A stretch of 64,000 nucleotides of DNA, from assembly GCA_017993055.1 (NCBI GenBank), contig JAGONM010000002.1, positions 68,821 through 132,820 of the forward strand, written 5' to 3'. Source of the stretch: Armatimonadota bacterium. GTDB lineage: Bacteria; Armatimonadota; UBA5829; DTJY01. This document shows positions 1 to 64,000 of the stretch, piece by piece. Every line of letters starts with the position of its first letter. Positions within the stretch are counted from its first letter, which is position 1. The position numbers were made by a program, and so were the translations under genes. The notes under the pieces are model-generated. The model did not search any database, was not told where the DNA came from, and saw only the letters and a list, made by a program, of their open reading frames with translations.

Positions 1-2
1 AC

Positions 3-437
3 ATGACCGTCGCCTCGTTCGTCGTGCTCGATCAGAACGCGCCGGTCGTCAGACGCCGGGCGTCCCTCCCCGTGAAGAAGACGGAGAGGTTCGCTGCCAA
101 ACCTGAGACGACGGAGCCGGACAAACCTGAGGCCGCCAACCAGCAGGCGAAGGGGTCGGTCGCACCCGTCGCGAGGCCCGCTGCAAGATCGGCCTCGAGT
201 CCGCCGGAGGCAAGGTCCCCCGTCAGACCCATGGCGAAGCCCGATCGTTCGGAACGCCCGCGTTCTGAGGAAACCACGTCAACTCGTCCGGAGAAGCCGG
301 CAAGGGCGAAGAACGGCAAATCCGACGCGGGTGAAGTGCGGACAGGCAGCAGAGCCGCGCCGTCGTCGGATGGGATGGATGCACAGACGATGGGCATTCG
401 CCGCGCTCCAAAGGAAGCCGGTGGAGGTGCGAAATGA
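3..437 (+). CDS. C-terminal fragment of a hypothetical Pro/Ala/Arg-rich low-complexity protein (gene starts upstream of window)
   Basis: ORF is open at window start. Its stop overlaps the next start (ATGA at 434-437), which suggests translational coupling into the secretin operon. No domain recognised. Confidence 0.3.
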   Translation: MTVASFVVLDQNAPVVRRRASLPVKKTERFAAKPETTEPDKPEAANQQAKGSVAPVARPAARSASSPPEARSPVRPMAKPDRSERPRSEETTSTRPEKPARAKNGKSDAGEVRTGSRAAPSSDGMDAQTMGIRRAPKEAGGGAK

Positions 438-1132
438 GCATGCTCGAACGCCTGCGCACGACGGAGATAACTCCCCGTAAGGCGGCCTATGCCGTGGCCG
501 CCATGGTGGTCGTGCTGGCCGGGTTGGTCTACGCAGTGAGCCGAATGGCCGCCGCGCCTCCGGGGCGGGAAGAACTCACGCCCGCCTCGCAGAGAGCCGG
601 CGGCGTCAGGGTCACCGTTGATGAGAAGAAGGCAGGCGCCGCGGCGCCCGAGGTCCGCCCCCAAGTCGGCGATCCCTATGCCGTCATCGCGCAGAGGAAT
701 CTCTTTCAGGCCGTGAACGTCGGCGCTTCGGCCGCGTCGGGCGGCAACCAGTCGAGGGGCGCCTCCGGCGCGACGAGGCCGACCCCGGCACCCTCTCCGG
801 TTCTGCCGCCGATGCCGGTCGCCCCGATGGGCAACATTGACGAGACCAGGAAGAACGTCGCGTTCACGGGTTCGGTGAGAATAGGGGGCGTCGAGCAGGC
901 ACTGATCGAGAACCTGCAGACCAAGGAGTGGCGCTACGTGAGCCAGGGTCAGAGCGCTTTCGGCTACCGGGTGATGACGGTCAGCCCGCAGTTGATCGTG
1001 CTGGAGAAGAACGGCCTGCAGTTCGCTCTCTCGATCGGTGAGAACAAGACCGACGCCCCGCCCGCCGCTGCGAAACCGGGCGGCGATCAGAAACCTGAAG
1101 GGGGCGGCCCTAAACCGCAGCCGAGCGGCTGA
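434..1132 (+). CDS. putative pilus/secretion-system assembly protein (PilP/GspC-like): N-terminal TM helix, Pro-rich linker, C-terminal beta domain
   Basis: N-terminal hydrophobic helix (AAYAVAAMVVVLAGLVYAV), then a Pro/Ala-rich low-complexity region and a short C-terminal folded region. Lies immediately upstream of a secretin on the same strand. Confidence 0.35.
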   Translation: MSMLERLRTTEITPRKAAYAVAAMVVVLAGLVYAVSRMAAAPPGREELTPASQRAGGVRVTVDEKKAGAAAPEVRPQVGDPYAVIAQRNLFQAVNVGASAASGGNQSRGASGATRPTPAPSPVLPPMPVAPMGNIDETRKNVAFTGSVRIGGVEQALIENLQTKEWRYVSQGQSAFGYRVMTVSPQLIVLEKNGLQFALSIGENKTDAPPAAAKPGGDQKPEGGGPKPQPSG

Positions 1133-1164
1133 CGCGATGCGCGTCTCATAGGAAGGAAACAGAT

Positions 1165-3519
1165 ATGCGCCGACTGTCAATCATATTCGTAGTACTCGTC
1201 TCGTCGGGCCTCTTCGCGCCGGCCCTCGCCCAGAACGCCGGAGGCAGGCGCCCCGGCGCCGGCGGTATGCCTCCGGCCTCGGTGGGTCAGCTCCCGGGCC
1301 TTCCGGGTCAGGCGGACTCGGAGCCTGCGGGTCGGCCGAACCCCGCGGCGACTAGGGTCTCGATGAGTTTCGACAAGGCCGACGTCATCAGCGTCGTCAA
1401 GTTCATTAGCACGGCGAGCGGGGTTCCCATAGTGTGCGATCCCGCCCTAACCGGCAACGTGACCATCGTCAGCCAGAAGGAGATCCCGCTCGCGGATGCC
1501 TATGAGGTCGTCAACGCCGCGCTTCGCGTGAGGGGTTACCTGATGGTCGGCACGTTCGAAGACAAGGTCATCCGCGTGGTCCCGCTGAAGAAGGCGGTCT
1601 CCGACCAGGCCGTCGTTCAGGAGGGTAAGGATCCGGGATCCATCGTTCCCAGCGACAACATGGTGACGCAGGTCATGCCGCTGGAGTACATCAGCGCCCT
1701 GAAACTGAAGGACGATCTCAAGCCCCTCATTGATGAAGCCCAGGCGAGCTGCGTTGCCATTACGACGACGAACACCCTTATCGTTACGGACAACGCCGGA
1801 AATATCAGGCGCATCGCGGAGATCGTGAAGGCGCTCGACAAGGACACATCCGACGTGATCGAGGTCGAGGTCTACCAGTGCAAGCATTCGAGCGCGGACA
1901 GCCTTGCCGAGACGCTCACCCAAATCTACCAGCTGAAGCCTGCCGGCGCGCCCGGTCAGCAGCAACAGCAGCAGAGAGGTCAGGAAGGCCAGCAGCAGCA
2001 GGTCAAGAGCGACGACGGCATCATCACCCTCAAGGGTGAGATACGCCTCGCGCCGGATACGCGCACCAACAGCCTGATCATCTCGTCCTCCCGGGAGAAG
2101 ATCAAACTCGTGCTCGACACCCTCAAGAAGCTCGATGTTGACACCGAGCCAGAGGTCAAGGCGAAGGTTTTCGCCCTGCAGTACGCTGACGCGAATATGG
2201 TCGCCACCCAACTCAACAATCTCTTCGAGCAGCCGCAGGGCGGCGCCGACACCAGCGGCGGTCGTCGCAATCCCTGGGACTTCTGGTACGGTGGAGGCCG
2301 GGGCCAGGGCACGCCGACCGGGTACGCCGGCCTGAAGCGCAATGTCATAGTCGCCGATATCCGCACCAACTCCGTGATCGTTACGGCTACGGAGCAGAAC
2401 ATGAAGGCGTTCGAGGACATGATCAGGGAACTCGATGCGCCGAGGGTCATTAGCGATATCACCCGCATCTTCTCGCTCAAGTACGCGGCGGCGGTTGACC
2501 TGGCGGACAGCCTGAACCGTCTGTTCCGAGGCGAGTACCGCCGAACGGGCAGCTTCTTCGACTTCATGATGGGCAACCAGAGTCGGGATGAGGGCGGCCC
2601 CCTCGATCAGTTGAGGAACATCACGGTCGTGGCCGAGGAGAAGACGAACTCCCTGCTGGTCACTGGGCCGGCGCAGGTGTTCGGTGCGATCGAGAAGATC
2701 ATTGAGCAACTCGACCGGCGGACCGCCCAGGTCTACATCGAGGTCGCCATCGTGGATGTCACCCTCGACGACAGCACCAAGTTCGGCATCGAGTGGACGT
2801 GGAGCAGCAAGGAGACCGCGCCGGACGGCACTCCGGAGCAGACTGGGAGCACCGGGTTCAAGCTCTCGGACATAACGACCGGCCTCAAATACAGCGTGAT
2901 CAGCGACAACCTGAAGGGCCTCCTGCAGGCGCTCCAGACGCGGTCCAACGTGAAGGTCTACTCGACGCCACGGATCACGACCGCCGACAATGTCGAGGCG
3001 ACGATCAGCATCGGCAAGGAGGTGCCTTACATCTCGTCCTCACAGGACACGAACGCGGGCAATGTCCTTCGTTCCGTGGAGTTCAAGCCGGTCAACGTCT
3101 CCCTGGTCGTTACGCCCCACGTCAACGAAACCACCGATGTGATCGCGCTCGACGTGCTGCAGACGATAGACGAGATCATCGGCAACGAGCCCGAAATGAA
3201 CGCGCCAATCATCGCCAGCAGGCGGGCGGAGACTTCCATACTCGTGAAGGACGGGCAGACGATCGTCATCGGAGGTATCATCAAGGAGAACCGCCAGAGG
3301 GTCACTACGGCGGTCCCGATCATCTCGCAGATCCCGCTGATCGGTGAGCTGTTCAAGTCCCGGGACTGGAAGAACGAGAAAAGCGAGCTGATGGTCTTCC
3401 TGACACCGCATATCCTGGTTGATGACGATGCGATAAGCGTGCTCACTGAAGAGACCAGGAATGAGCTCACCAATAAGCCGAAGGTGGATGAGAAGGAGTT
3501 CAGCGCTCCCAAGGAGTAA
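1165..3519 (+). CDS. outer-membrane secretin, GspD/PilQ family (type II secretion / type IV pilus)
   Basis: Signal peptide MRRLSIIFVVLVSSGLFAPALAQ. N0/N1-type domains (NTLIVTDNAGNIRRIAEIVKALD). C-terminal secretin signature (TPRITTADNVEATISIGKEVPYI ... QTIVIGGIIKENRQRVTTAVPIISQIPLIGELFKSRDWKNEKSELMVFLTPHIL). RBS GGAAGGAAA 8 nt upstream of ATG. Contains a poly-Q linker (QQQQQQRGQEGQQQQ). Confidence 0.9.
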   Translation: MRRLSIIFVVLVSSGLFAPALAQNAGGRRPGAGGMPPASVGQLPGLPGQADSEPAGRPNPAATRVSMSFDKADVISVVKFISTASGVPIVCDPALTGNVTIVSQKEIPLADAYEVVNAALRVRGYLMVGTFEDKVIRVVPLKKAVSDQAVVQEGKDPGSIVPSDNMVTQVMPLEYISALKLKDDLKPLIDEAQASCVAITTTNTLIVTDNAGNIRRIAEIVKALDKDTSDVIEVEVYQCKHSSADSLAETLTQIYQLKPAGAPGQQQQQQRGQEGQQQQVKSDDGIITLKGEIRLAPDTRTNSLIISSSREKIKLVLDTLKKLDVDTEPEVKAKVFALQYADANMVATQLNNLFEQPQGGADTSGGRRNPWDFWYGGGRGQGTPTGYAGLKRNVIVADIRTNSVIVTATEQNMKAFEDMIRELDAPRVISDITRIFSLKYAAAVDLADSLNRLFRGEYRRTGSFFDFMMGNQSRDEGGPLDQLRNITVVAEEKTNSLLVTGPAQVFGAIEKIIEQLDRRTAQVYIEVAIVDVTLDDSTKFGIEWTWSSKETAPDGTPEQTGSTGFKLSDITTGLKYSVISDNLKGLLQALQTRSNVKVYSTPRITTADNVEATISIGKEVPYISSSQDTNAGNVLRSVEFKPVNVSLVVTPHVNETTDVIALDVLQTIDEIIGNEPEMNAPIIASRRAETSILVKDGQTIVIGGIIKENRQRVTTAVPIISQIPLIGELFKSRDWKNEKSELMVFLTPHILVDDDAISVLTEETRNELTNKPKVDEKEFSAPKE

Positions 3520-3551
3520 AGCACAGTAAGGCGAAGTCGCAGTTAACAGCC

Positions 3552-3583
3552 AGATGGCCTCGGGCTTCCGTCCGAGGCCATCT
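3552..3583 (+). terminator. putative intrinsic terminator hairpin after the secretin gene
   Basis: Inverted repeat AGATGGCCTCGG-(8 nt)-CCGAGGCCATCT 30 nt after the stop codon. It is followed by TCGGTTCGGGCTTC, only weakly U-rich, as is typical of high-GC genomes. Confidence 0.4.
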
Positions 3584-3612
3584 CGGTTCGGGCTTCACAA
3601 GGAGAGACGACC

Positions 3613-4854
3613 ATGAAAGAACCTGGGAGCAAAGCGACATTGACTCGAAGGCGCTTCCTGCAGGCCGGCGGCGCGGCGTTGGTCGGCATGACCGTAGCGC
3701 CCCGGATCGTGACGGCTCAGTCGGAGAGGAGTGCATCCGTGAAAAAGGTACGCATCGGCATAGTCGGCGGGAGGTTCGGCGCGACGTTCCAGTTCCACGA
3801 ACACCCGGACTGCGTGGTTCAGGCCGTCAGCGATCTCCGGGCCGACAGGCTGGAGACCCTTGTCAAGACCTACGGCTGCACGAACACCTATCCCTCGCTC
3901 GAAGAGCTCATCAAGGCGAAGGATATAGACGCCGTCGGGGTTTTCACCGGCGCGCCCGATCACGTCCGCCACGCCGTCGCATGTATGAGGGCGGGCAAGC
4001 ACGTGATCAGCGCCGTCCCCGCGTGCATGACGCTCGACGAGGCGGAGGACCTGCTCGACACCGTGAAGTCCACCGGCCTGAGCTACATGATGGCGGAGAC
4101 GAGCTACTGGCACCCCGCCGTCATCACCGCGCGTCAGTGGATGACGGAAGGCAGGTTCGGCGAGATCTTCTACACGGAGGCCGAGTATCACCACCCAGGC
4201 CTCGATGTGCTCTACGTCGAGGACGGACAGAGAACCTGGCGCTACGGACTCCCGCCGATGAACTACCCGACCCACTGCACCGCCTACCTCGTCGGGGTGA
4301 CCCGGGAGCGGCTTACAAAGGTCTCATGCACCGGCTGGAGCGACGGCACTCAGTACTACAAGGACAATCAGTACAAGAATCCCTTCTGCAACGAGACCGC
4401 GTTCTTCACGACGGACAAGGGACACGGTTTCCGCGTGGCTGTATACTGGAACGTCCCGGCCCGCGGCACCGAGCGGGGCCAGTGGTACGGTTCGAAAACG
4501 AGCCTGTTCGATCCGAATCCCAACGGAGTCGGGGCGGTGATAATCAGGTCCGGCAAGCAGACTGAGAAGGACGATGCCGGTTTCGTCCGCGATCTGCCTG
4601 ATTTCGAGCAGTATGCCCTGCCCGAATACTGGAAGACCGACATGCTCCCCGAGCCGCTTCGCCATGAAAGCGGACACGGCGGATCGCACACCTTCATCAC
4701 CCACGAGTTCATTGACGCTCTCGCGCACGATCGCACGCCCGCCGTCAACATCTACGAGGCGCTCGCTATGACGGTGCCTGGCATCGTGGCTCACAAGTCG
4801 GCCCTGCAGGGAGGGAGGCAGCTCAGGGTTCCGCAGTTCGATCCGAAGGCATAG
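3613..4854 (+). CDS. TAT-exported Gfo/Idh/MocA-family NAD(P)-dependent oxidoreductase
   Basis: Twin-arginine signal (TRRRFLQAGGAALVGMTVAPRIVTA). Rossmann start IGIVGGRFGATFQFH. Typical Gfo/Idh/MocA length and C-terminal alpha/beta domain. RBS AAGGAGAGA upstream. Confidence 0.8.
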   Translation: MKEPGSKATLTRRRFLQAGGAALVGMTVAPRIVTAQSERSASVKKVRIGIVGGRFGATFQFHEHPDCVVQAVSDLRADRLETLVKTYGCTNTYPSLEELIKAKDIDAVGVFTGAPDHVRHAVACMRAGKHVISAVPACMTLDEAEDLLDTVKSTGLSYMMAETSYWHPAVITARQWMTEGRFGEIFYTEAEYHHPGLDVLYVEDGQRTWRYGLPPMNYPTHCTAYLVGVTRERLTKVSCTGWSDGTQYYKDNQYKNPFCNETAFFTTDKGHGFRVAVYWNVPARGTERGQWYGSKTSLFDPNPNGVGAVIIRSGKQTEKDDAGFVRDLPDFEQYALPEYWKTDMLPEPLRHESGHGGSHTFITHEFIDALAHDRTPAVNIYEALAMTVPGIVAHKSALQGGRQLRVPQFDPKA

Positions 4855-4907
4855 GTGCAAGTCGTGGCAGCACGAGTCCCATCTGTCCCATCGTTCCCAT
4901 ACGTCTC

Positions 4908-6032
4908 ATGACGCCGACCGCCGAACTCGCGCTCGACACCATCCACCAGCGTCCGGTGAAGGGCATCCCATCCTGGCTGCTCAATGTCATGGAACACGCC
5001 CACATCGAGCGAATCGCCGGCGTCGCTCCGGGTGACTACGTCAGATGCCCGGAGGAGGTCTACCTCGCGATGCAGCGTGCCCTCGGCACATGCCTCCTCG
5101 ACCAGTACATTCCCGAGAACCCGCTCACCATGGGCGACCACGGCTTCCAGGGCAAGGCTCACGGCGTCACAACCGGCGCTGAGGGAATCGTCCTCGACGG
5201 CATGCTCGTGGACTCGCCGGAAGCAGTCGTCGAGCACATGGAGCGGTTCGTCCTCCCGAAGCTCGTATCCGCTGCTGAGGACTACGATGAGGACGCGAGG
5301 GTGGGGCAGATCCTCGCCAGTGAGCGCGCGATCCAGGAGAAGCTCGGCCCTTCGATCCTGAAGGGTCCGTACGGATTCATCGCCTTCCCCGGCTTCGCCT
5401 ACGGAACCTACGGCTATGTGAACTACTTCTCCGCATACGCCCTCTATCCCGACGTGATCGAGAAGCACTTCTCCCTCCAGGCCGATCTCGCGCTCCGGAA
5501 CAACCGGGCCGCCGCCCGCGCGTTCGTCGAGGGAGACCTCCCGCCGCTCTACCGCCTCGATCATGACATGGCGGACTCGCGAGGCACGCTGGTGAACGTC
5601 GAATCGCTCGACCGCCTATGGTTTCCGCACTTCGCGCGATGCCTCGAACCCGTCCTGAAGACCGGTGTCCGCCTGATCTGGCACTGTGACGGCAACCTGG
5701 TGGAGATGGTTCCGCGCCTGCTCGATGCCGGGCTCAGCGGGTTCCAGGGGTTCCAGTACGAGGACGGCATGGACTACGAGCGCATCTGCCGGATGAAGGA
5801 CCGCGAGGGCCGCGACCTGCTCATCATCGCCGGCTCATCGGTCACGCGCACACTCCCCATGGGCACGCCCCCCGATGTCAAGCGCGAACTCGACTGGCTG
5901 GTCGAACGCGGCCCACGGACCGGCCTCTTCCTCGGCGCATCTAGCTCCATCGTCCCCGGAGTCCCCTGGGAGAACCTCCGCACCCTCATCGAAGGCATGC
6001 AGTACTACCGCAAGCATGGCCGTTCCACGTAG
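4908..6032 (+). CDS. uroporphyrinogen decarboxylase (URO-D)-like family protein (MtaA/UroD-fold), function unknown
   Basis: C-terminal region (RLIWHCDGNLVEMVPRLLDAGLSGFQGFQ ... DLLIIAGSSV) matches the URO-D/methyltransferase 'I-H-CG-N' barrel signature. Length about 370 aa. Confidence 0.5.
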   Translation: MTPTAELALDTIHQRPVKGIPSWLLNVMEHAHIERIAGVAPGDYVRCPEEVYLAMQRALGTCLLDQYIPENPLTMGDHGFQGKAHGVTTGAEGIVLDGMLVDSPEAVVEHMERFVLPKLVSAAEDYDEDARVGQILASERAIQEKLGPSILKGPYGFIAFPGFAYGTYGYVNYFSAYALYPDVIEKHFSLQADLALRNNRAAARAFVEGDLPPLYRLDHDMADSRGTLVNVESLDRLWFPHFARCLEPVLKTGVRLIWHCDGNLVEMVPRLLDAGLSGFQGFQYEDGMDYERICRMKDREGRDLLIIAGSSVTRTLPMGTPPDVKRELDWLVERGPRTGLFLGASSSIVPGVPWENLRTLIEGMQYYRKHGRST

Positions 6033-6171
6033 GAGTCGGGTGTTGGGGAATAGGTGCTGGGTCGGCTTACGGTTGATACCCCGAATCAGCCATCCTGCAG
6101 GAGACAGATCGTTTCATGGCGAATGATGTCGAGGTGTGCGCTGCTTAGGAGCACCGGTGGAGGAACTACCC

Positions 6172-6837
6172 ATGCGCTATCCCGCCTTGATCGAGCTTCA
6201 GAAGGAAGTTGTGGCGTGCCGTGCAGCGGCGATCGCCGACGCATCGAACGAGTGTCATGCCGTCACCAAGTACAAGTGCGCAGGTGACTGCGGCCCGATG
6301 ATCACAGTACCTTGGGCTGACCAGATCGATTATCCGGTTCAGGTGCTGACGGTGGGCATCAATCCCAAGTGGACAGACCATCCGGATGAGGCGCAGAAGC
6401 GCATACCTAGAGGAGAGATCGACGGGCCGAAGGCTTTCGACAAATACAAGGAGACCATTCTGAGCGGCTTGCCCGAGGGGACGGGTGTCGCTCACGTCGA
6501 ATTGGTGCAGTGTGGAAGCAAGTACGGAAGACAGGCCAATCGGGTGATCGGCACTTGTCGCAAGAAGTTCTTTGACAAAGTGGTAGCCGAAGTGAAGCCC
6601 AGGGTGATAGTGCCGATAGGAAAGTGGGCATGCGAGCATCTGTACTGGTACAACACGGCTAGCGGCAAGTCCGGTCGTCCCTGTGGCAGCATGCGAGCGC
6701 GACACGGTACGAGCGATCGGGCATGTATCGCCGGGCATGAGTGTGCTATCGTGTTTGTCCTCCAGCCCAGCTGCGGGGTTTCGCACGAAGAGCGGCGAAC
6801 CGCCCGAGAGAGGATCGCCCAGGTGTTTATAGGCTGA
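6172..6837 (+). CDS. uracil-DNA-glycosylase-superfamily-like protein (GINP-motif; possibly DUF1643/MUG-like), in a lower-GC islet
   Basis: Start refined to the second Met (RBS GGAGGA 7 nt upstream). Motif VLTVGINPKW resembles UDG-superfamily motif A (GINPG in MUG/TDG). The C-terminal ~50 aa look degenerate. Codon usage and GC are visibly lower than in flanking genes. Confidence 0.35.
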   Translation: MRYPALIELQKEVVACRAAAIADASNECHAVTKYKCAGDCGPMITVPWADQIDYPVQVLTVGINPKWTDHPDEAQKRIPRGEIDGPKAFDKYKETILSGLPEGTGVAHVELVQCGSKYGRQANRVIGTCRKKFFDKVVAEVKPRVIVPIGKWACEHLYWYNTASGKSGRPCGSMRARHGTSDRACIAGHECAIVFVLQPSCGVSHEERRTARERIAQVFIG

Positions 6838-6853
6838 GTGCTGCCGGCCCGTA

Positions 6854-6874
6854 CATCGCCACTGAGTGGCGATG
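6854..6874. repeat. GC-rich hairpin CATCGCCAC-TGA-GTGGCGATG downstream of the UDG-like gene
   Basis: Perfect 9-bp stem seen directly in sequence. No U-tract on the + strand, so function uncertain (weak terminator or islet boundary). Confidence 0.4.
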
Positions 6875-6886
6875 CAGAATGTCGCC

Positions 6887-6920
6887 AAAATGAAAACGGG
6901 ATGGAGTGCAACTCCATCCC
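6887..6920 (-). terminator. intrinsic terminator of the 14-kb hdr/glt/met operon (hairpin + U-tract on - strand)
   Basis: Perfect 10-bp stem GGGATGGAGT-GCA-ACTCCATCCC at 6898-6920. On the - strand it is followed immediately by GTTTTCATTTTGG (complement of 6887-6897). Lies 43 nt downstream of the metV stop. Confidence 0.55.
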
Positions 6921-6962
6921 GAACAACACCAGTCACACTCTACACTCACCACTCCCGACTCC

Positions 6963-7643
6963 TCACTTCTCAATCCGCTGGTCCTCGCGGACGATCTTCC
7001 TCGCGCCGCCTTCGTGCGACTTCGACCAGTTGGCGAGGGGAGCGGGCTCGGCAAGGCGGTCGAGTTGTCCGAGCGCCTTCAGGCGGTCGTAGATCAACTG
7101 CCAGGCGCAGTCCATGTCCGGGTCAACCTCGCATTTCCCCTCGCGAGCGCCGCCGCACGGGCCGCTGAGCTGTGCCTTCGAGCAGCGGGTGATCGGGCAG
7201 ACCGCGCCGTAGCTCCCGAGCACGCACGTCCCGCATCCGACGCACTTCTCGGTCCAGATTCCCTGCTGCTGCAGGAGTCCCATGAACAGCGTATCGAGTC
7301 CGGCGTAGACCGGCTTGTTCGGGAACCGCTCCGCGATCGCCTGAACGCCGACACCGCATCCGAGAGAGAGCACCGCGTCGGCCTCGAGTATCTCGTCGAG
7401 CGCGTCCTCGATGAACTGGTTCTCGCACTGGCGCTCGATTGTGGCCTCGACGATCGTCTGTTCCGACGCGCCCTTGTCCGTCTTGTTCGCGATCCTGAGC
7501 GCGGAACTGATCATCCCGACCTCGCGCTCTCCGCCCGCTAGGCAGACGGTTACGCAAGTGCCGCATCCGAGCACGAGCACGCGCGGGTAATCGGCGAGCA
7601 AGGCCTTCAGGTCCTGTATGTGTTTGCGGTGAGCAACGATCAT
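6963..7643 (-). CDS. metV: methylene-tetrahydrofolate reductase small subunit MetV-like (zinc-ribbon/MTHFR_C-type Cys-rich protein)
   Basis: Cys motifs LGCGTCVTVC, LGCGVGVQ, CVGCGTCV, CPITRCSKAQLSGPCGG...GKCEV are typical of the MTHFR C-terminal-like MetV of acetogen MetFV-HdrABC-MvhD clusters. Start moved from the track start (7679) to ATG at 7643, which has a perfect AAGGAG RBS 6 nt upstream and leaves the 7677-7699 hairpin intergenic. Confidence 0.65.
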   Translation of the reverse strand: MIVAHRKHIQDLKALLADYPRVLVLGCGTCVTVCLAGGEREVGMISSALRIANKTDKGASEQTIVEATIERQCENQFIEDALDEILEADAVLSLGCGVGVQAIAERFPNKPVYAGLDTLFMGLLQQQGIWTEKCVGCGTCVLGSYGAVCPITRCSKAQLSGPCGGAREGKCEVDPDMDCAWQLIYDRLKALGQLDRLAEPAPLANWSKSHEGGARKIVREDQRIEK

Positions 7644-7676
7644 GTCAGACTCCTTTGGGGGAGTGGTCGAGGCCGT

Positions 7677-7699
7677 CATGCTGAACCAAGTTCAGCATG
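7677..7699. repeat. near-perfect palindrome CATGCTGAAC-CAA-GTTCAGCATG in the mvhD-metV junction (intra-operon stem-loop / operator-like)
   Basis: 10-bp arms with 3-nt loop, read directly. A closely related motif recurs at 16584-16634 inside the same operon. Confidence 0.6.
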
Positions 7700-7715
7700 A
7701 CAACGTCCATTACTC

Positions 7716-8132
7716 CTATACTCCAACGCGGACCGGATTCGGTCCCAGGCGCTTGATTCTCTCCGTCATTGTCTCGACTATCTCCGCGAAGCGGTTGCCC
7801 TCAGCCGAAGAGAGGTTGAACATCTCCAGCCGATCGCCCTCGATGCCGGCTTCGGCGAGTACTTCCTTCGCCAGACCGACCCGCTTCTTCGCGTAGAGAT
7901 TGCCCTCCTCGAAGTGGCATCCTCCCTCGAGGCAGCCAGCGACTATCACGCCGTCCACGCCGTTCTCGAAGGCCTTCATGACGTAGTCTATGTCCACCTT
8001 CCCGGTGCACGGGAGGCGCAGGACGCGCACATTCGGCGGATACTGCAGGCGTGTCGAGCCGGCGAGGTCCGCCGCCGCGTATGCGCAGTAATGGCAGCAG
8101 AGAGCAAGGATTCTCGGCTCGAAATCAGTCAT
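7716..8132 (-). CDS. mvhD: MvhD/FlpD-like [2Fe-2S] electron-transfer subunit (methyl-viologen-reducing hydrogenase delta-subunit family)
   Basis: RILALCCHYCAYAAAD ... LPCTGKVD ... AGCLEGGCHF is the characteristic FlpD/MvhD Cys pattern. 138 aa. Start overlaps the hdrA stop. Confidence 0.8.
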   Translation of the reverse strand: MTDFEPRILALCCHYCAYAAADLAGSTRLQYPPNVRVLRLPCTGKVDIDYVMKAFENGVDGVIVAGCLEGGCHFEEGNLYAKKRVGLAKEVLAEAGIEGDRLEMFNLSSAEGNRFAEIVETMTERIKRLGPNPVRVGV

Positions 8133-11100
8133 CAGCGAGTCACCGCCTCCAGGAGGGCTTCGATTGCGGCCTCCAACTGTTTGTCAGTGAAGTTCCGGAG
8201 CTGGATCGCCTTCGCCGGGCAGGCCGCCGCGCAACTTCCGCAGCCCATGCACTTCGCCGCGACGATCTCCACCCTGTTCTTGCCGTTGACCTCGCTGATC
8301 TCGGGGGCGTCGTAAGGGCAGACCTTCACGCAGGTAAGGCATGAGACGCATTTCCGAACGTCCACGTGGCTCACCTGGCCACCGACGACCATAGTCTTCT
8401 TGCTCAGGATCGTCGCAGCGCGTCCCGCGGCCGCTCGTCCCTGCTGGATGTTCTCCATCGTCGTCTTCGGCGAGTGGGCGCTTCCGCAGAGGAAGATGCC
8501 CTCCGATGCGAAGTCCACCGGCCGAAGCTTCACATGCGCCTCGAGGAAGAACCCGTCCGCGTTGATCGGTATCTTCGCAAGCTCCGAGACGTCCACGTTG
8601 TCGGTCGCGGGCGAAGTGCCTGTCGAGAGAACGAGCAGATCGACCGCCAGGTCCATCGGGACGCCGAGGTCGGGCTCGGTGAACTTGATCCGGAGCGACC
8701 CATCGTTCGAGACCTCGGGCGGCTGCTCGGGATCGTACCGTACGAAGAGCACGCCGAGCTCACGCGCCTTCTGGTAGAGCAGTTCGTTCGATCCGTACGT
8801 CCGCATGTCGCGATAGAGAACGAGTACGTTCGCGCTCGGACTCTGTTCCTTGATGCGGATCGCGTTTCTCACGGCGTCAATGCAGCACATTCGGCTGCAG
8901 AACGGCCGCTCTTCATTGCGGGAGCCGACGCACTGGATCATGGCGACAGTCGGCTTGTCGGACAGCTTGAGATCGCCGGACGCGAGCCTCTTCTCCATCT
9001 CTCGCTGAGTCATTACTCTGGCGTCGTGGCCGTAGAGGTACTCGGTCGGGGCGTACTCCGTGCCGCCGACGGCGACTATCAGGACGCCGTGCTCGACCTT
9101 CTTCGGTCCCTCAGGCGCCTCAATCTCGCTCTCGAACTCCCCGACATGGCCCGAAAGCGTGTCGAGCTTCGACGAGAGATACGTCGAGATCAGCGGATGC
9201 TCCTCGACCATCTTGACCAGTCGTGCGAGCAGTTCCGTCTCCGCGGATCCCTTCAGTCGGCCCCCGAGCGCGTCGGTTTTCTCGACCAGATGCACGCGGA
9301 ATCCCTGATTCGCGAGGGAAATCGCTGCCGTCATTCCGCTCGGGCCGCCTCCGAGAACGAGCGCAGACTGAGTGACCGGCAGCTCCTCGCTCGTGAGCGA
9401 TGTCAATCTCGACGCGCGGGCGACGGCCATTCGCACGAGATCAATGGATTTCTCGGTCGCGGCTTCGGGATCGGCCGAATGCACCCACGAGCATTGGTCG
9501 CGGATGTTCGCCATGTCTACTAGGAACGGGTTCAGGCCGCACTCCCTCGCCGTATCTCGGAAAAGCGCCTCGTGAGTCCTCGGCGTGCAGGACGCGACGA
9601 GCAGGCGGTTGAGGTGATGCTCCTCGATCAATTCCTTGATTCGATCCTGCGTGTTGTCGGCGCAGGCGTAGATCGCGTTCTCGGCATAGGCGACGAACGG
9701 CATGCCTTTCGCCGCCTCGACTACCTTCTCGACATCGACGACCGACGAAATGTTCGTGCCGCAATGGCATATGAACACGCCGATCCTCGGCGGCGCATCG
9801 GCGAAATCGTGTTCGCGCGGATAAGTCTTCTCGACGACCATCGTGCCACGGGCGGGCGCAAGAAGCTCCATCGCCATCGCCGCAGCCGCGCTCGCCTGTG
9901 CGACGGTCTCGGGAATGTCCTTCGGCTCCTGGAACGCGCCGGCGACGAAGACACCGTTCCGAGACGTCGCCACCGTGCCGTCGGTCTGGCAGAATCCGCA
10001 CTCATTGATCTGGACGCCGACCGCGCCCGCGGTCCGGATCGCTTCATCGCTCGGCCTTATGCCGGTCGAGAGCACCACGATGTCGAACTCTTCGTCCACC
10101 GGGACTCCGTCCTTGATGTAGGAGAGCCTGAGCGACTTCGAGCCCGGCATCTCGACGACGCGAGAGACCATGCTCCGCTCGAACCGGACACCGTCGGTCT
10201 TCGCGCGCTCGAAGTATCTGTCGAAATCCTTGCCGTACGCGCGGATATCCGTGTAGAAGATCGTTGCGTCGAGTTCGGGGGAGTGGCTCTTCGCCACGAC
10301 CGATTCCTTGATCGCCGCCATGCAGCAGACCGCCGAGCAGTACGGCTTCTCGCTCGACACATCTCTTGAGCCGACGCACTGAATGAAGGCGATGCGCTTG
10401 GCCTCCTCGCCGTCGGACGGCCTGATCACGTGCCCGCCGAACGGCCCGCTCGCGGAGAGAATGCGCTCGAACTGTACGTTGGTGACGACGTTGGGATACC
10501 TCCCGAAGCCGAACTCGCCGCGCAGTCGAGCGTCGAACTCCTCGTATCCGGGCGACAGGATGACCGCACCGACCTCGATGTCGCGGACGGTGTCCTTCAT
10601 CTCGTGGTTGATCGCTTTGGGCTGGCACGCCTTCACACACTCCATGCACTCGCAGCAGATCCCGCAGGCGAGGCATCTCTCCGCCTCGGCGATCGCATCC
10701 GCGACCGCATAGCCCCTGGCGTGATCGGCCTCGACCCTGACGCTCTTCATGCGCTTCTCGCGGTACTGGGCTCTCTCCAGGTTGCGGTGATCGTCGTCGG
10801 TCCAGATGCGCGAATCGGGCTCGCGCCCCTCGGCGAGGTCTTCACCGTTGATGAACCTGTCTATTGATACGGCCGCCCGGATTCCCGCGCCGACCGCCTC
10901 GCTCAAGGTCCCTGCACCCGCGCACACGTCGCCGCCCGCGAAGATGCCCGGCTTGTTGGTGGCGAGGGTGATCGGGTCGACCTTGAGCAGGCCCCACTTG
11001 TTCAACTCGATCTCCGATCCCTCGCAGAATGCGAGGTCCGGCGTCTGGCCCGTCGCCACGACGGCCTCGTCGAATTCTATCATATGCTCGGAGCCCTCGA

Positions 11101-12517
11101 CGGGCTCGGGCCTTCTGCGGCCGGACGCGTCGCGCTCGTCAGAAAGCTTCATCTTGAGGCATTCGATCCCGGTGAGGACGCCGTCCTTGCCCACGAACCG
11201 CTTTGGGTTCGTGAGGAAGACGAACTTCACGCCCTCTTTGATCGCGTCCTCGACCTCCACCGGGTCGGCGGGCATCTCGCGCTTCGTCCGGCGGTAGACG
11301 ATCGTCACTTCGTTCGCGCCGAGCCGGAGCGCGGTGCGTGCGATATCCATTGCCGCGTTGCCAGCTCCGATGACCGCGACCTTCTTGCCGATCTCGACCT
11401 TCTCGCCGAGGTTGACCTGCTTGATGAACTCGATGCCGGGCCGAACGCCCTTGAGGTCTTCGCCCTCGATGCCGAGCCCCGAACTCTTCTGCGCGCCGAC
11501 TCCGACGAAGACTGCCTCGTAATCCTTCAGCAGGTCGTCGAGGGTCAGCCCGGGCCCGACCGGCGTGTCATACTTCACCTCGACGCCGAGATCGAGGATG
11601 TGGCCAATCTGGTCGTCAAGAATGTCTCTGGGAAGTCGGAAGTCGGGGATGCCGGCCCTCATCATGCCGCCCGGGACCGGAAGCGCCTCGAGGATCGTGA
11701 CGCCGTATCCCTTGCGCGCGAGGTAGTCCGCCGCGCCGAGTCCCGCCGGACCGCATCCGATGATCGCGACCCTCTCGGATCGGCTGACAGGAGCGTTCTC
11801 AGTGGTGCCGGCCGGAGCCTGATCGAGCGCGAACTTCTTCAGCTCGCGGATCGAGACCGGATCGCCGTATCGTCCCTGCTGGCATTCGGCCTCGCACGGG
11901 CGATGGCAGACGTAGCCGCAGATGAGGGGCAGGGGATTATCCTTGCGGATGATCTCCGCCGCCTCAGCGAACTTGCTCTTCGCGATCAACGCTATATACG
12001 CCTGAGCGTTCTGGCCCATTGGACACGCCGACACGCACGGCGGGCGCTTGCGTTTGTCGATGACGTGAGCGTTCGGGACCGCCTGCGCGGTAATCTTGTG
12101 GATCGCGGTCGTTTTGCTCAGCCCGCGGTTGAAGTCGTCCGGCACCATGACGGGGCAGACTTTCTCGCAGTCGCCGCACGCGTTGCACTTCTCGATGTCC
12201 ACGAAGCGGGCCTTCTGCCGCACCTTCACGCGAAACGCACCGGGCTCGCCGCTCATCTCTTCGATCTGTGACTGAGTAAGGATCTCGATGTTCAGATTGC
12301 GAGCTGCCTCGACGAGCTTCGGCGAGACGATGCAGGTGGCGCAGTCCCCGGTCGGGAAGGTCTTGTCGAGTTGCGCCATCTTCCCGCCGATGGTCGGCGA
12401 CTTCTCGACGAGGTAGACCCTGAACCCCGAGTTGGCGAGGTCGAGCGCCGACTGAATCCCGGCGATTCCGCCTCCACACACCATTACTGCGCCAACCGTA
12501 TTCTTGTCCGTACTCAT
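8132..12517 (-). CDS. hdrA: giant HdrA-type flavoprotein fusion: HdrA FAD/Fe-S module + embedded GltD/NfnB-like NAD(P)H-FAD module + second HdrA-type module + C-terminal 2x[4Fe-4S] ferredoxin
   Basis: N-terminal GAVMVCGGGIAGIQSALDLANSGFRVYLVEK (FAD). HdrA inserted Cys motif TFPTGDCATCI. GltD/NfnB-like block (DNPLPLICGYVCHRPCEAEC ... RVAIIGCGPAGLGAADYLARKG ... VAVIGAGNAAMDIAR). Two HdrA signatures FIQCVGSRDVSSEKPYCSAVCCMAA and MIQCVGSRNEERPFCSRMCCIDA. Second FAD fold ALVLGGGPSGMTAAISLANQG. C-terminal CVSCLTCVKVCP / CMGCGSCAAACP. 1461 aa. Confidence 0.85.
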   Translation of the reverse strand: MSTDKNTVGAVMVCGGGIAGIQSALDLANSGFRVYLVEKSPTIGGKMAQLDKTFPTGDCATCIVSPKLVEAARNLNIEILTQSQIEEMSGEPGAFRVKVRQKARFVDIEKCNACGDCEKVCPVMVPDDFNRGLSKTTAIHKITAQAVPNAHVIDKRKRPPCVSACPMGQNAQAYIALIAKSKFAEAAEIIRKDNPLPLICGYVCHRPCEAECQQGRYGDPVSIRELKKFALDQAPAGTTENAPVSRSERVAIIGCGPAGLGAADYLARKGYGVTILEALPVPGGMMRAGIPDFRLPRDILDDQIGHILDLGVEVKYDTPVGPGLTLDDLLKDYEAVFVGVGAQKSSGLGIEGEDLKGVRPGIEFIKQVNLGEKVEIGKKVAVIGAGNAAMDIARTALRLGANEVTIVYRRTKREMPADPVEVEDAIKEGVKFVFLTNPKRFVGKDGVLTGIECLKMKLSDERDASGRRRPEPVEGSEHMIEFDEAVVATGQTPDLAFCEGSEIELNKWGLLKVDPITLATNKPGIFAGGDVCAGAGTLSEAVGAGIRAAVSIDRFINGEDLAEGREPDSRIWTDDDHRNLERAQYREKRMKSVRVEADHARGYAVADAIAEAERCLACGICCECMECVKACQPKAINHEMKDTVRDIEVGAVILSPGYEEFDARLRGEFGFGRYPNVVTNVQFERILSASGPFGGHVIRPSDGEEAKRIAFIQCVGSRDVSSEKPYCSAVCCMAAIKESVVAKSHSPELDATIFYTDIRAYGKDFDRYFERAKTDGVRFERSMVSRVVEMPGSKSLRLSYIKDGVPVDEEFDIVVLSTGIRPSDEAIRTAGAVGVQINECGFCQTDGTVATSRNGVFVAGAFQEPKDIPETVAQASAAAAMAMELLAPARGTMVVEKTYPREHDFADAPPRIGVFICHCGTNISSVVDVEKVVEAAKGMPFVAYAENAIYACADNTQDRIKELIEEHHLNRLLVASCTPRTHEALFRDTARECGLNPFLVDMANIRDQCSWVHSADPEAATEKSIDLVRMAVARASRLTSLTSEELPVTQSALVLGGGPSGMTAAISLANQGFRVHLVEKTDALGGRLKGSAETELLARLVKMVEEHPLISTYLSSKLDTLSGHVGEFESEIEAPEGPKKVEHGVLIVAVGGTEYAPTEYLYGHDARVMTQREMEKRLASGDLKLSDKPTVAMIQCVGSRNEERPFCSRMCCIDAVRNAIRIKEQSPSANVLVLYRDMRTYGSNELLYQKARELGVLFVRYDPEQPPEVSNDGSLRIKFTEPDLGVPMDLAVDLLVLSTGTSPATDNVDVSELAKIPINADGFFLEAHVKLRPVDFASEGIFLCGSAHSPKTTMENIQQGRAAAGRAATILSKKTMVVGGQVSHVDVRKCVSCLTCVKVCPYDAPEISEVNGKNRVEIVAAKCMGCGSCAAACPAKAIQLRNFTDKQLEAAIEALLEAVTR

Positions 12518-12526
12518 ACTCGTACT

Positions 12527-13384
12527 CTACCTCGCCAACACTCTCGACGGGTCCGTCATCAACTTCCCGATTCCCAGCTCGTCGTCGGAGAGTCCGAACG
12601 CGTGCCCCAGAAGCTGGGTGAAGTAGAACACCGGCAGGCCGAACTGCTCGCCGGTCGCCTTTTCGATATCCGACTGCCGCAGATCGAGGTTCGTCTGGCA
12701 GAGCGGGCAGGCCACCGCGATGCAGTCCGCTCCGCTCTCCTTGGCCATCCGCAGGATCTCGCCGCTAAGGCGCTTGACGGTGTCGGTTCGCGTGATAGAG
12801 AAACTCGCGCCGCAGCACTCCGTCTTGTACGGCCATTCGATCGGCTCCGCGCCCGCGGCCTCCAGGAGAATTTCCATCAACTGCGGGTCCTCCGGGTGGT
12901 CGGCGATGCTGAGTTCGCTCGGGCGGGTGAGTAGACAGCCGTAGTAGCATGCGACCCTCATCCCGCCGAGGGAGCGCGTGACCGCGTCCTTGACTTCCTT
13001 GGGGCCGATGTCCTCCAGAAGCACCTGCAGCAGATGCCGCACCCTGACCTTGCCCTCGTACTCGCGCCCGATCGTCTTCGCCACCTCAGCGCGCAGCGAC
13101 TCATCCTCTCTTATCGCAAGGTTCGCCGAAGCGAGCCGTCCGTAGCAGGCCGCGCAGCACACGACTACGTCCTGACCGGCGTCCTCGGCGATCGCCAGGT
13201 TTCGGGCTGGAAGCGACGCCGCCAGCAGAGGATCCGTGGCATGAGCCGGAGACGATCCACAGCACGTCCAGCCGGGAATCTCCTCGAGCCTGACTCCGAG
13301 CGCCTTGGCGACTGCGAGTGTCGAGGCCTGGAAGTCCGAAGCCGTCGATTCGAGCGAGCATCCCGGGAAGAAGGAGTATTTCAT
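12527..13384 (-). CDS. hdrB: heterodisulfide reductase subunit B-like (two CCG domains)
   Basis: CCG-domain Cys signatures WTCCGSS, VVVCCAACYG, CYYGCLLTRP, ECCGASFS, ACPLCQTNLD. 285 aa. Confidence 0.85.
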   Translation of the reverse strand: MKYSFFPGCSLESTASDFQASTLAVAKALGVRLEEIPGWTCCGSSPAHATDPLLAASLPARNLAIAEDAGQDVVVCCAACYGRLASANLAIREDESLRAEVAKTIGREYEGKVRVRHLLQVLLEDIGPKEVKDAVTRSLGGMRVACYYGCLLTRPSELSIADHPEDPQLMEILLEAAGAEPIEWPYKTECCGASFSITRTDTVKRLSGEILRMAKESGADCIAVACPLCQTNLDLRQSDIEKATGEQFGLPVFYFTQLLGHAFGLSDDELGIGKLMTDPSRVLAR

Positions 13385-13944
13385 CGCCGTGCCCTCCTTG
13401 CGTTCCGGACTCTCTCAAAGATCGAGGCCACCGCGCCGCGTCCCTCGGTCGATGGCGGGAGAAGCTTCATCTTGCCCTTCAGCAACATCGACGGGAACTT
13501 GGCGAGATCGCTCCAGAAGTCTCTCGCCCGGAGCTTGTATACGGCCATGAGCCCGAGTTCATACGACCGGCCGAACCGCTTCACCGAGCCGAGCATCGTC
13601 TCGTTGAAGATCTTCACGCGTTCCAGGTCGCCGGGCGCCGACTCCGCCATCGAGCGCAGAGCATCCACCAGGGCAGGGGTATCAACCTGCATCGGGCAGC
13701 GCGACACGCAGGTGTTGCACGATATGCACGCCCAGATCGCCTTGCTCTCGAGGATCTGCTTCTTCATCCCCAGCGCGGCCATCCGGTTGAGCTGATGCGG
13801 AAGGATATCCGTCTCTTGGCGCATCGTGCAGCCCGACGAGCATCTTCGGCACTGCAGGCAGAGCGTCAGGTTCAGCCGCCCTTCAGGGTCGACCTCCCTG
13901 AGCAGGCCATTGTCTATCCTCTCAATGGTGATTGTCTTACTCAT
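13381..13944 (-). CDS. hdrC: heterodisulfide reductase subunit C-like (2x[4Fe-4S] ferredoxin)
   Basis: CLQCRRCSSGCTM and CISCNTCVSRCPM motifs. Start refined to ATG at 13944 (MSKTITIE...), which overlaps the upstream gene stop by ATGA. The longer track ORF would run 111 nt into the upstream CDS. Confidence 0.75.
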   Translation of the reverse strand: MSKTITIERIDNGLLREVDPEGRLNLTLCLQCRRCSSGCTMRQETDILPHQLNRMAALGMKKQILESKAIWACISCNTCVSRCPMQVDTPALVDALRSMAESAPGDLERVKIFNETMLGSVKRFGRSYELGLMAVYKLRARDFWSDLAKFPSMLLKGKMKLLPPSTEGRGAVASIFERVRNARRARR

Positions 13945-16558
13945 CTGATCCCTTACCAGCGTTCGAATCATCGTCCACGTGGCCGACGACCCCGACCTTC
14001 GACGCCGGAGCGACCTTTCGGTAGACCTTCGCCGGCTCGCGAAGTTCTCCGTCAACCGTCAGCAGCCGGGAGACCGGGATGCCGAAGAGTTGCTCGTTGT
14101 CCTCGAGATACGGCAGGATCAGCTTCCAGTCCGCATCTGACAACTCGCGGTACTCGCCGCCGTTGAGCTGTTCGTCGTCGCACAGCCGATGCGGGTCTCG
14201 GACGTAGATCGCTCCACCCGAGGCCAGCGAGAACAGGTTCGAGCCGGAGTACGGCGTCTCCAGGTCGGTGACGTTGCCGTCATCATCGAACTTGATGCCG
14301 TTCAGTATGACGAACCCCCCGCCCGTGAGCGGATCGCCCGCCATGAATGATTCCGCCAGGAAGTCGAGGCATGTGCCGTTGATGACCGCTTTCGGCCGTC
14401 CCACGCCGTTGATCAACGGTCGTCCGGCGGCGTTGCCCTTGACGAAGACCTTGCCGCCCTTCGCGCCGTACATGAACGTCTGGCCGACGTCGCCGTGGAT
14501 CACGAGGCGGCCTTCCTTGATGATCTGGCCGACCTGGTCTTGGGCGTTCCCATGAACGATGACCGTCATGCCGTCGAGGCCCGAGCCTAGGTAGTCGCCG
14601 GTGCTCCCGTAGGCGTCTATGGTGACATCGTGCGTCGCCGGGCCGAACCCGCAGCCGAGGAACCTCTGCCCCACGTAGCCGTGGCAGATGAACCGCTTCC
14701 ATCCCAGTTCCTCAGCTCTGACCACCAGCCGGGAGTCGCAGTCGTCGCCCTCGGGCGGGAAGTCGTGCGCGTTCACGACGAGCACTTCCTCCGGGCCAGT
14801 GGGGGCGCGGAGCGCATCCCTGGTCTCCCAGTCGATGCGCGCATATACTGAAGAGGGTTCTCCGGCGATAGACGGCATGGACTCGAAGACCGCTCTCAGG
14901 CATCCGTTCAGCAGCTGGAGGATCGTGCTTCGCTTGGTCGTTCCGGTCGGATACCGGCGGTCGATCAAGAGAGTCAGTCCGTTGATCGCGGCCGTGCGCT
15001 CGGAGTCAGTCATCGGACCGGCGGCCAACTCGGAGCACAGGCTCACCAATCCCTTCATCTCCGCCGTCAGAGCCGCCGACTTCCCGGCCTCGAAAAGCGC
15101 GAATCCGGTCTCATCAGCAAGAATCTCGGCGGTCGCGTGTCCCAGTCTGCAATCCGCGATCTGCAGTCTGCAGTCCGGCCTCTCGCCCGCCTTGACTGTC
15201 TTCTGCCTTCCAAACTTATCCACGCAGGAGAGCTTGTAGCCGCCGTTGCCGTCCGGACTCACGTTGAAGATGAACGATCCGCCGTCGGTGTAGCTTCCTC
15301 CGCGGGCGTTCCAGTACTCATCGGCGACCGTGCAGAACCGACTGTCTTCCTTCGCCAGGCTCGCGAGTGTGGCGTCGATGGCTTGCTTTTCGCTGCAGAC
15401 AAGGCCGATCTGCACCTCGCCGTCCTGGATCGCGAACACCTGAGGCCGAAGCATCGCCGTGTCCGTGATGCCTAGGAGTTGGAACGCATCGTTCGCCGCG
15501 TCGTTGCGTGCAATGATGAAGAACCACGGACCGTCCGGCGAGCCGTGGATGTGGCTCGTCTGGATGCGGTGGTACGGGTCCTTCTTCGCTTCGGGCAGCA
15601 TATCGAAGTCGCGCTCCATCGTAGGCGCAAGGCCCTCGATGATGTACTCCAGCGGGTACTTGTACACACGGTTCCAGAGGTCAAACACGAGGATCGAGAC
15701 CTCGGTGTCCGTCAGGAAGAGCGGCCTGATGTTCCTCTGAGCCAAGTACTCGGTTACCGAATAGTAGTTCGCGAAGTCGCCGTTGTGGACCAGCGCCTCG
15801 TTCAGCCCGCAGAACGGGTGAGCGCCGCCGGGATGCCAGACTCGACCGCGAGTCGGGTATCGCTGGTGGGCGATCCAGACGTGCGCCTTGAAATCCTCGA
15901 GCTTGTAGTATGTGACGATCTGCTCGGCATAGCCGACGATCTTGAGGATCAGCATGTTCCGTCCCTGCGAGAGGACGAAAGCCTGCTTGTCACCGAGCGA
16001 TGCGTAGTACTTCGAGTTGAGCTCGAACGAGTTCTGGTTGACGAACTCATCCTCGATGTCTCGTGCCGGCAGTCCGGCCAGGCCGCGCTCGTCGGCAAAC
16101 TTCTTGATGGCATCGGGCTTCGCGCGCACGAAGTACTGCATGACGTCCGGCGGCTGGACCTCCATGCCCGGGATATCGTGGAAATCCTCGATTCGCGGGA
16201 TCATCTGCGCGTGGTCGACGTTGAACATCGGGTTGATGAACTCGGCTTCGACGGCGTTACGGCAGGCAGGATCGAGAAGTGCGATCTGCAGGATGTAGTC
16301 ATCCCGCAGAATCTCTTTCGAGACCCCAAGCCGCTCGGCATCGAGCCCGACGGCCGCGATGCCTCCGCCCTTACCGTTGCCGCGGTTGTGCATCTGGACA
16401 GACGGCTCGTAGATGTGCCTGCCGCTTACCGGGATGCTGCACGCGAACCCGGTGACCCCGCAGCCGCCTTCCTCCTCGGTGTGAGGAGGCTGCTGGCATT
16501 TCCATCCGTCCATCATCCAGCGTCGGCTCTCTAAGATTCTCTTCGCGAAATCGTTCAT
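13937..16558 (-). CDS. glutamate-synthase-like fusion: N-terminal class-II glutamine amidotransferase domain (GltB1-type) + C-terminal GXGXG domain (GltB3-type)
   Basis: N-terminal GGCGVTGFAC (Ntn Cys) ... HQRYPTRG ... LVHNGDFANY are GATase-2 motifs. C-terminal GCGFGPATHDVTIDAYGSTGDYLGSGLDGMTVIVHGNAQDQVGQIIKEGRLVIHGDVGQTFMYGAKGGKVFVKGNAAGRPL is the glutamate-synthase GXGXG domain. 873 aa. Confidence 0.75.
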   Translation of the reverse strand: MNDFAKRILESRRWMMDGWKCQQPPHTEEEGGCGVTGFACSIPVSGRHIYEPSVQMHNRGNGKGGGIAAVGLDAERLGVSKEILRDDYILQIALLDPACRNAVEAEFINPMFNVDHAQMIPRIEDFHDIPGMEVQPPDVMQYFVRAKPDAIKKFADERGLAGLPARDIEDEFVNQNSFELNSKYYASLGDKQAFVLSQGRNMLILKIVGYAEQIVTYYKLEDFKAHVWIAHQRYPTRGRVWHPGGAHPFCGLNEALVHNGDFANYYSVTEYLAQRNIRPLFLTDTEVSILVFDLWNRVYKYPLEYIIEGLAPTMERDFDMLPEAKKDPYHRIQTSHIHGSPDGPWFFIIARNDAANDAFQLLGITDTAMLRPQVFAIQDGEVQIGLVCSEKQAIDATLASLAKEDSRFCTVADEYWNARGGSYTDGGSFIFNVSPDGNGGYKLSCVDKFGRQKTVKAGERPDCRLQIADCRLGHATAEILADETGFALFEAGKSAALTAEMKGLVSLCSELAAGPMTDSERTAAINGLTLLIDRRYPTGTTKRSTILQLLNGCLRAVFESMPSIAGEPSSVYARIDWETRDALRAPTGPEEVLVVNAHDFPPEGDDCDSRLVVRAEELGWKRFICHGYVGQRFLGCGFGPATHDVTIDAYGSTGDYLGSGLDGMTVIVHGNAQDQVGQIIKEGRLVIHGDVGQTFMYGAKGGKVFVKGNAAGRPLINGVGRPKAVINGTCLDFLAESFMAGDPLTGGGFVILNGIKFDDDGNVTDLETPYSGSNLFSLASGGAIYVRDPHRLCDDEQLNGGEYRELSDADWKLILPYLEDNEQLFGIPVSRLLTVDGELREPAKVYRKVAPASKVGVVGHVDDDSNAGKGSDE

Positions 16559-16583
16559 GTTATCTCACTACGACCGTCGTGCC

Positions 16584-16634
16584 GAACTTGGTTCAGCATC
16601 CACGGGATTGATCCTGAGTCAAGTTCAGGATGAC
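16584..16634. repeat. two copies of the GAACTTGGTTCAGCAT / CAAGTTCAGGATGAC palindromic motif family in the gltB2-gltB1/3 junction
   Basis: 16584-16599 GAACTTGGTTCAGCAT is identical over 16 nt to the reverse complement of the 7677-7699 element. 16611-16634 ATCCTGAGTCAAGTTCAGGATGAC contains CAAGTTCAGGATGAC, versus CAAGTTCAGCATGAC at 7688-7702. Both sit in a 91-nt gap between translationally uncoupled genes of the same operon. Confidence 0.6.
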
Positions 16635-16649
16635 GGTCCTTGCCGTTCG

Positions 16650-18188
16650 TCAACGCTCGTAGTCCGCATGCTCGAGGAGATCGGATCTCCCTCGAAGCTC
16701 CTTGATATCCTTCATGCCGAACCTGCTCAGTATGTCCACGAGTTGAGTGCGCCACGCGTTCAGCATGTTGATCAGCCGCTGCGTCGCCCACTCGAGCGTC
16801 ATCTTCTCGACCATCTCCGGGTTCGTGGATGCGATGCCTCGCGCGCATCCCTTGCCGCTCTCGCACCTGGCGCAGCGTATACATCCCAGTGCGACCATCT
16901 CCGGCGTGCCTATCACCACACCGTCCGCCCCGAGGGCGATCGCCTTCGCCAGGTCCCACGGCGTGCGCACCCCGCCTCCGACGATGAAGGCCACCTCGTC
17001 CCGGATGCCTTCCTCGACCAGGAAAGTGTGCACCTTGGAGATCGCGTATTCTATCGGCATGGCAATGTTTTTCTTTGCGATCTCTGGGGCAGCTCCCGTC
17101 CCGCCATAACTCCCGTCGAGGTGGATGATGTTTGCGCCTGCGTGATAGGAGCCGACGGCAACCATGTCCACGTCAACCGGGGTCGAGACCTTGCACGAGA
17201 CGAGCGCTCGCGGGTTGATGTGCTTTATCCAGTCCAGATGCTTCTTGTGGTCCTCGACGGAGTAGACGCTGTGGAAAGGGAACGGCGAGAAGAGCGGGGT
17301 CCCCGGCACTGCCTCGCGCATCAGGGCGACGGCGGGCGTATTCTTGTCGCCGAGCAGATGTCCGCCGAGGCCCGGCTTCGCTCCCTGCGCGTACTTGAAC
17401 TCGACAATCGGCGCCATACCGATCGTCTCCTCGCGCACGCCGAACAGGCCCGTCGCCACCTGGGTGATCATGTGCTCGCTGTACGGGAACAGCCGCTCGG
17501 GATAGCCTCCCTCGCCTGTACAACTGAACGTGTTCCATGCCATCGCCGCCCGGGCCTTGGCCAGCATGGTGATGGGGCTGACGGAGCCGAACGACATGCC
17601 GCCGCCGTAGACGGGGATGTCTATGGTGATCTCCGGCCTGCCGTCCTTGCGTTTGTTCAGTTCGATCGAGGTGTTGATCTCGGACGGGTCGGTACGCGGG
17701 CCGCTCTCGGGGAACAGGAACCGCATTCGGTCGAAGCCGCCCCCGGAATTGCCGAACTCCGCCTCCAGTTCTCCGTCGGGCACCTGCCCGGTCTCGGCCA
17801 TGTGCCAGTTGCAGAGTATCAGGTCGGCGGTCCACCGGTAGTCCCCGAGCGACTTGTAGATCGGGGTAGTCTCGATGCGGAGCGCCTTCTGAGGGCAGAT
17901 TACGACGCAGTACGTCCCGTTCGCCTTGCACTTCTCGGCGGTGCACAGATGATCCAACCCGCTGAGGAAGTCCACGTAGCCTTCTCGGCGCACGTGAACG
18001 CCGCGCGGGCAGACCTCGATGCACTTCCCGCACTTGATGCATGCCGCGCTCCGTTGGATGCGGTACTTGCTGAGGTTGTTCCGGAACCTGTCGGGCGCCG
18101 GACGGACCTCGCGCTTCGGGGGGTATTCCACCCCGAGATCCGCAACTTTCCCCGTATGTATCCTGCCTGGATCTATGGTCGAAGCCAT
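16650..18188 (-). CDS. archaeal-type glutamate synthase FMN/Fe-S subunit (GltB2-like) with N-terminal 2x[4Fe-4S] ferredoxin domain
   Basis: N-terminal CIKCGKCIEVCP ... CVVICP. FMN/synthase domain motifs GGGMSFGSVSPITMLA, IIHLDGSYGGTGAAPE, IVGGGVRTPWDLAKAIALGADGV, and a Cys cluster CIRCARCESGKGC. 512 aa. Confidence 0.8.
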   Translation of the reverse strand: MASTIDPGRIHTGKVADLGVEYPPKREVRPAPDRFRNNLSKYRIQRSAACIKCGKCIEVCPRGVHVRREGYVDFLSGLDHLCTAEKCKANGTYCVVICPQKALRIETTPIYKSLGDYRWTADLILCNWHMAETGQVPDGELEAEFGNSGGGFDRMRFLFPESGPRTDPSEINTSIELNKRKDGRPEITIDIPVYGGGMSFGSVSPITMLAKARAAMAWNTFSCTGEGGYPERLFPYSEHMITQVATGLFGVREETIGMAPIVEFKYAQGAKPGLGGHLLGDKNTPAVALMREAVPGTPLFSPFPFHSVYSVEDHKKHLDWIKHINPRALVSCKVSTPVDVDMVAVGSYHAGANIIHLDGSYGGTGAAPEIAKKNIAMPIEYAISKVHTFLVEEGIRDEVAFIVGGGVRTPWDLAKAIALGADGVVIGTPEMVALGCIRCARCESGKGCARGIASTNPEMVEKMTLEWATQRLINMLNAWRTQLVDILSRFGMKDIKELRGRSDLLEHADYER

Positions 18189-18200
18189 CTAAAACCCCTG

Positions 18201-19556
18201 TCAGATCTGAACTTTCCGTGTTCCGAAGATCGGGCCGAAGCAGTCCCGTTCCAGGTCCTCGAAGAACATCGCACGGCCGACTTCCCCGCGGAGCCGTCGA
18301 ACCTCGCGTATGCCCATCGCCCCCATCATCTCCAGCAACTGGCTGTGCCACGCACCGATCAGGTTCACGATCCTCTGAACGGCGTAGTCGTGATCAATGT
18401 CCGCCAGCCCGACCGGGCACTGGATACCTTCGGTGCAGTTCCTGCACACCCGGCACTCGAGGGCAATCATCAGCGGGATGTCAACTGCAACCGCATCGGC
18501 GCCGCAGATTATCGTTTTTGCCACATGTTCGGCGAGCGCGATCCCACCACTGGAGACGATCGTAACGGCATCCCGGTTTCCACGTTCGACGAAAGCCTGG
18601 TGGAGCGCCTGCACGGCCCTTGTGATGTGAGTTCCGTCGGTTGCGTTCCCGTGCCAGTCGGCACAGGAGTGGATCGCATCTACGCCTTGTTCCGTGAGTT
18701 CGAGTGCCCGTGCGATCGAGTCGGCACCGAGCGGTAGACGCACCATGGCGACCAGATCACCGTTGGCCTCTCTTGCCTGTCGGACCTGTCGGACCACGTC
18801 GGACGAGTCGGACCATTCCACGAGTGGCGCGCCCGAAGGGATGGCGCCGTCTCTCACGTGCGGTGCGGCCGCATCGTGATCCATCTGCGTATCGGTTACT
18901 GCCCGTGTTCCCAGCGCCTCGGCGGCGTCGAGCATCGCTCTCGTCACCTGCTCCGACGGGGTGTGCCAGGGCAGGAGGTCGAAAAGGATCGGAATCGGCA
19001 CGTCAATCTGTGTCGGATACGGCTCAGCAAGCGAACCATCGGGGTTGAACGAGAGCGACGGGAGTTTCCTGCCGATCTCGACCTGCGTGCTGATGTACTC
19101 CCTGCCGTGGATTCCGTCGCGCGTCGGGCGGACGATTTCCGACATGTCGGTCAGGATCGCGTCGAACCCCGGGCCCATGAACGGGCCGGCGTAACCTGCG
19201 CCCGACACGGGTATCCTGCCGGTCTCTGCCTGGAACCAGGTGCCGGATATGATGTCCGGCGTCCAGACCCCGTCGCCAAGCCCCTCGAACTCCGGGTTGA
19301 CCTCCTGGGTCAGCAGGCCTTTTGTGCAGGATTGCACGCAGCAGAGGCATCCCTTGCACTCGTAGAGGTAGTCAACGTAGTCGCTTGCGCCCTGAAGCCT
19401 GTCGCGCTCACCGTCGTATACGCTGTAAGCGCACTCCCGCTTCACGCAGTTGTGGCAGGCGGAGCAGTCCTCTCTCCAGTCAACTATCCCGTATTTGCCG
19501 ATCACCTTGTGTTTCGGCGGCGCCTGCGCAGTGTGGATATGGTACTTGGCCGGCAT
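18201..19556 (-). CDS. divergent GltB2-like paralog (ferredoxin + glutamate-synthase-like TIM barrel with degenerate FMN/active-site motifs)
   Basis: Same architecture as 16650-18188 (N-terminal CSACHNCVKREC ... CKGCLCCVQSC, C-terminal CRVCRNCTEGIQC, SSGGIALAEHVAKTIICGADAV). The GGGMSFG and DGxxGGTG motifs are not recognisable. Confidence 0.55.
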   Translation of the reverse strand: MPAKYHIHTAQAPPKHKVIGKYGIVDWREDCSACHNCVKRECAYSVYDGERDRLQGASDYVDYLYECKGCLCCVQSCTKGLLTQEVNPEFEGLGDGVWTPDIISGTWFQAETGRIPVSGAGYAGPFMGPGFDAILTDMSEIVRPTRDGIHGREYISTQVEIGRKLPSLSFNPDGSLAEPYPTQIDVPIPILFDLLPWHTPSEQVTRAMLDAAEALGTRAVTDTQMDHDAAAPHVRDGAIPSGAPLVEWSDSSDVVRQVRQAREANGDLVAMVRLPLGADSIARALELTEQGVDAIHSCADWHGNATDGTHITRAVQALHQAFVERGNRDAVTIVSSGGIALAEHVAKTIICGADAVAVDIPLMIALECRVCRNCTEGIQCPVGLADIDHDYAVQRIVNLIGAWHSQLLEMMGAMGIREVRRLRGEVGRAMFFEDLERDCFGPIFGTRKVQI

Positions 19557-19557
19557 G

Positions 19558-20406
19558 CTACTTCAGACCCTTCAGAACTTCAAGGGCGAGTGTGGGATTT
19601 CCGCCGATCACGTGGATGCCGCGGACGCCTTCGATGCCCTTGAGGAAGGCGGCCGTCTTCGCGGCCGAATCGGCCCCGACCGCCGAGGTATCCGGTATGT
19701 CGAGCCCCCGGAATTTCGCGACCATTGCCGACGCCTCCTCCGCAGACTCCAGCGGCATGACGGAAGCGATCACGCACATCTTCTCATGGATGCCGCGCGC
19801 TCTGACGAGGCCCATCCACTCCTCGAAGCGATTGGTGTTGAATACGGGTTGGGTGATGACGAAATCGGCTCCGAGAGCTGCCGCCCTGTCGAGTGTGATG
19901 ACCTGCAGATCAAGCGGGTCCGAGAACGGGTTGGTCTCCACCCCGAGCAGCATCTCGACCGGAGCATCCAGGGGTTCACCGTCGGAGAGTCTTCCGCCCC
20001 TTCTCATGGTGTCGGCCACTTGAACGAGCTGCAGGGGGTCTATGTCGTAGACTCCTCTTGCGTCGCCGGCCGATGTCAAAGTCTGATGCTTGCCTGCGAG
20101 GCAGAGGATGTTGCGTATGCCCATCGAGGCCGCCCCCAGCAAGGTTGACTGGAGGGCGATCCGGTTGAGGTCGCGTGTCAGGATGTGTAGGATCGGCTCG
20201 GCTCCCGCTTCCAGGACATGCCCGCATGCGGCGAGGCTGCTCATGCGGGGGCCGTCCTCGCTCTCGATGACGTTGACTGCGTCCACGAGAGCGTTGAGCC
20301 GGGTCGCGCACTCCTTGATTCCGGCCGCGTCCGCGCCTCTCGGCGGGTGGCACTCGCCCGTGACTACGAACTTACCGCCCTTTACTGCCTGCGCCAGATC
20401 ACTCAT
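19558..20406 (-). CDS. metF: 5,10-methylenetetrahydrofolate reductase catalytic subunit (acetogen/MetF-type)
   Basis: About 280 aa TIM barrel with FVVTGECHPP, LLGVETNPF, DFVITQPVFNTNRFEEW motifs typical of MTHFR. 2-nt gap to the upstream gene. Confidence 0.8.
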   Translation of the reverse strand: MSDLAQAVKGGKFVVTGECHPPRGADAAGIKECATRLNALVDAVNVIESEDGPRMSSLAACGHVLEAGAEPILHILTRDLNRIALQSTLLGAASMGIRNILCLAGKHQTLTSAGDARGVYDIDPLQLVQVADTMRRGGRLSDGEPLDAPVEMLLGVETNPFSDPLDLQVITLDRAAALGADFVITQPVFNTNRFEEWMGLVRARGIHEKMCVIASVMPLESAEEASAMVAKFRGLDIPDTSAVGADSAAKTAAFLKGIEGVRGIHVIGGNPTLALEVLKGLK

Positions 20407-20798
20407 TCAGTCACCTCGTCTGCGAAACGCGTCATCTCATCAACCGCCGAGTCGAAACTGCGCGGCTCCATACTGCCCGGCTGGAACATCCGGACGCAGT
20501 CGGGACCCAGGCCCGATTCTGTAAGATACTCGCGTGCGGTCTCCATGCGCTTGCCGGCCCTCAAATTCCCCTCCAGCAACCTGCACTCGCCTTCGGGGCA
20601 GGCGAGCAGGCATACCTTGGAAGCGCCGCCCTCGAATGCCTTCAGGATGTAGCGGGGGTCAATCCGCCCGCTACACGGCACCGGTTCGATCGCGACGTCG
20701 GGCCGATGTCCCAGCTTCGCCAGCGAATCCGGGACCCGTCCGTTCGGAACGGAGTTGCGGCAGTAGTACACGCGGACAGCTATTCGGTCTCCCTGCAT
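20403..20798 (-). CDS. mvhD: second MvhD/FlpD-like [2Fe-2S] subunit, first gene of the operon
   Basis: RIAVRVYYCRNSVPNG ... PCSGRIDPRYILKAFEGGASKVCLLACPEGECRL is FlpD/MvhD-like. Start set to the in-frame ATG at 20798, because the track start at 20840 is GTG on the printed sequence. Stop overlaps the metF start (ATGA). Confidence 0.7.
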   Translation of the reverse strand: MQGDRIAVRVYYCRNSVPNGRVPDSLAKLGHRPDVAIEPVPCSGRIDPRYILKAFEGGASKVCLLACPEGECRLLEGNLRAGKRMETAREYLTESGLGPDCVRMFQPGSMEPRSFDSAVDEMTRFADEVTE

Positions 20799-20831
20799 AT
20801 TCGGTGTCCCCGTCTCCCAGACAATGCAAAG

Positions 20832-20871
20832 CCCACCCACAATCCACCTGTCCCGGTGGTACTATGGGTGG
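20832..20871 (-). promoter_or_regulatory. structured 5' leader of the operon (nested hairpins CCCACCCA...TGGGTGG / CCACC...GGTGG)
   Basis: Nested inverted repeats read directly. They lie between the predicted promoter (about 20960-20988) and the mvhD2 ATG (20798). Confidence 0.35.
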
Positions 20872-20959
20872 ACTCCCAATCGTCCTTCCTGGGCAAGACT
20901 GCGGTGAATCACTCAGGCCAGATCACGCACGCGGCCGCCGTCGGCCACGCTGCAGAGAC

Positions 20960-20988
20960 AGTATACGCTACACTGGAGCGGATGTCAA
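20960..20988 (-). promoter_or_regulatory. sigma70-like promoter of the hdr/glt/met operon (TTGACA-17 nt-TATACT on - strand)
   Basis: Reverse complement of 20983-20988 is TTGACA. Reverse complement of 20960-20965 is TATACT. Spacer is 17 nt. Located about 160-190 nt upstream of the first ATG, in a 180-nt gene-free gap. Confidence 0.45.
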
Positions 20989-21020
20989 CTGCTGAGGCAC
21001 GCTCGAGGAGTCCGGGCCGC

Positions 21021-21446
21021 CTACGGCGACTTGGCGAAGTAGTACCCTGCGTCTTCATAGATGAGAATGGTGACGACCCCGTACCTGTAGACCACCGGTC
21101 TGTGCCAGTTCGTGCGCTTGGGCTTGGGCAGTAGGCGGTTTCCCCAGAAATCGAGCGTCTGCATGTAGTCGTTCAGGCAGGTCGCCGGATGGCCGGAACT
21201 GCGGTCGACCGACCATTGCCCCGTATGCTTCCAGGGCTTTCCCGTCTTTGGCGTAAACGTCTGCTCGTACGTGCCGTTGGCCCCCAGCACAAGCTTCTCC
21301 GTCGCCAGCACGGTCCCGCTGTACGGCGAGTAGGTCACAGTGTAAGTTCCTGGCATGGCGCTGTCCGGCACTTTTGGATCAATGCCGCAGCCGATGATGA
21401 GCATGAGCAGAATCAACATCGAAACCGACTGCATGTACCTCCGCAT
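21021..21446 (-). CDS. hypothetical lipoprotein
   Basis: Signal peptide + lipobox (MLILLMLIIGCG). No recognisable domain. 22-nt gap after GH116, so likely co-transcribed with it. Confidence 0.5.
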   Translation of the reverse strand: MRRYMQSVSMLILLMLIIGCGIDPKVPDSAMPGTYTVTYSPYSGTVLATEKLVLGANGTYEQTFTPKTGKPWKHTGQWSVDRSSGHPATCLNDYMQTLDFWGNRLLPKPKRTNWHRPVVYRYGVVTILIYEDAGYYFAKSP

Positions 21447-21467
21447 GACGATGCCTCCTTGAGAGGA

Positions 21468-24170
21468 CTATGTCTCTGCGATCTCCATCGCATCTCCGGC
21501 AGAGAGAGTCAGCGGCCTGTCGAAAACTACCGATCGCCCCTCGATACGTGCCTCGACCGATCCCGACGGTACGGTTATCTTGAGATCGCCGTCCGGTAGG
21601 TCGGACAGGTCCAGTTGCCTGATCACTTGTTTCCCGTAGAGCACTTCGAAGCGGAACGCCGCGTCCCCGAGGTTCTGGGAGTAGGTGCCCCATCCGGTTC
21701 CGGTCGACCAGAAGGTCTGATACTCCTGCGGACTTAGCTTGGGCGAGAATCCGATCCGTCCTTGAGGCAGATCGAAGGTGAAACCGTCGAGCGCGAGCTT
21801 CACCGACCACGAGGCCATCGCGCGGGCGTAGTGATGACCGCACTCGACCTCGTTCCAGGGATTCCGGTTGTCCCCTCGATACCGCTCCGTCACGCCCTTG
21901 ACGATCGCGAGTCCCTCCTCGATCAGACCCTCATAGATCAAGTGAGCCGCGACGTGGAACTCGATCCCCGTCCATACCTCGTCCGAGTAGACGAAGGGCA
22001 GGGTGGGGCGGTTTCCGTGCGGCCATGAGCAGAGGAGCAGGCCCGGCTCATCGTTCAGCGCGTAAACGCGCTGGACGTTGCTGAATTGGCCTACCCTCTG
22101 CAGAAAGTTGTACTTGAAGACAGATTCCACGGCGGTCCGAACGCGCTCCGGGTCGAGGATGTAGCCGATTCCTGCCACATGGGATGCCCACTGGCCGAGG
22201 AGCTGGTCGGAGAGGCATCCCGCGCCGTACTGGTACTTCGGGCAGGCGTCGCCATCAGACAGCGCCGCGGCTCTGCCACCGGGCGACTTCTTGCACTCGC
22301 ACTCCGGCCCGCATGCTTCCGCGGGGCTCTTGAGGAAGTCGGGGACCTCCACTCCATCGATTACCTCCACCCTCTGGATGTAGTACTCACCGTTCCATAG
22401 GTCGCCCTCGACCCTGTACCGGCCGCTCTCGTAGATTGTGAGGTACTCCTGGGCCTTGTCGTCTTCGCCCAGGTAGAGGGCGATCTCCGAGCAGGCCCTC
22501 AGTGCCCCGAGGTACATCGCCGTGCACATCGTGTTCGGGCCGTAGAACTCGATGTCGTAAGTGTTGTGCTGCTCGCCCTCCATGACGCCGTCCTTGTTCG
22601 GGTCCCAGGGCGAGTCCATGCTCCGTCCGCGGCTTCTGTCGGATGGCGGGGCCATCTTGTCGGGGGTCATCGTCCAGGCGTATTCGAGCGCGAGCTTGAC
22701 CTTCGGCCAGATCTCCTTGAGGAACTTGTCATCGCCGGAGAGCTTCCAGTCGCGGTGGACCTGGATGATAGCGCCCATCTGACCGTCGGCGCACGGCTTG
22801 AAGTCCCAGAGCCCCGATCCCGGCGGGAGTTGACTCCGGAACGCCATGTTGCCCGTGTCGCGCGTATTGCGCAGGAACTCGGTCCGGCGCATGGTGCGCT
22901 CGAGCTCCGGGAAGAGGAACGCCACCGCTTGCTCGTAATTCCATACATGTGTGCAGTTCCCGTGGCAGCAGCCGCCGGCATCGTGGCAGCCCTCCCAGCC
23001 GAAGAAGTTTCCGTCGGCCAGCAGGAAGCAGGTCGGGGAGCGCATGATGCTCGCCTGGCTCGTGATCGCCTCCAGGACGTAGCCGGGCATCGTGCTCGAG
23101 AAGATGGTATTCCTCCAGCGGCCGGTTTCCTCGCGCAAACGGTCGAGGTTCTTCGTCACGTATTGGGCCACTGACCATGCACTCTCGAAGTGGGAGATAT
23201 ACGTGTCGAGCGGCTCGGGATCGGTGACACCCGCGGGAGGCCACGGGTTTGCCATCTTGGGGAAGTGCCAGGTGATGAAGACGGGAATCGTAACCGATCC
23301 GCCCGCCGGGATCGTCGCGCGCATGGCGAGCGACGCGATGTCGGGCGCACCTGATGCCGGCTCCGTGTCCAGTACCGGCTTCAGTCGGCCGTCGGAGGCG
23401 AAGTCGTCCCAAAAGATGTGGCATTTGTCCCACCATCCGCCGCGGTACCAGCGGGTCTGGACGTCGGGATCCTTCCACGTTGTAGTCAGCGCCAGAGTGC
23501 CGGAGATCGGTTGCGCGGGATCGGCATCGGGATGCGAGAAGTAGATGCCCTTCATCCTGCCGACCGCCTGATAGGCGTTGGTCGCCCCGTTGCCGATGGG
23601 ATTCTTGTTCTCGTCGAGCTTTGTGACCGGATTCTGCATCGAGGCCGCGAGTGAAATCTCGACCGGTTTGTCGGACGGATTGGTGAATGTCCACTCGTAG
23701 ATCCCGACCGGCAGCGCGCTGTCCTTCACATTGAGCGGGATGAACGGGTTCCACGCGGTCAGCTTGGCGGTCACCGGCATCTCGGGGTCGGAAAGCTCGA
23801 CAGTCGCGACCGGATACTCACCCTTGAACGATGCCGTCTCGAAGCGCGCGACTCCCTGAAGCTGGTTCTGCGGCTCGCCGAACCCGCTGCGGTAGGGTGG
23901 GGGCACCTTGCCCTCGAGGATCTTTGCCACCGGTTCGCCGCCCTCGGACTTGGCCCACAGGGCGAAGAACGTGAACGGGATGATATTCCCCTTCGCGGGC
24001 CTATTGAATATCTCGAAGTCGCGAAGGTTGCCCCGTCCCCCGAGGCTGATCGTCCCAGTGCCGATCCCTCCGATCGGGAACGCGATCTCGGTGAGCTGCC
24101 TCCCCCTGAAGGTTCTCTGTGGCCCGGAAGCCATCAGTTCCTTGCGCGTGTATGTGACGGACTTAGGCAT
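21468..24170 (-). CDS. glycoside hydrolase family 116-like (GBA2-type beta-glucosidase/glucosylceramidase)
   Basis: N-terminal IAFPIGGIGTGTISLGGRGNLRDFEIFN is typical of the GH116 N-terminal domain. The large C-terminal (alpha/alpha)6 catalytic region follows. 900 aa. Confidence 0.7.
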   Translation of the reverse strand: MPKSVTYTRKELMASGPQRTFRGRQLTEIAFPIGGIGTGTISLGGRGNLRDFEIFNRPAKGNIIPFTFFALWAKSEGGEPVAKILEGKVPPPYRSGFGEPQNQLQGVARFETASFKGEYPVATVELSDPEMPVTAKLTAWNPFIPLNVKDSALPVGIYEWTFTNPSDKPVEISLAASMQNPVTKLDENKNPIGNGATNAYQAVGRMKGIYFSHPDADPAQPISGTLALTTTWKDPDVQTRWYRGGWWDKCHIFWDDFASDGRLKPVLDTEPASGAPDIASLAMRATIPAGGSVTIPVFITWHFPKMANPWPPAGVTDPEPLDTYISHFESAWSVAQYVTKNLDRLREETGRWRNTIFSSTMPGYVLEAITSQASIMRSPTCFLLADGNFFGWEGCHDAGGCCHGNCTHVWNYEQAVAFLFPELERTMRRTEFLRNTRDTGNMAFRSQLPPGSGLWDFKPCADGQMGAIIQVHRDWKLSGDDKFLKEIWPKVKLALEYAWTMTPDKMAPPSDRSRGRSMDSPWDPNKDGVMEGEQHNTYDIEFYGPNTMCTAMYLGALRACSEIALYLGEDDKAQEYLTIYESGRYRVEGDLWNGEYYIQRVEVIDGVEVPDFLKSPAEACGPECECKKSPGGRAAALSDGDACPKYQYGAGCLSDQLLGQWASHVAGIGYILDPERVRTAVESVFKYNFLQRVGQFSNVQRVYALNDEPGLLLCSWPHGNRPTLPFVYSDEVWTGIEFHVAAHLIYEGLIEEGLAIVKGVTERYRGDNRNPWNEVECGHHYARAMASWSVKLALDGFTFDLPQGRIGFSPKLSPQEYQTFWSTGTGWGTYSQNLGDAAFRFEVLYGKQVIRQLDLSDLPDGDLKITVPSGSVEARIEGRSVVFDRPLTLSAGDAMEIAET

Positions 24171-24372
24171 GGTACTCCTGCTCCTTCTCTACAAAAGTTC
24201 GGGCGAGAGTTTCACTCCCGCCCATGATACCGGTGTTCGCCCCAGCCCCAGGAGACTGAAGTCACGGCCACAAAGGCGCGAAGTCCGCCTCCGTGGAGTG
24301 GGTGCTTCAGTATCCGCAGGGACAATTCGTGCAGTTGTTGCCCCGGTTTCAACCGCCCGGATGATTTCGAGG

Positions 24373-25425
24373 CTACACTCCCTTACGCAGCTTGATGTAA
24401 TGCCGCGCCACCTTCAGATCTTCGAGCGCCTCGGGCGCGTCGCAGAGTGGCTTCATCTCACCCTTGACCGCCGCCACGAAGTTCATGGCCTGCTGCCTCA
24501 TCGCGTGGACCCACGGGAGCATCGGAACGATCGTCTCCGGAGTCGCGCCGCCTCCCGGGTCGCGCATGATCTCGACCGTTCCGGCGCGGTTTGAAGCCAG
24601 TGGAGCGGGGAGCGTGAGCTTGATGTAGCCGTTCTCGAACGCGATCAGCGCGGATTCCTGCCAGTCTACCGTAGTGCGGTACGGGGTCATCTCGATCACG
24701 CCGGTGACGCCGCTCTCGCTCTGGGCCGCGAGCATCACGCCGGTCGGATCGGCATAGGTGACCTGATACCGCTCGCCGAGCAGGTGGGCCATCAGGTTCA
24801 CCTGGTGGATGTAGTAGTTCACGAACGCGATGTAGGCCTTGTAGGTCTCATCGTCCATGTCGTCGGCGGGCGGATCGAACTCCAGCGGCGGGACCGGCTC
24901 GTTGATGCCTATGTGGCCGAGGAAGCCGTTGGCCACCCAGTCTCCGGCGGGCATCAGGATGCGGACGTATTTCAGCTTGCCAAGTTCGCCGGACGCCTTC
25001 AGACGGTCGATCTCAGCCTTGGCGTACATCGTGGCCGGATCGCTTCTCTTGTGGTAGCCGACCATGTGCCATGTCTTCCCGGCCTTGAGCGCCTTGATGA
25101 TCTTCTCGCCGGCCTCGATCGAGCCCGCGAGCGGCTTCTCCGTGAAGATCGGGATGCCAGCCTTCGCCAGATCGGAGATCAGCACTCCATGCCGCGTGAA
25201 CGGCTGGGACGCCACGATGCCGTCGAGCTTCTCGTTCGCCAGCATCTCCTCATGGTTCTTGTAGACCTTCGGGATGCCGTATCGTTCGCCGACCAGCTTC
25301 CCCTGCTGCTCTTTGACCTCCGCGATCGCGACGACCTCGCATTCCGGGACCGTCACGTAGTTCCTGAGATGAGCGCACTGGCCCATCCCGCCGACGCCGA
25401 CAAAACCTATCCGTACCTTGTCCAT
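24373..25425 (-). CDS. Gfo/Idh/MocA-family oxidoreductase (cytoplasmic)
   Basis: MDKVRIGFVGVGGMGQCAHLRNY Rossmann start, EKPLA motif. 350 aa. Confidence 0.8.
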   Translation of the reverse strand: MDKVRIGFVGVGGMGQCAHLRNYVTVPECEVVAIAEVKEQQGKLVGERYGIPKVYKNHEEMLANEKLDGIVASQPFTRHGVLISDLAKAGIPIFTEKPLAGSIEAGEKIIKALKAGKTWHMVGYHKRSDPATMYAKAEIDRLKASGELGKLKYVRILMPAGDWVANGFLGHIGINEPVPPLEFDPPADDMDDETYKAYIAFVNYYIHQVNLMAHLLGERYQVTYADPTGVMLAAQSESGVTGVIEMTPYRTTVDWQESALIAFENGYIKLTLPAPLASNRAGTVEIMRDPGGGATPETIVPMLPWVHAMRQQAMNFVAAVKGEMKPLCDAPEALEDLKVARHYIKLRKGV

Positions 25426-25513
25426 GTGTCATCTCCGTTCAAATGGAATCAAGGTTTACCTTTCGACTGCCTGCCTGTAAATCCTCCCGCCGAATTCGTC
25501 GGAAAACAAGTGC

Positions 25514-25541
25514 TTGACAGCGCCGGAATAAGTGATAGAAT
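25514..25541 (+). promoter_or_regulatory. sigma70-like promoter TTGACA-16 nt-TAGAAT driving the serine-hydrolase/XRE module
   Basis: TTGACA at 25514-25519 and TAGAAT at 25536-25541, in a locally AT-richer 235-nt intergenic region. An AGGAGA RBS precedes the ATG at 25660. Confidence 0.5.
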
Positions 25542-25659
25542 TCTAACATGATGTGGCAAATACATCACTCACCTGCTGACCTTTGCTTTGAGCTTCATCT
25601 ACTTCTCGTTTCGAGGGCTCAGGCAGTGAGGACTCACTGGTCGGGATAGGAGAACACTG

Positions 25660-26994
25660 ATGCTGATAGGTTTCCTTGCTTTCGAACTGATTCTGCTGCT
25701 GCTAGGACTGGCGATGCTGGTGCGTCCGAAGGCGGCCAATGTCCTCGAACGGCGAGTGCTGTGCGCATTGCGCATCAGGAAGCGGGAGTCGCGAGACCGG
25801 CCGATCCCCAAGTGGCACAATGTGGTTACGGTCATCCTGGGCGCCGTCGTGGTCGCGTTTGTCATCAGCGATTGGTCGGGCCTGCGGGTATGCTCTCTGG
25901 GTGTGGAGGTGCCCATGGTCACCTCCGGACCGCTGTCACCGGAGTCCGCGAAGCGGATCGATGATCTTGTCGTTCCAGAGATCAGGTCCGGCAAGCACGT
26001 CGGGATGGTGGTAGGCATCATAGACGGTGACAGGACTTGGACGCGTGGCTATGGCCGTAAGTCCACAGGACTCGGCGATCCCCCGGACGGAGACAGCATC
26101 TTCGAAATCGGTTCCATGACCAAGACCTTTACCTGCACCGTGCTCTCGGCCATGGTTGAGAGGGGCCGGGTACGACTCGATGATCCCGTCGGACGCTATC
26201 TTCCATCGTCTGTTCACGTTCCAACGTATGGGTCGAAACAGATCACGCTGGAGATCCTGGCGATGCACACGTCCGGCCTGCCCCGCGTGGCCGACAACAT
26301 GGGGCTTGCCTCTGACTTCAGCGATGATCCATATGCCGACTACCGTGATGAGCAGCTGTACGAGTTCCTTAACACTCACAAGCTGAGGAAGAATCCCGGG
26401 GCAGAGCATGAATACTCCAATCTTGGAATGGGGCTGCTCGGACTGGCGCTTTCTCGCGAGACAGGTGTCAACTATGAGCAGATGGTTACCGGGCTTGTCT
26501 GCAAGCCTCTCGGGATGCGGGATACCACCGTCACGCTTTCCGATTCGCAGAGAGGCAGGCTTGTCCAGGGCTATGCCGTACAGGGTCGGCTGGGGAACAT
26601 ACTCCTCACCGTTCCATCGCGGAACTGGAGCTTCCAGGACTGCACCGCTGGCGCCGGAGCGCTGAAGTCCACAGCAAACGACATGCTCAGATATCTGCAG
26701 GCGAACATGGCTGCGCCCGGCGGCGATCTGGGGCAGGCACTGCAGATCGCCCATACGCCGAGACTCAAGATAGATGATGCAGAGAGCGTAGGGCTTGGTT
26801 GGTTCATGCTCAATGTTCCGTGGGCGGACGAACCGGTGATCTGGCACAACGGCGGCACAGGCGGATATTGCAGTTTCGTGGGCTTCTGCAAGAAGCGGCG
26901 GCTCGGCGTGGTGGTCCTTGCCAACTCAGCCACCGATGTTGATATCACCGCGCTTCGCATACTGAAGGCCCTGATCAGGAGAAGCGGCCAATGA
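25660..26994 (+). CDS. membrane-anchored serine hydrolase of the beta-lactamase/transpeptidase (class C/PBP-like) fold
   Basis: Two N-terminal TM helices, then SxxK active-site motif ([10 protein letters not shown]), with YSN and HNGGT-type downstream motifs (HNGGTGGY). Confidence 0.75.
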
Positions 26995-27191
26995 AGACCC
27001 GTATGCCGGAACTCAGAGCGCGCCACGGGTTGACGCAGGAGCAGCTTGCGAAGATGGTGGGCGTCCAGCGAGAGACGATCGTGCACCTGGAGAAGGGGCG
27101 GTACAACCCGTCGCTGAGGCTCGCGCACAAGATCTCGCGCGCCCTGCAGAGCACCGTCGAGGAGGTCTTCAGCTTTGAGGATGAGGACTGA
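26991..27191 (+). CDS. XRE-family helix-turn-helix transcriptional regulator (Cro/C1-type)
   Basis: 66 aa. [41 protein letters not shown] is a canonical XRE HTH. Start overlaps the hydrolase stop (ATGA). Confidence 0.8.
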
Positions 27192-27215
27192 CAGGTCCCA
27201 TCAGTCCCATCTGTC

Positions 27216-28643
27216 CTATTCCGTCTTTGCCGTCGCCAGCTTCCCGAACCGGTTCGCGATCGCCAGCGCCGGGTCGACCGGCACGTCAGCCGGGACGACA
27301 TCCTTCGGGATGTCGATGATCGGGAGCGCCTGGGGCTGCTTGCCGCCGAACTGAGGCAGCCACTTCGCCTCCGCCGCGAACATCTCCCGCGCCATTTCTC
27401 TCGCCTCATAGAGCGTGCAGACCGCCCCCGTCAGCGGATCGAGCGCCACCGCCTGAGCCGCGAGTTCCGTATCGCCGGTCAGTGCCGCCTCAGCGGTCAA
27501 CTGCTGCACGATCACGTTTGTCATGTTGCACGCCGCGAGTTGAGGCGGAAGGTCGCCGACCACCGTCGGATGCAGGCCCATGCGGTCGATGAACATCGGC
27601 ACCTCGACGCAGCACCCGTTCGGCAGGTTCGTGATGAACCCATCGTTCCGCACGTTGCCGTTCAGCCGGAAGATGTTGCCGGTCTCCTTCGCCTCCATGA
27701 TGTAGGAGCAGTATTCGGCGCTTCGCGGGGTCAGCTTCTTCGACTCGATGCTGAGCGGGTCGGTGTTCCTGAACTTGTCCTCGAGCATCCGGCCGTACTT
27801 GTAGTACGCGCCCGACGCGCCGCCGAAGTCCGGCATATCGCAGTAGAGGTCGAGCGCCTTCTTGTTCTTGCGGAACCAGGGCAGGTACTCGGAGAGGTGG
27901 CCGGTGCTCTCGGTCATGAAGTAGCCGAAATGCCGGTAGACCTCGCCTCGGACCTTCTCGTTGATGTAGTACTCGGGCTTCTCGAACTTCTCGCGCAGGA
28001 TCGGGTAAAGATCCTTGCCGTCCTTCTCGAGCCTCAGGAACCACGCCATGTGGTTGATCCCGGCGGCGAGGTAATCAATCTCCTCCTTCGGAACGCCGAC
28101 GTATCCGGCGATCAGGTCCATCGTCGTCTGGACGCCGTGGCAGAGTCCGACGAACTGCAACTTGGGGACTGTGCCGAGCGCCCAGCAGTTCGCCGCCATC
28201 GGGTTCGCGTAGTTCAGCATGATGGCGTCGGGGCACAGCTCCATCATGTCGTTGGCGATGTCTACCAGGACCGGGATCGTCCTCAGCGCCCGGAAGATGC
28301 CACCCGGGCCGAGCGAGTCGCCGATGCACTGGTCGACGCCGTACTTCAGCGGGATCTCCCAGTCGGCCTGGAATGCATCCATCCCTCCGATCTGGATCAT
28401 GATGACCACGTAGTCGGCGCCGTCGAGCGCCTGCCGACGATCGGTGGTCGCAGAGATCCTCGACGGAAGGTTGTTCTCCCGCACGACGTCCTTCGCGAAC
28501 GCCTCCATCTTGCGGAGTCGGTCCTCCGCCGGGTCCATCAGGGCGAACTCGCTCGCCTCCAGGGCGGGCGTGGCCATGATGTCGTTCATCAGCGTCTTGG
28601 TGAATATGACGCTTCCCGCGCCGATCATTGCGATTTTGGGCAT
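27216..28643 (-). CDS. glycoside hydrolase family 4 (NAD+/Mn2+-dependent alpha-glucosidase/alpha-galactosidase-type)
   Basis: MPKIAMIGAGSVIFT N-terminal NAD-binding fold, and GLCHGV ... INHMAW motifs typical of GH4. Confidence 0.85.
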   Translation of the reverse strand: MPKIAMIGAGSVIFTKTLMNDIMATPALEASEFALMDPAEDRLRKMEAFAKDVVRENNLPSRISATTDRRQALDGADYVVIMIQIGGMDAFQADWEIPLKYGVDQCIGDSLGPGGIFRALRTIPVLVDIANDMMELCPDAIMLNYANPMAANCWALGTVPKLQFVGLCHGVQTTMDLIAGYVGVPKEEIDYLAAGINHMAWFLRLEKDGKDLYPILREKFEKPEYYINEKVRGEVYRHFGYFMTESTGHLSEYLPWFRKNKKALDLYCDMPDFGGASGAYYKYGRMLEDKFRNTDPLSIESKKLTPRSAEYCSYIMEAKETGNIFRLNGNVRNDGFITNLPNGCCVEVPMFIDRMGLHPTVVGDLPPQLAACNMTNVIVQQLTAEAALTGDTELAAQAVALDPLTGAVCTLYEAREMAREMFAAEAKWLPQFGGKQPQALPIIDIPKDVVPADVPVDPALAIANRFGKLATAKTE

Positions 28644-28688
28644 ATCAGGAACCTCCTTCGGAGTAATGGAGTCATGGACTACTTGGTC

Positions 28689-29669
28689 TCAGATCGATTT
28701 TCCTGCGACCTTGAGCACGCCGAGCGCGTCCGCCGTAACCCACTCGTTCATGCGTGTCTTGCTGACCTTGCCCCAGGAGACGGTCTCGCCTCGTCCACTG
28801 AGGTCTTTCGTCACGGCGTAGAACCGCTCCTCCGCCGGCCAGCCGCCGTCCGGGAGGCGCTTCGATTCCAGGAGATCGAGCGCATCGGCGCACCGGGGAT
28901 CGGAGATGTACCCGCCCTCGGCCATCACCTTCAGCCCGAACAGGATGTCGTACCGCCAGTAGCAGGGGTAATGCAGCCGCACGAACTGCGGGTTCATCAC
29001 CCCGCCATCGCTGATCCGATGAAACAGCCGGCGGCTCAGGAATACCTCCGCGGCCCGATCCGCTGCCTGTTTCGCCTGCTTGTCACCCGTCGCCTGGGCA
29101 TACGCTATCAGCCCTCGGAGCGGGATCAGCGTCTCCCAGAACGACGAGGTATCGGCCTCGGGATTCTTGTCGCAGTTCCAGCCGCCGTCCGGCCACTGAG
29201 TCTTGATCAACAACTCGGCGAAATCATGGCATCGGTCGCTGATCAGTCCCAATGCCACCGTGGAGAAGAGCGCATTCCCCGGCAGAGATGCGCAGAACCT
29301 GGCCCTGCCGTTGAGGCGATTGGGCCACTTGCCTTCACAGAACTGCTTGCTGACCAGCGGGCCGAAATCGAAGTCCTGCACCTGATCCCGCATCGGGATC
29401 AGCTCCGGATCGCCAGTCGGATATCCGATATCCGCCAGATGCGCGAAGACCCAGTGAGCGCCCTTCCACTTCTTGTAGGTCTGGTTCTGCCTGAAGATCC
29501 GGCCGCTCTCGTCGCGGTTGCTCAGGAGCGCGCGCACCCTCGGCGAGTCCTTGACCTTCCGCCGAAGGTCTGCCAGCGAATCCTCCGCATCTCCGAGCAC
29601 CCGGCTCCGTACCTTCCACCGGATCGAAGGCTCATCAGATGCCAGGAGTCCGTCGACGATCTCGGACAT
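28689..29669 (-). CDS. alpha/alpha-toroid repeat protein (prenyltransferase/squalene-cyclase-like QW repeats), function unknown
   Basis: QW-type motifs IKTQWPDGGWN and RLPDGGWP. Start refined to MSEIVDGLL (1-nt gap to upstream gene). No signal peptide. Confidence 0.4.
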   Translation of the reverse strand: MSEIVDGLLASDEPSIRWKVRSRVLGDAEDSLADLRRKVKDSPRVRALLSNRDESGRIFRQNQTYKKWKGAHWVFAHLADIGYPTGDPELIPMRDQVQDFDFGPLVSKQFCEGKWPNRLNGRARFCASLPGNALFSTVALGLISDRCHDFAELLIKTQWPDGGWNCDKNPEADTSSFWETLIPLRGLIAYAQATGDKQAKQAADRAAEVFLSRRLFHRISDGGVMNPQFVRLHYPCYWRYDILFGLKVMAEGGYISDPRCADALDLLESKRLPDGGWPAEERFYAVTKDLSGRGETVSWGKVSKTRMNEWVTADALGVLKVAGKSI

Positions 29670-29670
29670 T

Positions 29671-30183
29671 CTAGCCCTTGTCCTTGTTGGCTTCCCGGAA
29701 CTCCTGCGCTCGGCGGGAGCACTCCTCGCCGAGCCACGACCACGCGCGGCGTTTCCGGTCATCCTTCCAGAACTCTTCCTGTTCGGCCAGCCATGCTTTC
29801 GTGCCGATCTTCTTCCTGCGGCGCAGGTTCTCGACGCACTGGTTATGCGTGCGCCAGATCGGGTCGAACGTGAACTGAATCAGCCTCGTGCACGGAAGTT
29901 CCTTGCAGTCGGCGCAGCTCTCGAGCTTCCTGCTGTTGACGCACTTGGCGATGTCGCAACCGTCTTCATGCCCCTGGCCGATGCACTTGCCGCAGTCGCA
30001 CCTGCACCCGTGGCAAACATCATTCAGGTAGTCGCCGCAGACCCCGCAATAAAGCCCGCACGGGGCAGCACGGAGTTCTTTCTCATCCATCAGCTTCTCT
30101 TCCTCTCCCTGTGCCGCTGCAGCATGAGCTGCAAGGCCGACTGCGGTCGCTCCCACGCCTCTGAGGAATCCGCGTCTGTCCAC
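29671..30183 (-). CDS. TAT-exported cysteine-rich protein (DUF3795-like Cys pattern)
   Basis: RRGFLRGVGATAVGLAAHAAAA twin-arginine signal, followed by CGLYCGVCGDYLNDVCHGCRCDCGKCIGQ ... CADCKELPC. Confidence 0.5.
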   Translation of the reverse strand: MDRRGFLRGVGATAVGLAAHAAAAQGEEEKLMDEKELRAAPCGLYCGVCGDYLNDVCHGCRCDCGKCIGQGHEDGCDIAKCVNSRKLESCADCKELPCTRLIQFTFDPIWRTHNQCVENLRRRKKIGTKAWLAEQEEFWKDDRKRRAWSWLGEECSRRAQEFREANKDKG

Positions 30184-30194
30184 CGTTGGTGCCT

Positions 30195-31382
30195 CTACTT
30201 CACTCCGACCTGTTCCGGGCCGAGGTTCTTGAATAGGTAGAGGCCCTCTTTCCCCGGCGCGACGATGTCGAGCTTGCCGTTGCCGTCAATGTCGCCGACC
30301 CACATGTAGATCCCGGTGCCGGACGCCTGGCCCTTCTTGCCGTAGTCGATCACGCACTTGGTGAACGACTCGCCGTTCCACTTGAAGTACCAGAGGCCGA
30401 CTATGTCCGTCTCGCCCGCCTCGTGCCCGCAGTGAGCGCGGAACCTGTTGCCGGTAACAAGCTCCTTCTCGCCGTCGCCGTCTATGTCTACCCAGATCAT
30501 GTCGTGATACTGCGAGAACCAGGGATCAATCGGATGCTTGGTCCAGGTGCGAGTGCCGTCGGCGTTGTCCTTGCGGGTATAGTAGTCGAGACCGTAACCG
30601 TGCGCCTGGCCGACGACGATCTCATTCACTCCGTCGCCGTTGACATCGGCCGCGATCATCGGCACGCTCGCGCCCCCGAAATTCCATTCCTGGTGGAACT
30701 TGTACTCGCCGGTGAGTGGGTCGCCCATCGGTTCCCACCAGCCGGTCGGGGTGATGAAGCATCCCTTGCCGTTGCCTAGCACGTCGCCGAACCCCAGACC
30801 GTGCCCCTGCGGCTCCTTGCTGATGACATACTCCTTGAACGCGCCGCCCTCGAGCTTGTAGACCCGGAGCGGGTTGCCCGGCGTGTTGGGCACGATCTCG
30901 ATCTGCCCGTCGCCGTCTACGTCCCAGCCGCGGGTCGTCTCGATAGAGCCGACTTGCGCGATGTCGTGCTTCGCCCACTCGACCGGCTTGCCTTTGGGGT
31001 TCTCGATCCAGGAGAGCGTCTGACCCCACCATCCGCCGGTGACGAAATCCATGTAGCCGTCGCCGTTCACGTCCATGGGGATCGTCGAAAAGTCGTCGAA
31101 GTACTCGTCCGCCGCCTGGACATCCCGCAGCTTGTGCTTAGTCCAGTTCGGCGCTTCGTACCAGAATCCGCCGCAGACGATGTCCAGCTTGCCGTCGTTG
31201 TTGACGTCGAAGGCACCCGCAGACTCGTACGCGCCGTCGTCTATCTTGATCTTCTCCCACTCGATCCTTCGCATGTTCCGTTGTCCTCCCGATTTATCAT
31301 CTGCGGCGCTGAGAATGCCGGCGACCGTCAGTATACCAATGCAGATTGCGACCATCAGCCTCATGATTCCTACTCCTCCCAC
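30195..31382 (-). CDS. secreted FG-GAP/VCBS-type beta-propeller repeat protein
   Basis: Signal peptide. Repeated DxNxDGxxD-type loops (DVNNDGKLDIV, DVNGDGYMDFV, DVDGDGQIEIV, DVNGDGVNEIV, DIDGDGEKELV, DIDGNGKLDIV). Confidence 0.6.
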   Translation of the reverse strand: MGGVGIMRLMVAICIGILTVAGILSAADDKSGGQRNMRRIEWEKIKIDDGAYESAGAFDVNNDGKLDIVCGGFWYEAPNWTKHKLRDVQAADEYFDDFSTIPMDVNGDGYMDFVTGGWWGQTLSWIENPKGKPVEWAKHDIAQVGSIETTRGWDVDGDGQIEIVPNTPGNPLRVYKLEGGAFKEYVISKEPQGHGLGFGDVLGNGKGCFITPTGWWEPMGDPLTGEYKFHQEWNFGGASVPMIAADVNGDGVNEIVVGQAHGYGLDYYTRKDNADGTRTWTKHPIDPWFSQYHDMIWVDIDGDGEKELVTGNRFRAHCGHEAGETDIVGLWYFKWNGESFTKCVIDYGKKGQASGTGIYMWVGDIDGNGKLDIVAPGKEGLYLFKNLGPEQVGVK

Positions 31383-31385
31383 AGG

Positions 31386-33434
31386 CTATTCCGCGCTGTC
31401 TATCGCTCGCGCTGCCGTCAAGCGCTCCACGTTGGCCCTGAACAGCCGATCGTACCGACTCTGCAGTTCGGACCGCAACCCCGGATCCGACGTGACGACG
31501 ACCATGCGGGCGACGTCAACCGTGCCGAGTGCCAGGTTCAGCTTCGAACCGGTCTGATCGTGATGAACGTCGTGGATGCCGTGCCAGTCGATCTCGAAGA
31601 CCGACTTCGCGCTCAGCCACTTGGGCAGGTCAACGCTCACCTGCGCATCCGCGACCGGCTGGATCACGATCCCCAGCCGGTCGGAAGCATAGTTATCGTT
31701 GACGATCAGGAGCACCATCGCGTCGGTTCCAGCGATGAGTGCGCGAGTCCACAGCCACCGTGAAGCGTTCGTCGGCACCCGAGCGGGGCAACTGCGCGTG
31801 AGGATCGGGCCGGCGGTTCGCACTTCCGCGCCGAGCAGCCCGATTGCATGCCAGAGCACCTTCGCTTCCGGCTCGTCGGCCATGCACCCGGACGAACCGT
31901 CGCCGCCCTTCGCTGATGGTACCAGCCACCAGTACGAGAAACTCGTCGCTCCGGATGCAAGGGCATAGTAGAGTTCGATGCGCTTCTCCTCGGGAGTCGC
32001 GAATCTGAACACCTTGTCGCCCTTGATCAGCTTTGTGCAGTTCAGCATCAGGTGCAGCGGCTTGGGCGCGCAGGAGGAGCGGCATACCGACCCGACGGCG
32101 TAGACGAACGTGGCCTTGGAGTAGTGGGGGATCATGCCGGGCTTCGTCCAGTACGCCTGCGCCAGCCTGGTCTGCATGTACGGATCGGCGGCGAAGATGT
32201 CCGGGAGCTGGCCGTACACGTACCAGTTGTCGGGCTTGAAGGTCATATCTACGTTCAGCATGTTCGGTACGGACTGATCGGCCTGCCTCAGGGTCTCTGC
32301 ATGCTCGACGAGCCCTTGTCCGATCGCGCCGACCCTCGACTGCGGTGGGAGTCTCTCGATCCTGAAGTCGGCGGTGTCCGGCTCGTCGGCAAGATACCAT
32401 GCGTGGGCTCCGGGCCACGCCTTCTCCGGCTCGCCGACAATCATCTTGATGCCGAGCGACTTCATCGCCTGCACGCCTTCTGCGCTCTTCATGTAGGCCC
32501 TCACCGCGTCCGAGCCGATGATCTCCATCTGCATGTTGATGTTGTGCACGCCCATATCGGTCACGTGCGCCCGGCCGAGTTTCAGATCCGATTCCTTCCC
32601 CGGCTTTGCGCCCCAGACGCCGTATATCAGGTCGTCGGCGTAGGCGCGAATCCCTGAGATTGCGGTCGTGGCGTCGTCGTGAACCGTCTGGAAACTGTGG
32701 TATGAACCGCGGGCAAGTGGCGATTTCGGCTTGATGACGATCGGCGTTATCCCGAGTGCCGGATCCCTGCCGATGGCGGACTGCGCCGTGACATCCATGC
32801 CGTCCATCAGGACTTTGCTGACTCCGCCGGAGTGGACATAGAGGTAGACCCGATCGAGGCCCTCAGAGAAGGAGATGCCATCGACCCGCGGCTGGACCTT
32901 CATCGGCACAGTCAAGTCCTCCATGCCCGCGGATGTCTTGACCGCCAGCTGGAGGCTCGCGGAGGGAGTGTGTCTCAGTCGGATAGTGATCTCGCCGGTC
33001 GCCGACGGAGCGATCGTGCGCGGCTCGATCTTGTACCAGATCGGCTCGCCCGCCTCGATAAGCGACTTCCGCTCGGCCTCAGTCAGATCCGAGAAGAAGA
33101 TGCTCGCGGCATAGGCGACTCCCTTGTACTTGCGCTCCCTGTTGAACGCAATCGCCCTATTCAGACCTATTCCGCCGAGCATCACATCATCAACGGTGAT
33201 AGGTCGAGTAGCCGTGTTCTTGAGGTAGACGTGGCACGATCCGCCGAGCGCGCGCCGGATCGCCTCGTCGTCCATCTGTTCCTGGGTTCCCAGTTCGATA
33301 AGGCTGCTGTCACTCCAGAAGTGCGCGTACTGCGGGAACGGGATGTCCGCGACCCACGAGGCACCGATCACCGCCGCGCCGACGGATGACGCGAGACACA
33401 GGAACGCGATAGTCGCGATCAAGAAGAGTCTCAT
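31386..33434 (-). CDS. secreted hypothetical protein, paralog A of an unrecognised ~685-aa family (possible glycan-active enzyme)
   Basis: Signal peptide. Clear paralogy to 34442-36508 (e.g. YYALASGATSFSYWWL vs YYAIGNGAKGLSYWWF; LLGAEVRTAGPILTRSCPA vs LLGAEVRTAGEIITGSCPA). No family recognised by eye. Confidence 0.5.
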   Translation of the reverse strand: MRLFLIATIAFLCLASSVGAAVIGASWVADIPFPQYAHFWSDSSLIELGTQEQMDDEAIRRALGGSCHVYLKNTATRPITVDDVMLGGIGLNRAIAFNRERKYKGVAYAASIFFSDLTEAERKSLIEAGEPIWYKIEPRTIAPSATGEITIRLRHTPSASLQLAVKTSAGMEDLTVPMKVQPRVDGISFSEGLDRVYLYVHSGGVSKVLMDGMDVTAQSAIGRDPALGITPIVIKPKSPLARGSYHSFQTVHDDATTAISGIRAYADDLIYGVWGAKPGKESDLKLGRAHVTDMGVHNINMQMEIIGSDAVRAYMKSAEGVQAMKSLGIKMIVGEPEKAWPGAHAWYLADEPDTADFRIERLPPQSRVGAIGQGLVEHAETLRQADQSVPNMLNVDMTFKPDNWYVYGQLPDIFAADPYMQTRLAQAYWTKPGMIPHYSKATFVYAVGSVCRSSCAPKPLHLMLNCTKLIKGDKVFRFATPEEKRIELYYALASGATSFSYWWLVPSAKGGDGSSGCMADEPEAKVLWHAIGLLGAEVRTAGPILTRSCPARVPTNASRWLWTRALIAGTDAMVLLIVNDNYASDRLGIVIQPVADAQVSVDLPKWLSAKSVFEIDWHGIHDVHHDQTGSKLNLALGTVDVARMVVVTSDPGLRSELQSRYDRLFRANVERLTAARAIDSAE

Positions 33435-33435
33435 C

Positions 33436-34440
33436 CTAGAACTCCTGCCACACCCGCAACTGCTCCGTGGAGGATATGAACGACGCGGTGGGCTTCTCCT
33501 GTGACCAGTCTACCTCGCCGAACCGGATGTACCCGCCGGAGACGCATGCGAGCAGCGCGCGGCTCCCCCGCTCCTTCACGACTTCGACGCCTCCTGAGTC
33601 CTTCCAGAACTCCCGGCGAGTTTCGAGATCGAAGCAGTCCATCCGGTCGCTTGCGAAGACCCAGTTGCGTACCGACGTGCCTCGCATCGTCAGGTTCGCC
33701 GTAAGCAGCCAGCGCCCGCCTCGGTTGACCAGCAGGTTCGACTCAAGGCTGCCTTGGGGATGCCCGCCCTCGAGTCGTGGCTCATATCCGTTTGCAGGTC
33801 CGACCAGTATCGGCCCATGGTCCTCCCATTCGACGAGATTTGCCGAACCGGCGAGTGCGATGCACGTCGCGCCCTCGCGCGTGTTCGCGGTGTACGTCAT
33901 CCAGACGCGGCCGTCGTGCTCCAGGAGATGGGGATCGCGGCAGCTCGATATGCTGTCTGCGCGCCAGAACGCCCAGGCCTTGTCTTTGCACGGCGATATC
34001 GGATTGCCCTCCCAGCGTTCCCATTCACAGAGGTCGTCGCTGAACGCCAGGCCGATGTCCTGTGAAATGTGCTCGTTGACGCCCGTGTAAGCCATCACGA
34101 ACCGATCTCGGTGCCGGAGGATCGTCGGCGCCCAGACATGCGCGCCCTCCCAGGTCCCCGGACGGATGAGCATTACGGGGTCGTGTACTTCCCACTGGAG
34201 GAAGTCGGGGGTGCTCGCGTGGCCGAAGTAAATCTCGTTGCCGGGGTGGAAGGGCGTGCCCTCGGCGAGCCGGCGCTCGATATAGAAGAAGTGGTGACGG
34301 CCATGGTGCTCGGCGGTCGCGAAGTCGGCCACATTGCCGCTCACCGGCCGAAAACCCTGCCCGACGATATCGAGGGCAGGGCGGCGGTATTTCTCCATCC
34401 GCATCGCGAAGAGAGTCTTCTCGAACTCGATGTTGTTCAT
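33436..34440 (-). CDS. five-bladed beta-propeller glycoside hydrolase-like protein (GH32/GH43/GH130 furanosidase-type fold)
   Basis: HHFFYIER and RDPH motifs and W-rich blades, reminiscent of the GH32/43 beta-propeller. No signal peptide. 2-nt gaps to both flanking paralogs. Confidence 0.5.
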   Translation of the reverse strand: MNNIEFEKTLFAMRMEKYRRPALDIVGQGFRPVSGNVADFATAEHHGRHHFFYIERRLAEGTPFHPGNEIYFGHASTPDFLQWEVHDPVMLIRPGTWEGAHVWAPTILRHRDRFVMAYTGVNEHISQDIGLAFSDDLCEWERWEGNPISPCKDKAWAFWRADSISSCRDPHLLEHDGRVWMTYTANTREGATCIALAGSANLVEWEDHGPILVGPANGYEPRLEGGHPQGSLESNLLVNRGGRWLLTANLTMRGTSVRNWVFASDRMDCFDLETRREFWKDSGGVEVVKERGSRALLACVSGGYIRFGEVDWSQEKPTASFISSTEQLRVWQEF

Positions 34441-34441
34441 C

Positions 34442-36508
34442 CTACCGGCCGAGGATCTTCGCTGTGTTCGCCGCGTACTTGCCCTCGTACTCCTTCTGCA
34501 GGCGGTCGCGGAGGGCCGGGTCGGATGTGATCAGGACGAATCGGCTGATATCCACCTTGTCGAACGTAATGGTCACCTTCGAACCGTTGCGCTCCCACGC
34601 CATGCCTGTGACTCCACGGTGTGTTACCTCCATCACCCCTGCCGGATCGAGCCACGCCGGAATCTCGATCGTCACCGATGCTTTCTCGACGGGTTTGTAC
34701 ACCGTGCCGACCCGATCACACGCGACATCGTCGTTGACGACCACAAGCGCGATGGTATCGGCGCCCGACAGCAGTGTGCGAGTCCACAGCTCCTTAGGCG
34801 CCTCGACGTTCAAGTCCGCTGGACAACTTCCGGTGATGATCTCGCCGGCCGTCCGCACTTCGGCTCCCAGGAGGCCGATCTCCTTCCAGAGCGCCTTCGC
34901 TTCAGGCTCGTCCGTGCCGAGCCCCACGCAGTTCACGTCGGGCGCGAACCACCAGTACGAGAGGCCCTTCGCGCCGTTGCCGATCGCGTAGTAGACCTCC
35001 ATGCGCTTCTCCTCCGGGGTTGGGTATCTACCCTTCTGGCCCTTCTTCTCGTCCTGGTATCTCGTCGAGCAGAGGATCACGTGAAGGGGCTTCGGTTGGC
35101 ACGATGACTGCGAGATGGTGGTGACCGCGCTGACGTACGTCGGCTTCGAATGTACCGCCAGCGTGCCGGGGTGGTTGAAGTACGTCTGATCGAGCTGCTC
35201 CGGGTAATATGGGTCAACGCATGGGATGTCTGCGAGTTGGTGATACATGTACCAGTTCTCGGGTTTGTAGGTGTTGTCTATATTGAGCAGCAGGGGGACT
35301 CTCGGGTTGTGTTCCCGCAGCGCCCCGGACCACCGGATCAGCCACATGCCGAGCGATCCGAGTCGGTCCCACGCTTCGAGTGCGTCCGTCGCCACGTCGT
35401 GAGCATCAGGCTCGTCCTGCACGAAGAAGAACGTCGGATCGTACGGGCCGACATCCCAGGTGGTCATCCGGCCCATGCCGAGCGTCTTGCAGAACTCCCA
35501 TCCTTTCTCGCTCACGAAGAAGCTGTGTCCGGCGTGGGTGGAGTGGCCCATGTGGCAGTTGATGTTGTGCGCGGCCCAGTCGGTCAGGTATTCCTTCCCC
35601 ACCTTCTCGGAACTGCCGCCGCCGCGTCCTCCGCCCCACATTCCGTATACCATTTCACGGCCCCAGGCGCGGGTGCCCGCGACCGCTGCCGAGCCGTCCG
35701 GGTAGGTGACCTTGAGGTTCTGGTACGACATCCATTCCAGCGGAGACTGGAGCCGCAAGACTATAGGGCTGATGCTCTGCGATTCGTCCCAGGCGATCTT
35801 GCACGAGGACGTCAGGTCCTTGCCGTTCAGGAAGACCTTAGTCGGCCTCATTCCGGTCCCCGGGTGCTTCGGGTAGAGGTAGATTGTCGAGAGGTCGGGG
35901 CTGAAGCTGATGGTGGCGAAACGAGGCTGGCTGCGGTCGGTCTCGACCACGGTGGATAGCGATACGTTCTCGCCGATGATGCCGACGGTGAGCTTGTCAA
36001 GCCTCGGAGCGCGCTTCATCCTGATCACGATTTCGCCCATGCCGTGCGAGGGGATTACCCTCGGCTCGGCTCTCCACCAGGCAGGCCATCCGGCTTCCTT
36101 GAGAAGCTCGATCTGCTTCTGCGGCAGTCCGGAGAGCAGGATGCTTGCCCCGTACTTGTCTTCGGGGCTCTCGGTCACGTCGGTTACGCCGATTCCCTGA
36201 GAGAGCTTGATGCCCCCTATAGTAACGTCCTTGATCGCGAGCCTGTCGAAGCTGCTGTTCCTGACGTAGACGAAAAGGTACCCCCCGAGAGGCATCCCGG
36301 GGCGCGCGTAGAGCAGCTTGCTGCCGTCAGGCCCCTTGAGCGACCATCCTTCCTGCCAGAGCGGCATGAACTCGGGAAACGGCTCGTCCGCGAAGTATGC
36401 CGACCCCACTACCACCGGTTGGGCGACCGCCATGGCGGCGATGCAGGCAATCAGAACCATCGTTGCCACAACAATCCTTGTTCTCATATCAAGTCTCCTC
36501 AGAGTCAC
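34442..36508 (-). CDS. secreted hypothetical protein, paralog B of the same ~685-aa family
   Basis: Signal peptide/TM (IVVATMVLIACIAAMAVA). Collinear similarity to 31386-33434 along the full length. Confidence 0.5.
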   Translation of the reverse strand: MTLRRLDMRTRIVVATMVLIACIAAMAVAQPVVVGSAYFADEPFPEFMPLWQEGWSLKGPDGSKLLYARPGMPLGGYLFVYVRNSSFDRLAIKDVTIGGIKLSQGIGVTDVTESPEDKYGASILLSGLPQKQIELLKEAGWPAWWRAEPRVIPSHGMGEIVIRMKRAPRLDKLTVGIIGENVSLSTVVETDRSQPRFATISFSPDLSTIYLYPKHPGTGMRPTKVFLNGKDLTSSCKIAWDESQSISPIVLRLQSPLEWMSYQNLKVTYPDGSAAVAGTRAWGREMVYGMWGGGRGGGSSEKVGKEYLTDWAAHNINCHMGHSTHAGHSFFVSEKGWEFCKTLGMGRMTTWDVGPYDPTFFFVQDEPDAHDVATDALEAWDRLGSLGMWLIRWSGALREHNPRVPLLLNIDNTYKPENWYMYHQLADIPCVDPYYPEQLDQTYFNHPGTLAVHSKPTYVSAVTTISQSSCQPKPLHVILCSTRYQDEKKGQKGRYPTPEEKRMEVYYAIGNGAKGLSYWWFAPDVNCVGLGTDEPEAKALWKEIGLLGAEVRTAGEIITGSCPADLNVEAPKELWTRTLLSGADTIALVVVNDDVACDRVGTVYKPVEKASVTIEIPAWLDPAGVMEVTHRGVTGMAWERNGSKVTITFDKVDISRFVLITSDPALRDRLQKEYEGKYAANTAKILGR

Positions 36509-36540
36509 TTGTCCGCAGGCGGCAGTCTGCGGAGTTCAGT

Positions 36541-38040
36541 CTATCTGCCGTACCGCTTTTCCAACTCCTCCGCGTGATGCGCCCGTCCGGACGTGCGGAG
36601 GCGCTTGCAGTACTCCTCGAGCGCACCGCGCGTGTGCAGAGGCCCACCCTCGCGCATGACGGTCCAGAGCGGATCGACGTTCGTCTGCGATGTTGCCATC
36701 ATCTCTGCCTGCCACTCGTGGAGCAGCCCCTCGGCGTACTTCACTATGTCCGAATGCTCCTCGGCTAGGTTGCTCGTCTCATGCGGGTCGCTCTCGACGT
36801 TGAACAGCATTTCCGGCGGGAAGTCCTTGAGACCGTCATGGTAGGTGCGGATCATGATCCACGGCCCGAATCGGACGGCTCGCTGGCAGCTCCACGCGCA
36901 CTGGCTCACGACGAGGTATTCGTGCCCCGACGGCGTGCCGTCTCGGAGCGTCGGCGCATAGCTCTTCCCGTCCCAGACCGGCGGGATCGGCTGACCGAGC
37001 AGTTCGGCCATCGTCGGCGGGAGGTCGAGGTTGTAGTGGAACGCCTCGTCCACCGTGCCGCTCTTCATCCCCGGCCAGCGGACGATCATCGGAATGCGGG
37101 ATGTGCACTGATCGGCGGTCTGATGATCGCCGTAGACGTTCAACTCTCCCAGGTTCTCCCCGTGGTCGGAACTGACCAGGATCACCGTGTCATCGAGCAC
37201 ACCTTCGTCGGCAAGGGCATTCAGCACCTGGCCGATATGGTCGTCCATGTACCTGATGCCAGTATCGTACCCGTTTATCCAGCGCACCCAATCCCGATGC
37301 GTCTTGATTTCCGTCGGGACACGGGGCCACTTGTAGTCCTGCGGGACATCCATGTGGATCGGCTCGCAGGCGCTGTGCGGACCGTAGCTCGCGCGGTGCT
37401 CTCGGATGATCTCCTCGGTCATCCAGGCGGGCGTCGGATCGTTCTCGAACGGCTCGCCGTATTCCATCGGTGCGCGGTAAGGCGTGTGCGGATCCCACAG
37501 GTTGAGCTGCAGGAACCAGTTGTCCTGTTTGGCGTTCCGGTCGATCCATTCGAGCGCGTGCGGAGTGACCTCATCGGCGCTCTCTAGGCCGCCCTTGCCC
37601 GGGTTCACCATCTCATTGAAGCCGGTATAGAACCACCAGGCGGAGTGGCGCTCGGCGAACGGGCTGATGGAGATCGTTCGGAATCCGGCGCGTCGGAGCA
37701 TGCTCATCCAGGCAGTCGACGATGCTGCGGTGCGGAACATCCGGCTCTCGCCCTGGATGAACGGGTCGGCGGCGGTCCCTCCGTGGCCGACGACTCCGGT
37801 ATGGATACCGAACCGGCACGCATACAGCGCCGACCTCGACGGCAGGCACGGAGCGTCCGGCGTGTAGTACTTCTCGAAACGCACGCCCTCCGATGCGATC
37901 CGGTCGAGATTCGGCGATGTGTTTCGATGGTATCCGTAGCAGCCCAGATGGTCCGGACGCAGGGTATCCAGATCGAGATAGAGAATCCTCAACGATCTTC
38001 CTCCAACTCTCCTGAGCCCCGTGCGTCCTATCGGTCCCAT
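36541..38040 (-). CDS. formylglycine-dependent sulfatase (arylsulfatase family)
   Basis: ILYLDLDTLRPDHLGCYG, then the C-x-P-x-R FGly motif CLPSRSALYA. Start refined to an internal Met to remove a 44-aa Arg-rich extension. Confidence 0.8.
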   Translation of the reverse strand: MGPIGRTGLRRVGGRSLRILYLDLDTLRPDHLGCYGYHRNTSPNLDRIASEGVRFEKYYTPDAPCLPSRSALYACRFGIHTGVVGHGGTAADPFIQGESRMFRTAASSTAWMSMLRRAGFRTISISPFAERHSAWWFYTGFNEMVNPGKGGLESADEVTPHALEWIDRNAKQDNWFLQLNLWDPHTPYRAPMEYGEPFENDPTPAWMTEEIIREHRASYGPHSACEPIHMDVPQDYKWPRVPTEIKTHRDWVRWINGYDTGIRYMDDHIGQVLNALADEGVLDDTVILVSSDHGENLGELNVYGDHQTADQCTSRIPMIVRWPGMKSGTVDEAFHYNLDLPPTMAELLGQPIPPVWDGKSYAPTLRDGTPSGHEYLVVSQCAWSCQRAVRFGPWIMIRTYHDGLKDFPPEMLFNVESDPHETSNLAEEHSDIVKYAEGLLHEWQAEMMATSQTNVDPLWTVMREGGPLHTRGALEEYCKRLRTSGRAHHAEELEKRYGR

Positions 38041-38080
38041 ATGTCCCACGGGACGGACGTGACGTATGGGACTTAGGTGT

Positions 38081-39487
38081 CTACTCCCTCGCCACCAGGG
38101 CGCTGCACCCCGGCGCGTCGGCCTGCTTCGCGCAGACGCCCAGCAGATAGTCCGGGAATCCGCCCTGTGCATCCTCGACCCCGAGTTGATAGAGGCGCTT
38201 TACCTGATCGGGATGCTCGTCCGCGATGTTCTTCGACAACCCGGGGTCGGAAGTCCTGTCGAACAGGAATCCGCCCGTGCCGTCAATCTTGATGTTCAGC
38301 CACCAGCGGTAGTCCATCACCGTGATCGCCGTACCCCATGCTACCGTTACGTGCTCTCTGATCTTGGATTCTCCGGAGACCGCGGCCTTCCAGAACGGCC
38401 GACCGTCGAACGGCTCCGGCGGATTCGCGCCCGCGAACTGCAGAACCTGTCCCGCGAGGTCGGTGTGCTGCACGAAGAGACTGCTTCTGATGCCCGCGCC
38501 GACGCCTTCGGGATGCCGGATGATGAGCGGCACGTCGTAGACCGACGGGTGCGACGGATATCCGCGCTTGCCGAGGAAGTCGTTGTCGCCGATCGAGTGG
38601 CCGTGGTCGGCGGTCACGATCAGTATCGTGTTCTCGAGGAGTCCGAGGGCACGCATGGTCTCATAGAGGTGGCCTAACCACCGGTCGCACATCGTCACCA
38701 GGCCGCTGTAGTTTGCCCGGGCGCGTTTCAAGAGCTCCGGGGGCATGGTAGTCGTGTCCATATAGCCCGAGATCACCCATTCAGGGCCGTCGGTCGGATC
38801 GTACATCCTGCGGTAGTGCTCCGGCACGAACCAGGGCTCGTGCGGGTCGAAGCTCTCGATCGTGAGGAAGAAGTTGTCCGAGTCCCGGTTCTGTTCGAGC
38901 CATCTTGCCGACTCGATCAGTACGCGGGGCGCGAAGTAGTCCTCTTCCTTGTCGCGGCCGTACATGTTCTTGACGCACTGACGGATGAACGGGGTCCGGT
39001 ACTCGTTGTGAAACTCCTTCGGAAGCCACCGATACAGCTCTTCGTCGGTCGGTTCGGGGCCGCTCCGGTACTTGTCCGTCTCCTGACCGCGAAGGAACAT
39101 CCACTGATCGAAGCCCCGCCAATAGTTCTTCGACGGCTTGAACTGATGGTAGACGTCGGAGATCATCGCGGTCCGGTAACCGTTCTCATTCAGGACTTCC
39201 GCAAGGGTCGGTTGATCCTCCGGTATCGGGCCCCATCCCGGCGCGCCGACGAAGTCGCCCTTGAGCCGGAAGTCGCCGAGGTGGAACGGGTAGACCCGCC
39301 TGCCCGTGTAGAGCGCGCGCCGGGTCGGAAGAGTGGGGAGCGACTCGGGGTACATCGCGTCCACCACGAGCGATTCCCCGGCCAGCGCGTCCAGATGTGG
39401 CGTCTGGACCTTGCCCCAGGGCGGCTCCCCGTAGCACCCTACGCAGTCCTTCCTCAGCGAATCGAAGACCAGCAGTATGATGTTCAT
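38081..39487 (-). CDS. sulfatase-family (alkaline-phosphatase superfamily) protein with Thr replacing the FGly-forming Cys/Ser (T-L-P-T-R)
   Basis: IILLVFDSLRKD ... ESLPTLPTRRALYTGRR aligns to the C/S-x-P-x-R-xxx-LxTGR signature of the neighbouring sulfatases, but with Thr at the nucleophile position. No signal peptide. Confidence 0.7.
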   Translation of the reverse strand: MNIILLVFDSLRKDCVGCYGEPPWGKVQTPHLDALAGESLVVDAMYPESLPTLPTRRALYTGRRVYPFHLGDFRLKGDFVGAPGWGPIPEDQPTLAEVLNENGYRTAMISDVYHQFKPSKNYWRGFDQWMFLRGQETDKYRSGPEPTDEELYRWLPKEFHNEYRTPFIRQCVKNMYGRDKEEDYFAPRVLIESARWLEQNRDSDNFFLTIESFDPHEPWFVPEHYRRMYDPTDGPEWVISGYMDTTTMPPELLKRARANYSGLVTMCDRWLGHLYETMRALGLLENTILIVTADHGHSIGDNDFLGKRGYPSHPSVYDVPLIIRHPEGVGAGIRSSLFVQHTDLAGQVLQFAGANPPEPFDGRPFWKAAVSGESKIREHVTVAWGTAITVMDYRWWLNIKIDGTGGFLFDRTSDPGLSKNIADEHPDQVKRLYQLGVEDAQGGFPDYLLGVCAKQADAPGCSALVARE

Positions 39488-39546
39488 TCAACTCTCTCCC
39501 TGTCAGTTTCTCCCTGTCTTCCGGCATCCTTCCGTGCTTCCGTGTT

Positions 39547-40638
39547 CTACGGGTTGGGCAGTCTCAGCTCGACCGGGAGCATCTTCGTGAACTCCTTGTG
39601 CGGCTCGGTCTGATACCAGTAGGTCGTCGAGGACCAGTCGTCGCTCCGGTCGTTCGCATGCCCGTGCTCGATCGAGACGCGGATGTTCTTTTTGAACGGC
39701 ACCGGGTCGAGGATGTGATAGCGGTAGACGCATACCTTGCCCCACTCGTTCCAGCCCTGATCGAGTTCGCTCCAAGCCTGACCGTTGTAGAGGAACGCGT
39801 TCTGCTGCATTCCCCACGCCTGGGCAAGGTAGTCCTCGCTCCCCGTGCCGTGCATGTCCGGCGGCCACTGACGCTCCCCGTCGCGGTCGATGAAGATCAT
39901 GTCGTCGCCCTCACCCCACCAGCCCTTCTGAGTGTGATCGATGGAGAAGTTCACGCCGACGTAGTGCCCGATCCCCTCGGCTTCGAGGATCAGGTAGTTG
40001 TCCTTGTCGCTGAGGTTGATGCCCTCGGGACCTTTGTGGCGCTGGTGGAACGCTTGTGAGGCCCAGACGCTGCCCTCGCCGGTCCAGCCGTCGCACGGGT
40101 TCTCCCTGCGCCACTTCGCGTGGAAGTAGAGTGTGTCGTCTCCCAGCGACTGGTGCTTCTGGTAGTCGATGTAGAAATAGAATGCGTGCACCGGCTCGGT
40201 CTGCTCGTTGACGATCTCGACGCGTGCGTGTTTGCGGAACGGCATCTGGAACCAGCAGTTCATCGCCACTCCGCCGCCGACTACGCACTGCTCGAAGCAG
40301 CTCGTATTGAACGGCGCGCACTGGTAGGAGTACGTCCGCGCATGGCCGAGCCCGAAGAAGTCGCCGACCGGCGTCTCGACCGACGGCGTCTTCTCGCCGT
40401 CCCAGTACATCCGCAGGATGAGCTTCCGCAGGTAGAGCGGATCAGGCGATGCGATGGTGAACCAGATGTGGCTGATAGCGCCCGGGCCGTCAATCTCGGC
40501 AAGCACCTTCGCCTCTCCCGGCTCGATGCGCCAGGCATCGGCATTGCGCCCGGATACGTCGTAGCTGCTCACACGTCCGACACTGAAATCCCTGGCCGTC
40601 GTGAGCGAAGACAGCATGTTGCACGGAACGATTGCCAT
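39547..40638 (-). CDS. DUF2961 / glycoside hydrolase family 172-like protein
   Basis: ISHIWFT and GTGSEDY motifs characteristic of DUF2961 (GH172: difructose-dianhydride hydrolase / alpha-D-arabinofuranosidase type). 363 aa, cytoplasmic. Confidence 0.7.
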   Translation of the reverse strand: MAIVPCNMLSSLTTARDFSVGRVSSYDVSGRNADAWRIEPGEAKVLAEIDGPGAISHIWFTIASPDPLYLRKLILRMYWDGEKTPSVETPVGDFFGLGHARTYSYQCAPFNTSCFEQCVVGGGVAMNCWFQMPFRKHARVEIVNEQTEPVHAFYFYIDYQKHQSLGDDTLYFHAKWRRENPCDGWTGEGSVWASQAFHQRHKGPEGINLSDKDNYLILEAEGIGHYVGVNFSIDHTQKGWWGEGDDMIFIDRDGERQWPPDMHGTGSEDYLAQAWGMQQNAFLYNGQAWSELDQGWNEWGKVCVYRYHILDPVPFKKNIRVSIEHGHANDRSDDWSSTTYWYQTEPHKEFTKMLPVELRLPNP

Positions 40639-40674
40639 AGATAGTCCTCCAAGAAGCAGATAACGGTACGGCCT

Positions 40675-40739
40675 GTCATTCTGAGCGAAGCGAAGAAATC
40701 CGAGATTGCCGCGAGATCCTTCGCTTCGCTCAGAATGAC
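40675..40739. repeat. 21-bp perfect inverted repeat GTCATTCTGAGCGAAGCGAAG ... CTTCGCTTCGCTCAGAATGAC (23-nt spacer) between sulfatase and GH172 genes
   Basis: Read directly. No U-tract on either side, so not a canonical terminator. Candidate operator, REP-like element or RNA-processing hairpin. Confidence 0.6.
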
Positions 40740-40752
40740 CATTCGACGAAGA

Positions 40753-42138
40753 TCAGCCGTTTACCTCGCGGAACTGGCGGTCGTCGGTCCGAAGTCTGAA
40801 GTCGAGCAGTTCGTGTCTCAAGCGCCGGACCTCTCCGATTGTGTCCGGCCGCCCCGCGAGGTTCAGCGATTCGGTCGGATCCTCGGCCAGGTCAAATAGC
40901 TGGAGCACGTCATTGCGGGTGTTCACTGTCATCTTCCATCGGCCGTCGGAGATCATGGCGCGGTCAAAAATCTCGCTGACGACTACCGAGGATCCGACCG
41001 CCGATCCGTCGAGCGCTGGATGGACCGCCCGCCCGAAGACGTTGGCTCGAGGCTCGCATCCGGCGGCATCGAGCAGCGTGGCCGTCAGATCGGTGAGCGA
41101 CACGAGGCTGTCGGATTTCATGGGTGCAGGGACCCCTCCGGGCGGACGAATGATCGCCGGCACATGAGCCGAAGACTCAAAGAATGTCTCCTTGTGGCAC
41201 CTGCCTTTGTCGCCTGCCATCTCGCCGTGATCGCTCCAGAAGAGCACCCACGAATCCTCTCCCCTGGTCCCGTACCATGCTTCCAGGACGCGACCCATGA
41301 CCGTATCCACATGCTCGACCTTCGCCGAGTAGAGGGCTCGGAGGCGCGCGAACTGCTCGGGAGTCGTGTCCATATGATGGCCCATAAGCTTCTGATGGAA
41401 CTCGAGCGCCGGTCCGCTGAGCCATTCGGGCGCGGGATCGCGGGGCAGGGGAGGCGGCATGCCCTCCGGCGGATACGTGTCGAAGCGCTGCGGCGGGTCC
41501 CACGGATTGTGTGGGCCGCCGATCCCGACGAACAGATACAGCGGCTGGGATCGGTCGGACGACGCGATGTACTCGACCGCCTGCATGCCGATGAAGTCGT
41601 CGGCATGTTTGCCGTCCGGGAGCGGGGAAGGCCAATGCGCGAGGTCCCAGCCGACTTCCTTGCGCCTGCGGTAGTCTTCGAGGAAGAGATCGAGGATGCC
41701 GTTGGCCTCGAAGAAGTCCGTGAGGATGGACCTGGTGGTCTGCGTCGAGAGCGGCCCGGTGCACTCCCGGATGTCGTCCCATCCCAACGCACGCATGTAG
41801 GGCTCCTCCGAGCGGAGGTCCTTGCTGCCGCCGTGCGGATAGAGATGGCTCTTCCCGACGTGGCACGTGCGGTATCCTGCTTCCTTCAGGGCGTGCAGGC
41901 AGGAGTCGCCCGTGTCCGGCAGCCGGCCGATATTGTCCCACATGCCGAAGTTGTGCGGGTACATGCCGGTGAGGAACGAGGCCCGTGCCGGCATGCATAT
42001 CGGGGAGGTGGTGTAGCATCGGTCGAGTGTTAGTCCCTGGGCGGCGAGCGAATCGAGCGCCGGCGTTCGGACGTGCGGAACGCCGATCCAGTCGAACCGG
42101 TGCTGGTCTGTCATCAGGACGAGAATATCCTTCGGCAT
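40753..42138 (-). CDS. formylglycine-dependent sulfatase
   Basis: ILVLMTDQHRFD ... SPICMPARASFLTG (C-x-P-x-R). No obvious signal peptide. Confidence 0.85.
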   Translation of the reverse strand: MPKDILVLMTDQHRFDWIGVPHVRTPALDSLAAQGLTLDRCYTTSPICMPARASFLTGMYPHNFGMWDNIGRLPDTGDSCLHALKEAGYRTCHVGKSHLYPHGGSKDLRSEEPYMRALGWDDIRECTGPLSTQTTRSILTDFFEANGILDLFLEDYRRRKEVGWDLAHWPSPLPDGKHADDFIGMQAVEYIASSDRSQPLYLFVGIGGPHNPWDPPQRFDTYPPEGMPPPLPRDPAPEWLSGPALEFHQKLMGHHMDTTPEQFARLRALYSAKVEHVDTVMGRVLEAWYGTRGEDSWVLFWSDHGEMAGDKGRCHKETFFESSAHVPAIIRPPGGVPAPMKSDSLVSLTDLTATLLDAAGCEPRANVFGRAVHPALDGSAVGSSVVVSEIFDRAMISDGRWKMTVNTRNDVLQLFDLAEDPTESLNLAGRPDTIGEVRRLRHELLDFRLRTDDRQFREVNG

Positions 42139-42246
42139 GTGCTGCTCCTGCTCGTATTCCTAATCGTAATCGTACTCGAATCCGGGCGAAGCATTGGCGA
42201 TGCGATTCGGGCACTCGGTGCTCACCGATGGGCTAATGCTTCGCCC

Positions 42247-43683
42247 CTACAGGTTATGTCGTGCGGCAACCTCCAGTGGCATCTCGCGCGGGTCCCCGCC
42301 CGGCCCCGGCCAGCGGAGACCGACATCCCTCACTCCAACTCCGAGCAGCCTCCTGCATAGCTCCAGGGTCAGCCGCTCACCTACGTCACTCAGGGAAGAA
42401 TCCTCAAACCGGTTGTGCAGTTCGTCGGGGTCGGTACCAAGATCATACAACTCGCAGGCGTCATCAGAGTAGACGGAAAGCTTGTATCTGCCGTCGGACA
42501 GCATGGCGCCCGGGCCGAAGTTGTTCGGCATGAACGGCGCCTTCTGGTGCTCGCCAAACGGACCGGGCCACGTCGGGGCCTGCATCCCGGCCTCGACGAG
42601 CACCGTCTCCCGTCCTTCATTGAGCCTCTTCTCGGCCAGCCGCTCATGGAGCGATTCCCCGACGAACGTCGGCGGCCGCTCGATCCCGCAGGCCTCGAGG
42701 ATCGTCGGCGCGAGGTCTATTTCCTCGACCAGGCCCTTGAAAGTGCCCCGGTACAGTCCGTCCGGGTGACGCATTATGAAGGGAATCCGAGTCAGCGGCT
42801 CGTAGAAGACGCCGATCTTGTGAAACGCGCCTTGGTTACCCAGCAGTTCCCCGTGATCTGACATGAATACCACCAGCGTATCCTTGTCGTGTCCCGTCTC
42901 GGCAAGCGCATCGAGTATCTTCCCCACCGCATCGTCTATGTACCTGATCTGCCCCATGTACGCCGCGATCGCCCGCCTGATCTCATCATCCGTCGCCTCG
43001 GACGCCCGGCTGTTGGCCTGCCAGTTCGTGAGCCGCCGGGGTTTCCCGGTTCCGCCGCCTTCGCGGTACATCGGGGGAATCTCGATCTCGTCGCGATCGA
43101 ACATGGAGAAGTACGGCTCCGGGCAGGTGAACGCGGGGTGGGGGTCCTGCCAGTTCACCCAGAGCAGGAACGGCTCATTGGTCTTCCGAAGGAATCCGAC
43201 TGCCTCGTCCGCCAGCGCGCCGGTCAGGTTGAGGTGGTAATCCGGCTCCATGGGGAACGCGTCAAACGAACGCTTGTACCGGGGATGGTCGTCATAATTC
43301 CCGGCGCAGGCTTCATGTAACTCGTCCCATATTTCCGGCAGTTGCCCGCTGCTGAAGCAGTGGTTCTTGCCGAACATGGCGGTTCGATGGCCCGATTCCT
43401 TGAGCGAGCGTACGAGGTTCGGGACCGCGTAGTCTACCGTCGAGCCGTAGTTCCGATGTCCGTGCTCCGACATGCGAGTGGACGTGACGAAGCTGATCCT
43501 GCTCGGCCCGCACAAGGGAGCCGCGCAGTACGCCCGGTCGAGCCGGACTCCCTCCGCGGCCAGGCGATCAATGTTCGCCGTGCCGACTGTCGGATGGCCG
43601 TAGCACGTCAGGTAGTCGGCCCGCAACTGATCGGGGCAGAGTATCAGCACATTCAGTGGCCTGGGAGCATTTCCATTCTTCAC
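42247..43683 (-). CDS. formylglycine-dependent sulfatase
   Basis: VLILCPDQLRAD ... APLCGPSRISFVTS (C-x-P-x-R). Confidence 0.85.
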   Translation of the reverse strand: MKNGNAPRPLNVLILCPDQLRADYLTCYGHPTVGTANIDRLAAEGVRLDRAYCAAPLCGPSRISFVTSTRMSEHGHRNYGSTVDYAVPNLVRSLKESGHRTAMFGKNHCFSSGQLPEIWDELHEACAGNYDDHPRYKRSFDAFPMEPDYHLNLTGALADEAVGFLRKTNEPFLLWVNWQDPHPAFTCPEPYFSMFDRDEIEIPPMYREGGGTGKPRRLTNWQANSRASEATDDEIRRAIAAYMGQIRYIDDAVGKILDALAETGHDKDTLVVFMSDHGELLGNQGAFHKIGVFYEPLTRIPFIMRHPDGLYRGTFKGLVEEIDLAPTILEACGIERPPTFVGESLHERLAEKRLNEGRETVLVEAGMQAPTWPGPFGEHQKAPFMPNNFGPGAMLSDGRYKLSVYSDDACELYDLGTDPDELHNRFEDSSLSDVGERLTLELCRRLLGVGVRDVGLRWPGPGGDPREMPLEVAARHNL

Positions 43684-43686
43684 TGT

Positions 43687-45222
43687 TTACATCTTAGGGC
43701 CCGGCTTGCCGGGATAGTTCGGGGTGTACATGACCTTCTCCTTGCGGATCTGCAGTTCCCCGTCCTTCACGAACCGCTCGTCGCGCTCAGAGAAGTGCTT
43801 CACCAACTCGCGCCGCCAGTACCTCACCGTCTTGGCGTAGTCCGGATCGGCTGCCAGATCGTGAAGCTCGCCCCGATCATTCTCCAAGTCGAAGAGCTGC
43901 TCACTGCCGTCGAAGGCGTGGAAGATGTACTTCCAGCGCCCGTCGGTCAGGCCGGCCCAGTTGTTCTCGTTGCTGTAGCAGACGTCGTGCTCGATGTCGA
44001 CGTACTCCCGCCAGCCGGATGTTTCGCCTCTGATCAGCTTGAGCATGCTGTCGCCGTCAACGCTCTCGGGGATCGGCGCTCCCGCCGCATCGAGAAACGT
44101 CGGCAGGACGTCTCTCAGTTCGACTACCTGGCCGATCCTCTGACCGCGTCTGGCATGGATTGCCATGTCTCTGCCCCAGCGGACGAGCATCGGGACGTGC
44201 GCCGATCCCTCATATGGATACGACTTCCGCCAGTGATGGTGGTCGCCGAGCATGTCGCCGTGATCGCCGGTCCAGATGATCAGAGTATTCTCCAGCGTGC
44301 CCTTCTTTCCGAGCGCCTCGAGGATGCGGCCGACCTGCTCGTCTATGAACGTGACCGAGCCGTAGTAGCCGCGCCGCGACTTTTTCGCCTGCGCGACGCC
44401 GAATTCGCCGTGCCACGAAGTGAAGTTCTTCGGGTCGCCCTGCGCGTACTCCCCGGCCCAGTCGCCGACATAGGGCTCCGGCATGTCGTCCTCGTCGTAC
44501 ATGTCCCAGAACCGTTTTGGCGGGTCGTAGGGGCTGTGAGGTCGGGCGAACGAGACCTTGAGCATGAACGGCTCGTGCCGGTCGTACTTCTCGATCCAGT
44601 CCACAGCCGTATCCCCGGTCCAGCGAGTGGGGTGGAGGTCCTCGGGCAGGGCGTACTTCCCCGAGCGATAATCGTTCCAGCCGATGCCGGTCGAGTCGGG
44701 ATCGAGATCGGGGGCCTTCTCCTTGAACCACTGCCGATAGTCGCTGATGAATCCCGGCTGCGCGCGGCCCGACTCATCGAGCAGCCCTCCCTGGAAGCCG
44801 TGCAGGTTCCGCTGCGGGTGATAGTGGCACTTGCCGATGACGAACGTGTAGTACCCCGCGTCGTTAAGCGCGCGCGGCATCTCGAAGGGATAGCGCTCGG
44901 CAACCTGCCCGAAGCCGATCTGGCCGTGGTGCCACGGCGACTGGCCGGTCAAGAGCGCCGCTCGCGCGGGGATGCAGGTCGGAGTAGTGCTGTACGCGTT
45001 CGTAAACATCGCGCCTTCCCTGGCGATCCGGTCGAGGTTCGGCGTCTTGATGACCTTGTTCCCTGCGCAGCCGATGCAGTCCCATCGGTGCTGATCGGTC
45101 ATCAGGAACAGGATGTTGGGCTTCTTGCCGGATGGTGCTTCCTCAGCCGCGAGAGCGCCCGTTGACAGCGCCGCCAGTCCCACTCCTGCTATCTTCATGA
45201 ACTCTCTCCTGGTCGGTTTCAT
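43687..45222 (-). CDS. TAT-exported formylglycine-dependent sulfatase
   Basis: RREFMKIAGVGLAALSTGALAA twin-arginine signal. ILFLMTDQHRWD ... TPTCIPARAALLTG. Confidence 0.85.
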   Translation of the reverse strand: MKPTRREFMKIAGVGLAALSTGALAAEEAPSGKKPNILFLMTDQHRWDCIGCAGNKVIKTPNLDRIAREGAMFTNAYSTTPTCIPARAALLTGQSPWHHGQIGFGQVAERYPFEMPRALNDAGYYTFVIGKCHYHPQRNLHGFQGGLLDESGRAQPGFISDYRQWFKEKAPDLDPDSTGIGWNDYRSGKYALPEDLHPTRWTGDTAVDWIEKYDRHEPFMLKVSFARPHSPYDPPKRFWDMYDEDDMPEPYVGDWAGEYAQGDPKNFTSWHGEFGVAQAKKSRRGYYGSVTFIDEQVGRILEALGKKGTLENTLIIWTGDHGDMLGDHHHWRKSYPYEGSAHVPMLVRWGRDMAIHARRGQRIGQVVELRDVLPTFLDAAGAPIPESVDGDSMLKLIRGETSGWREYVDIEHDVCYSNENNWAGLTDGRWKYIFHAFDGSEQLFDLENDRGELHDLAADPDYAKTVRYWRRELVKHFSERDERFVKDGELQIRKEKVMYTPNYPGKPGPKM

Positions 45223-47404
45223 TCTGACTCCTGACTTCTGCGTTCCCCCACTTCGGCATCACCCAGCAATACGCCGTATATCGCATCTCGCTCCATGCGA
45301 GTTCCGGGAGTGGATGGCCCGCGAAGAGCGGCGTCTCCACCGGCGTGAACTGCACCCGCACCCGGACTGCCGACTTCCCCTCGGTAAGCTTCCTAGGGAT
45401 GATGAACTCATCGTCGCGGAAGCGCCGGTTCGACTCGATAACGTTGTGCTCCGTCGCGCCGAGTTCGCCCTTCGCGTCGGAGTAGACGCAGGTGTTCGAG
45501 CCCGCGAGATACCATGTCCCCGCGCGCATCCAGTCCGACTTGCCGAACTCCGAGACGTAGACCTCCGCCCGCTGGTTCGGGTACGAGTAATCGAGCTTCC
45601 GGCGGAGGAGCACGCCCTTGTTCTCCGGCACCAGCTTCAGCGTGAACTCCGAAGTCCCCTTCGTGACGCGGCCAATATCCGTCTCCGCGGGGTAGATCTC
45701 CTTGCCATCCAGCGTATCCGGCCCCCATTCATATCGAGAGGTGACTTCCACCGGCGCGGACGTATCAGGCGACGAGTACTCGTGCGCTCTCTCGCTCTCC
45801 ATGTCGCCGATGTCCATCTCATCCGTCTTGATGAGCGAGGCACTCGGCAGCCCGTACCAGTATACGACGCTCTTGTAGTGCTCCTTCGAGTCGTTCAACG
45901 CTCCGTGCTCGAACTGAATGCGCGCGTTCTTACCGAACGGGAAGAGGTCGGCCAGAAGGAACCGGTACTCCGAGTGGATCAGGTCTTCCGGGCACTTCGC
46001 CTCTTCGGGCTTCCGAGCGCCGACCGGATGGCCCGCGAGCGGAAGGGTCATCGTCCGGCCGCCCCAGTAGTCGCCGCCGCCTCCCCATTCCTCGCTGCCC
46101 GTGCCCTGTGCCTGGGGAGTCCGACTGTCGTCGAAGAAGAATCGGGGATCGCCCTCGAGGGTATTAAGCACTCCACGGTGCGTGAAGATGAAGCTCGTGC
46201 CGACGAAGCTTCCCGACCAGTCACCGCCGCCCTCGACCTTCGTCGTATCAAGGAAGACCATGTCTCTCCCAAGCTCCGGGGTGGGGTGGTCGCCGTAGGT
46301 CGCATGGAAGTAGCCGACGTGGTTCGGCGGATCGCTGTACGGCTCGAAACGCACCTTCCAGCGGACGTCGAGGATATCCGCCGACTCAATGCCCGCTAGC
46401 TCTATCTTCGCCGACTTGAAGAACGGCATCGGGAAGTAGCACGCCATGTGGATTCGCTCGGCGTCGAACCGCACGTTCATCGGGAATCCCTTGACCAGGT
46501 ACTCGTTGTCGTCGCGGTTGTAGAACGTTCCTGCGCCGAAGAAGAGGGCGAGGGGGGCATCGACTGACGGGTGTTCCCTGCCGTCCCAGGTGATCTTGAG
46601 CCTTACGTCCGAGAGCGCAAGTGCGTGCTCTTTCGGTGCGGAGAACTGCAGTTCGCGGATCATACTCGGACCGGTCAACTCAATGAGGGTAAGGGTCTTG
46701 CCCTTCGGTATCGAGGTAGTCCGCGATGTCCCTGCATAGCGGGTAACCGGATCGGGGTCGTTTCCCGACCTCGAGATCAGGTCGAGCACGTCCTTCGACG
46801 GGGGCGTCTTGCCGTCCCACGACTTGATCGGCTGCGAGAGGTTCGCGCCGGGATCGAAGAGGTGATAAAGGTAGTAGCCGGTGCCGTACCGCGTTCGGGT
46901 GTACGCCATGCGGAACGAATCCTCGAACGGGATCGGGACCCACATCAGGTCCGCGCCTTTGGTCGTCGCCCAGGTCCACGTCAACGGGTTGGGGAAGAGC
47001 TTCTCGGGGAGGAAGACCGAGCCCTCGAGCGGCTTCGTCGGGTCTGCGGTGCTCGACTCCCTGACGATGTGGTCGCCGCCGTCCACCTCGTAATGCCAGG
47101 GGCTTCCGTGCCAGTGATTGTACCGCGCGAAGTAGAGGATACCCGGCCCGACGGTATCGAGAGTTACGCTGAAGTCATCGGCGAGCTGATACAGGAAATG
47201 GCTCGCGTCGGCCGACCGATTCCCGCCCGTCCGATCGTAGGTACTGCGCATGTAGGCCCGTACGCCGATCCGCTGGTACGGCCACCGCTCCCACATCCGA
47301 TACGCGTCGAGTCCCACCGGCACCATCGGCGTTTCATCAGCTTTCGCCGCCAACGTGGCCAGCAGAACCATGACGAGGATCAGCACTCCATGTCCCATTC
47401 CCAT
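45143..47404 (-). CDS. large secreted DUF2961/GH172-domain protein (753 aa)
   Basis: Signal peptide MGMGHGVLILVMVLLATLAAKA. DUF2961-type GTGSEEWGGGGDYWGG motif in the middle. Its 3' end overlaps the downstream sulfatase start by about 80 nt, out of frame. Confidence 0.6.
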   Translation of the reverse strand: MGMGHGVLILVMVLLATLAAKADETPMVPVGLDAYRMWERWPYQRIGVRAYMRSTYDRTGGNRSADASHFLYQLADDFSVTLDTVGPGILYFARYNHWHGSPWHYEVDGGDHIVRESSTADPTKPLEGSVFLPEKLFPNPLTWTWATTKGADLMWVPIPFEDSFRMAYTRTRYGTGYYLYHLFDPGANLSQPIKSWDGKTPPSKDVLDLISRSGNDPDPVTRYAGTSRTTSIPKGKTLTLIELTGPSMIRELQFSAPKEHALALSDVRLKITWDGREHPSVDAPLALFFGAGTFYNRDDNEYLVKGFPMNVRFDAERIHMACYFPMPFFKSAKIELAGIESADILDVRWKVRFEPYSDPPNHVGYFHATYGDHPTPELGRDMVFLDTTKVEGGGDWSGSFVGTSFIFTHRGVLNTLEGDPRFFFDDSRTPQAQGTGSEEWGGGGDYWGGRTMTLPLAGHPVGARKPEEAKCPEDLIHSEYRFLLADLFPFGKNARIQFEHGALNDSKEHYKSVVYWYGLPSASLIKTDEMDIGDMESERAHEYSSPDTSAPVEVTSRYEWGPDTLDGKEIYPAETDIGRVTKGTSEFTLKLVPENKGVLLRRKLDYSYPNQRAEVYVSEFGKSDWMRAGTWYLAGSNTCVYSDAKGELGATEHNVIESNRRFRDDEFIIPRKLTEGKSAVRVRVQFTPVETPLFAGHPLPELAWSEMRYTAYCWVMPKWGNAEVRSQNETDQERVHEDSRSGTGGAVNGRSRG

Positions 47405-47425
47405 TGCTCCTTTGCTCCTGGACTC

Positions 47426-48709
47426 CTAATCCTTCGGCTCGTTGTTGACGACGATTGCCTTGTCGCCGATCTCGTTCTCCACCTTCACCCCGAGTTCGCC
47501 GTTGTTCTCGGAGATGATGGCGTACTTCAATCCCTTGCCGAGCAGGATGTCGGTTCGCGGGCCGCCCTCGAAACTGCATCCGCGAACCTGGAGGCGTCCC
47601 GCATCCGCCTCGACGAGCGGTTTGAGCGCCCCGTGCGGGCTGCTCAGGTAGCAGTCGGAGAGCGACGTGAAGTTTTGGTTGTGCGAGACGACGTTCTGCA
47701 CCGCCGGCCCCCAGAACGAGCAGTTGACGAGCCGCACCGAGCCCTTGCAGGTCGGCGGGATCTCGATCTGGATCGGGTTCTCGCCAGCAAACGCTACGAA
47801 CTGCCCACCGGTGATCAGCAGCCCCATGTTCTGGATCTCCTCGACGACGATGCACCTCTGTGCCCAGTCGGCGCCGATCCCGGTGAACTGCCCGTTGCAC
47901 GCGCCGCTCGTGGTCCGAATGAACCTGTAGCCGATATTCACCGGGAAGACGAACGTATTGTTCACATATTCCCAGTCGGTTCGCCCGAAGATGAACGCCT
48001 CGCAGTTGTCTATCATATACTTGTTGACGATCTCCGCGTTGCCGCCGACCTCGCCCGCCCACCACCAGTGGCCGTGGAACTGCACGTTGTCTATCCGCCC
48101 GATGTCCGTGCAGGCGTCAACGAAAATCCCCCGGCGGAGAACGCATCCGTATACGCTCCGGATGCGGTGGCGGACGTTCGGCTCGGGCCCGACCTTGATG
48201 CCGTTGTAGCTGTTGACGAGCGTCACATTCTCGACGGTGTTGTCGATCCCCTTGAGGTGGAAGGTCCAGGAGTAGGGGCGGATGTCGGTCACTTTCTGCT
48301 CGGGGTAGTATACGGTGACGCCGCTTACCGATGTGCAGTCGACCATCTCGAAGAGGGCGGGGGCGTCCTCCTTGTCGCGCCCCCCGGTCGCGAGGATGAT
48401 CGATCCTTTGAGCGGCTCACTGTACTGGGGCGCGTTGGCTGCTCCCTCGACGTGAACGCCCGCGGGGACGTTGAGGCTCCCCTTGACCAGGTACTTCCCG
48501 GGCGGGAGGTATACCCTGCCGCCGAGTTTCGATGCCGAGTCCATCGCCGCCTGGATCGGTGCGGTGTCGTCGGTCGTGCCGTCGGCCCTCGCGCCGAAGT
48601 CCTTCACGCTGAATATGCCTTCGAGCATGGGTCTGTCCTCCGCGGGCGATGCCGATGACGTCAACGCTGCCAGGATCACCGCCGCCGGTATCAGGAATAG
48701 TGTCCGCAT
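47426..48709 (-). CDS. secreted right-handed beta-helix protein (pectate-lyase-3/GH28/GH55-like)
   Basis: Signal peptide. FSVKDFGARADGTTDDTAPIQAAMD is the typical N-terminal cap of the pectate-lyase-superfamily beta-helix. Repetitive NxxG/VxN rungs follow. Confidence 0.6.
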   Translation of the reverse strand: MRTLFLIPAAVILAALTSSASPAEDRPMLEGIFSVKDFGARADGTTDDTAPIQAAMDSASKLGGRVYLPPGKYLVKGSLNVPAGVHVEGAANAPQYSEPLKGSIILATGGRDKEDAPALFEMVDCTSVSGVTVYYPEQKVTDIRPYSWTFHLKGIDNTVENVTLVNSYNGIKVGPEPNVRHRIRSVYGCVLRRGIFVDACTDIGRIDNVQFHGHWWWAGEVGGNAEIVNKYMIDNCEAFIFGRTDWEYVNNTFVFPVNIGYRFIRTTSGACNGQFTGIGADWAQRCIVVEEIQNMGLLITGGQFVAFAGENPIQIEIPPTCKGSVRLVNCSFWGPAVQNVVSHNQNFTSLSDCYLSSPHGALKPLVEADAGRLQVRGCSFEGGPRTDILLGKGLKYAIISENNGELGVKVENEIGDKAIVVNNEPKD

Positions 48710-48858
48710 GTGTTCCTCCTAGTCCGACTCTATATCTTCTGTTCGCCCAGCCGGTACGCATGCCCTCCATGATGCTTGACATCACTCCCCTCCGGTGTTA
48801 GTCTTGTGTTACTACGAACGCACTACGGCATTGTCCGTTGACCTTGGGAGTGGGACAT

Positions 48859-50292
48859 ATGACCAACGGATACACGCGCCGCTGCTTCCTGGCAGGATTG
48901 GGAGCGTCGGCTGCGAGCCTTGCATTGTCGCCCTATATCTCCGCCGAGTCTCGCCCCAACATACTGCTGATCACCGCCGACGACATGGACTACCATTCCC
49001 TCGGCGCGACCGGCTGCAAGGTCACGAACATCACGCCGAACCTCGATGCCCTCGCGAAGCAAGGTGTGCTCTTCACCCAGGCGCACGTCACCTCCGCCGT
49101 CTGCCAACCCTGCCGGTCCGTGCTCATGACCGGGCGATTCCCTCACGGGAACGGAGCGATGGGGTTCGAGCCTATCAACCCCGAGGTGCCGACCCTCCAG
49201 CAGGCGCTGAACAAGGCCGGCTACCTGAACGGGATTATGGCGAAGGTCGGTCATCTGCGCCCGCAGGAATGCTTCATGTGGGACTTCGTCGCCGACGCCA
49301 AGGAGTTGGGTCAGGGTCGCGATCCCGATCTCTACTACAAGTCCTCGAAGCAGTTCTTTGAGCGCGCGAAGGCCGAGGGCAAGCCGTTCTTCATGATGGC
49401 GAACTCCCAGGACCCGCATCGTCCATTCGCAGGAAGCGCAGGTGAGGGTGCCACCGCGGAGAAGCGCAAGATCGCCGGATTCCCGGGCGCATCTCGGACC
49501 TACAAGCCGGAGGAGATCGCCATCCCCGACTTCCTGCCCGATCTGCCGGACGTGCGCAAGGAGATGGCGCAGTACTACACCTCTGTCCACCGCTGCGACG
49601 AGATCGTCGGCCAGGTCCTGCGCGCCCTCAGGGAGAGCAGCCTGGAGGAGAACACCGTCGTCTTCTTCCTCAGCGACAACGGCATCTCTGAGCCCTTCGC
49701 CAAGACGAATTGCTACCGGGTGAGCACTCAGACACCGCTGATCGTCCGCTGGCCGGGGAAGATCAAGCCCGGGCGGAACGATGACGACCTCGTGTCGGGG
49801 ATCGACTTCATGCCGACGGTGCTCGATATCGCTGGGATCAAGCAAGTCGCGGGCATGGACGGCCGCTCATACCTCCCGTTGCTGAAGGGGCAGAAGGAAG
49901 CCGGGCACGACAAGGTCTTCACGTTCCTCTTCGAGACATCGGCGAAGAAGGAGTTCCCGATGCGCTGCGTGCGGACGAAGAGGTACAGCTATCTGTACAA
50001 CGCCTGGTCGGACGGGAAGACTCAGTTCCAGAACGAGCCGATGGGCGGACTCGCGTGGAAGGCGATGGTCGCCTCCGCCGACCCCAAGATCAAGGAGCGG
50101 GCCGATTTCTTCCTCCGCCGCGTGCCCGAGGAGTTCTACGACCTGGAGTCCGATCCCGGCGAGCGGAAGAACCTGATCGCCGATCGGAAGTACAAGGAGC
50201 AGATCGCCACTATGCGCGCCGAGATGCTCGATATGATGGAGTCCACCAGGGATTCCGTCATCTACAGGTTCAGGAAGCAGATTGGGAAGTAA
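48859..50292 (+). CDS. TAT-exported formylglycine-dependent sulfatase
   Basis: RRCFLAGLGASAASLALS twin-arginine signal. ILLITADDMDYH ... SAVCQPCRSVLMTG. Start refined to the second Met. Confidence 0.85.
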   Translation: MTNGYTRRCFLAGLGASAASLALSPYISAESRPNILLITADDMDYHSLGATGCKVTNITPNLDALAKQGVLFTQAHVTSAVCQPCRSVLMTGRFPHGNGAMGFEPINPEVPTLQQALNKAGYLNGIMAKVGHLRPQECFMWDFVADAKELGQGRDPDLYYKSSKQFFERAKAEGKPFFMMANSQDPHRPFAGSAGEGATAEKRKIAGFPGASRTYKPEEIAIPDFLPDLPDVRKEMAQYYTSVHRCDEIVGQVLRALRESSLEENTVVFFLSDNGISEPFAKTNCYRVSTQTPLIVRWPGKIKPGRNDDDLVSGIDFMPTVLDIAGIKQVAGMDGRSYLPLLKGQKEAGHDKVFTFLFETSAKKEFPMRCVRTKRYSYLYNAWSDGKTQFQNEPMGGLAWKAMVASADPKIKERADFFLRRVPEEFYDLESDPGERKNLIADRKYKEQIATMRAEMLDMMESTRDSVIYRFRKQIGK

Positions 50293-50311
50293 GAAAGGAT
50301 TGTCTCGCCCC

Positions 50312-51691
50312 ATGGAACGCATCTTGTTGGCCCTCTGTCTTGTCGGTCTCGTATTGTCTTCCGTCGCCGCCCAGGATGCCTCGGTCCGCAAGGAGGACGG
50401 CTACCGGGGAATCTGGTACGCCAATCAGGCCTCGAACGACGAGTATGTGTGGAAATACAGCGGCGGACTCGGCACATACACCGCGAACCACGTCCCGATT
50501 GCCGTCTACGTTCCCGAAGTCAACAAGACGTTCTTCGTCTACGGCGGCTCGAAACCGATCGACCAGACCAACCGGCTGCTCGAGATGGTCTCCTACTACG
50601 ATCACAACACCGGGACCGTACCGAAGCCGACCCTGATCCGGGAGAAAGGCACCGATGACGCTCACCACAATCCTGCGCTGACCATCGACAAGGATGGATA
50701 CCTCTGGGTATTCTGTGCCTCTCACGGCGGCAAGGACGGGTTCATCTACAAGAGCAAGTCGCCGTACTCGATAGACGGTTTCGAACTCGTCATGCAGCGC
50801 GAGTTCTCATATCCGCAGATCTGGTACTTCGACGACTTCGGGTTCGTGTTCATATTCACCAAGTACACCCGCGGTCGGGAGCTGTATGTGAGCACCAGCA
50901 AGGACGGCATCACCTGGACGCCCGATCAGAAATATGCCGGCTTCGACGGACACTACCAGTCGAGCTGGAAGTGGGGGAACAAGGTCGGCACATCGTTCAA
51001 CTGGCACCCTCCGGTCGGCGGTTTGAACGCGCGAACGAACCTCTACTACATGGAGACACGCGACTTCGGCGCCACCTGGGCGGACGCAGCGGGCAAGAAG
51101 CTCGATATTCCCTTGAGCGATCACGTGAACGGCGCCCTCGTCCGCGACTACCAGAAAGAGGGCTGGCTCGTCTACATCAACGACGTCAACTACGACAGAG
51201 AGGGCAACCCGATCATCTTCTACAACCTCAGCAAGGGATATGAGTCCGGCCCCGCGTTCGGCGAGCGCGTCATGATGACCGCTCATTGGACTGGCGTGGA
51301 TTGGGACTACAGTGAGGTGACGAAGACCGACCACAACTACGACATGGGCTCGCTCTACGTCGAGGCCGACGGCTCCTGGCGAGTGATTGCTCCGACGGTC
51401 GGACCGCAGCCTTGGAGCACCGGCGGCGAGGTGGGTATGTGGAAGTCGAGCGATCAGGGCAGGACGTGGCGCAAGATCCGCAACCTGACCCCGAACAGCG
51501 AAATGAACCACCATTACGTACGCCGCGTGCTCGACGCTCATCCCGACTTCTATGCGTTCTGGGCGGACGGGCATGCGTTCAAACTCTCGGAGTCGAGCCT
51601 CTACTTCTCAAACAGGTCCGGCACCGCCGTCCGTGTCCTCCCCGAGAAGATGACTCGGGACAATCAGAAACCGCGACTTAGAAAGCGATGA
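50312..51691 (+). CDS. secreted BNR/Asp-box beta-propeller protein (sialidase-like fold)
   Basis: Signal peptide (MERILLALCLVGLVLSSVAA). Asp-box-like STSKDGITWT and canonical SSDQGRTWRK. Confidence 0.5.
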   Translation: MERILLALCLVGLVLSSVAAQDASVRKEDGYRGIWYANQASNDEYVWKYSGGLGTYTANHVPIAVYVPEVNKTFFVYGGSKPIDQTNRLLEMVSYYDHNTGTVPKPTLIREKGTDDAHHNPALTIDKDGYLWVFCASHGGKDGFIYKSKSPYSIDGFELVMQREFSYPQIWYFDDFGFVFIFTKYTRGRELYVSTSKDGITWTPDQKYAGFDGHYQSSWKWGNKVGTSFNWHPPVGGLNARTNLYYMETRDFGATWADAAGKKLDIPLSDHVNGALVRDYQKEGWLVYINDVNYDREGNPIIFYNLSKGYESGPAFGERVMMTAHWTGVDWDYSEVTKTDHNYDMGSLYVEADGSWRVIAPTVGPQPWSTGGEVGMWKSSDQGRTWRKIRNLTPNSEMNHHYVRRVLDAHPDFYAFWADGHAFKLSESSLYFSNRSGTAVRVLPEKMTRDNQKPRLRKR

Positions 51692-51793
51692 TTTGATACC
51701 ATGGGAGTGCCTTGTGCCGCTGACAAGACCGTGGCTGGCGGCACGAGGCGCTCCCATGCAACCTGTAGCGTTGACCGCATCCGGGAGGAACGA

Positions 51794-53302
51794 ATGTCCG
51801 ACAAGCGCCCGAACATACTTCTGATCACCAGTGACCAGCAGCACTACGACACGCTCGGCGTCACCAATCCCAGGATCAAGACGCCCGCGCTCAACCGATT
51901 GTGCTACGAGGGCACGCGGTTCGACCGCGCCTACTGTCCGAATCCCGTCTGCACGCCGACCCGGGCGACCCTTATAACGGGAGTCTATCCCTCGCAGCAC
52001 GGCGCGTGGACGATCGGATGCAAGCTCCCGGAGGATGTCCCGACCGTCGGCGGTATCTTCCAGCGGAATGGATACGCGACCGGTCTCATCGGCAAGGCGC
52101 ACTTCCAGCCGCTCAAGTCCCAGCCCGGCAGCGAGTCAATCGAGTGCCAGCCGATCCTGCGCGACCTCGACTTCTGGCGCAAGTTCCACGGCCCGTGGTA
52201 CGGGTTCCAGCATGTCGAGACCGCCCGGAATCATGCGGACGAATCTCACGCCGGCCAGCACTACGCTATCTGGATGGAGGAACAGGGCCTCAAGAACTGG
52301 CGGGACTACTTCTGGAAGTGGCCGGAGAACGAACCGAAGCGCGAGCATAGCTGGGACCTGCCCGAGGAGTTTCATTACTCCCGATGGACAGCCGATCGCT
52401 CGATAGCATACATGGAGAAGTGCACGCAGGAGGACAGGCCCTTCTTCCTGTGGAGCAGCTTCCAGGATCCTCATCCGCCGTATCTCGTGCCCGAGCCGTG
52501 GGCCTCGATGTACGATCCCGCCGACATGGTTCCCGGCAGGCTCACGCCCGGCGAGCACGATCTGAATCCGCCGCACTTCGGCAAGACGCAGGAGGCCAAG
52601 CCCGACTTCTCTATGTACAAGGAGACCTTTGGGGCGCACGGCTTCCACTCTCATCTGATCAGCGAAGATGCTCTGAAGAAGGACATGGCGATCTACTACG
52701 GCATGATCAGCCTGATGGATCACCACATCGGCCGCATCTTCGAGTCGCTCGACCGCCTGGGAATCGCCGACAACACGATGATCGTCTTCAGCACCGACCA
52801 CGGCCACTTCCTCGGTCAGCACGGTCTTCGAGCGAAGGGTGCATTCCACTACGAGGACATGATTCGTGTGCCGATGATCGTCTGGTATCCCGGCCATGTG
52901 GCCCAGAACGCCGTCTGCTCCGACCTCCAGAGCCTGGTGGACTTCGCGCCGACCGCCCTCGGAGTGGCGGGCATCGAAGTCCCCGGCTTCATGACCGGCG
53001 TCAACCAGTTCGACGCATGGTGCGGCCGGGAGAAGGCTCCACGGGAGCACATCATCGTCGAGAACCGCCACGAGCCGACGCTCGTTCACCTGCGCACCTA
53101 CGTGGACGAGCGATACAAGATCACCGTCTACCGCGACAAGGACTACGGCGAGTTGTTCGATCTCCAGGAAGATCCGGGCGAGGTCCGCAACCGGTGGAAT
53201 GATCCGTCGTATGCCGGCATCAAGTCGGAACTGTTCCTGAGGTTCTTGCAGGCGGCTCTCCAGGATGAGCCGACGCGGATGCCGCGCATCGCGGGGGCGT
53301 GA
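51794..53302 (+). CDS. formylglycine-dependent sulfatase, apparently cytoplasmic (no signal peptide)
   Basis: ILLITSDQQHYD ... NPVCTPTRATLITG. Start refined to MSDKRPNIL. Neither this nor the longer track start gives a signal peptide. Confidence 0.8.
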   Translation: MSDKRPNILLITSDQQHYDTLGVTNPRIKTPALNRLCYEGTRFDRAYCPNPVCTPTRATLITGVYPSQHGAWTIGCKLPEDVPTVGGIFQRNGYATGLIGKAHFQPLKSQPGSESIECQPILRDLDFWRKFHGPWYGFQHVETARNHADESHAGQHYAIWMEEQGLKNWRDYFWKWPENEPKREHSWDLPEEFHYSRWTADRSIAYMEKCTQEDRPFFLWSSFQDPHPPYLVPEPWASMYDPADMVPGRLTPGEHDLNPPHFGKTQEAKPDFSMYKETFGAHGFHSHLISEDALKKDMAIYYGMISLMDHHIGRIFESLDRLGIADNTMIVFSTDHGHFLGQHGLRAKGAFHYEDMIRVPMIVWYPGHVAQNAVCSDLQSLVDFAPTALGVAGIEVPGFMTGVNQFDAWCGREKAPREHIIVENRHEPTLVHLRTYVDERYKITVYRDKDYGELFDLQEDPGEVRNRWNDPSYAGIKSELFLRFLQAALQDEPTRMPRIAGA

Positions 53303-54342
53303 GGCGATTCCAGATGATGACACGCCGGGAGTTCGTGAAGCTGGCTGGAGGCGCCTCGGCAGGCTTGGTCATGGGTCTGTCCCCGGCTGGCCCGGCACAA
53401 GGGAGGGATACGATGCGGTTTGAGACTCGCGGAGTGGTGATATCGCCGGACGATCTGACGCTCGACTGGCCGGAGCGAGCAGCGCGAGCCGGGCTCACGG
53501 TGATTGCGCTGGGCGGGGCGCCATCGTGGTTGGTCAGTTTCGTCGGCACGAGTTCGGGCAAGTCGTTCCTGGCGCAATGCCGGAAGCTGGGTATCGAAGT
53601 CGAGTATGAGATGCACGCGATGTTCGAACTGCTCCCGCGATCGCTGTACGACGAATCTCCCAGCCTGTTCCGCATGGATGACGACGGCCGGCGGGTGCGG
53701 GAAGGCAACCTCTGTGTACATTCGGAGCGGGCGCTGGCGATCGTCTGCCGCAATGCGGTGAGGATCTGCCGGTTGCTGAGACCGACGACCCACCGCTACT
53801 TCCTGTGGTCCGACGACGGCCTGCCCGGATGCCGATGTCCGAAATGCCGCGAGTTCTCGGACAGCGAGCAGGCCTTGATCGTTGAGAACAGAATGCTGCG
53901 GGAGATCAGGAAGCTCGACAGCAAGGCTAGCCTGGCGCATCTGGCATATACGCGGACCTTGAGCGCGCCTGTGAAGGTCAAGCCATGCCCCGGGATCTTC
54001 CTGGAGTTCGCGCCCTTCACTCGAAGTTACAAGGCACCGCTCTCCGATCCATCGAACAGCCCGGACCGTGACGCGCTGGATGCCAACCTGAAGGTTTTCT
54101 CCGCCTCCGATGCCCACGTGCTTGAGTACTGGCTCGACGTCTCCCTCTTCTCGTCATGGAAGAAACCGGCCGTCCGGCTTCCGTTCGACGAGAGTCTGCT
54201 CAAGGAGGATTTGTCCGCGTACGCGGAACGGGGCATCAGAAGCGTGACGACCTTCGCGGTCTTCATGGACGCGGAGTACGTCAGGAGCCATGGAGATCCG
54301 CCGATAGAGATCTACGGGCGTGCCCTTCGGGCCGCGAGATGA
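53299..54342 (+). CDS. TAT-exported hypothetical protein (possible TIM-barrel glycan-active enzyme)
   Basis: MTRREFVKLAGGASAGLVMG twin-arginine signal. No family recognised. Translationally coupled to both flanking genes. Confidence 0.45.
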   Translation: MRRFQMMTRREFVKLAGGASAGLVMGLSPAGPAQGRDTMRFETRGVVISPDDLTLDWPERAARAGLTVIALGGAPSWLVSFVGTSSGKSFLAQCRKLGIEVEYEMHAMFELLPRSLYDESPSLFRMDDDGRRVREGNLCVHSERALAIVCRNAVRICRLLRPTTHRYFLWSDDGLPGCRCPKCREFSDSEQALIVENRMLREIRKLDSKASLAHLAYTRTLSAPVKVKPCPGIFLEFAPFTRSYKAPLSDPSNSPDRDALDANLKVFSASDAHVLEYWLDVSLFSSWKKPAVRLPFDESLLKEDLSAYAERGIRSVTTFAVFMDAEYVRSHGDPPIEIYGRALRAAR

Positions 54343-55715
54343 AACCGACGTGCAGCAGGCGCGATTTCCTCATCGGCGCTTCCGCCGCACTCGTGGCGGC
54401 GTCTGGAACGCGCGCCGAGGAAAAGGGTGTAACGATCATGAACGACACCAAGGCCATTCTGGACCGCGAGATCCTGCGCTCGGGGTCCGATTACGTTGTC
54501 TACGTGCCGGGCAGCCTCGACGGTTCGACCTTCGACACCGGCAACGAGCACTTCCTCGTGTTCGACGGCCCGGACGGCTCGCTGATGTGCGTCTGGACGC
54601 AGAGCAGCTATGAGGGAGCAGGGGATCACCGCATCGTCTTCGCCCGCTCGGACGATGAGGGCAAGACCTGGACGCCGCCGAAGCGTCTCGTCGGTCCGAA
54701 GAAGCCCGGCGACGGGCATATGTCGAGTTGGGGCTTTCCGATCACCTCCACGTCCGGGCGGATCTACGTTATCTACAACCAGTACCAGGGCATTGACGAC
54801 GTCGTCCACCAGCACACCGGTACGATGGACTGCCTCTACAGCGACGACATGGGCATGTCGTGGTCCCAGCCTCAGACGATTCCCATGAAGCGCAGCCCTC
54901 ACGACCACACCGATCCCTCCGTGCCGAGCAACTGGATCGTGTGGCAGAAGCCGATCAAGGATCTGAAGGGCAGGTGGTTCACCGGCTTCTCTCGCTGGGT
55001 CAGCAAGGCGGTACGCACTCCCCCTCACAACAAGTCATGGACTGCTTGGGAGACGGTCGTGGAGTTCATGCGCTTCGAGAACATAGACTCGAATCCCGAG
55101 CCGAAAGACATCAAGATTACCTGTTCTGCCTGGGGAGATGATGCGCTCCGGGTGCCGCACTACACGAATCCGCTGCTGAGTATCGCCCAGGAGCCTAGCC
55201 TGGTGCGCCTGCCCGACACACGGCTCTTCTGCACGATGCGCACGATGGCAGGCTGCGTCTGGTACAGCCTCTCCGACGACGACGGCAAGACGTGGTGCGC
55301 TCCGAGGCCGCTCCTCCGCAGGGATCACGGGCTTCCCGTCCTGCAGCCTCTCTGCTGCTGCCCTATCTACGAGTATTCGCCGGGTCGGTACATTCTGCTG
55401 CATCACAACAACGATGGTCGCGTAGACGGGCATGCCGCCGAGGAAACTCACTTCAACCGCCACCCCGCGTTTGTCGCTCTAGGCGAGTTCCGTCCGGGAG
55501 CCGAGCAGCCGATCTGGTTCAGCGAATCGAAGCAGCTTATGGACAACGGCGGTCAGGGCATCGGTCCGCTGAACCGCCTCGACATAGGCGTCTATCCGAG
55601 CGTGACGAATCGCAAGGGCAACTTCGTCTTGTGGCACCCCGACCGGAAGTTCTTTCTCCTCGGCAAGAAGATCGCGGACGAGTGGCTGATCGATCTCCGC
55701 GTGCCGCATCCGTAG
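54339..55715 (+). CDS. exported BNR/Asp-box beta-propeller protein (sialidase/GH33-like)
   Basis: Start refined to MKPTCSRRDFLIGASAALVAASG (ATGA overlap with upstream stop). Three Asp-boxes: SDDEGKTW, SDDMGMSW, SDDDGKTW. Confidence 0.65.
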   Translation: MKPTCSRRDFLIGASAALVAASGTRAEEKGVTIMNDTKAILDREILRSGSDYVVYVPGSLDGSTFDTGNEHFLVFDGPDGSLMCVWTQSSYEGAGDHRIVFARSDDEGKTWTPPKRLVGPKKPGDGHMSSWGFPITSTSGRIYVIYNQYQGIDDVVHQHTGTMDCLYSDDMGMSWSQPQTIPMKRSPHDHTDPSVPSNWIVWQKPIKDLKGRWFTGFSRWVSKAVRTPPHNKSWTAWETVVEFMRFENIDSNPEPKDIKITCSAWGDDALRVPHYTNPLLSIAQEPSLVRLPDTRLFCTMRTMAGCVWYSLSDDDGKTWCAPRPLLRRDHGLPVLQPLCCCPIYEYSPGRYILLHHNNDGRVDGHAAEETHFNRHPAFVALGEFRPGAEQPIWFSESKQLMDNGGQGIGPLNRLDIGVYPSVTNRKGNFVLWHPDRKFFLLGKKIADEWLIDLRVPHP

Positions 55716-55742
55716 TCCTGGCTCTACCTCCGTCCTCGGCCA

Positions 55743-55771
55743 GTTCTCGCGAGAACCAGGTAAATTTACCT
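55743..55771. promoter_or_regulatory. two adjacent perfect 14-bp palindromes GTTCTCGCGAGAAC and AGGTAAATTTACCT followed by TTTT (terminator and/or operator pair upstream of the S8 protease gene)
   Basis: Both palindromes are exact and sit 2 nt apart. ATTTTCG follows. They lie about 30 nt after the sialidase-like stop and about 100 nt before the protease ATG. A possible -35/-10 (TTGTCA-17-TACATA) occurs at about 55789-55817. Confidence 0.45.
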
Positions 55772-55868
55772 GATTTTCGCCCGCAATGTTGTCACTGAGC
55801 GAATCCCTGGGTACATAGGACATAGCTTGTACTAGCGATCTGCCCTGCCAGCAGACACTTGCTCGGTC

Positions 55869-58331
55869 ATGAAACACCGTCTTCGATCAATACTTCTGGC
55901 ATGTATCCTATTGCTGGCAGGGGCTGAGGCTGCGTTCTCCGGATCAGCAGACTTCCCTCTCGCCTGCGCCGACCCGATGCTGCGCTTCGCATCCGCGATG
56001 ACGACGTCGGAGAGGGACACGTTCGTCCACGGATTCAATGCCCCCGACATTGCAGAAGACGACCTTGGCGTTGTACTCGACTTCTCCGGCGATGTCCGGG
56101 AACTTCGTGCGCTTGGAGTGACGACGCGAACCCACTTGGACTCACTGATCACCGCCACCGTCCCCTTGGACCGACTCGATGCGGTTGCTTCGCTGCCCGG
56201 CATGAAGTACATGCGGCTCGGAAGGCGGTTCCAGCCGATGCTGAACCTCAGCGTGCCGGACACGCGAACCTCCGACATCCGTTGGGGCATTCCTCCAAAC
56301 TGGAGTGGCTACACCGGCAAGGGCGTCGTTGTCGGCGTTGTGGACCTCGGGATCGACGTCAATCACGCGGACTTCCGAGATGCTCGAGGCGGGAGCCGCA
56401 TTCTCTTCCTATGGGATCAGACAACCGGCGTGTCCGGGGCAAATCATCCGGCTCCCTACAACTACGGCACTGAGTGGACCAAGGTGCAGATCAATGCTGG
56501 CCTCTGTACCCAGGTAGATACGGGAGGCCACGGGACATCCGTTGCAGGCATCGCTGCAGGGAACGGCTCCGCTACAGGCAACGGATGGCCGGCGTACCGT
56601 TACGTGGGCATGGCTCCGGAAGCCGACCTGGTTGTCGTGAAGTGCACTCTGACTGACGTGGCCATCATTGATGGCATGAACTATATTAAAAGCAAGGCCG
56701 CCTCCCTGGGCAAGCCCTGTGCTATCAACCTGAGCATCGGCACACATATGGGCGCCCATGATGGGACCGACCCGGTTGAGCGTGCGATAGACCAGATCGT
56801 CGGTCCCGGAGTCGTCGTCTGTACCGCCACCGGCAACAGCGGCACTACCGATCCCACCCGGTACGTCCACGCAGTATGGACGTTGCCCGCGAAGAACGCC
56901 CAGGTGACCGCCGGCTTGGGCGTCTCCGCGACGCGCTCGAATCCATTCTATATGGATATCTGGTACGAGGGTGAGGACTCTATTGACCTCAGTGTGACCA
57001 CTCCGAACGGTTACAGCGTGACGAGGCAGACGGGTCAGACCACCGGCGGCTACCAGTCTACGCCCGACGGGGGCATCTGGATTGACAACGCTTCCGGAGG
57101 TGTGTACCCGTACAATGGGGACCGCGAGTGTATGGTCGTAGTACAGAACGCCGTGTCCGGGGCCTGGTCCGTCACCGCAATCGGCAGGACTATCGTCTCC
57201 GGGGGCAAGTGCGATGCTTGGATAGAGGCCGGACAGAATGTCTTCTGGTCGTCATACGGGACTAACGCGGGTTCCTGCACGGTGCCGAGCACATCCAACT
57301 CCGTGATCGCAGTCGGTGGTTACCAGACCAAAACACAATGGACGAATCCAAACGGCACACTTCAGGGCTGGATGGGCAGCCTTGGCGCGTTCTACACCGC
57401 GACCGGGGCCGGGCCGACCCGGGATGGTCGTCAAAGGCCGGAGCTGTGTGTCCCCAGCACCAGGATCGCATGCAGTTTATCCACGAACTTCGCAGCTAAC
57501 CCGGACAATATTGTGGAGGACGGCGTTCATCTCGTTCAGGGAGGCACCAGCATGGCTTCTCCGCACATGACCGGAGCGGCCGCCCTCTGCCTGCAGCGCG
57601 ACCCGACTGCAACGGCTTCCGACGTCAAGAACGCCGTTATCTCAACCGCCCGCGGCGATCTGTTCACCGGGCAGGTGCCGAACGAATGTTGGGGTGCAGG
57701 CAAACTCGATGTTTCGGCCGCGATTGATCTGGTGGCGCTCTATACAGACATCGGTACCGCCAGGATTCAGCCCGCCGGCACTCCAGTCAAGCTCCCTGCG
57801 CAGGTGGTGAGTGCCGGGCTCAGTCAGTTCTCAGACAGGTTCTACATCGAGAGCCCGGACAGAAGCGCTGGCATCCAGGTTCGCACCGGCGCGGGAAGCG
57901 GTATTCAGGCGGAGGAAGGCGGCAGAGTGACGGTGTACGGGCATGTCGGGATTGCCGACGGGGAACGCGCGGTGCTCCGACCTACGGTCACTCCGGCAGG
58001 CAGCGGCACTGTGCCGGGACCGCTCGCGCTGCCCAACGGATCGGTGGGCGGCGCTTCGGTGGGCGAAGTGCCCGGTGTTTCGGGCAGGGTCGGCCTCAAC
58101 AACGTAGGATTGCTTGTGAGGGTCTACGGCAAGGTCACGAACCTGGGAGCGGATCACTTTCTCTTGGCTGACGGTTCTTCCCAACCGTTGAAGATTCTCT
58201 GCCCGGGTCTCTCGAAGCCCACGGTCGGCAAGTACGCCTTGGTCACGGGCATCAGTACGCTGAGTTTCGACGGTTCCGCCACGGTGCCGGTCGTTCGAGT
58301 GCGCAAGCAGTCGGATCTGAAGTACTACTGA
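55869..58331 (+). CDS. secreted subtilisin-like serine protease (peptidase S8) with C-terminal beta-sandwich extension
   Basis: Signal peptide. Catalytic triad contexts VGVVDLGID (Asp), GGHGTSVAG (His), GGTSMASPH (Ser). A ~165-aa C-terminal domain is shared with the convergent metallophosphoesterase. Confidence 0.85.
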   Translation: MKHRLRSILLACILLLAGAEAAFSGSADFPLACADPMLRFASAMTTSERDTFVHGFNAPDIAEDDLGVVLDFSGDVRELRALGVTTRTHLDSLITATVPLDRLDAVASLPGMKYMRLGRRFQPMLNLSVPDTRTSDIRWGIPPNWSGYTGKGVVVGVVDLGIDVNHADFRDARGGSRILFLWDQTTGVSGANHPAPYNYGTEWTKVQINAGLCTQVDTGGHGTSVAGIAAGNGSATGNGWPAYRYVGMAPEADLVVVKCTLTDVAIIDGMNYIKSKAASLGKPCAINLSIGTHMGAHDGTDPVERAIDQIVGPGVVVCTATGNSGTTDPTRYVHAVWTLPAKNAQVTAGLGVSATRSNPFYMDIWYEGEDSIDLSVTTPNGYSVTRQTGQTTGGYQSTPDGGIWIDNASGGVYPYNGDRECMVVVQNAVSGAWSVTAIGRTIVSGGKCDAWIEAGQNVFWSSYGTNAGSCTVPSTSNSVIAVGGYQTKTQWTNPNGTLQGWMGSLGAFYTATGAGPTRDGRQRPELCVPSTRIACSLSTNFAANPDNIVEDGVHLVQGGTSMASPHMTGAAALCLQRDPTATASDVKNAVISTARGDLFTGQVPNECWGAGKLDVSAAIDLVALYTDIGTARIQPAGTPVKLPAQVVSAGLSQFSDRFYIESPDRSAGIQVRTGAGSGIQAEEGGRVTVYGHVGIADGERAVLRPTVTPAGSGTVPGPLALPNGSVGGASVGEVPGVSGRVGLNNVGLLVRVYGKVTNLGADHFLLADGSSQPLKILCPGLSKPTVGKYALVTGISTLSFDGSATVPVVRVRKQSDLKYY

Positions 58332-58376
58332 GAGGCAGCCTCGTGTGGAAGCAGTCCCTCCTACTCAAGCAGGGCG

Positions 58377-59882
58377 CTAAGGGGCATACACCGAGATATC
58401 CGACTGGCTCCGGGGGCGCAGCGCCGGTATTATGTTCGCACCCGCAGTTCTGCTCGATGCAATCCCGGTCACTCGTACTATGGAGTTCAGCGCAGGCAGC
58501 GTTATGTCACTTCCAGCCGGACGTCCGCCGCAGTACACCTGCAAACCAGTCTGTCCCGAACCGTCCTGCAGGCCGCACCCGTCATCCATGTAGAAGTATT
58601 TCAGCGTGGTGTTGACGTGAGTCACGATTCCCCACACTCGAACCAGAAGCCCCGTGCTGTTCAGATTGGGATTGCCGCTTACTCCGGGGGTAAACTCGTT
58701 CAGCGGACCTCCGGACACGTCCCTCGTCAGCATCCCTACAGGCTCGGGTACGGGATAGGGCAGCGCAATGGGAGTGACCGTTGGGGTGTTGATCACCCGT
58801 TCGCCGTTTGAAGTGCCGAGCGTCCCTTGTACGAGTGTGCCCGTTCCATCGGCTACCGACAGCCCGGATCCATACACCTTGATCGCAGACGATCGGTCGG
58901 CTTCCTCGATGTAGAACGTCGAGGCTAACTGGTTCGTGCCGGTGGTAACGGTCTTACCGCTCAGGGATACCGCTGAACCATCCGGTAGTTGCTTGACCGC
59001 CGAGATCGTTACCTCAGGAGGCGGTGGGAGCGAATAGGACCATGTGTCCAGCACGCCACCCGTATCGTTCTTGGCCTGGCATGATACGCTGAGGCCACTG
59101 ATATCAACCAGCACGTAGTGGTAGGCCGATATCGCACCCGGAGGGGCCGCGTAGAGTGGCGCGCCGCAGGAGCCGTTGATCACCTCGTAGATGCTGCCGT
59201 GCAGCGATCTCGAATACAGGTGCTCGTGGCCCGTAAAATACATCCTGACGCCGGCATTGGTCATGATGCTCCAGAAGTCGTCCCTCTCAGCGGGGTATGT
59301 GTCGAGCGAACTTCCGATGTGGCCGTCAACAGGATATGCGGGCTCGTGAGCCATGACGAATCTGTGCGGCTTCAGCGTGGCCGCGAGGTCGGTGATCAGC
59401 CACGATCTCTGCACGCGGTGGTTCTCACCGTAGTGGTTGCTGTTCAAACCGACGAAATGAGCGTTCTCGTGGTCGAATGAGAACACGGTTTCCGAGTATA
59501 CGGTCGGACCGTTCGTCGGCATATTGACTTTGGCGCGTATGACGTTCTCCGACGTTGCGGTCGATACCTCGTGATTGCCGGGTACGAAATACCATGGGCA
59601 GTTGAGGGTATTCATGACGCTCAGCCATGTGTCCATCTGGGACGCCAACGTCGCGTCGGAACTCGACCCGTTCACTGCATCACCCTGGAATATGACCAGA
59701 TCGGCGTTCTCCAGGTTGACAAGGCCTACAATTTTTGTCAACTCGGCTGTATTGACGCCGTTGTCGCTTCCGCGGCTGTCCGCCATCGAAACGAACTTCC
59801 AGGCAAAGGCCGGGGCTAACGATGCCGCGAACAAGACGACGATGAGCGGTGCGAAACTCGGTTTTCGGGTCATATCCTTCAT
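58377..59882 (-). CDS. secreted calcineurin-like metallophosphoesterase with the same C-terminal ~165-aa domain as the S8 protease
   Basis: Signal peptide (start refined to MKDMTRKPSFAPLIVVLFAASLAPAFA). Motifs GDAVN, GNHE, GHEH. C-terminal region FYIEEADRSSAIKVYG...PTVTP...GLLVRVWG aligns with FYIESPDRSAGIQVRTG...PTVTP...GLLVRVYG of the protease. Confidence 0.75.
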   Translation of the reverse strand: MKDMTRKPSFAPLIVVLFAASLAPAFAWKFVSMADSRGSDNGVNTAELTKIVGLVNLENADLVIFQGDAVNGSSSDATLASQMDTWLSVMNTLNCPWYFVPGNHEVSTATSENVIRAKVNMPTNGPTVYSETVFSFDHENAHFVGLNSNHYGENHRVQRSWLITDLAATLKPHRFVMAHEPAYPVDGHIGSSLDTYPAERDDFWSIMTNAGVRMYFTGHEHLYSRSLHGSIYEVINGSCGAPLYAAPPGAISAYHYVLVDISGLSVSCQAKNDTGGVLDTWSYSLPPPPEVTISAVKQLPDGSAVSLSGKTVTTGTNQLASTFYIEEADRSSAIKVYGSGLSVADGTGTLVQGTLGTSNGERVINTPTVTPIALPYPVPEPVGMLTRDVSGGPLNEFTPGVSGNPNLNSTGLLVRVWGIVTHVNTTLKYFYMDDGCGLQDGSGQTGLQVYCGGRPAGSDITLPALNSIVRVTGIASSRTAGANIIPALRPRSQSDISVYAP

Positions 59883-60083
59883 CTCCGCCGCCTCCGGACG
59901 GGTCGGGCGGGAGTCCACGATCTTATCTACATTCTACATCATTTTTGCCGTATTTCCCATCAGTAATAATACCTGACGTTCCGAGCGGGGTGCTGTGTCG
60001 AGAGGGAACTTGCCCTGTCGCGCAGAACGAATGAGCGACTACCCGGCGGAACTGAGTAGCCTGCCAATACGCGGAGAGCGAGA

Positions 60084-60572
60084 ATGCCTGTATTCGACGA
60101 CAGATCGCTGATCGAGTTTCTGAGACGTTCGTATTTCGTCACGGATGGTCTCTGGTTCGTCAAGGTCGAGGAGGCGCACGGCTACGATGACGCCATGAGA
60201 CTGGACGAGCACGTGTGGGAAGTCGTCCCGAAAATTCAGGCGCGGAAGGCAGTGGAGATTCTGAAGCTGAAGGGCGACTCGCTGGCCGAGATGGCTCTCT
60301 GCCTCGAACTGAAGTTTGCCTCGGAGGGTCACGCGTACCGGGTCGCCGAGAACTCTGCGGATCGTGTGGTTGTCGAGATCACTGAGTGCCCTTGGTTGGA
60401 AGCGCTGCGGAAGTCGGGCAGGGACGGACTGGCCCTCGACGTGTGCAACCGAATCTGTCTTCGTGAAGCGGTGGTCTGGGCCGCGGAGTTCGATACCGAA
60501 CTGTCGGTCGAGTTCGAAGAACGGCTGTCGGACGGAGGTTCGATCTGCAGGCTGGTGTTCTCGCGCCCGTGA
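60084..60572 (+). CDS. small cytosolic protein resembling the L-2-amino-thiazoline-4-carboxylic-acid (ATC) hydrolase family
   Basis: Pattern ITECPW...GLALDVCNRICLRE...WAAEF...GGSICRLVF resembles the T-C-x...C-x2-C...H/S-C-D-F-R core I recall for ATC_hydrolase-family proteins. Low certainty. Confidence 0.35.
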   Translation: MPVFDDRSLIEFLRRSYFVTDGLWFVKVEEAHGYDDAMRLDEHVWEVVPKIQARKAVEILKLKGDSLAEMALCLELKFASEGHAYRVAENSADRVVVEITECPWLEALRKSGRDGLALDVCNRICLREAVVWAAEFDTELSVEFEERLSDGGSICRLVFSRP

Positions 60573-60617
60573 ATCCGGATTGGTGATGCTCCGCGTGACC
60601 GGGCAGGTCCGCGATGG

Positions 60618-61118
60618 TTACTTCACCTTCCCGGCCAGCAGGAACGCCACCTTGCGGTAGATGCGTTGCACATCGTCGGAGTCCAGGTTGTATTGTTCGG
60701 CGACCGTCTCGAATGCCCTGGTGTGGGTGCCGAGAGACTCGACGTCTACGATGTCGCGGTTCATGTCCACGTCAAGGCCTGGACGCTCCGACCTCATCTC
60801 TTTCACTACGGCTGCGAAGACCCTTCCCTCGAAAGGCATCACTTCCGGCGTCACATACCTGTTGCGCGAGTTGAGACGCACGTCGAACACGTCTTCCGGC
60901 GGCGGCGTGCGGTCAATGTATCGCCCGTAGAAGTCGGTCTTGACCGCCCAAACTAAGCCAGCAGTAAGAAAGAACGCATAAAGAATGGTAAGCACGGCCT
61001 TCGCCCGCGACTTCCGCGGTGACTTCCACAGCATGAACAAGCCCAGCGGGGCGAAGACGACCAGCGCAGGCAGGATCAGCCAGAAGCTGTACCAAGGTTG
61101 CTTTTTCCTCATGAGCAA
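60618..61118 (-). CDS. hypothetical two-TM membrane protein
   Basis: Two hydrophobic helices at the N-terminus (WLILPALVVFAPLGLFMLW; VLTILYAFFLTAGLVWAV). No domain recognised. Confidence 0.45.
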   Translation of the reverse strand: MLMRKKQPWYSFWLILPALVVFAPLGLFMLWKSPRKSRAKAVLTILYAFFLTAGLVWAVKTDFYGRYIDRTPPPEDVFDVRLNSRNRYVTPEVMPFEGRVFAAVVKEMRSERPGLDVDMNRDIVDVESLGTHTRAFETVAEQYNLDSDDVQRIYRKVAFLLAGKVK

Positions 61119-61289
61119 TCGCCCTCCGGGAAGCGCGCCGTCCCAGTAGTCTGCTTCCGGATTCTACCATTATTATCGGATGAGCGGCAACAATGTATCA
61201 GGCCGAAGGCCTGGAGGAAACCGCGCGGCACGCATGGAAATACCGATAGTGTGCGCTCGCGTCCCAGAGCGGTGCGGCTGGCGGTATCC

Positions 61290-62177
61290 ATGCTCAAACG
61301 AGACAAACACCTTACCATAATCGCGTTTCTCCTCCCGGCGGCGCTTCTCTATGCGGGGTTCTTCCTCTTCCCGATGGCGCAGGCGTTCTATATCGCCATG
61401 TTCCGATGGCGGGGGCTATCCATGAACAGAGAGTTCGTCGGCCTCGAGAATTTCCGCGAATTGCTCTTTCGGGATCCGATCTTCTGGAAGGCCCTTCAGC
61501 ACAACCTGATCTTCATGGTCGTCGCGCTCGTGATCATCATCCCGGTTGCTCTGTTGATCGCGGTTGCGCTGAGCAAGAAGGTGCGGGGCTCCGAGACGTA
61601 TCGCGCGGTCTTCCTGTTCCCCAACATAATATCCGTAGTCGCCGTCGCGGTTCTCTGGTCGTTCATCTATCACCCTCGTATGGGTATCCTGAACGCTTTT
61701 CTGAAACTGGTCGGCCTCGAGCAGTTTGCGTCCACCGGTTGGCTCGGCGAGCCGGACCTGGCCCTTCCCGCGCTGATCGCCACCACAATCTGGTACTCGA
61801 TGGGTTTCTACATCGTTCTGTTCCTTGCCGGTGTCCAGAGCATCCCGCAGACCTTCTATGAGGCCGCGTGCATTGACGGCGCTAGCAACTGGCAGTCATT
61901 TCGCCATGTGACTCTCCCGCTGGTGTGGGAGATCCTGAAGATGGCGATCGTCTACCTGATTATTCACACGCTCAACATCTTCGGACTGGTGTTCATCATG
62001 ACCGACGGCGGTCCGGACAACCAGACGGAGGTGATGCTGAGCTACCTGTACCGTCTGGCCTTCGAGGAGAGCAACTTCGGCTATGCGACGGCGCTCGGAG
62101 TCGTCGCATTCATACTTATATTCATCATCTCGATCACCTCCATCCGCCTGATGCGGAGGGAAGTGGTGGAGTACTAG
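61290..62177 (+). CDS. ABC transporter permease, carbohydrate type (MalF/UgpA-like)
   Basis: Six TM helices. EAA loop EAACIDGASNWQSFRHVTLP. Start refined to MLKRDKHLTIIAFLL to remove a 64-aa non-membrane extension. Confidence 0.8.
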   Translation: MLKRDKHLTIIAFLLPAALLYAGFFLFPMAQAFYIAMFRWRGLSMNREFVGLENFRELLFRDPIFWKALQHNLIFMVVALVIIIPVALLIAVALSKKVRGSETYRAVFLFPNIISVVAVAVLWSFIYHPRMGILNAFLKLVGLEQFASTGWLGEPDLALPALIATTIWYSMGFYIVLFLAGVQSIPQTFYEAACIDGASNWQSFRHVTLPLVWEILKMAIVYLIIHTLNIFGLVFIMTDGGPDNQTEVMLSYLYRLAFEESNFGYATALGVVAFILIFIISITSIRLMRREVVEY

Positions 62178-62198
62178 CGAGGAGTCCCACGGTAGGCT

Positions 62199-63062
62199 AT
62201 GCGAGGACGCGCAACGACGAACCGACTCTCGGCATTCGGCCTCCTGAAGAGCGTATTGCTCCACGGGATGTTGCTTCTGTATGCGGCGATCGTCATCTAC
62301 CCGATGATCTGGCTCGCCTCGGCGTCTCTCAAGACCTCGATCGAGCTGTTCGAGAATCCCTGGTCGCCCCCCTCGGCCGCGCAGTGGGCGAACTACGCGA
62401 AAGCATGGACGGAGGCGGGCATCGGGCAGTACTTCATGAACAGCGTGTTCGTGACGGCCGTCTCGATGTTCTTCATACTGCTCATCGGCTCGATGGCGGC
62501 CTATGCTCTCGCCCGGTTCGTATTTCCAGGCAGCGGGGCCGTGCACACGGTCTTCGTCAGCGGCATGATGTTCCCCGTCTTCCTGAGCATCGTCCCCCTG
62601 TTCCTGCTGCTCAGAAGCCTGGGCATGTGGAACAACTACTTCGGCCTGATCACCGCCTATGTGGCCTACTCGCTGTCGTTCACTGTCTTCATCATGACCG
62701 GCTTCTTCAAGACGCTTCCCGGCGAACTTGCGGAGGCAGGGCTGATAGACGGCTGCTCGCACTTCTCGGCCTTCTGGCGAATCATGCTTCCTCTTGCCAA
62801 GCCCGGGCTGATCACCGCAGGGATATTCAACTTCTTCGGTATCTGGAACGAGTATCCCCTGGCTCTCGTCATCATTGCCGACAGCAAGCTCCGCACACTA
62901 CCGCTCGGGATCGCCAATCTGCTGATGGTTCAGCACTACGAGACGGACTGGGGCGCGCTCTTCGCGGGGCTCGTAATGGTGATGCTGCCGACGCTCATCG
63001 TGTACATGTTCTTCCAGCGTCAGATCACCGCCGGGCTCACCGCGGGGGCGCTCAAAGGATAA
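62199..63062 (+). CDS. ABC transporter permease, carbohydrate type (MalG/UgpE-like)
   Basis: TM helices. EAA-type loop [24 protein letters not shown]. Immediately follows the first permease. Confidence 0.8.
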
Positions 63063-63066
63063 CGAT

Positions 63067-63591
63067 ATGTCACAAGTCCTGCGCGCGTGGTCTCTCATCC
63101 GGGACATCCCGGATTTTCCGAAGCCGGGTATCATCTTCAAGGACATCACGCCCGTCCTGCAGGACCCGGCGGCTCTGGCCGAGGTTGTGGACGCGATGAG
63201 CGAGTACGCTTCTGAGACCAAGCCGGACGTGATCGTCGGAATCGAGTCGCGGGGCTTCATCCTGGGCGCGCCGGTGGCGGTCAGGCTCGCAAAGGGCTTC
63301 GTGCCGGTCCGCAAGATCGGGAAACTTCCCCACCAGACCGTCAAGTGCGAGTACGCCCTCGAGTACGGCACGAACACCGTCGAGATGCACCGTGATGCCA
63401 TCCGCCCCGGCCATCGGGCGCTCGTCATTGACGATCTTCTCGCGACCGGCGGCACGGCGTCGGCGTCGGCCCGGCTCATCGAGGAACTCGGCGGCCTGGT
63501 GGTCGGGTTGTCTTTCCTCGTCGAACTCGACTTCCTCAGGGGGCGCGACCAACTCCGTGGCTACGATATCAAGAGCTTCATCAGGTACTGA
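63067..63591 (+). CDS. apt: adenine phosphoribosyltransferase
   Basis: 174 aa. PRPP-binding motif [16 protein letters not shown] and [14 protein letters not shown]-terminal motif typical of Apt. Confidence 0.9.
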
Positions 63592-63609
63592 TTGGCATCG
63601 AACTCCGCG

Positions 63610-63638
63610 TTGACAAGCCCCAGGCTCTGTGGTACAAT
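63610..63638 (+). promoter_or_regulatory. consensus sigma70 promoter TTGACA-17 nt-TACAAT for the tRNA array
   Basis: TTGACA at 63610-63615. TACAAT at 63633-63638. The first tRNA starts 15 nt downstream. Confidence 0.6.
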
Positions 63639-63652
63639 CCTGTTACCAACGT

Positions 63653-63738
63653 GGGGATGTGGCGGAATGGCAGACGCGCTTGGTTGAGGGCCAAGTGCCC
63701 GCAAGGGCATGAGAGTTCAACTCTCTCCATCCCCACCA
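63653..63738 (+). tRNA. tRNA-Leu (anticodon GAG), type II with long variable arm, CCA encoded
   Basis: Acceptor GGGGATG/CATCCCC. Anticodon stem CTTGG/CCAAG with loop TTGAGGG. Long variable arm GTGCCCGCAAGGGCAT. T-arm GAGAG-TTCAACT-CTCTC. Discriminator A + CCA. Confidence 0.85.
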
Positions 63739-63746
63739 GGCCTGAC

Positions 63747-63821
63747 GGGCGATTGGCTCAGGGGGAGAGCGCTTCCTTCACACGGAAGAGGTCGTTGGTT
63801 CAAATCCAACATCGCCCACCA
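63747..63821 (+). tRNA. tRNA-Val (anticodon CAC), CCA encoded
   Basis: Acceptor GGGCGAT/ATCGCCC. D-arm GCTC...GAGC. Anticodon stem CTTCC/GGAAG with loop TTCACAC. T-arm GTTGG-TTCAAAT-CCAAC. Discriminator A + CCA. Confidence 0.85.
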
Positions 63822-63827
63822 ACAGAT

Positions 63828-63902
63828 GCGGGAGTAGTTCAGTGGTAGAGCACCTGCTTCCCAAGCAGGTTGTCGCGGGTTCGAATCCCGTCTCCCGCTC
63901 CA
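63828..63902 (+). tRNA. tRNA-Gly (anticodon CCC), CCA encoded
   Basis: Acceptor GCGGGAG/CTCCCGC. D-arm TAGTTCAGTGGTAGAGCA. Anticodon stem CCTGC/GCAGG with loop TTCCCAA. T-loop TTCGAAT. Discriminator U, as expected for Gly. Confidence 0.85.
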
Positions 63903-63905
63903 TGA

Positions 63906-63980
63906 GGCGTGGTACCCAAGTGGTAAGGGAGCGGTCTGCAAAACCGTTATGCACGAGTTCGAATCTCGTCCACGCCTCCA
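63906..63980 (+). tRNA. tRNA-Cys (anticodon GCA), CCA encoded
   Basis: Acceptor GGCGTGG/CCACGCC. Anticodon stem GCGGT/ACCGT with loop CTGCAAA. T-loop TTCGAAT. Discriminator U, as expected for Cys. Only 3 nt after tRNA-Gly. Confidence 0.8.
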
Positions 63981-64000
63981 TCCATCTTCTTTACGCCTAG

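Follow-up and report, generated by a model that had tools for sequence, protein, structure and literature searches.

The gene gltB1/3 lies on the minus strand of a 64,000-nucleotide stretch of DNA from an Armatimonadota bacterium (the window), within a tightly packed ten-gene operon (gaps of -8 to +91 nt) that is conserved in the order mvhD-metF-gltB2b-gltB2-gltB1/3-hdrC-hdrB-hdrL-mvhD-metV, with all genes on the minus strand. The first copy of mvhD (20403-20840) encodes an FlpD domain (Pfam PF02662, 1.3e-23) and is followed by a gene for a metF-like methylenetetrahydrofolate reductase (19558-20406; Pfam MTHFR, 1.2e-18; NCBIfam model of the MTHFR half of a bifunctional enzyme, 6.7e-41). The gene gltB2b (18201-19556) encodes a second TIM barrel, a divergent paralogue of the FMN domain, with weak matches to Glu_synthase and Glu_syn_central and a flavin-phosphate-binding-like stretch that aligns to L-lactate oxidase and GltS. 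It adjoins gltB2 and gltB1/3 in 70 of 80 loci and, judged from the weak matches, is possibly the counterpart of the GltS central domain. The FMN "synthase" subunit is encoded by gltB2 (16650-18188; Pfam Glu_synthase, E=9e-90) and carries an N-terminal 2x[4Fe-4S] ferredoxin domain. It aligns to residues 856-1170 of Azospirillum GltS alpha (E=9e-48) and the substrate-loop motifs AQGAKPGxGG, SPxPHxxYSxED and GGTGA are conserved. The three-Cys pattern of a [3Fe-4S] cluster (C-x5-C-x4-C) was not found in its synthase domain; the segment aligned to the GltS [3Fe-4S] site is GCIRCARCESGKGC with four Cys, which suggests a [4Fe-4S] cluster instead.

Downstream of gltB1/3 follows an hdrC-like gene (13381-13944; Fer4 and HdrC matches; relatives of 187-193 aa) that shares 8 nt, including its ATG, with the 3' end of gltB1/3, an arrangement that is consistent with translational coupling. 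The hdrB-like subunit with its CCG domains is encoded at 12527-13384 (Pfam CCG, 4e-25; TIGR03288, 7e-63). The 1461-residue product of hdrL (8132-12517) is an HdrA protein fused with a GltD module, i.e., a glutamate synthase beta-like, NAD(P)H-binding module, and it matches the HdrA2 model with 4e-283 and the gltA/GltD models with ~1e-105 over residues 156-556. Such proteins were described as HdrL, a heterodisulfide reductase/glutamate synthase fusion (PMC2702500), and as type III HdrA, into which a GltD domain is inserted (PMC12054007). The second mvhD copy (7716-8132) was assigned by the CCHYCAYAAADLAG motif in the ORF and by an FlpD gene at the same gene position in close relatives, and metV (6963-7679; Pfam PF12225, 1.1e-34) encodes the MTHFR C-terminal/Fe-S partner. 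Among the 80 loci, metV co-occurs with the Glt triad in 43, and many loci contain the Glt triad together with MetFV and MvhD and have no Hdr genes within 10 kb. The full GltS module set is thereby encoded in one operon, with the amidotransferase, a central barrel as judged from the weak matches, the FMN barrel, the GXGXG beta-helix and GltD distributed over gltB1/3, gltB2b, gltB2 and hdrL. The family comprises more than 7,600 proteins and at least 596 matching genome stretches with ~60% identity across phyla, and its hosts include Armatimonadota, Desulfobacterota (Syntrophales, Desulfobaccales and others), Dehalococcoidia, Acidobacteriota, Planctomycetota and other groups. No published description of the ten-gene operon or of the family was found in the literature searched.

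The ORF of gltB1/3 spans 13937-16558 and encodes 873 aa, starting with the ATG at 16556-16558 and ending with the TAA at 13937-13939. It is a GltB1-GltB3 fusion, as the sequence-only reading had proposed, with a weak GATase_6 match at residues 224-293 and a match to the GXGXG domain (PF01493, E=1.8e-15) at residues 629-792. The N-terminus reads MNDFAKRILESRRWMMDGWKCQQPPHTEEEGG followed by CGVTGF, with EEEGG-CGVTGF around Cys33, the sole class-II amidotransferase cysteine of the protein (TGC codon at 16460-16462), which lies in an invariant CGVTGF motif and is presumed to be the N-terminal nucleophile of the mature protein. The extension of ~30 residues noted before is thus present, comprising 32 codons (16463-16558), and it was correctly observed that there is no in-frame Met near the Cys: the closest in-frame start codons are Met15 and Met16, and no ATG, GTG or TTG is present between codon 16 and Cys33. 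An in-frame TGA is located three codons 5' of Met1. Compared with two close relatives, codons 1-33 show 8 synonymous and 2-4 non-synonymous changes, and since the 60 nt 5' of ATG1 share just 28-30% identity with the same two relatives, coding begins at Met1 and purifying selection starts exactly at ATG1. This fixes the true start codon of gltB1/3 and is relevant for annotation, as an internal-Met start was called in about one sixth of the 120 database entries examined, an example being P0001 (99% identity, 858 aa).

The cysteine is internal in 117 of 120 database homologues, most commonly at position 33, and an extension ending with E-G-G-Cys was found in all Cys-bearing relatives examined, which cover many phyla. 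In 69 genomic loci, also from many phyla, the codon preceding the Cys always encodes Gly and no start codon abuts the Cys; the nearest potential start lies 5 or more codons 5' of it, and 30 or more codons in 26 of these loci. The extension is therefore neither a chance feature nor an artefact of gene calling. It evolves faster than the body of the protein, with a top-residue fraction of 0.32-0.44 versus 0.79-0.89.

Two elements within the extension are conserved. Residues 3-16 (16511-16552) are predicted to form an amphipathic helix that carries an invariant Arg12 (16523-16525), based on conservation and on an AlphaFold2 model with helices at residues 3-11 and 13-16 (block pLDDT 79 and 73). 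The pattern around Arg12 is hydrophobic-hydrophobic-x-[S/T]-R-x-x-hydrophobic; Arg12 is present in 52/52 sequences and in 38 of 39 more distant Cys-bearing relatives, position 8 is I/L in 52/52 and position 15 is M/L/F in 51/52. The second element is the Glu30-Gly31-Gly32 motif (16463-16471), kept in 52/52 sequences just 5' of the proposed scissile Gly32-Cys33 bond. As synonymous codons are used for it among 68 loci (GAA/GAG; GGC/GGT/GGG/GGA), selection acts on the protein sequence and not on a ribosome-binding site. Residues 23-32 are modelled as a linker with pLDDT <50 that ends with Gly-Gly, and such a disordered linker would suit a strained, accessible scissile bond. A Tat signal peptide (S/T-R-R-x-F-L-K, h-region, A-x-A) was considered as a candidate and rejected: only Arg12 is invariant, position 13 is Arg in 20/52 sequences, and there is no hydrophobic h-region of a Tat or Sec signal after the Arg, the next 17 residues being polar, Pro-rich and acidic. 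As a side observation, the invariant Arg12 and the amphipathic helix make the extension better conserved than would be required of a peptide that is discarded; such conservation would likewise be compatible with a structural element that stays on the protein.

The class-II (Ntn) glutamine amidotransferase domain comprises residues 33 to ~450 (15209-16462), as supported by phmmer, hhalign and an alignment to GltS. It is divergent and contains ~130 residues that are inserted in comparison with GlmS: its GATase_6 match reaches 24.6 bits, below the Pfam gathering score of 27, and the NCBIfam purF and glmS models match it locally only. With phmmer against the glutaminase domain of E. coli GlmS (1xff), Arg233, Thr236, Asn259, Gly260 and Asp284 correspond to Arg73, Thr76, Asn98, Gly99 and Asp123. 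By alignment, Arg233 (15860-15862), which equals Arg210 of Azospirillum GltS, and Thr236 are the glutamine-binding residues and His258-Asn259-Gly260 (15779-15787) is the oxyanion motif, while Asp284 (15707-15709) is the counterpart of GlmS Asp123, which binds the substrate amino group; a further residue of the domain is Arg59 (16382-16384). The hhalign comparison with E. coli GltB matched QMHNRG, HQRYPT and VHNGDF. Arg59 is invariant in the family, and Arg233, Thr236, Asn259-Gly260 and Asp284 are invariant in 52/52 sequences and in 39/39 Cys-bearing relatives, so that the alignment of the oxyanion and R/N residues that had been suggested as a check finds all of them conserved, and the active site is predicted to be intact in its residues. 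Using the AlphaFold2 model (overall pLDDT 79; active-site loops 234-248 and 261-282 <50), Foldseek matched GltS alpha, GlmS, PurF and EgtC with probabilities of 0.9-1.0, the best structural matches being glutamate synthase alpha chains. These matches confirm the four-layer alpha-beta-beta-alpha Ntn fold, and the model places a beta-strand (residues 35-45) directly after Cys33, as in Ntn folds, with CGVTGF conforming to the C-G-[IV]-x-G pattern of class-II amidotransferases.

The remainder of the protein consists of a mostly helical linker between the two domains (residues 451-600, 14759-15208; helices at 474-559 in the model), which shows the lowest conservation within the body (top-residue fraction 0.50), and of the GXGXG beta-helix domain (GltB3/FwdC-like) with the C-terminal tail and the stop codon (13937-14758). 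The sequence of the GXGXG domain matches FwdC and the C-terminal domain of GltS alpha.

A small sister clade of 6 clusters does not have the Cys. These clusters are also without Arg233, His258/Asn259, the Glu30/Gly31 motif and the Arg12 helix, and only 10-22 residues precede the Cys position. As they are lost jointly in the Cys-less clade, the conserved features of the extension are tied to the cysteine chemistry. This clade illustrates what decay looks like in the family, and none of it is apparent in gltB1/3. The signature E-G-G-C-G-V together with Arg233, Asn259-Gly260 and Asp284 hence separates the predicted active members from the Cys-less pseudo-enzyme clade.

Extensions in front of the catalytic Cys are also known from glutamate synthases. 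The alpha precursors of E. coli (GltB), A. brasilense (GltS alpha) and Synechocystis (Fd-GltS) have the class-II amidotransferase, the FMN barrel and the GXGXG beta-helix in common with the operon, and glutamate synthase alpha chains share C-G-[VF]-G-F, M-x-H-R-G, HQR(Y/F)ST and HNG(D/E) with gltB1/3. The extension of E. coli GltB has 11 aa as annotated now (MLYDKSLERDN-CGFG in the K-12 CDS) or 42 aa from an upstream ATG. In Azospirillum GltS it has 36 aa, as seen from 6s6s_A (1515 aa) and mature 1ea0_A (1479 aa, starting at Cys1), for which the same match is offset by 36. In contrast to the E. coli GltB extension, the pro-segment described here has a family-wide Arg12 helix and E-G-G motif. 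In contrast to glutamate synthase alpha, the domains are distributed over three genes; their order is permuted, the beta-helix being a direct fusion partner of the amidotransferase. The FMN subunit differs by the four Cys of its cluster motif and by an additional 2x[4Fe-4S] domain, and the GltD-like partner forms part of an HdrA-type protein. The "archaeal-type" split glutamate synthase (GltB1/GltB2/GltB3; COG0067/0069/0070) and N-methylglutamate synthase MgsABC also have the alpha domains on separate polypeptides, and the homologues carry the JGI names "glutamate synthase domain-containing protein 1 / 3"; here, however, GltB1 and GltB3 form one polypeptide, GltB2b is present as a second barrel and the genes reside in a MetFV-Hdr operon. 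B. subtilis PurF is an Ntn amidotransferase with an 11-residue pro-peptide of acidic end (...NEE-CGV), the mature crystal chain 1gph having 465 residues. The pro-peptide described here is three times longer and has a conserved helix, and where PurF has a PRTase acceptor domain, gltB1/3 has the beta-helix and a separate FMN subunit.

Taken together, with a probability of roughly 70%, residues 1-32 are the pro-segment of a class-II (Ntn) amidotransferase precursor that is cut at Gly32-Cys33, the mature domain hydrolysing glutamine. A translated segment without an alternative start lies directly 5' of the nucleophile, as in self-processing Ntn precursors. Upon translation from Met1, the Gly32-Cys33 bond would be cut, probably in cis and autocatalytically, with the Cys33 thiol attacking the peptide bond in front of it in analogy to other Ntn precursors, and the cleavage would free the alpha-amino group that serves as general base. 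The mature domain may then hydrolyse glutamine and the released ammonia may pass to the FMN/Fe-S subunit GltB2, with glutamine and 2-oxoglutarate as presumed substrates, which glutamate synthase converts with 2e- into 2 glutamate. With the fused GXGXG beta-helix and the barrel GltB2b added, all four domains of a glutamate synthase alpha subunit would be in place, and electrons could be provided by the GltD-like module of HdrL and/or by the MetFV-MvhD-HdrBC module of the same operon. In PMC3207474, the precursors of glutamine PRPP amidotransferase (MEROPS C44) are counted with the cis-cleaving Ntn precursors. The sequence-only reading had suggested autoprocessing of PurF/GlmS type, of which the processing is favoured by the invariant active-site residues and by extensions being normal in glutamate synthases. 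The precedent of GlmS does not hold: this enzyme has no pro-peptide and undergoes Met removal only, so that B. subtilis PurF and GltS are the right precedents.

It seems unlikely that the extension is retained, which would leave Cys33 without a free alpha-amine and the domain without glutamine hydrolysis, acting as scaffold, ammonia conduit or regulatory module in an enzyme that uses free ammonia or does not perform amination. The invariant Arg12 and the predicted helix, albeit of moderate confidence, exceed the needs of a throw-away peptide, the related clade manages without the Cys so that the module does not depend on glutaminase chemistry to function, and the active-site loops are modelled at low confidence. 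However, the glutamine-binding and oxyanion residues are invariant across phyla at ~60% overall identity, which is hard to explain without catalysis, and in the sole clade that lost the Cys these residues decayed and the extension shrank. To our knowledge, there is no class-II amidotransferase using an internal Cys, as expected from the Ntn mechanism. The earlier alternative that the domain no longer hydrolyses glutamine is thus disfavoured; as the residues lost in the Cys-less clade are all kept, a non-catalytic role misfits gltB1/3. Neither of the observations that had been named as speaking against processing was made, i.e., there is no non-canonical start right before the Cys in the 69 loci and none of the other GATase catalytic residues is lost. 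It is quite unlikely that, instead of spontaneous self-cleavage, a distinct protease removes the pro-segment in trans or that the removal awaits partner assembly or Fe-S cluster insertion. The Arg12 helix could serve as recognition or docking element for such a process, maturation of B. subtilis PurF is coupled with the assembly of its Fe-S cluster, and glutamate synthases, GltS and the other model enzymes among them, are not known to be processed autocatalytically. The 80 loci do not share a protease gene in the operon, though, the Gly at -1 and the conserved acidic residues fit a cis-cleavage site, and amidotransferase precursors are listed as cis-cleaving (PMC3207474).

That the extension is an annotation artefact, with the start beside the Cys or at Met15/16, or a Tat/Sec export signal, is very improbable. 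Gene callers picked an internal Met in some entries, such as P0001, and GAGGAGGAAGG just 5' of the Cys codon resembles a Shine-Dalgarno site. Nonetheless, Gly always precedes the Cys, a start within 30 codons is impossible in 26 loci, ATG1 marks the onset of both conservation and synonymous-biased change, and a start at Met16 would still leave 17 residues ahead of the Cys. Given the synonymous variation of the E-G-G codons, the purine run results from the coding sequence. The "SRRWMM" stretch is superficially similar to a twin-arginine motif, but the partners are cytoplasmic Fe-S flavoproteins.

The feature is therefore less surprising than it had appeared. The extension ahead of the Cys is most likely an ordinary feature, the enzyme family and the operon themselves being uncharacterised. 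It agrees with what is known of Ntn amidotransferase precursors, changes little and argues for a complex that uses glutamine-derived ammonia, and N-terminal maturation is to be expected in expression work. Less ordinary are the amphipathic helix with the invariant Arg12 and the operon context. More interesting than the pro-peptide is this context, which links glutamate-synthase-like chemistry to a MetFV/Hdr-type module. It is conceivable, though doubtful, that the pro-segment acts as an assembly-gated activation switch, with the glutaminase staying inactive before GltB1/3 has docked on GltB2 and the Hdr module, and that the ten-gene operon encodes an undescribed super-complex wiring a split glutamate synthase to a MetFV-MvhD-HdrL(BC) electron-bifurcating module. 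If such a super-complex exists, methyl-/methylene-tetrahydrofolate redox would be coupled to glutamine-dependent reductive amination and the strongly exergonic GOGAT reaction would be the high-potential electron sink of the bifurcation. A related arrangement is the MetFV-MvhD-HdrABC methylene-tetrahydrofolate reductase complex ("Met") of Moorella thermoacetica, as far as it is outlined in the summary of Mock et al. (2014) in PMC6085437. As in this complex, MetF, MetV, MvhD (two copies), HdrB, HdrC and an HdrA-type protein are co-encoded in the operon. In contrast to the Moorella complex, three glutamate-synthase-like genes are located between metF and hdrC, and the HdrA protein contains a GltD module (HdrL/type III).

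The gltB1/3 gene, coding for the GltB1-GltB3 fusion, is a single open reading frame on the minus strand (16558 to 13937, 873 aa). Its product starts with MNDFAKRILESRRWMMDGWKCQQPPHTEEEGG-CGVTGF, and the presumed nucleophile Cys33 is encoded by a TGC codon at 16460-16462 (-). Pfam gives a match to class-II amidotransferases below threshold for residues 224-293 and a clear match to the GXGXG beta-helix domain for residues 629-792. The AlphaFold2 model (m057f0b4ae3a8), for which 52 homologues served as input, has a mean pLDDT of 79 and a pTM of 0.80, and the structures it matches best are those of glutamate synthase alpha chains (6s6s, 7mfm and 1ofd/1ofe), with GlmS, PurF and EgtC next. Based on the translation, the domain and structural matches and the internal Cys33, the designation as GltB1-GltB3 fusion with internal cysteine, proposed by the sequence-only reading, is correct.

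The 32 residues preceding Cys33 would not form part of the protein if translation started at a non-canonical codon directly before the cysteine. Such a start was ruled out, as the codon preceding Cys encodes Gly in 69/69 genomic loci and the nearest ATG, GTG or TTG is located at least 5 codons 5' of the cysteine in all 69 and at least 30 codons in 26 of them; the loci were sampled from Armatimonadota, Desulfobacterota, Dehalococcoidia, Acidobacteriota, Planctomycetota, Latescibacterota, Nitrospirota and others. Before the Cys codon, the purine-rich run GAGGAGGAAGG resembles a ribosome-binding site. However, different synonymous codons for Glu-Gly-Gly are used in different taxa and the encoded residues stay constant, so that an internal ribosome-binding site was discarded and the run is regarded as a by-product of coding. 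Met15 and Met16 are the only other start codons ahead of Cys33 and are chosen by some gene callers, but residues 1-14 are conserved, their codons change with a synonymous bias and the conservation has a sharp boundary at ATG1, which rules out this start as well. Compared to two close relatives with 88-90% protein identity, codons 1-33 carry 8 synonymous and 2-4 non-synonymous changes, whereas the 60 nt 5' of ATG1 are just 28-30% identical. Because of this drop in conservation and the synonymous bias, coding is judged to begin at Met1; an in-frame TGA is found 3 codons 5' of it.

The cysteine is internal in 117 of the 120 database homologues, with 33 as its commonest position, and the shorter homologues begin at an internal Met, a difference that by this comparison is a choice of the gene caller. 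About one-sixth of the 120 were called from the equivalent of Met15/16 or from a later position, including P0012, P0022, P0024 and P0001, the last having 858 aa and 99% identity to GltB1/3 of the window. These start codons are likely mis-annotated and cut off the conserved N-terminal helix.

The extension evolves faster than the enzyme body: its top-residue fraction is 0.44 in residues 1-16 and 0.32 in 17-29, compared to 0.79-0.89 in the catalytic domain. Some points in it are nevertheless fixed. It encompasses a short amphipathic helix with the pattern hydrophobic-hydrophobic-x-[S/T]-Arg12-x-x-hydrophobic, in which Arg12 is present in 52/52 sequences, followed by a variable, Pro-rich or polar linker and an acidic end, Glu30-Gly31-Gly32, again found in 52/52 sequences. 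In the model, helices are predicted for residues 3-11 and 13-16 (block pLDDT 79 and 73), the linker 23-32 is predicted to be disordered (pLDDT <50) and a beta-strand begins directly after Cys33. A Tat or Sec signal was ruled out, since conservation is limited to a single Arg, with no hydrophobic core behind it, and so was metal or cluster binding by Cys33 and Cys40, since 11/52 sequences carry Ser or Ala in place of Cys40. At the level of comparative sequence analysis, the extension was shown to be translated and under selection family-wide.

As alternative to autoprocessing, it had been proposed that the domain is non-catalytic, for which a loss of the other amidotransferase residues would speak. 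None is lost in GltB1/3. In a phmmer alignment with the E. coli GlmS glutaminase domain (1xff), Arg233, Thr236, Asn259, Gly260 and Asp284 correspond to GlmS Arg73, Thr76, Asn98, Gly99 and Asp123; in the alignment with Azospirillum GltS, Arg233 corresponds to Arg210 and Asn259-Gly260 falls on the HNGE motif, and in the profile comparison with E. coli GltB the motifs QMHNRG, HQRYPT and VHNGDF correspond to RMQHRG, HQRFST and AHNGEI. The alignment and conservation analysis suggested by the sequence-only reading hence found all active-site residues present, and they are invariant in the 52 close and in 39 more distant Cys-bearing relatives; by these alignments, the glutaminase active site was shown to be intact. 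The model assigns a pLDDT <50 to the invariant active-site loops 234-248 and 261-282, although nowhere in the protein is the sequence better conserved; this may be due to the pro-segment having been modelled uncleaved.

Loss of catalytic residues was seen only in a small clade, made up of six clusters of proteins from Anaerolineae MAGs, which have Gly instead of the cysteine. An exhaustive search of the representatives and a second search building on it identified this clade, the former returning mostly fragments, yet also divergent full-length branches for comparison. In this clade, Arg233 is replaced by T/G/H/S, His258 by L/F and Asn259 by C/S/D/G, Glu30 and Gly31 are not retained, the Arg12 helix is missing and the stretch ahead of the Cys position is only 10-22 residues long. 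In that alignment, all of these features are present in the 39 Cys-bearing proteins, except for Arg12, which is found in 38/39. The clade shows how loss of glutaminase function looks in this family, and the conserved features of the extension were shown to travel with the cysteine chemistry and to be lost together with the cysteine. The operon of the Cys-less proteins (P0162, P0271-P0274 and P0159; contigs L086, 4877-12313, and L087, 5534-12313) differs as well: a FAD_binding_4-ferredoxin-Glu_synthase fusion of 1068-1110 aa is followed by GltB2, the FMN synthase subunit, and the Cys-less protein, and MetFV/Hdr genes are absent. Apparently, this Glt-like module was reused with a FAD-linked oxidase and without glutaminase.

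Extensions preceding the cysteine are normal for this enzyme class. For E. coli K-12 gltB, the annotated CDS starts with MLYDKSLERDN-CGFG and an in-frame ATG upstream would give 42 residues, while the Azospirillum GltS alpha chain has 1515 residues at full length, as deposited with the cryo-EM structures, and 1479 in its mature form, which begins with Cys1 in the crystal, with identical matches offset by exactly 36. These lengths were taken from the E. coli genome record and the PDB length offset; a full-text literature search found no open-access statement of them. In B. subtilis PurF, the pro-peptide is 11 residues long, and the crystal chain 1gph has 465 residues. In GlmS, which the sequence-only reading named beside PurF as a precedent, Met alone is removed, so that it does not serve as such. 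Glutamine PRPP amidotransferase precursors are among the Ntn proteins that cleave in cis (Rawlings et al., PMC3207474). With GltS and PurF as textbook cases, the finding itself is modest in interest. The conserved Arg12 helix is the one aspect without match among described pro-peptides, and it merits follow-up together with the uncharacterised operon.

The internal cysteine and the upstream extension are confirmed, and removal of the extension, probably by autoprocessing, is the most likely reading. GltB1/3 would be translated from Met1, the Gly32|Cys33 bond would be cleaved, probably in cis, and the Ntn cysteine would become exposed; glutamine would then be hydrolysed and the ammonia transferred to the FMN site of GltB2, within a split glutamate-synthase-like enzyme. 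The cleavage, its autocatalytic course, the substrates and a physical coupling of this enzyme to MetFV/Hdr are all inferred.

The gene is the fifth of a ten-gene minus-strand operon (6963-20840, gaps of -8 to +91 nt), which consists of mvhD (20403-20840), metF (19558-20406), gltB2b (18201-19556), encoding a divergent second barrel, gltB2 (16650-18188), gltB1/3 (13937-16558), hdrC (13381-13944), hdrB (12527-13384), hdrL (8132-12517), a second mvhD (7716-8132), also found after HdrL in close relatives, and metV (6963-7679). The hdrC ATG lies within the last 8 nt of gltB1/3 (13937-13944, …G ATG AGT AA…), consistent with translational coupling; the longest-ORF start of hdrC, a TTG at 14055, is not a likely start. 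GltB2 aligns with the Azospirillum GltS synthase domain (9e-48) and keeps the GltS substrate-loop motifs. Its residues about 420-440, GCIRCARCESGKGC, align to the GltS [3Fe-4S] ligands and contain four instead of three Cys (C-x2-C-x2-C-x5-C), which suggests a [4Fe-4S] cluster. At its N-terminus, GltB2 carries a two-cluster ferredoxin domain not found in bacterial GltS. HdrL (1461 aa) combines HdrA with a GltD/NfnB-like NAD(P)H-FAD module (residues about 150-560) and a C-terminal two-cluster ferredoxin. This type was already recorded as HdrL in Desulfobacterium autotrophicum (PMC2702500) and as type III HdrA in archaea (PMC12054007). By the domain matches of GltB1/3, GltB2, GltB2b and HdrL, the operon encodes all four alpha-subunit modules and the beta-like module of glutamate synthase, and it contains the complete Moorella-type MetFV-MvhD-HdrABC set (PMC6085437) beside the Glt genes. 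A full-text literature search found no description of the triad gltB2b-gltB2-gltB1/3 inside a MetFV-Hdr operon. The flanks (1165-3519 and 21468-34440) carry, among others, a GspD-like secretin, GFO/IDH/MocA oxidoreductases, a beta-lactamase-fold protein, FG-GAP repeat proteins and GH116, GH4 and GH32-like glycosidases; these genes look unrelated to the operon and fit a carbohydrate-degrading Armatimonadota genome.

The three triad genes are neighbours in 70 of the 80 loci, which come from many phyla. MetF, MetV and MvhD often accompany them, and HdrL/HdrB sometimes do (within 10 kb: MetV and MvhD 43, MetF 38, HdrL 18). The GltB1/3 family has 7,658 matches at 90% clustering and at least 596 matched genome stretches. 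As only 753 representatives among 1.84 billion were found at E<=1e-3, it is regarded as discrete, and by these searches it is large and unusually conserved across phyla (about 60% identity). Three giant proteins, P0200 (3016 aa), P0233 (2508 aa) and P0243 (3152 aa), contain a domain with 38-42% identity to the GltB1/3 amidotransferase domain, and P0243 has TEGGCGVCGM at residue 79, preceded by an N-terminus that is hydrophobic and signal-like.

Follow-up and report, generated by a model that had tools for sequence, protein, structure and literature searches.

A probable new glycoside hydrolase family on a known barrel scaffold, encoded in a sulfatase-rich gene array of Armatimonadota

Two exported proteins, A and C, encoded by an Armatimonadota genome in the 64,000-nt stretch of DNA analyzed here (the window), probably represent a new glycoside hydrolase family in which a known scaffold would act on sulfated sugars by an unusual mechanism. 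As one of the two catalytic residues usual to such a barrel appears to have been lost, the family is probably not only new but also unusual in its manner of working. It is from alignments, a structural model of C and gene neighborhoods that we infer activity, catalytic residues, mechanism and substrate. The genes concerned are listed below, with positions being those of the window.

34442..36487, minus strand: paralog A, 681 aa from the ATG at 36487; A-like subfamily, exported, unnamed family
33436..34440, minus strand: B, 334 aa, a single-domain five-bladed beta-propeller glycosidase, GH32/GH43/GH159-like, without signal peptide
31386..33434, minus strand: paralog C, 682 aa; C-like subfamily, exported, same family as A
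30195..31382, minus strand: 395-aa protein with FG-GAP/VCBS repeats, encoded 3 nt downstream of C (Pfam FG-GAP_3, 4e-24)
36541..39487 (36541-38172 and 38081-39487), minus strand: two S1-type sulfatase-like genes directly upstream of A (Pfam Sulfatase, 9e-44 and 8e-37)
27216..49845, minus strand: co-directional glycan-utilization array of about 22 kb that holds A, B and C

Comparison of A and C by BLASTP revealed 37% identity over 683 residues (E 2e-156), such that the two are paralogous along their full length, as the initial annotation had proposed. The family was described there as unrecognized, and this, too, was borne out: neither A nor C drew a match in Pfam at E<=1 or in NCBIfam, a Pfam scan of all 59 aligned family members at E<=10 returned nothing real, no PDB sequence matched A, and the sole PDB match of the family profile was a GH42 chain (5xb7, HMMER E 0.17, covering helix 7 and strand 8). 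The signal peptides predicted for both proteins were likewise seen, with each N-terminus comprising an n-region and then a hydrophobic h-region. That of A (MRTRIVVATMVLIAC...) could correspond to a signal peptide or possibly contain a lipobox. Across the family, a crude hydrophobicity test identified a signal-like hydrophobic N-terminal segment in 172 of 190 full-length members. A and C represent old subfamilies, termed A-like and C-like. Although the ORF of A extends to a GTG at 36508 (34442-36508, 688 aa), the ATG at 36487 is most likely the start; GAGGAG lies 7 nt upstream of this codon, and P0088, a database protein 99% identical to A, is likewise 681 residues long.

A structural model of C (pLDDT 93.2), with secondary structure assigned by DSSP, predicts a (beta/alpha)8 barrel of the clan GH-A type, bordered by beta-sandwiches. 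Two or three of these precede the barrel on its N-terminal side, and a C-terminal beta-sandwich (an all-beta domain at residues 548-648) and a terminal pair of helices come after it. The closest folds are those of a beta-mannosidase (GH164) and of beta-galactosidases (GH42). The novel fold initially anticipated thus gave way to a familiar one, and nothing indicates a polysaccharide lyase, the other option offered at the time. [quoted passage not shown] GH174 and GH187 endo-fucanases were also considered as relatives and rejected, since their beta-sheet-dominated fold (PMC12534559) is absent from this family of TIM barrels.

The following stretches, all on the minus strand, encode the residues at the presumed catalytic center.

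32376..32387, minus strand: D350-E351-P352-D353 codons of C, directly after barrel strand 4 (DSSP strand 345-350)
35405..35416, minus strand: DEPD codons of A (residues 358-361 in 681-aa numbering), aligned to those of C
32178..32186, minus strand: D417-P418-Y419 codons of C, closing strand 6; counterpart of the invariant GH42 D-x-Y
32034..32057, minus strand: strand 7 codons of C, L460-H-L-M-L-N-C-T467; canonical clan GH-A nucleophile position, with the acidic residue absent

Here, "after strand 4" and "nucleophile position" reflect the order of DSSP elements and low-probability hhalign alignments, and not a three-dimensional superposition. The DEPD motif is invariant in the 59-sequence alignment and nearly so in a wider set (D350 in 319/321, E351 in 321/321, P352 in 317/321 and D353 in 319/321 sequences). 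By contrast, the nucleophile columns 465-467 lack acidic residues across some 325 members, with position 465 being mainly N (90), C (78), Y (40), H (30) or Q (20), position 466 S (185), A (55), C (29) or T (29), and position 467 T (131), C (68) or V (56); in hhalign, the GH42 nucleophile E318 falls opposite C466 of C. Alignment and model together suggest that the strand-7 nucleophile was lost in the family while the strand-4 Glu was retained.

The preferred reading, to which a probability of roughly 35% is assigned, is that A and C are exported, competent glycosidases in which a GH164/GH42-like barrel would use D350 and E351 for neighboring-group catalysis on a sulfated, fucose-bearing 2-acetamido glycan. 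In the mechanism envisaged, E351 on strand 4 would be kept, the strand-7 nucleophile would be gone and Asp (D350) would have taken the place of the Asn found before the acid/base in clan GH-A enzymes, with D350/E351, the proposed catalytic pair, supporting neighboring-group (substrate-assisted) catalysis like that of GH123, GH20 and GH18 enzymes. Such catalysis would imply a target glycan that is sulfated, bears fucose and contains beta-linked 2-acetamido sugars; the sulfatases, GH29 fucosidases and BNR proteins encoded nearby may contribute to its joint dismantling. A and C would probably favor different linkages or sulfation, and B may be a separate furanosidase-type propeller recruited to the array in this lineage. 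Speaking against this reading, no dedicated GlcNAc or GalNAc catabolic genes were recognized within the window.

Consideration of the genomic surroundings showed the locus to be rich in sulfatases and glycoside hydrolases, as described initially and now seen in the Pfam matches of neighboring genes. The array comprises genes encoding GH4, a 357-aa protein, DUF3795, the FG-GAP protein, C, B, A, five sulfatases, two GH172 proteins (DUF2961), a protein resembling pectate lyases and one of 340 aa; the same gene order is seen in the loci L004 and L007. In the most closely related genomes, the FG-GAP/VCBS gene regularly accompanies the family, being syntenic in L001, L004, L007 and L091. Both sulfatase-like proteins adjoining A have only distant PDB relatives, and in the second (38081-39487), Thr occupies the formylglycine position. 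A single nucleotide, a plus-strand cytosine in either case, separates A from B (34441) and B from C (33435), and not the 2 nt previously given. Their co-transcription as an operon is deduced solely from this spacing, since no promoter or terminator signal exceeding chance was found for the three genes.

Clustered at 50% identity, the family comprises about 960 clusters, of which 613 are found at E<=1e-10, and was seen only in metagenome-assembled genomes, namely, of Armatimonadota, Planctomycetota/Phycisphaerae, Verrucomicrobiota, Omnitrophota and Sumerlaeota. Several copies per genome are common, and tandem arrays of multiple paralogs are frequent. Family genes are often adjoined by those encoding sulfatases (18 of 84 family loci), GH29 fucosidases (10/84; Pfam 4e-84) and BNR proteins (BNR_2 in 8/84). 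In addition, a PIG-L deacetylase and a GNAT protein are encoded directly upstream of A in L091, and a SASA esterase is present in L094. Fusions with NPCBM, F5/8-type-C, PA14, Ig or FG-GAP modules occur in other members, with P0215 carrying seven FG-GAP_2 repeats; such fusions argue for an enzyme rather than a binding protein.

The central gene, B, was initially annotated as encoding a cytoplasmic GH32/43-like beta-propeller. Indeed, B exceeds the Pfam cutoffs for both GH32N (5e-14, 52.9 bits; cutoff 22.1) and GH43 (35.2 bits; cutoff 32.2), contains an R-D-P motif, as in GH32, and lacks a signal peptide. B differs from GH32 enzymes in that its 334 residues are modeled as a single propeller without the GH32 C-terminal beta-sandwich. 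No WMNDPNG-type nucleophile motif or NDPN was recognizable in its sequence, where the equivalent stretch reads GNVADF, and the GH32N match begins at profile position 17. B's own family retains at least 60% identity across phyla, and its annotations go no further than "GH43/DUF377-like" or hypothetical. The proposal that A and C share the substrate of B is weakened by the distribution of B, which adjoins family genes only in the window and in two close relatives (L091 and L093) and in none of the other 84 loci; in L001, a Metallophos gene is found in its place, while both B and A are absent from the syntenic L004. What still speaks for this proposal is that two Phycisphaerae clusters contain both a family gene and, 10-14 kb away, B orthologs.

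Other readings of A and C were weighed. Rather unlikely is a retaining alpha-glycosidase of the GH66/GH27/GH31/GH29/GH107 type, with D350 or D353 as nucleophile and D417 as acid/base, that would act on alpha-linked sulfated deoxyhexose polymers, for instance, as an endo- or exo-fucanase or a rhamnosidase. Foldseek ranked GH66 endodextranases and CITase, which share the domain order of C, highest (E 8e-14 to 3e-9), strands 4 and 6 both end in an invariant Asp, and a GH29 alpha-L-fucosidase gene is an immediate neighbor in about 10 loci. Moreover, Phycisphaerae clusters encode HpcH/HpaI aldolase, 2-hydroxyacid dehydrogenase and GFO/IDH proteins near family genes, a set typical of non-phosphorylative fucose or rhamnose catabolism; this 6-deoxyhexose signature, together with the aldolase and GH29, would suit a fucan or a rhamnan target just as well. 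However, D417-x-Y419 and D412 are common to GH42 (invariant D279, D284 and Y286 in A2), and as these residues are not known to have a catalytic role in GH42, they are probably inherited parts of the scaffold. The strictly invariant Glu that directly follows the strand-4 Asp is, moreover, not a known feature of these alpha-families.

It is improbable that A and C are classical retaining clan GH-A beta-glycosidases, galactosidase- or mannosidase-like, in which the nucleophile moved off strand 7 to E483, a residue that opens helix 7 behind a family-specific hairpin (468-476). The nearest folds, a beta-mannosidase and beta-galactosidases, would agree with this, and E483, K484 and E487, found by DSSP in the loop that joins strand 7 to helix 7 on the catalytic face, are invariant in the 59-sequence alignment. 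In the wider set, however, 26 of 335 sequences carry S, C, T or D at the position of E483 and 60 of 334 have M or Q instead of E487, as compared to the fully conserved E351, and hhalign sets PEEKRIE against the non-catalytic PGQLRLQ of GH42. Quite improbable as well is an inverting glycosidase, in which E351 would serve as general acid and D353 or D356 would activate water. The missing strand-7 nucleophile would fit, as would the three further invariant or near-invariant acids, D350, D353 and D356, grouped right after strand 4, but clan GH-A is to our knowledge uniformly retaining, and there is no structural sign of D353 or D356 facing the -1 subsite. Finally, A and C could be exported pseudo-enzymes that descend from a dead glycosidase and bind glycans or act as scaffolds without catalysis. 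The missing canonical nucleophile and the lack of a known activity for any member could point to this, but it is very improbable given the some 20 polar residues about the C-terminal face of the barrel that are invariant across phyla, the fusions to CBM-type modules that normally accompany enzymes, and tandem arrays of the sort seen in typical CAZyme families.

Sulfated glycans are broken down by Planctomycetota, Verrucomicrobiota and related phyla, in loci rich in unnamed genes. The family described here is large, exported and often encoded beside sulfatases and fucosidases, yet is invisible to annotation based on Pfam, NCBIfam or the PDB. If active, it would supply a missing step in models of sulfated-glycan turnover and offer a clear example of a clan GH-A barrel re-wired to do without a nucleophile.

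In terms of known systems, the family resembles GH66 in the order of N-terminal sandwich, barrel and C-terminal sandwich, in the Asp that ends strand 4 and in the acidic residue that ends strand 6. GH66 enzymes are retaining alpha-glucanases that use a strand-4 Asp as nucleophile and a strand-6 Glu as acid/base. The family differs from these enzymes in that the Foldseek TM-scores reach only 0.34-0.46 at 6-10% identity, no Pfam match to GH66 was found for A, C or the 59 members, and the sequence signal leads instead to GH42.

With GH42 and GH164, the family shares a weak sequence signal that runs co-linearly through strands 5-8, D-x-Y on strand 6, an aromatic W on strand 8 and, probably, a Glu just past strand 4. 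In hhalign, comparison with GH42 gave E 0.0029 when the entire alignment was used and E 5e-4 (Prob 31%) when it was restricted to the barrel, pairing N394 with N253, D417-x-Y419 with D284-x-Y286 and SYWW with GYWHW (family residues first); strand 4, with its invariant Asp-preceded E351, was left unaligned with the GH42 "DNE" in this low-probability alignment. At the same time, identity is only 12-16%, Pfam GH42 (PF02449) matched neither A nor C at E<=1 (2 of 59 members reach E 0.17), N-terminal beta-sandwiches are present, the GH42 trimerization domain (Glyco_hydro_42M) is absent as judged by Pfam and the model of C, helix 3 is nearly deleted, the Asn before the acid/base is the invariant Asp D350, and Ser, Cys or Ala replaces the strand-7 nucleophile Glu. 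Finally, the family is exported, whereas GH42 enzymes are mostly cytoplasmic.

Comparison with GH123-type sequences revealed no significant relation (three sequences at E 0.02-0.5 in hmmsearch; E 0.023 at Prob 2.1% in hhalign), none of the 59 members matched Pfam DUF4091/PF13320 at E<=10 and HMMER matched no GH123-type PDB chain, such that any resemblance concerns a possible mode of working and not membership. Nonetheless, GH123-type enzymes (NgaDssm, NgaLy and others) also place an N-terminal beta-sandwich before a (beta/alpha)8 barrel and close a hydrophobic strand with D-E-P (H-L-A-D-E-P, as compared to Y-L-A-D-E-P in C; H-[LV]-[AS]-D-E-P, as compared to [YF]-[LV]-x-D-E-P-D in the family). 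The strand context of D350-E351-P352 matches that in 8k2j, 8k2l, 8p4l and 8k2n, with placement on strand 4 being by DSSP only. The family and these enzymes both have Asp and Glu in succession where strand 4 ends, and both lack a strand-7 nucleophile. In the GH123-type beta-N-acetylgalactosaminidases, the DE pair is catalytic and the mechanism is substrate-assisted, hence the missing strand-7 nucleophile, and some members prefer sulfated GalNAc (PMC11087588, including Table 1). It is possible, if somewhat doubtful, that A and C belong to a new CAZy family of Armatimonadota and the PVC group, derived from a GH42/GH164-like scaffold, in which loss of the strand-7 nucleophile and replacement of Asn-Glu by Asp-Glu would have led independently to the chemistry of GH123, GH20 and GH18 on sulfated HexNAc glycans, with tandem paralogs reading different sulfation or linkage.

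The genes designated A, B and C are adjacent, with A and C encoding paralogs of an exported family and B a propeller protein:

31386-33434, minus strand: ORF C, from the ORF listing
33436-34440, minus strand: ORF B, from the ORF listing
34442-36508, minus strand: ORF A, from the ORF listing; likelier start, ATG at 36487

A single base separates the A stop from the B start, and likewise B from C, rather than the 2 nt described in the initial annotation. Translation of A most likely begins at the ATG at 36487, which is preceded 7 nt upstream by GAGGAG and gives a product of 681 aa, the same length as P0088, a database protein that is 99% identical to A. Judging from gene spacing, the three genes could be co-transcribed; promoter and terminator scans of the locus yielded chance-level signals only. 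The proposed paralogy of A and C was borne out by an alignment across their entire length (37% identity; E 2e-156). They were also correctly described as unrecognised, given that neither matched Pfam 2025 (at E<=1) or NCBIfam 2026, and that sequence searches of the PDB (2026) with A and C, as with A alone, returned no match. Likewise, no described family with the A/C feature set was found in the literature, although such absence is no proof that none exists. The G+C content (~62%) is even across the window, and nothing suggests an artefact in the sequence. At the N-terminus of A (MRTRIVVATMVLIA followed by C; window 36445-36487, minus strand), a lipoprotein lipobox fits as well as does a Sec signal with AVA-QP cleavage; a lipobox-like pattern was seen in 11 family members.

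Word-indexed searches recovered 87 proteins related to C and over 219 related to A, none with a Pfam domain and all named "hypothetical" where the source gave a name. When 1.84 billion representatives were searched exhaustively with an HMMER profile, 960 proteins passed E<=1e-3, 613 of them also passing E<=1e-10 and 300 passing E<=1e-30. Matches in the genome collection all came from MAGs, assigned to Armatimonadota, Phycisphaerae/Planctomycetota, Verrucomicrobiota, Omnitrophota and Sumerlaeota. Sorting of sampled sequences by bit-score ratio gave ~117 A-like and ~106 C-like members and, with so many of each type, the A/C duplication is considered to be old. A signal-peptide-like N-terminus was detected in 172 of 190 full-length members, while longer members carry additional Ig, fn3, TSP3, PA14, NPCBM or F5/8-type-C modules. 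One member, P0215 (1598 aa), is fused to seven FG-GAP_2 repeats, which relates the family to the stand-alone FG-GAP gene (window 30195-31382, minus strand) found 3 nt downstream of C, as well as in the closest relatives. This Rosetta-stone hint suggests that the FG-GAP protein and the barrel family may act together.

An AlphaFold2 model of C (59-sequence alignment; pLDDT 93.2, pTM 0.92) predicted beta-sandwiches at residues 20-265, an eight-unit beta/alpha barrel at ~270-545, a further beta-sandwich at 548-648 and two terminal helices (family residues here and below are numbered as in C). The fold is thus a known one, which by the initial annotation's own criterion refutes a novel fold but leaves a new family unrefuted. 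The suggestion that these might be polysaccharide lyases found no support in either fold or motifs. In Foldseek comparisons, GH66 dextranases and CITase ranked first for the whole C chain (E 8e-14, with TM-scores of only 0.34-0.46), since the entire chain is weighed and the sandwich-barrel-sandwich order is shared. Of known folds, those of GH164 and GH42 lie closest, followed by GH5 and GH2.

The family was compared by hhalign with six GH42 sequences, obtained from plasmids by tblastn with a 5xb7 fragment. The alignment was weak yet co-linear (E 0.0029 in full; 5e-4 for the barrel alone), with the following correspondences:

Family strands 1-3: GH42 strands 1-3
N394 of C: N253 of GH42
D417-P-Y419 of C: invariant D284-x-Y286 of GH42
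PEEKRIE of the family: PGQLRLQ of GH42
SYWW of the family: GYWHW of GH42
C466 of C: nucleophile E318 of GH42

Strand 4 itself, the acid/base site in clan GH-A, remained unaligned because GH42 carries an insertion of ~75 residues after strand 3. In the C model, D350-E351-P352-D353 (DEPD) comes directly after the strand formed by residues 345-350 and is nearly invariant (D, 319/321; E, 321/321; P, 317/321; D, 319/321). DEPD would appear to stand where clan GH-A enzymes carry their "Asn-Glu-Pro" acid/base motif, Asp having replaced Asn, an assignment that is partly inferred. At the strand-7 nucleophile site, columns 465-467 contained no conserved acid among ~325 diverse members (N/C/Y/H/Q; S/A/C/T; T/C/V). 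E483 and E487 looked like candidates for a displaced nucleophile in a small alignment, but in a larger set they are replaced in 29 of 335 and 83 of 334 members, respectively. It is very probable that A/C-family proteins are glycosidases, and probable that their catalysis does without the canonical strand-7 nucleophile. As every invariant residue is kept in both A and C, both proteins are presumably active.

The A-B-C triad sits in a co-directional array of ~22 kb (27216-49845) comprising, in order, GH4, a 357-aa protein, DUF3795, FG-GAP, C, B, A, two sulfatases, GH172, three sulfatases, a second GH172 and a pectate-lyase-like protein, beyond which lie GH116 and a GFO/IDH oxidoreductase. Among genomes, the nearest is OY970325.1, a MAG of an uncultured Armatimonadota member. 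The window and loci from relatives are arranged as follows:

Window: A - B - C
L004 and L007: only one gene, of C type; genes on either side share 84-92% identity with the window
L001: A - Metallophos - C
L091: A - Metallophos - B - C
L093: A - third, divergent paralog - B - C

As this comparison shows, the segment from the last sulfatase to FG-GAP is a variable cassette. The third paralog of L093 is 27% identical to A and retains DEPD and DPY. C shares no more than 69-77% identity with the orthologs in L001, L004 and L007, where the flanking FG-GAP, GH172, GH4, GH116 and 357-aa proteins reach 84-92%, such that the barrel family either evolves faster than neighboring genes or has been exchanged. 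The otherwise uniform gene direction of the array is broken between GH4 and GFO/IDH by a beta-lactamase-family gene (25660-26994, plus strand), which is missing from the syntenic L004. In L091, from a close relative, genes for a PIG-L-family deacetylase and for a GNAT acetyltransferase (1317-3494) are set between the sulfatases immediately upstream of the ortholog of A, a small hint of N-acetylated sugars. One sulfatase-family ORF (38081-39487, minus strand) lacks a signal peptide, and Thr occupies its formylglycine position (T-L-P-T-R-R-A-L-Y-T-G), whereas C-x-P-x-R is retained in the window's six other S1-type sulfatases. This ORF may encode a phosphoesterase-like variant with a Thr nucleophile, or an inactive one. 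Sulfatase subfamily assignment gave no substrate clue, since the PDB relatives found were all distant and varied in specificity.

B matches GH32N (5e-14), GH43 and GH130 in Pfam and was modeled as a single five-bladed propeller (pLDDT 93.4). Its family is strongly conserved, the best 120 matches, from several phyla, being at least 60% identical. D39, R168-D169-P170 and E233 are invariant. Like the other Armatimonadota orthologs (331-337 aa), B has no signal peptide, and the cytoplasmic location initially assigned to it probably applies in that lineage only, since Phycisphaerae/Planctomycetota orthologs (P0411, P0417, P0437) carry TAT signals. Nor is B a universal partner of the family, as adjacency to family genes is confined to the window, L091 and L093. 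In two Phycisphaerae genomes (compared with L014 and L015), a B ortholog shares a cluster with a family gene, at a distance of 10-14 kb. A functional connection of B to the paralogs, such as the proposed shared substrate, is weak, though possible. The two GH172 (DUF2961) genes lie among the sulfatases (39547-40638 and 45143-47404, minus strand). Characterised GH172 members act on alpha-D-fructofuranosides or alpha-D-arabinofuranosides, and this pair, with the GH32/GH159-like B, hints that the target glycan may contain a furanoside component.

When ORFs were clustered across 84 fetched loci, 98 family copies were counted in 79 of these, with tandem arrays of 2-4 copies in at least nine. Recurrent neighbors were sulfatases (18), GH29 alpha-L-fucosidase (10), BNR_2 (8), GFO/IDH (7) and URO-D-like proteins (6). 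An unnamed ~498-aa protein, "Prop498" (e.g., L014 6447-7916; L060 148-1644), faintly GH43-like (E 0.007) and weakly similar to B (E 0.004), was found in 13 of the 84, usually adjoining a family gene; directly adjacent in many Phycisphaerae/Planctomycetota loci, it is a wider-spread partner than B.

Elsewhere, the window contains:

8132-20406, minus strand: redox gene run resembling an electron-bifurcating MetF/Hdr-type module (MTHFR, two glutamate-synthase-domain proteins, a GXGXG/GATase protein, a CCG (HdrB-like) protein and a 1461-aa multi-FAD/4Fe-4S protein); in L004, the same genes follow the glycan array
63653-63980, plus strand: tRNA cluster (Leu-GAG, Val-CAC, Gly-CCC, Cys-GCA)

A strand-4 Glu, a preceding Asp and no strand-7 nucleophile would fit the pattern of a neighboring-group glycosidase. 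In GH123-type beta-N-acetylgalactosaminidases, consecutive D and E serve as acetamido stabiliser and acid/base (PMC11087588); in alignments of solved members, this pair lies in the strand motif H-[LV]-[AS]-D-E-P, the equivalent strand reading Y-L-A-D-E-P-D in C and F-V-Q-D-E-P-D in A. From the barrel pattern and this parallel, the likeliest mechanism, tentatively put at about one chance in three, is that family enzymes would hydrolyze beta-linked HexNAc residues in sulfated glycans with substrate assistance. Chief among the alternatives is an alpha-retaining arrangement in which Asp residues of strands 4 and 6 would act as nucleophile and acid/base, respectively, as suggested by the GH66 Foldseek matches, the GH29 neighbors and deoxyhexose-catabolism genes (HpcH/HpaI aldolase, others) in Phycisphaerae clusters. 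GH174/GH187 fucanases, considered in light of key residues D119/E120 of Fun174A (GH174), were rejected for their beta-sheet folds (PMC12534559), as opposed to the barrel here. GH185 (DUF4838) was rejected for want of a Pfam match, and DSSM_1, an untested protein with a GH66-like barrel (PMC11087588), showed no similarity to it within the 399 residues compared.

GH123-type enzymes, like the family, have an N-terminal beta-sandwich before the barrel. The likeness concerns the way the family may operate and does not argue for membership; hmmsearch and hhalign against GH123-type sequences were not significant, and DUF4091 was unmatched. Taken by itself, the scaffold is ordinary. What is out of the ordinary is to find a GH42/GH164-like barrel, DEP(D) and a missing strand-7 nucleophile together in a family that is exported, multi-copy and sulfatase-associated.
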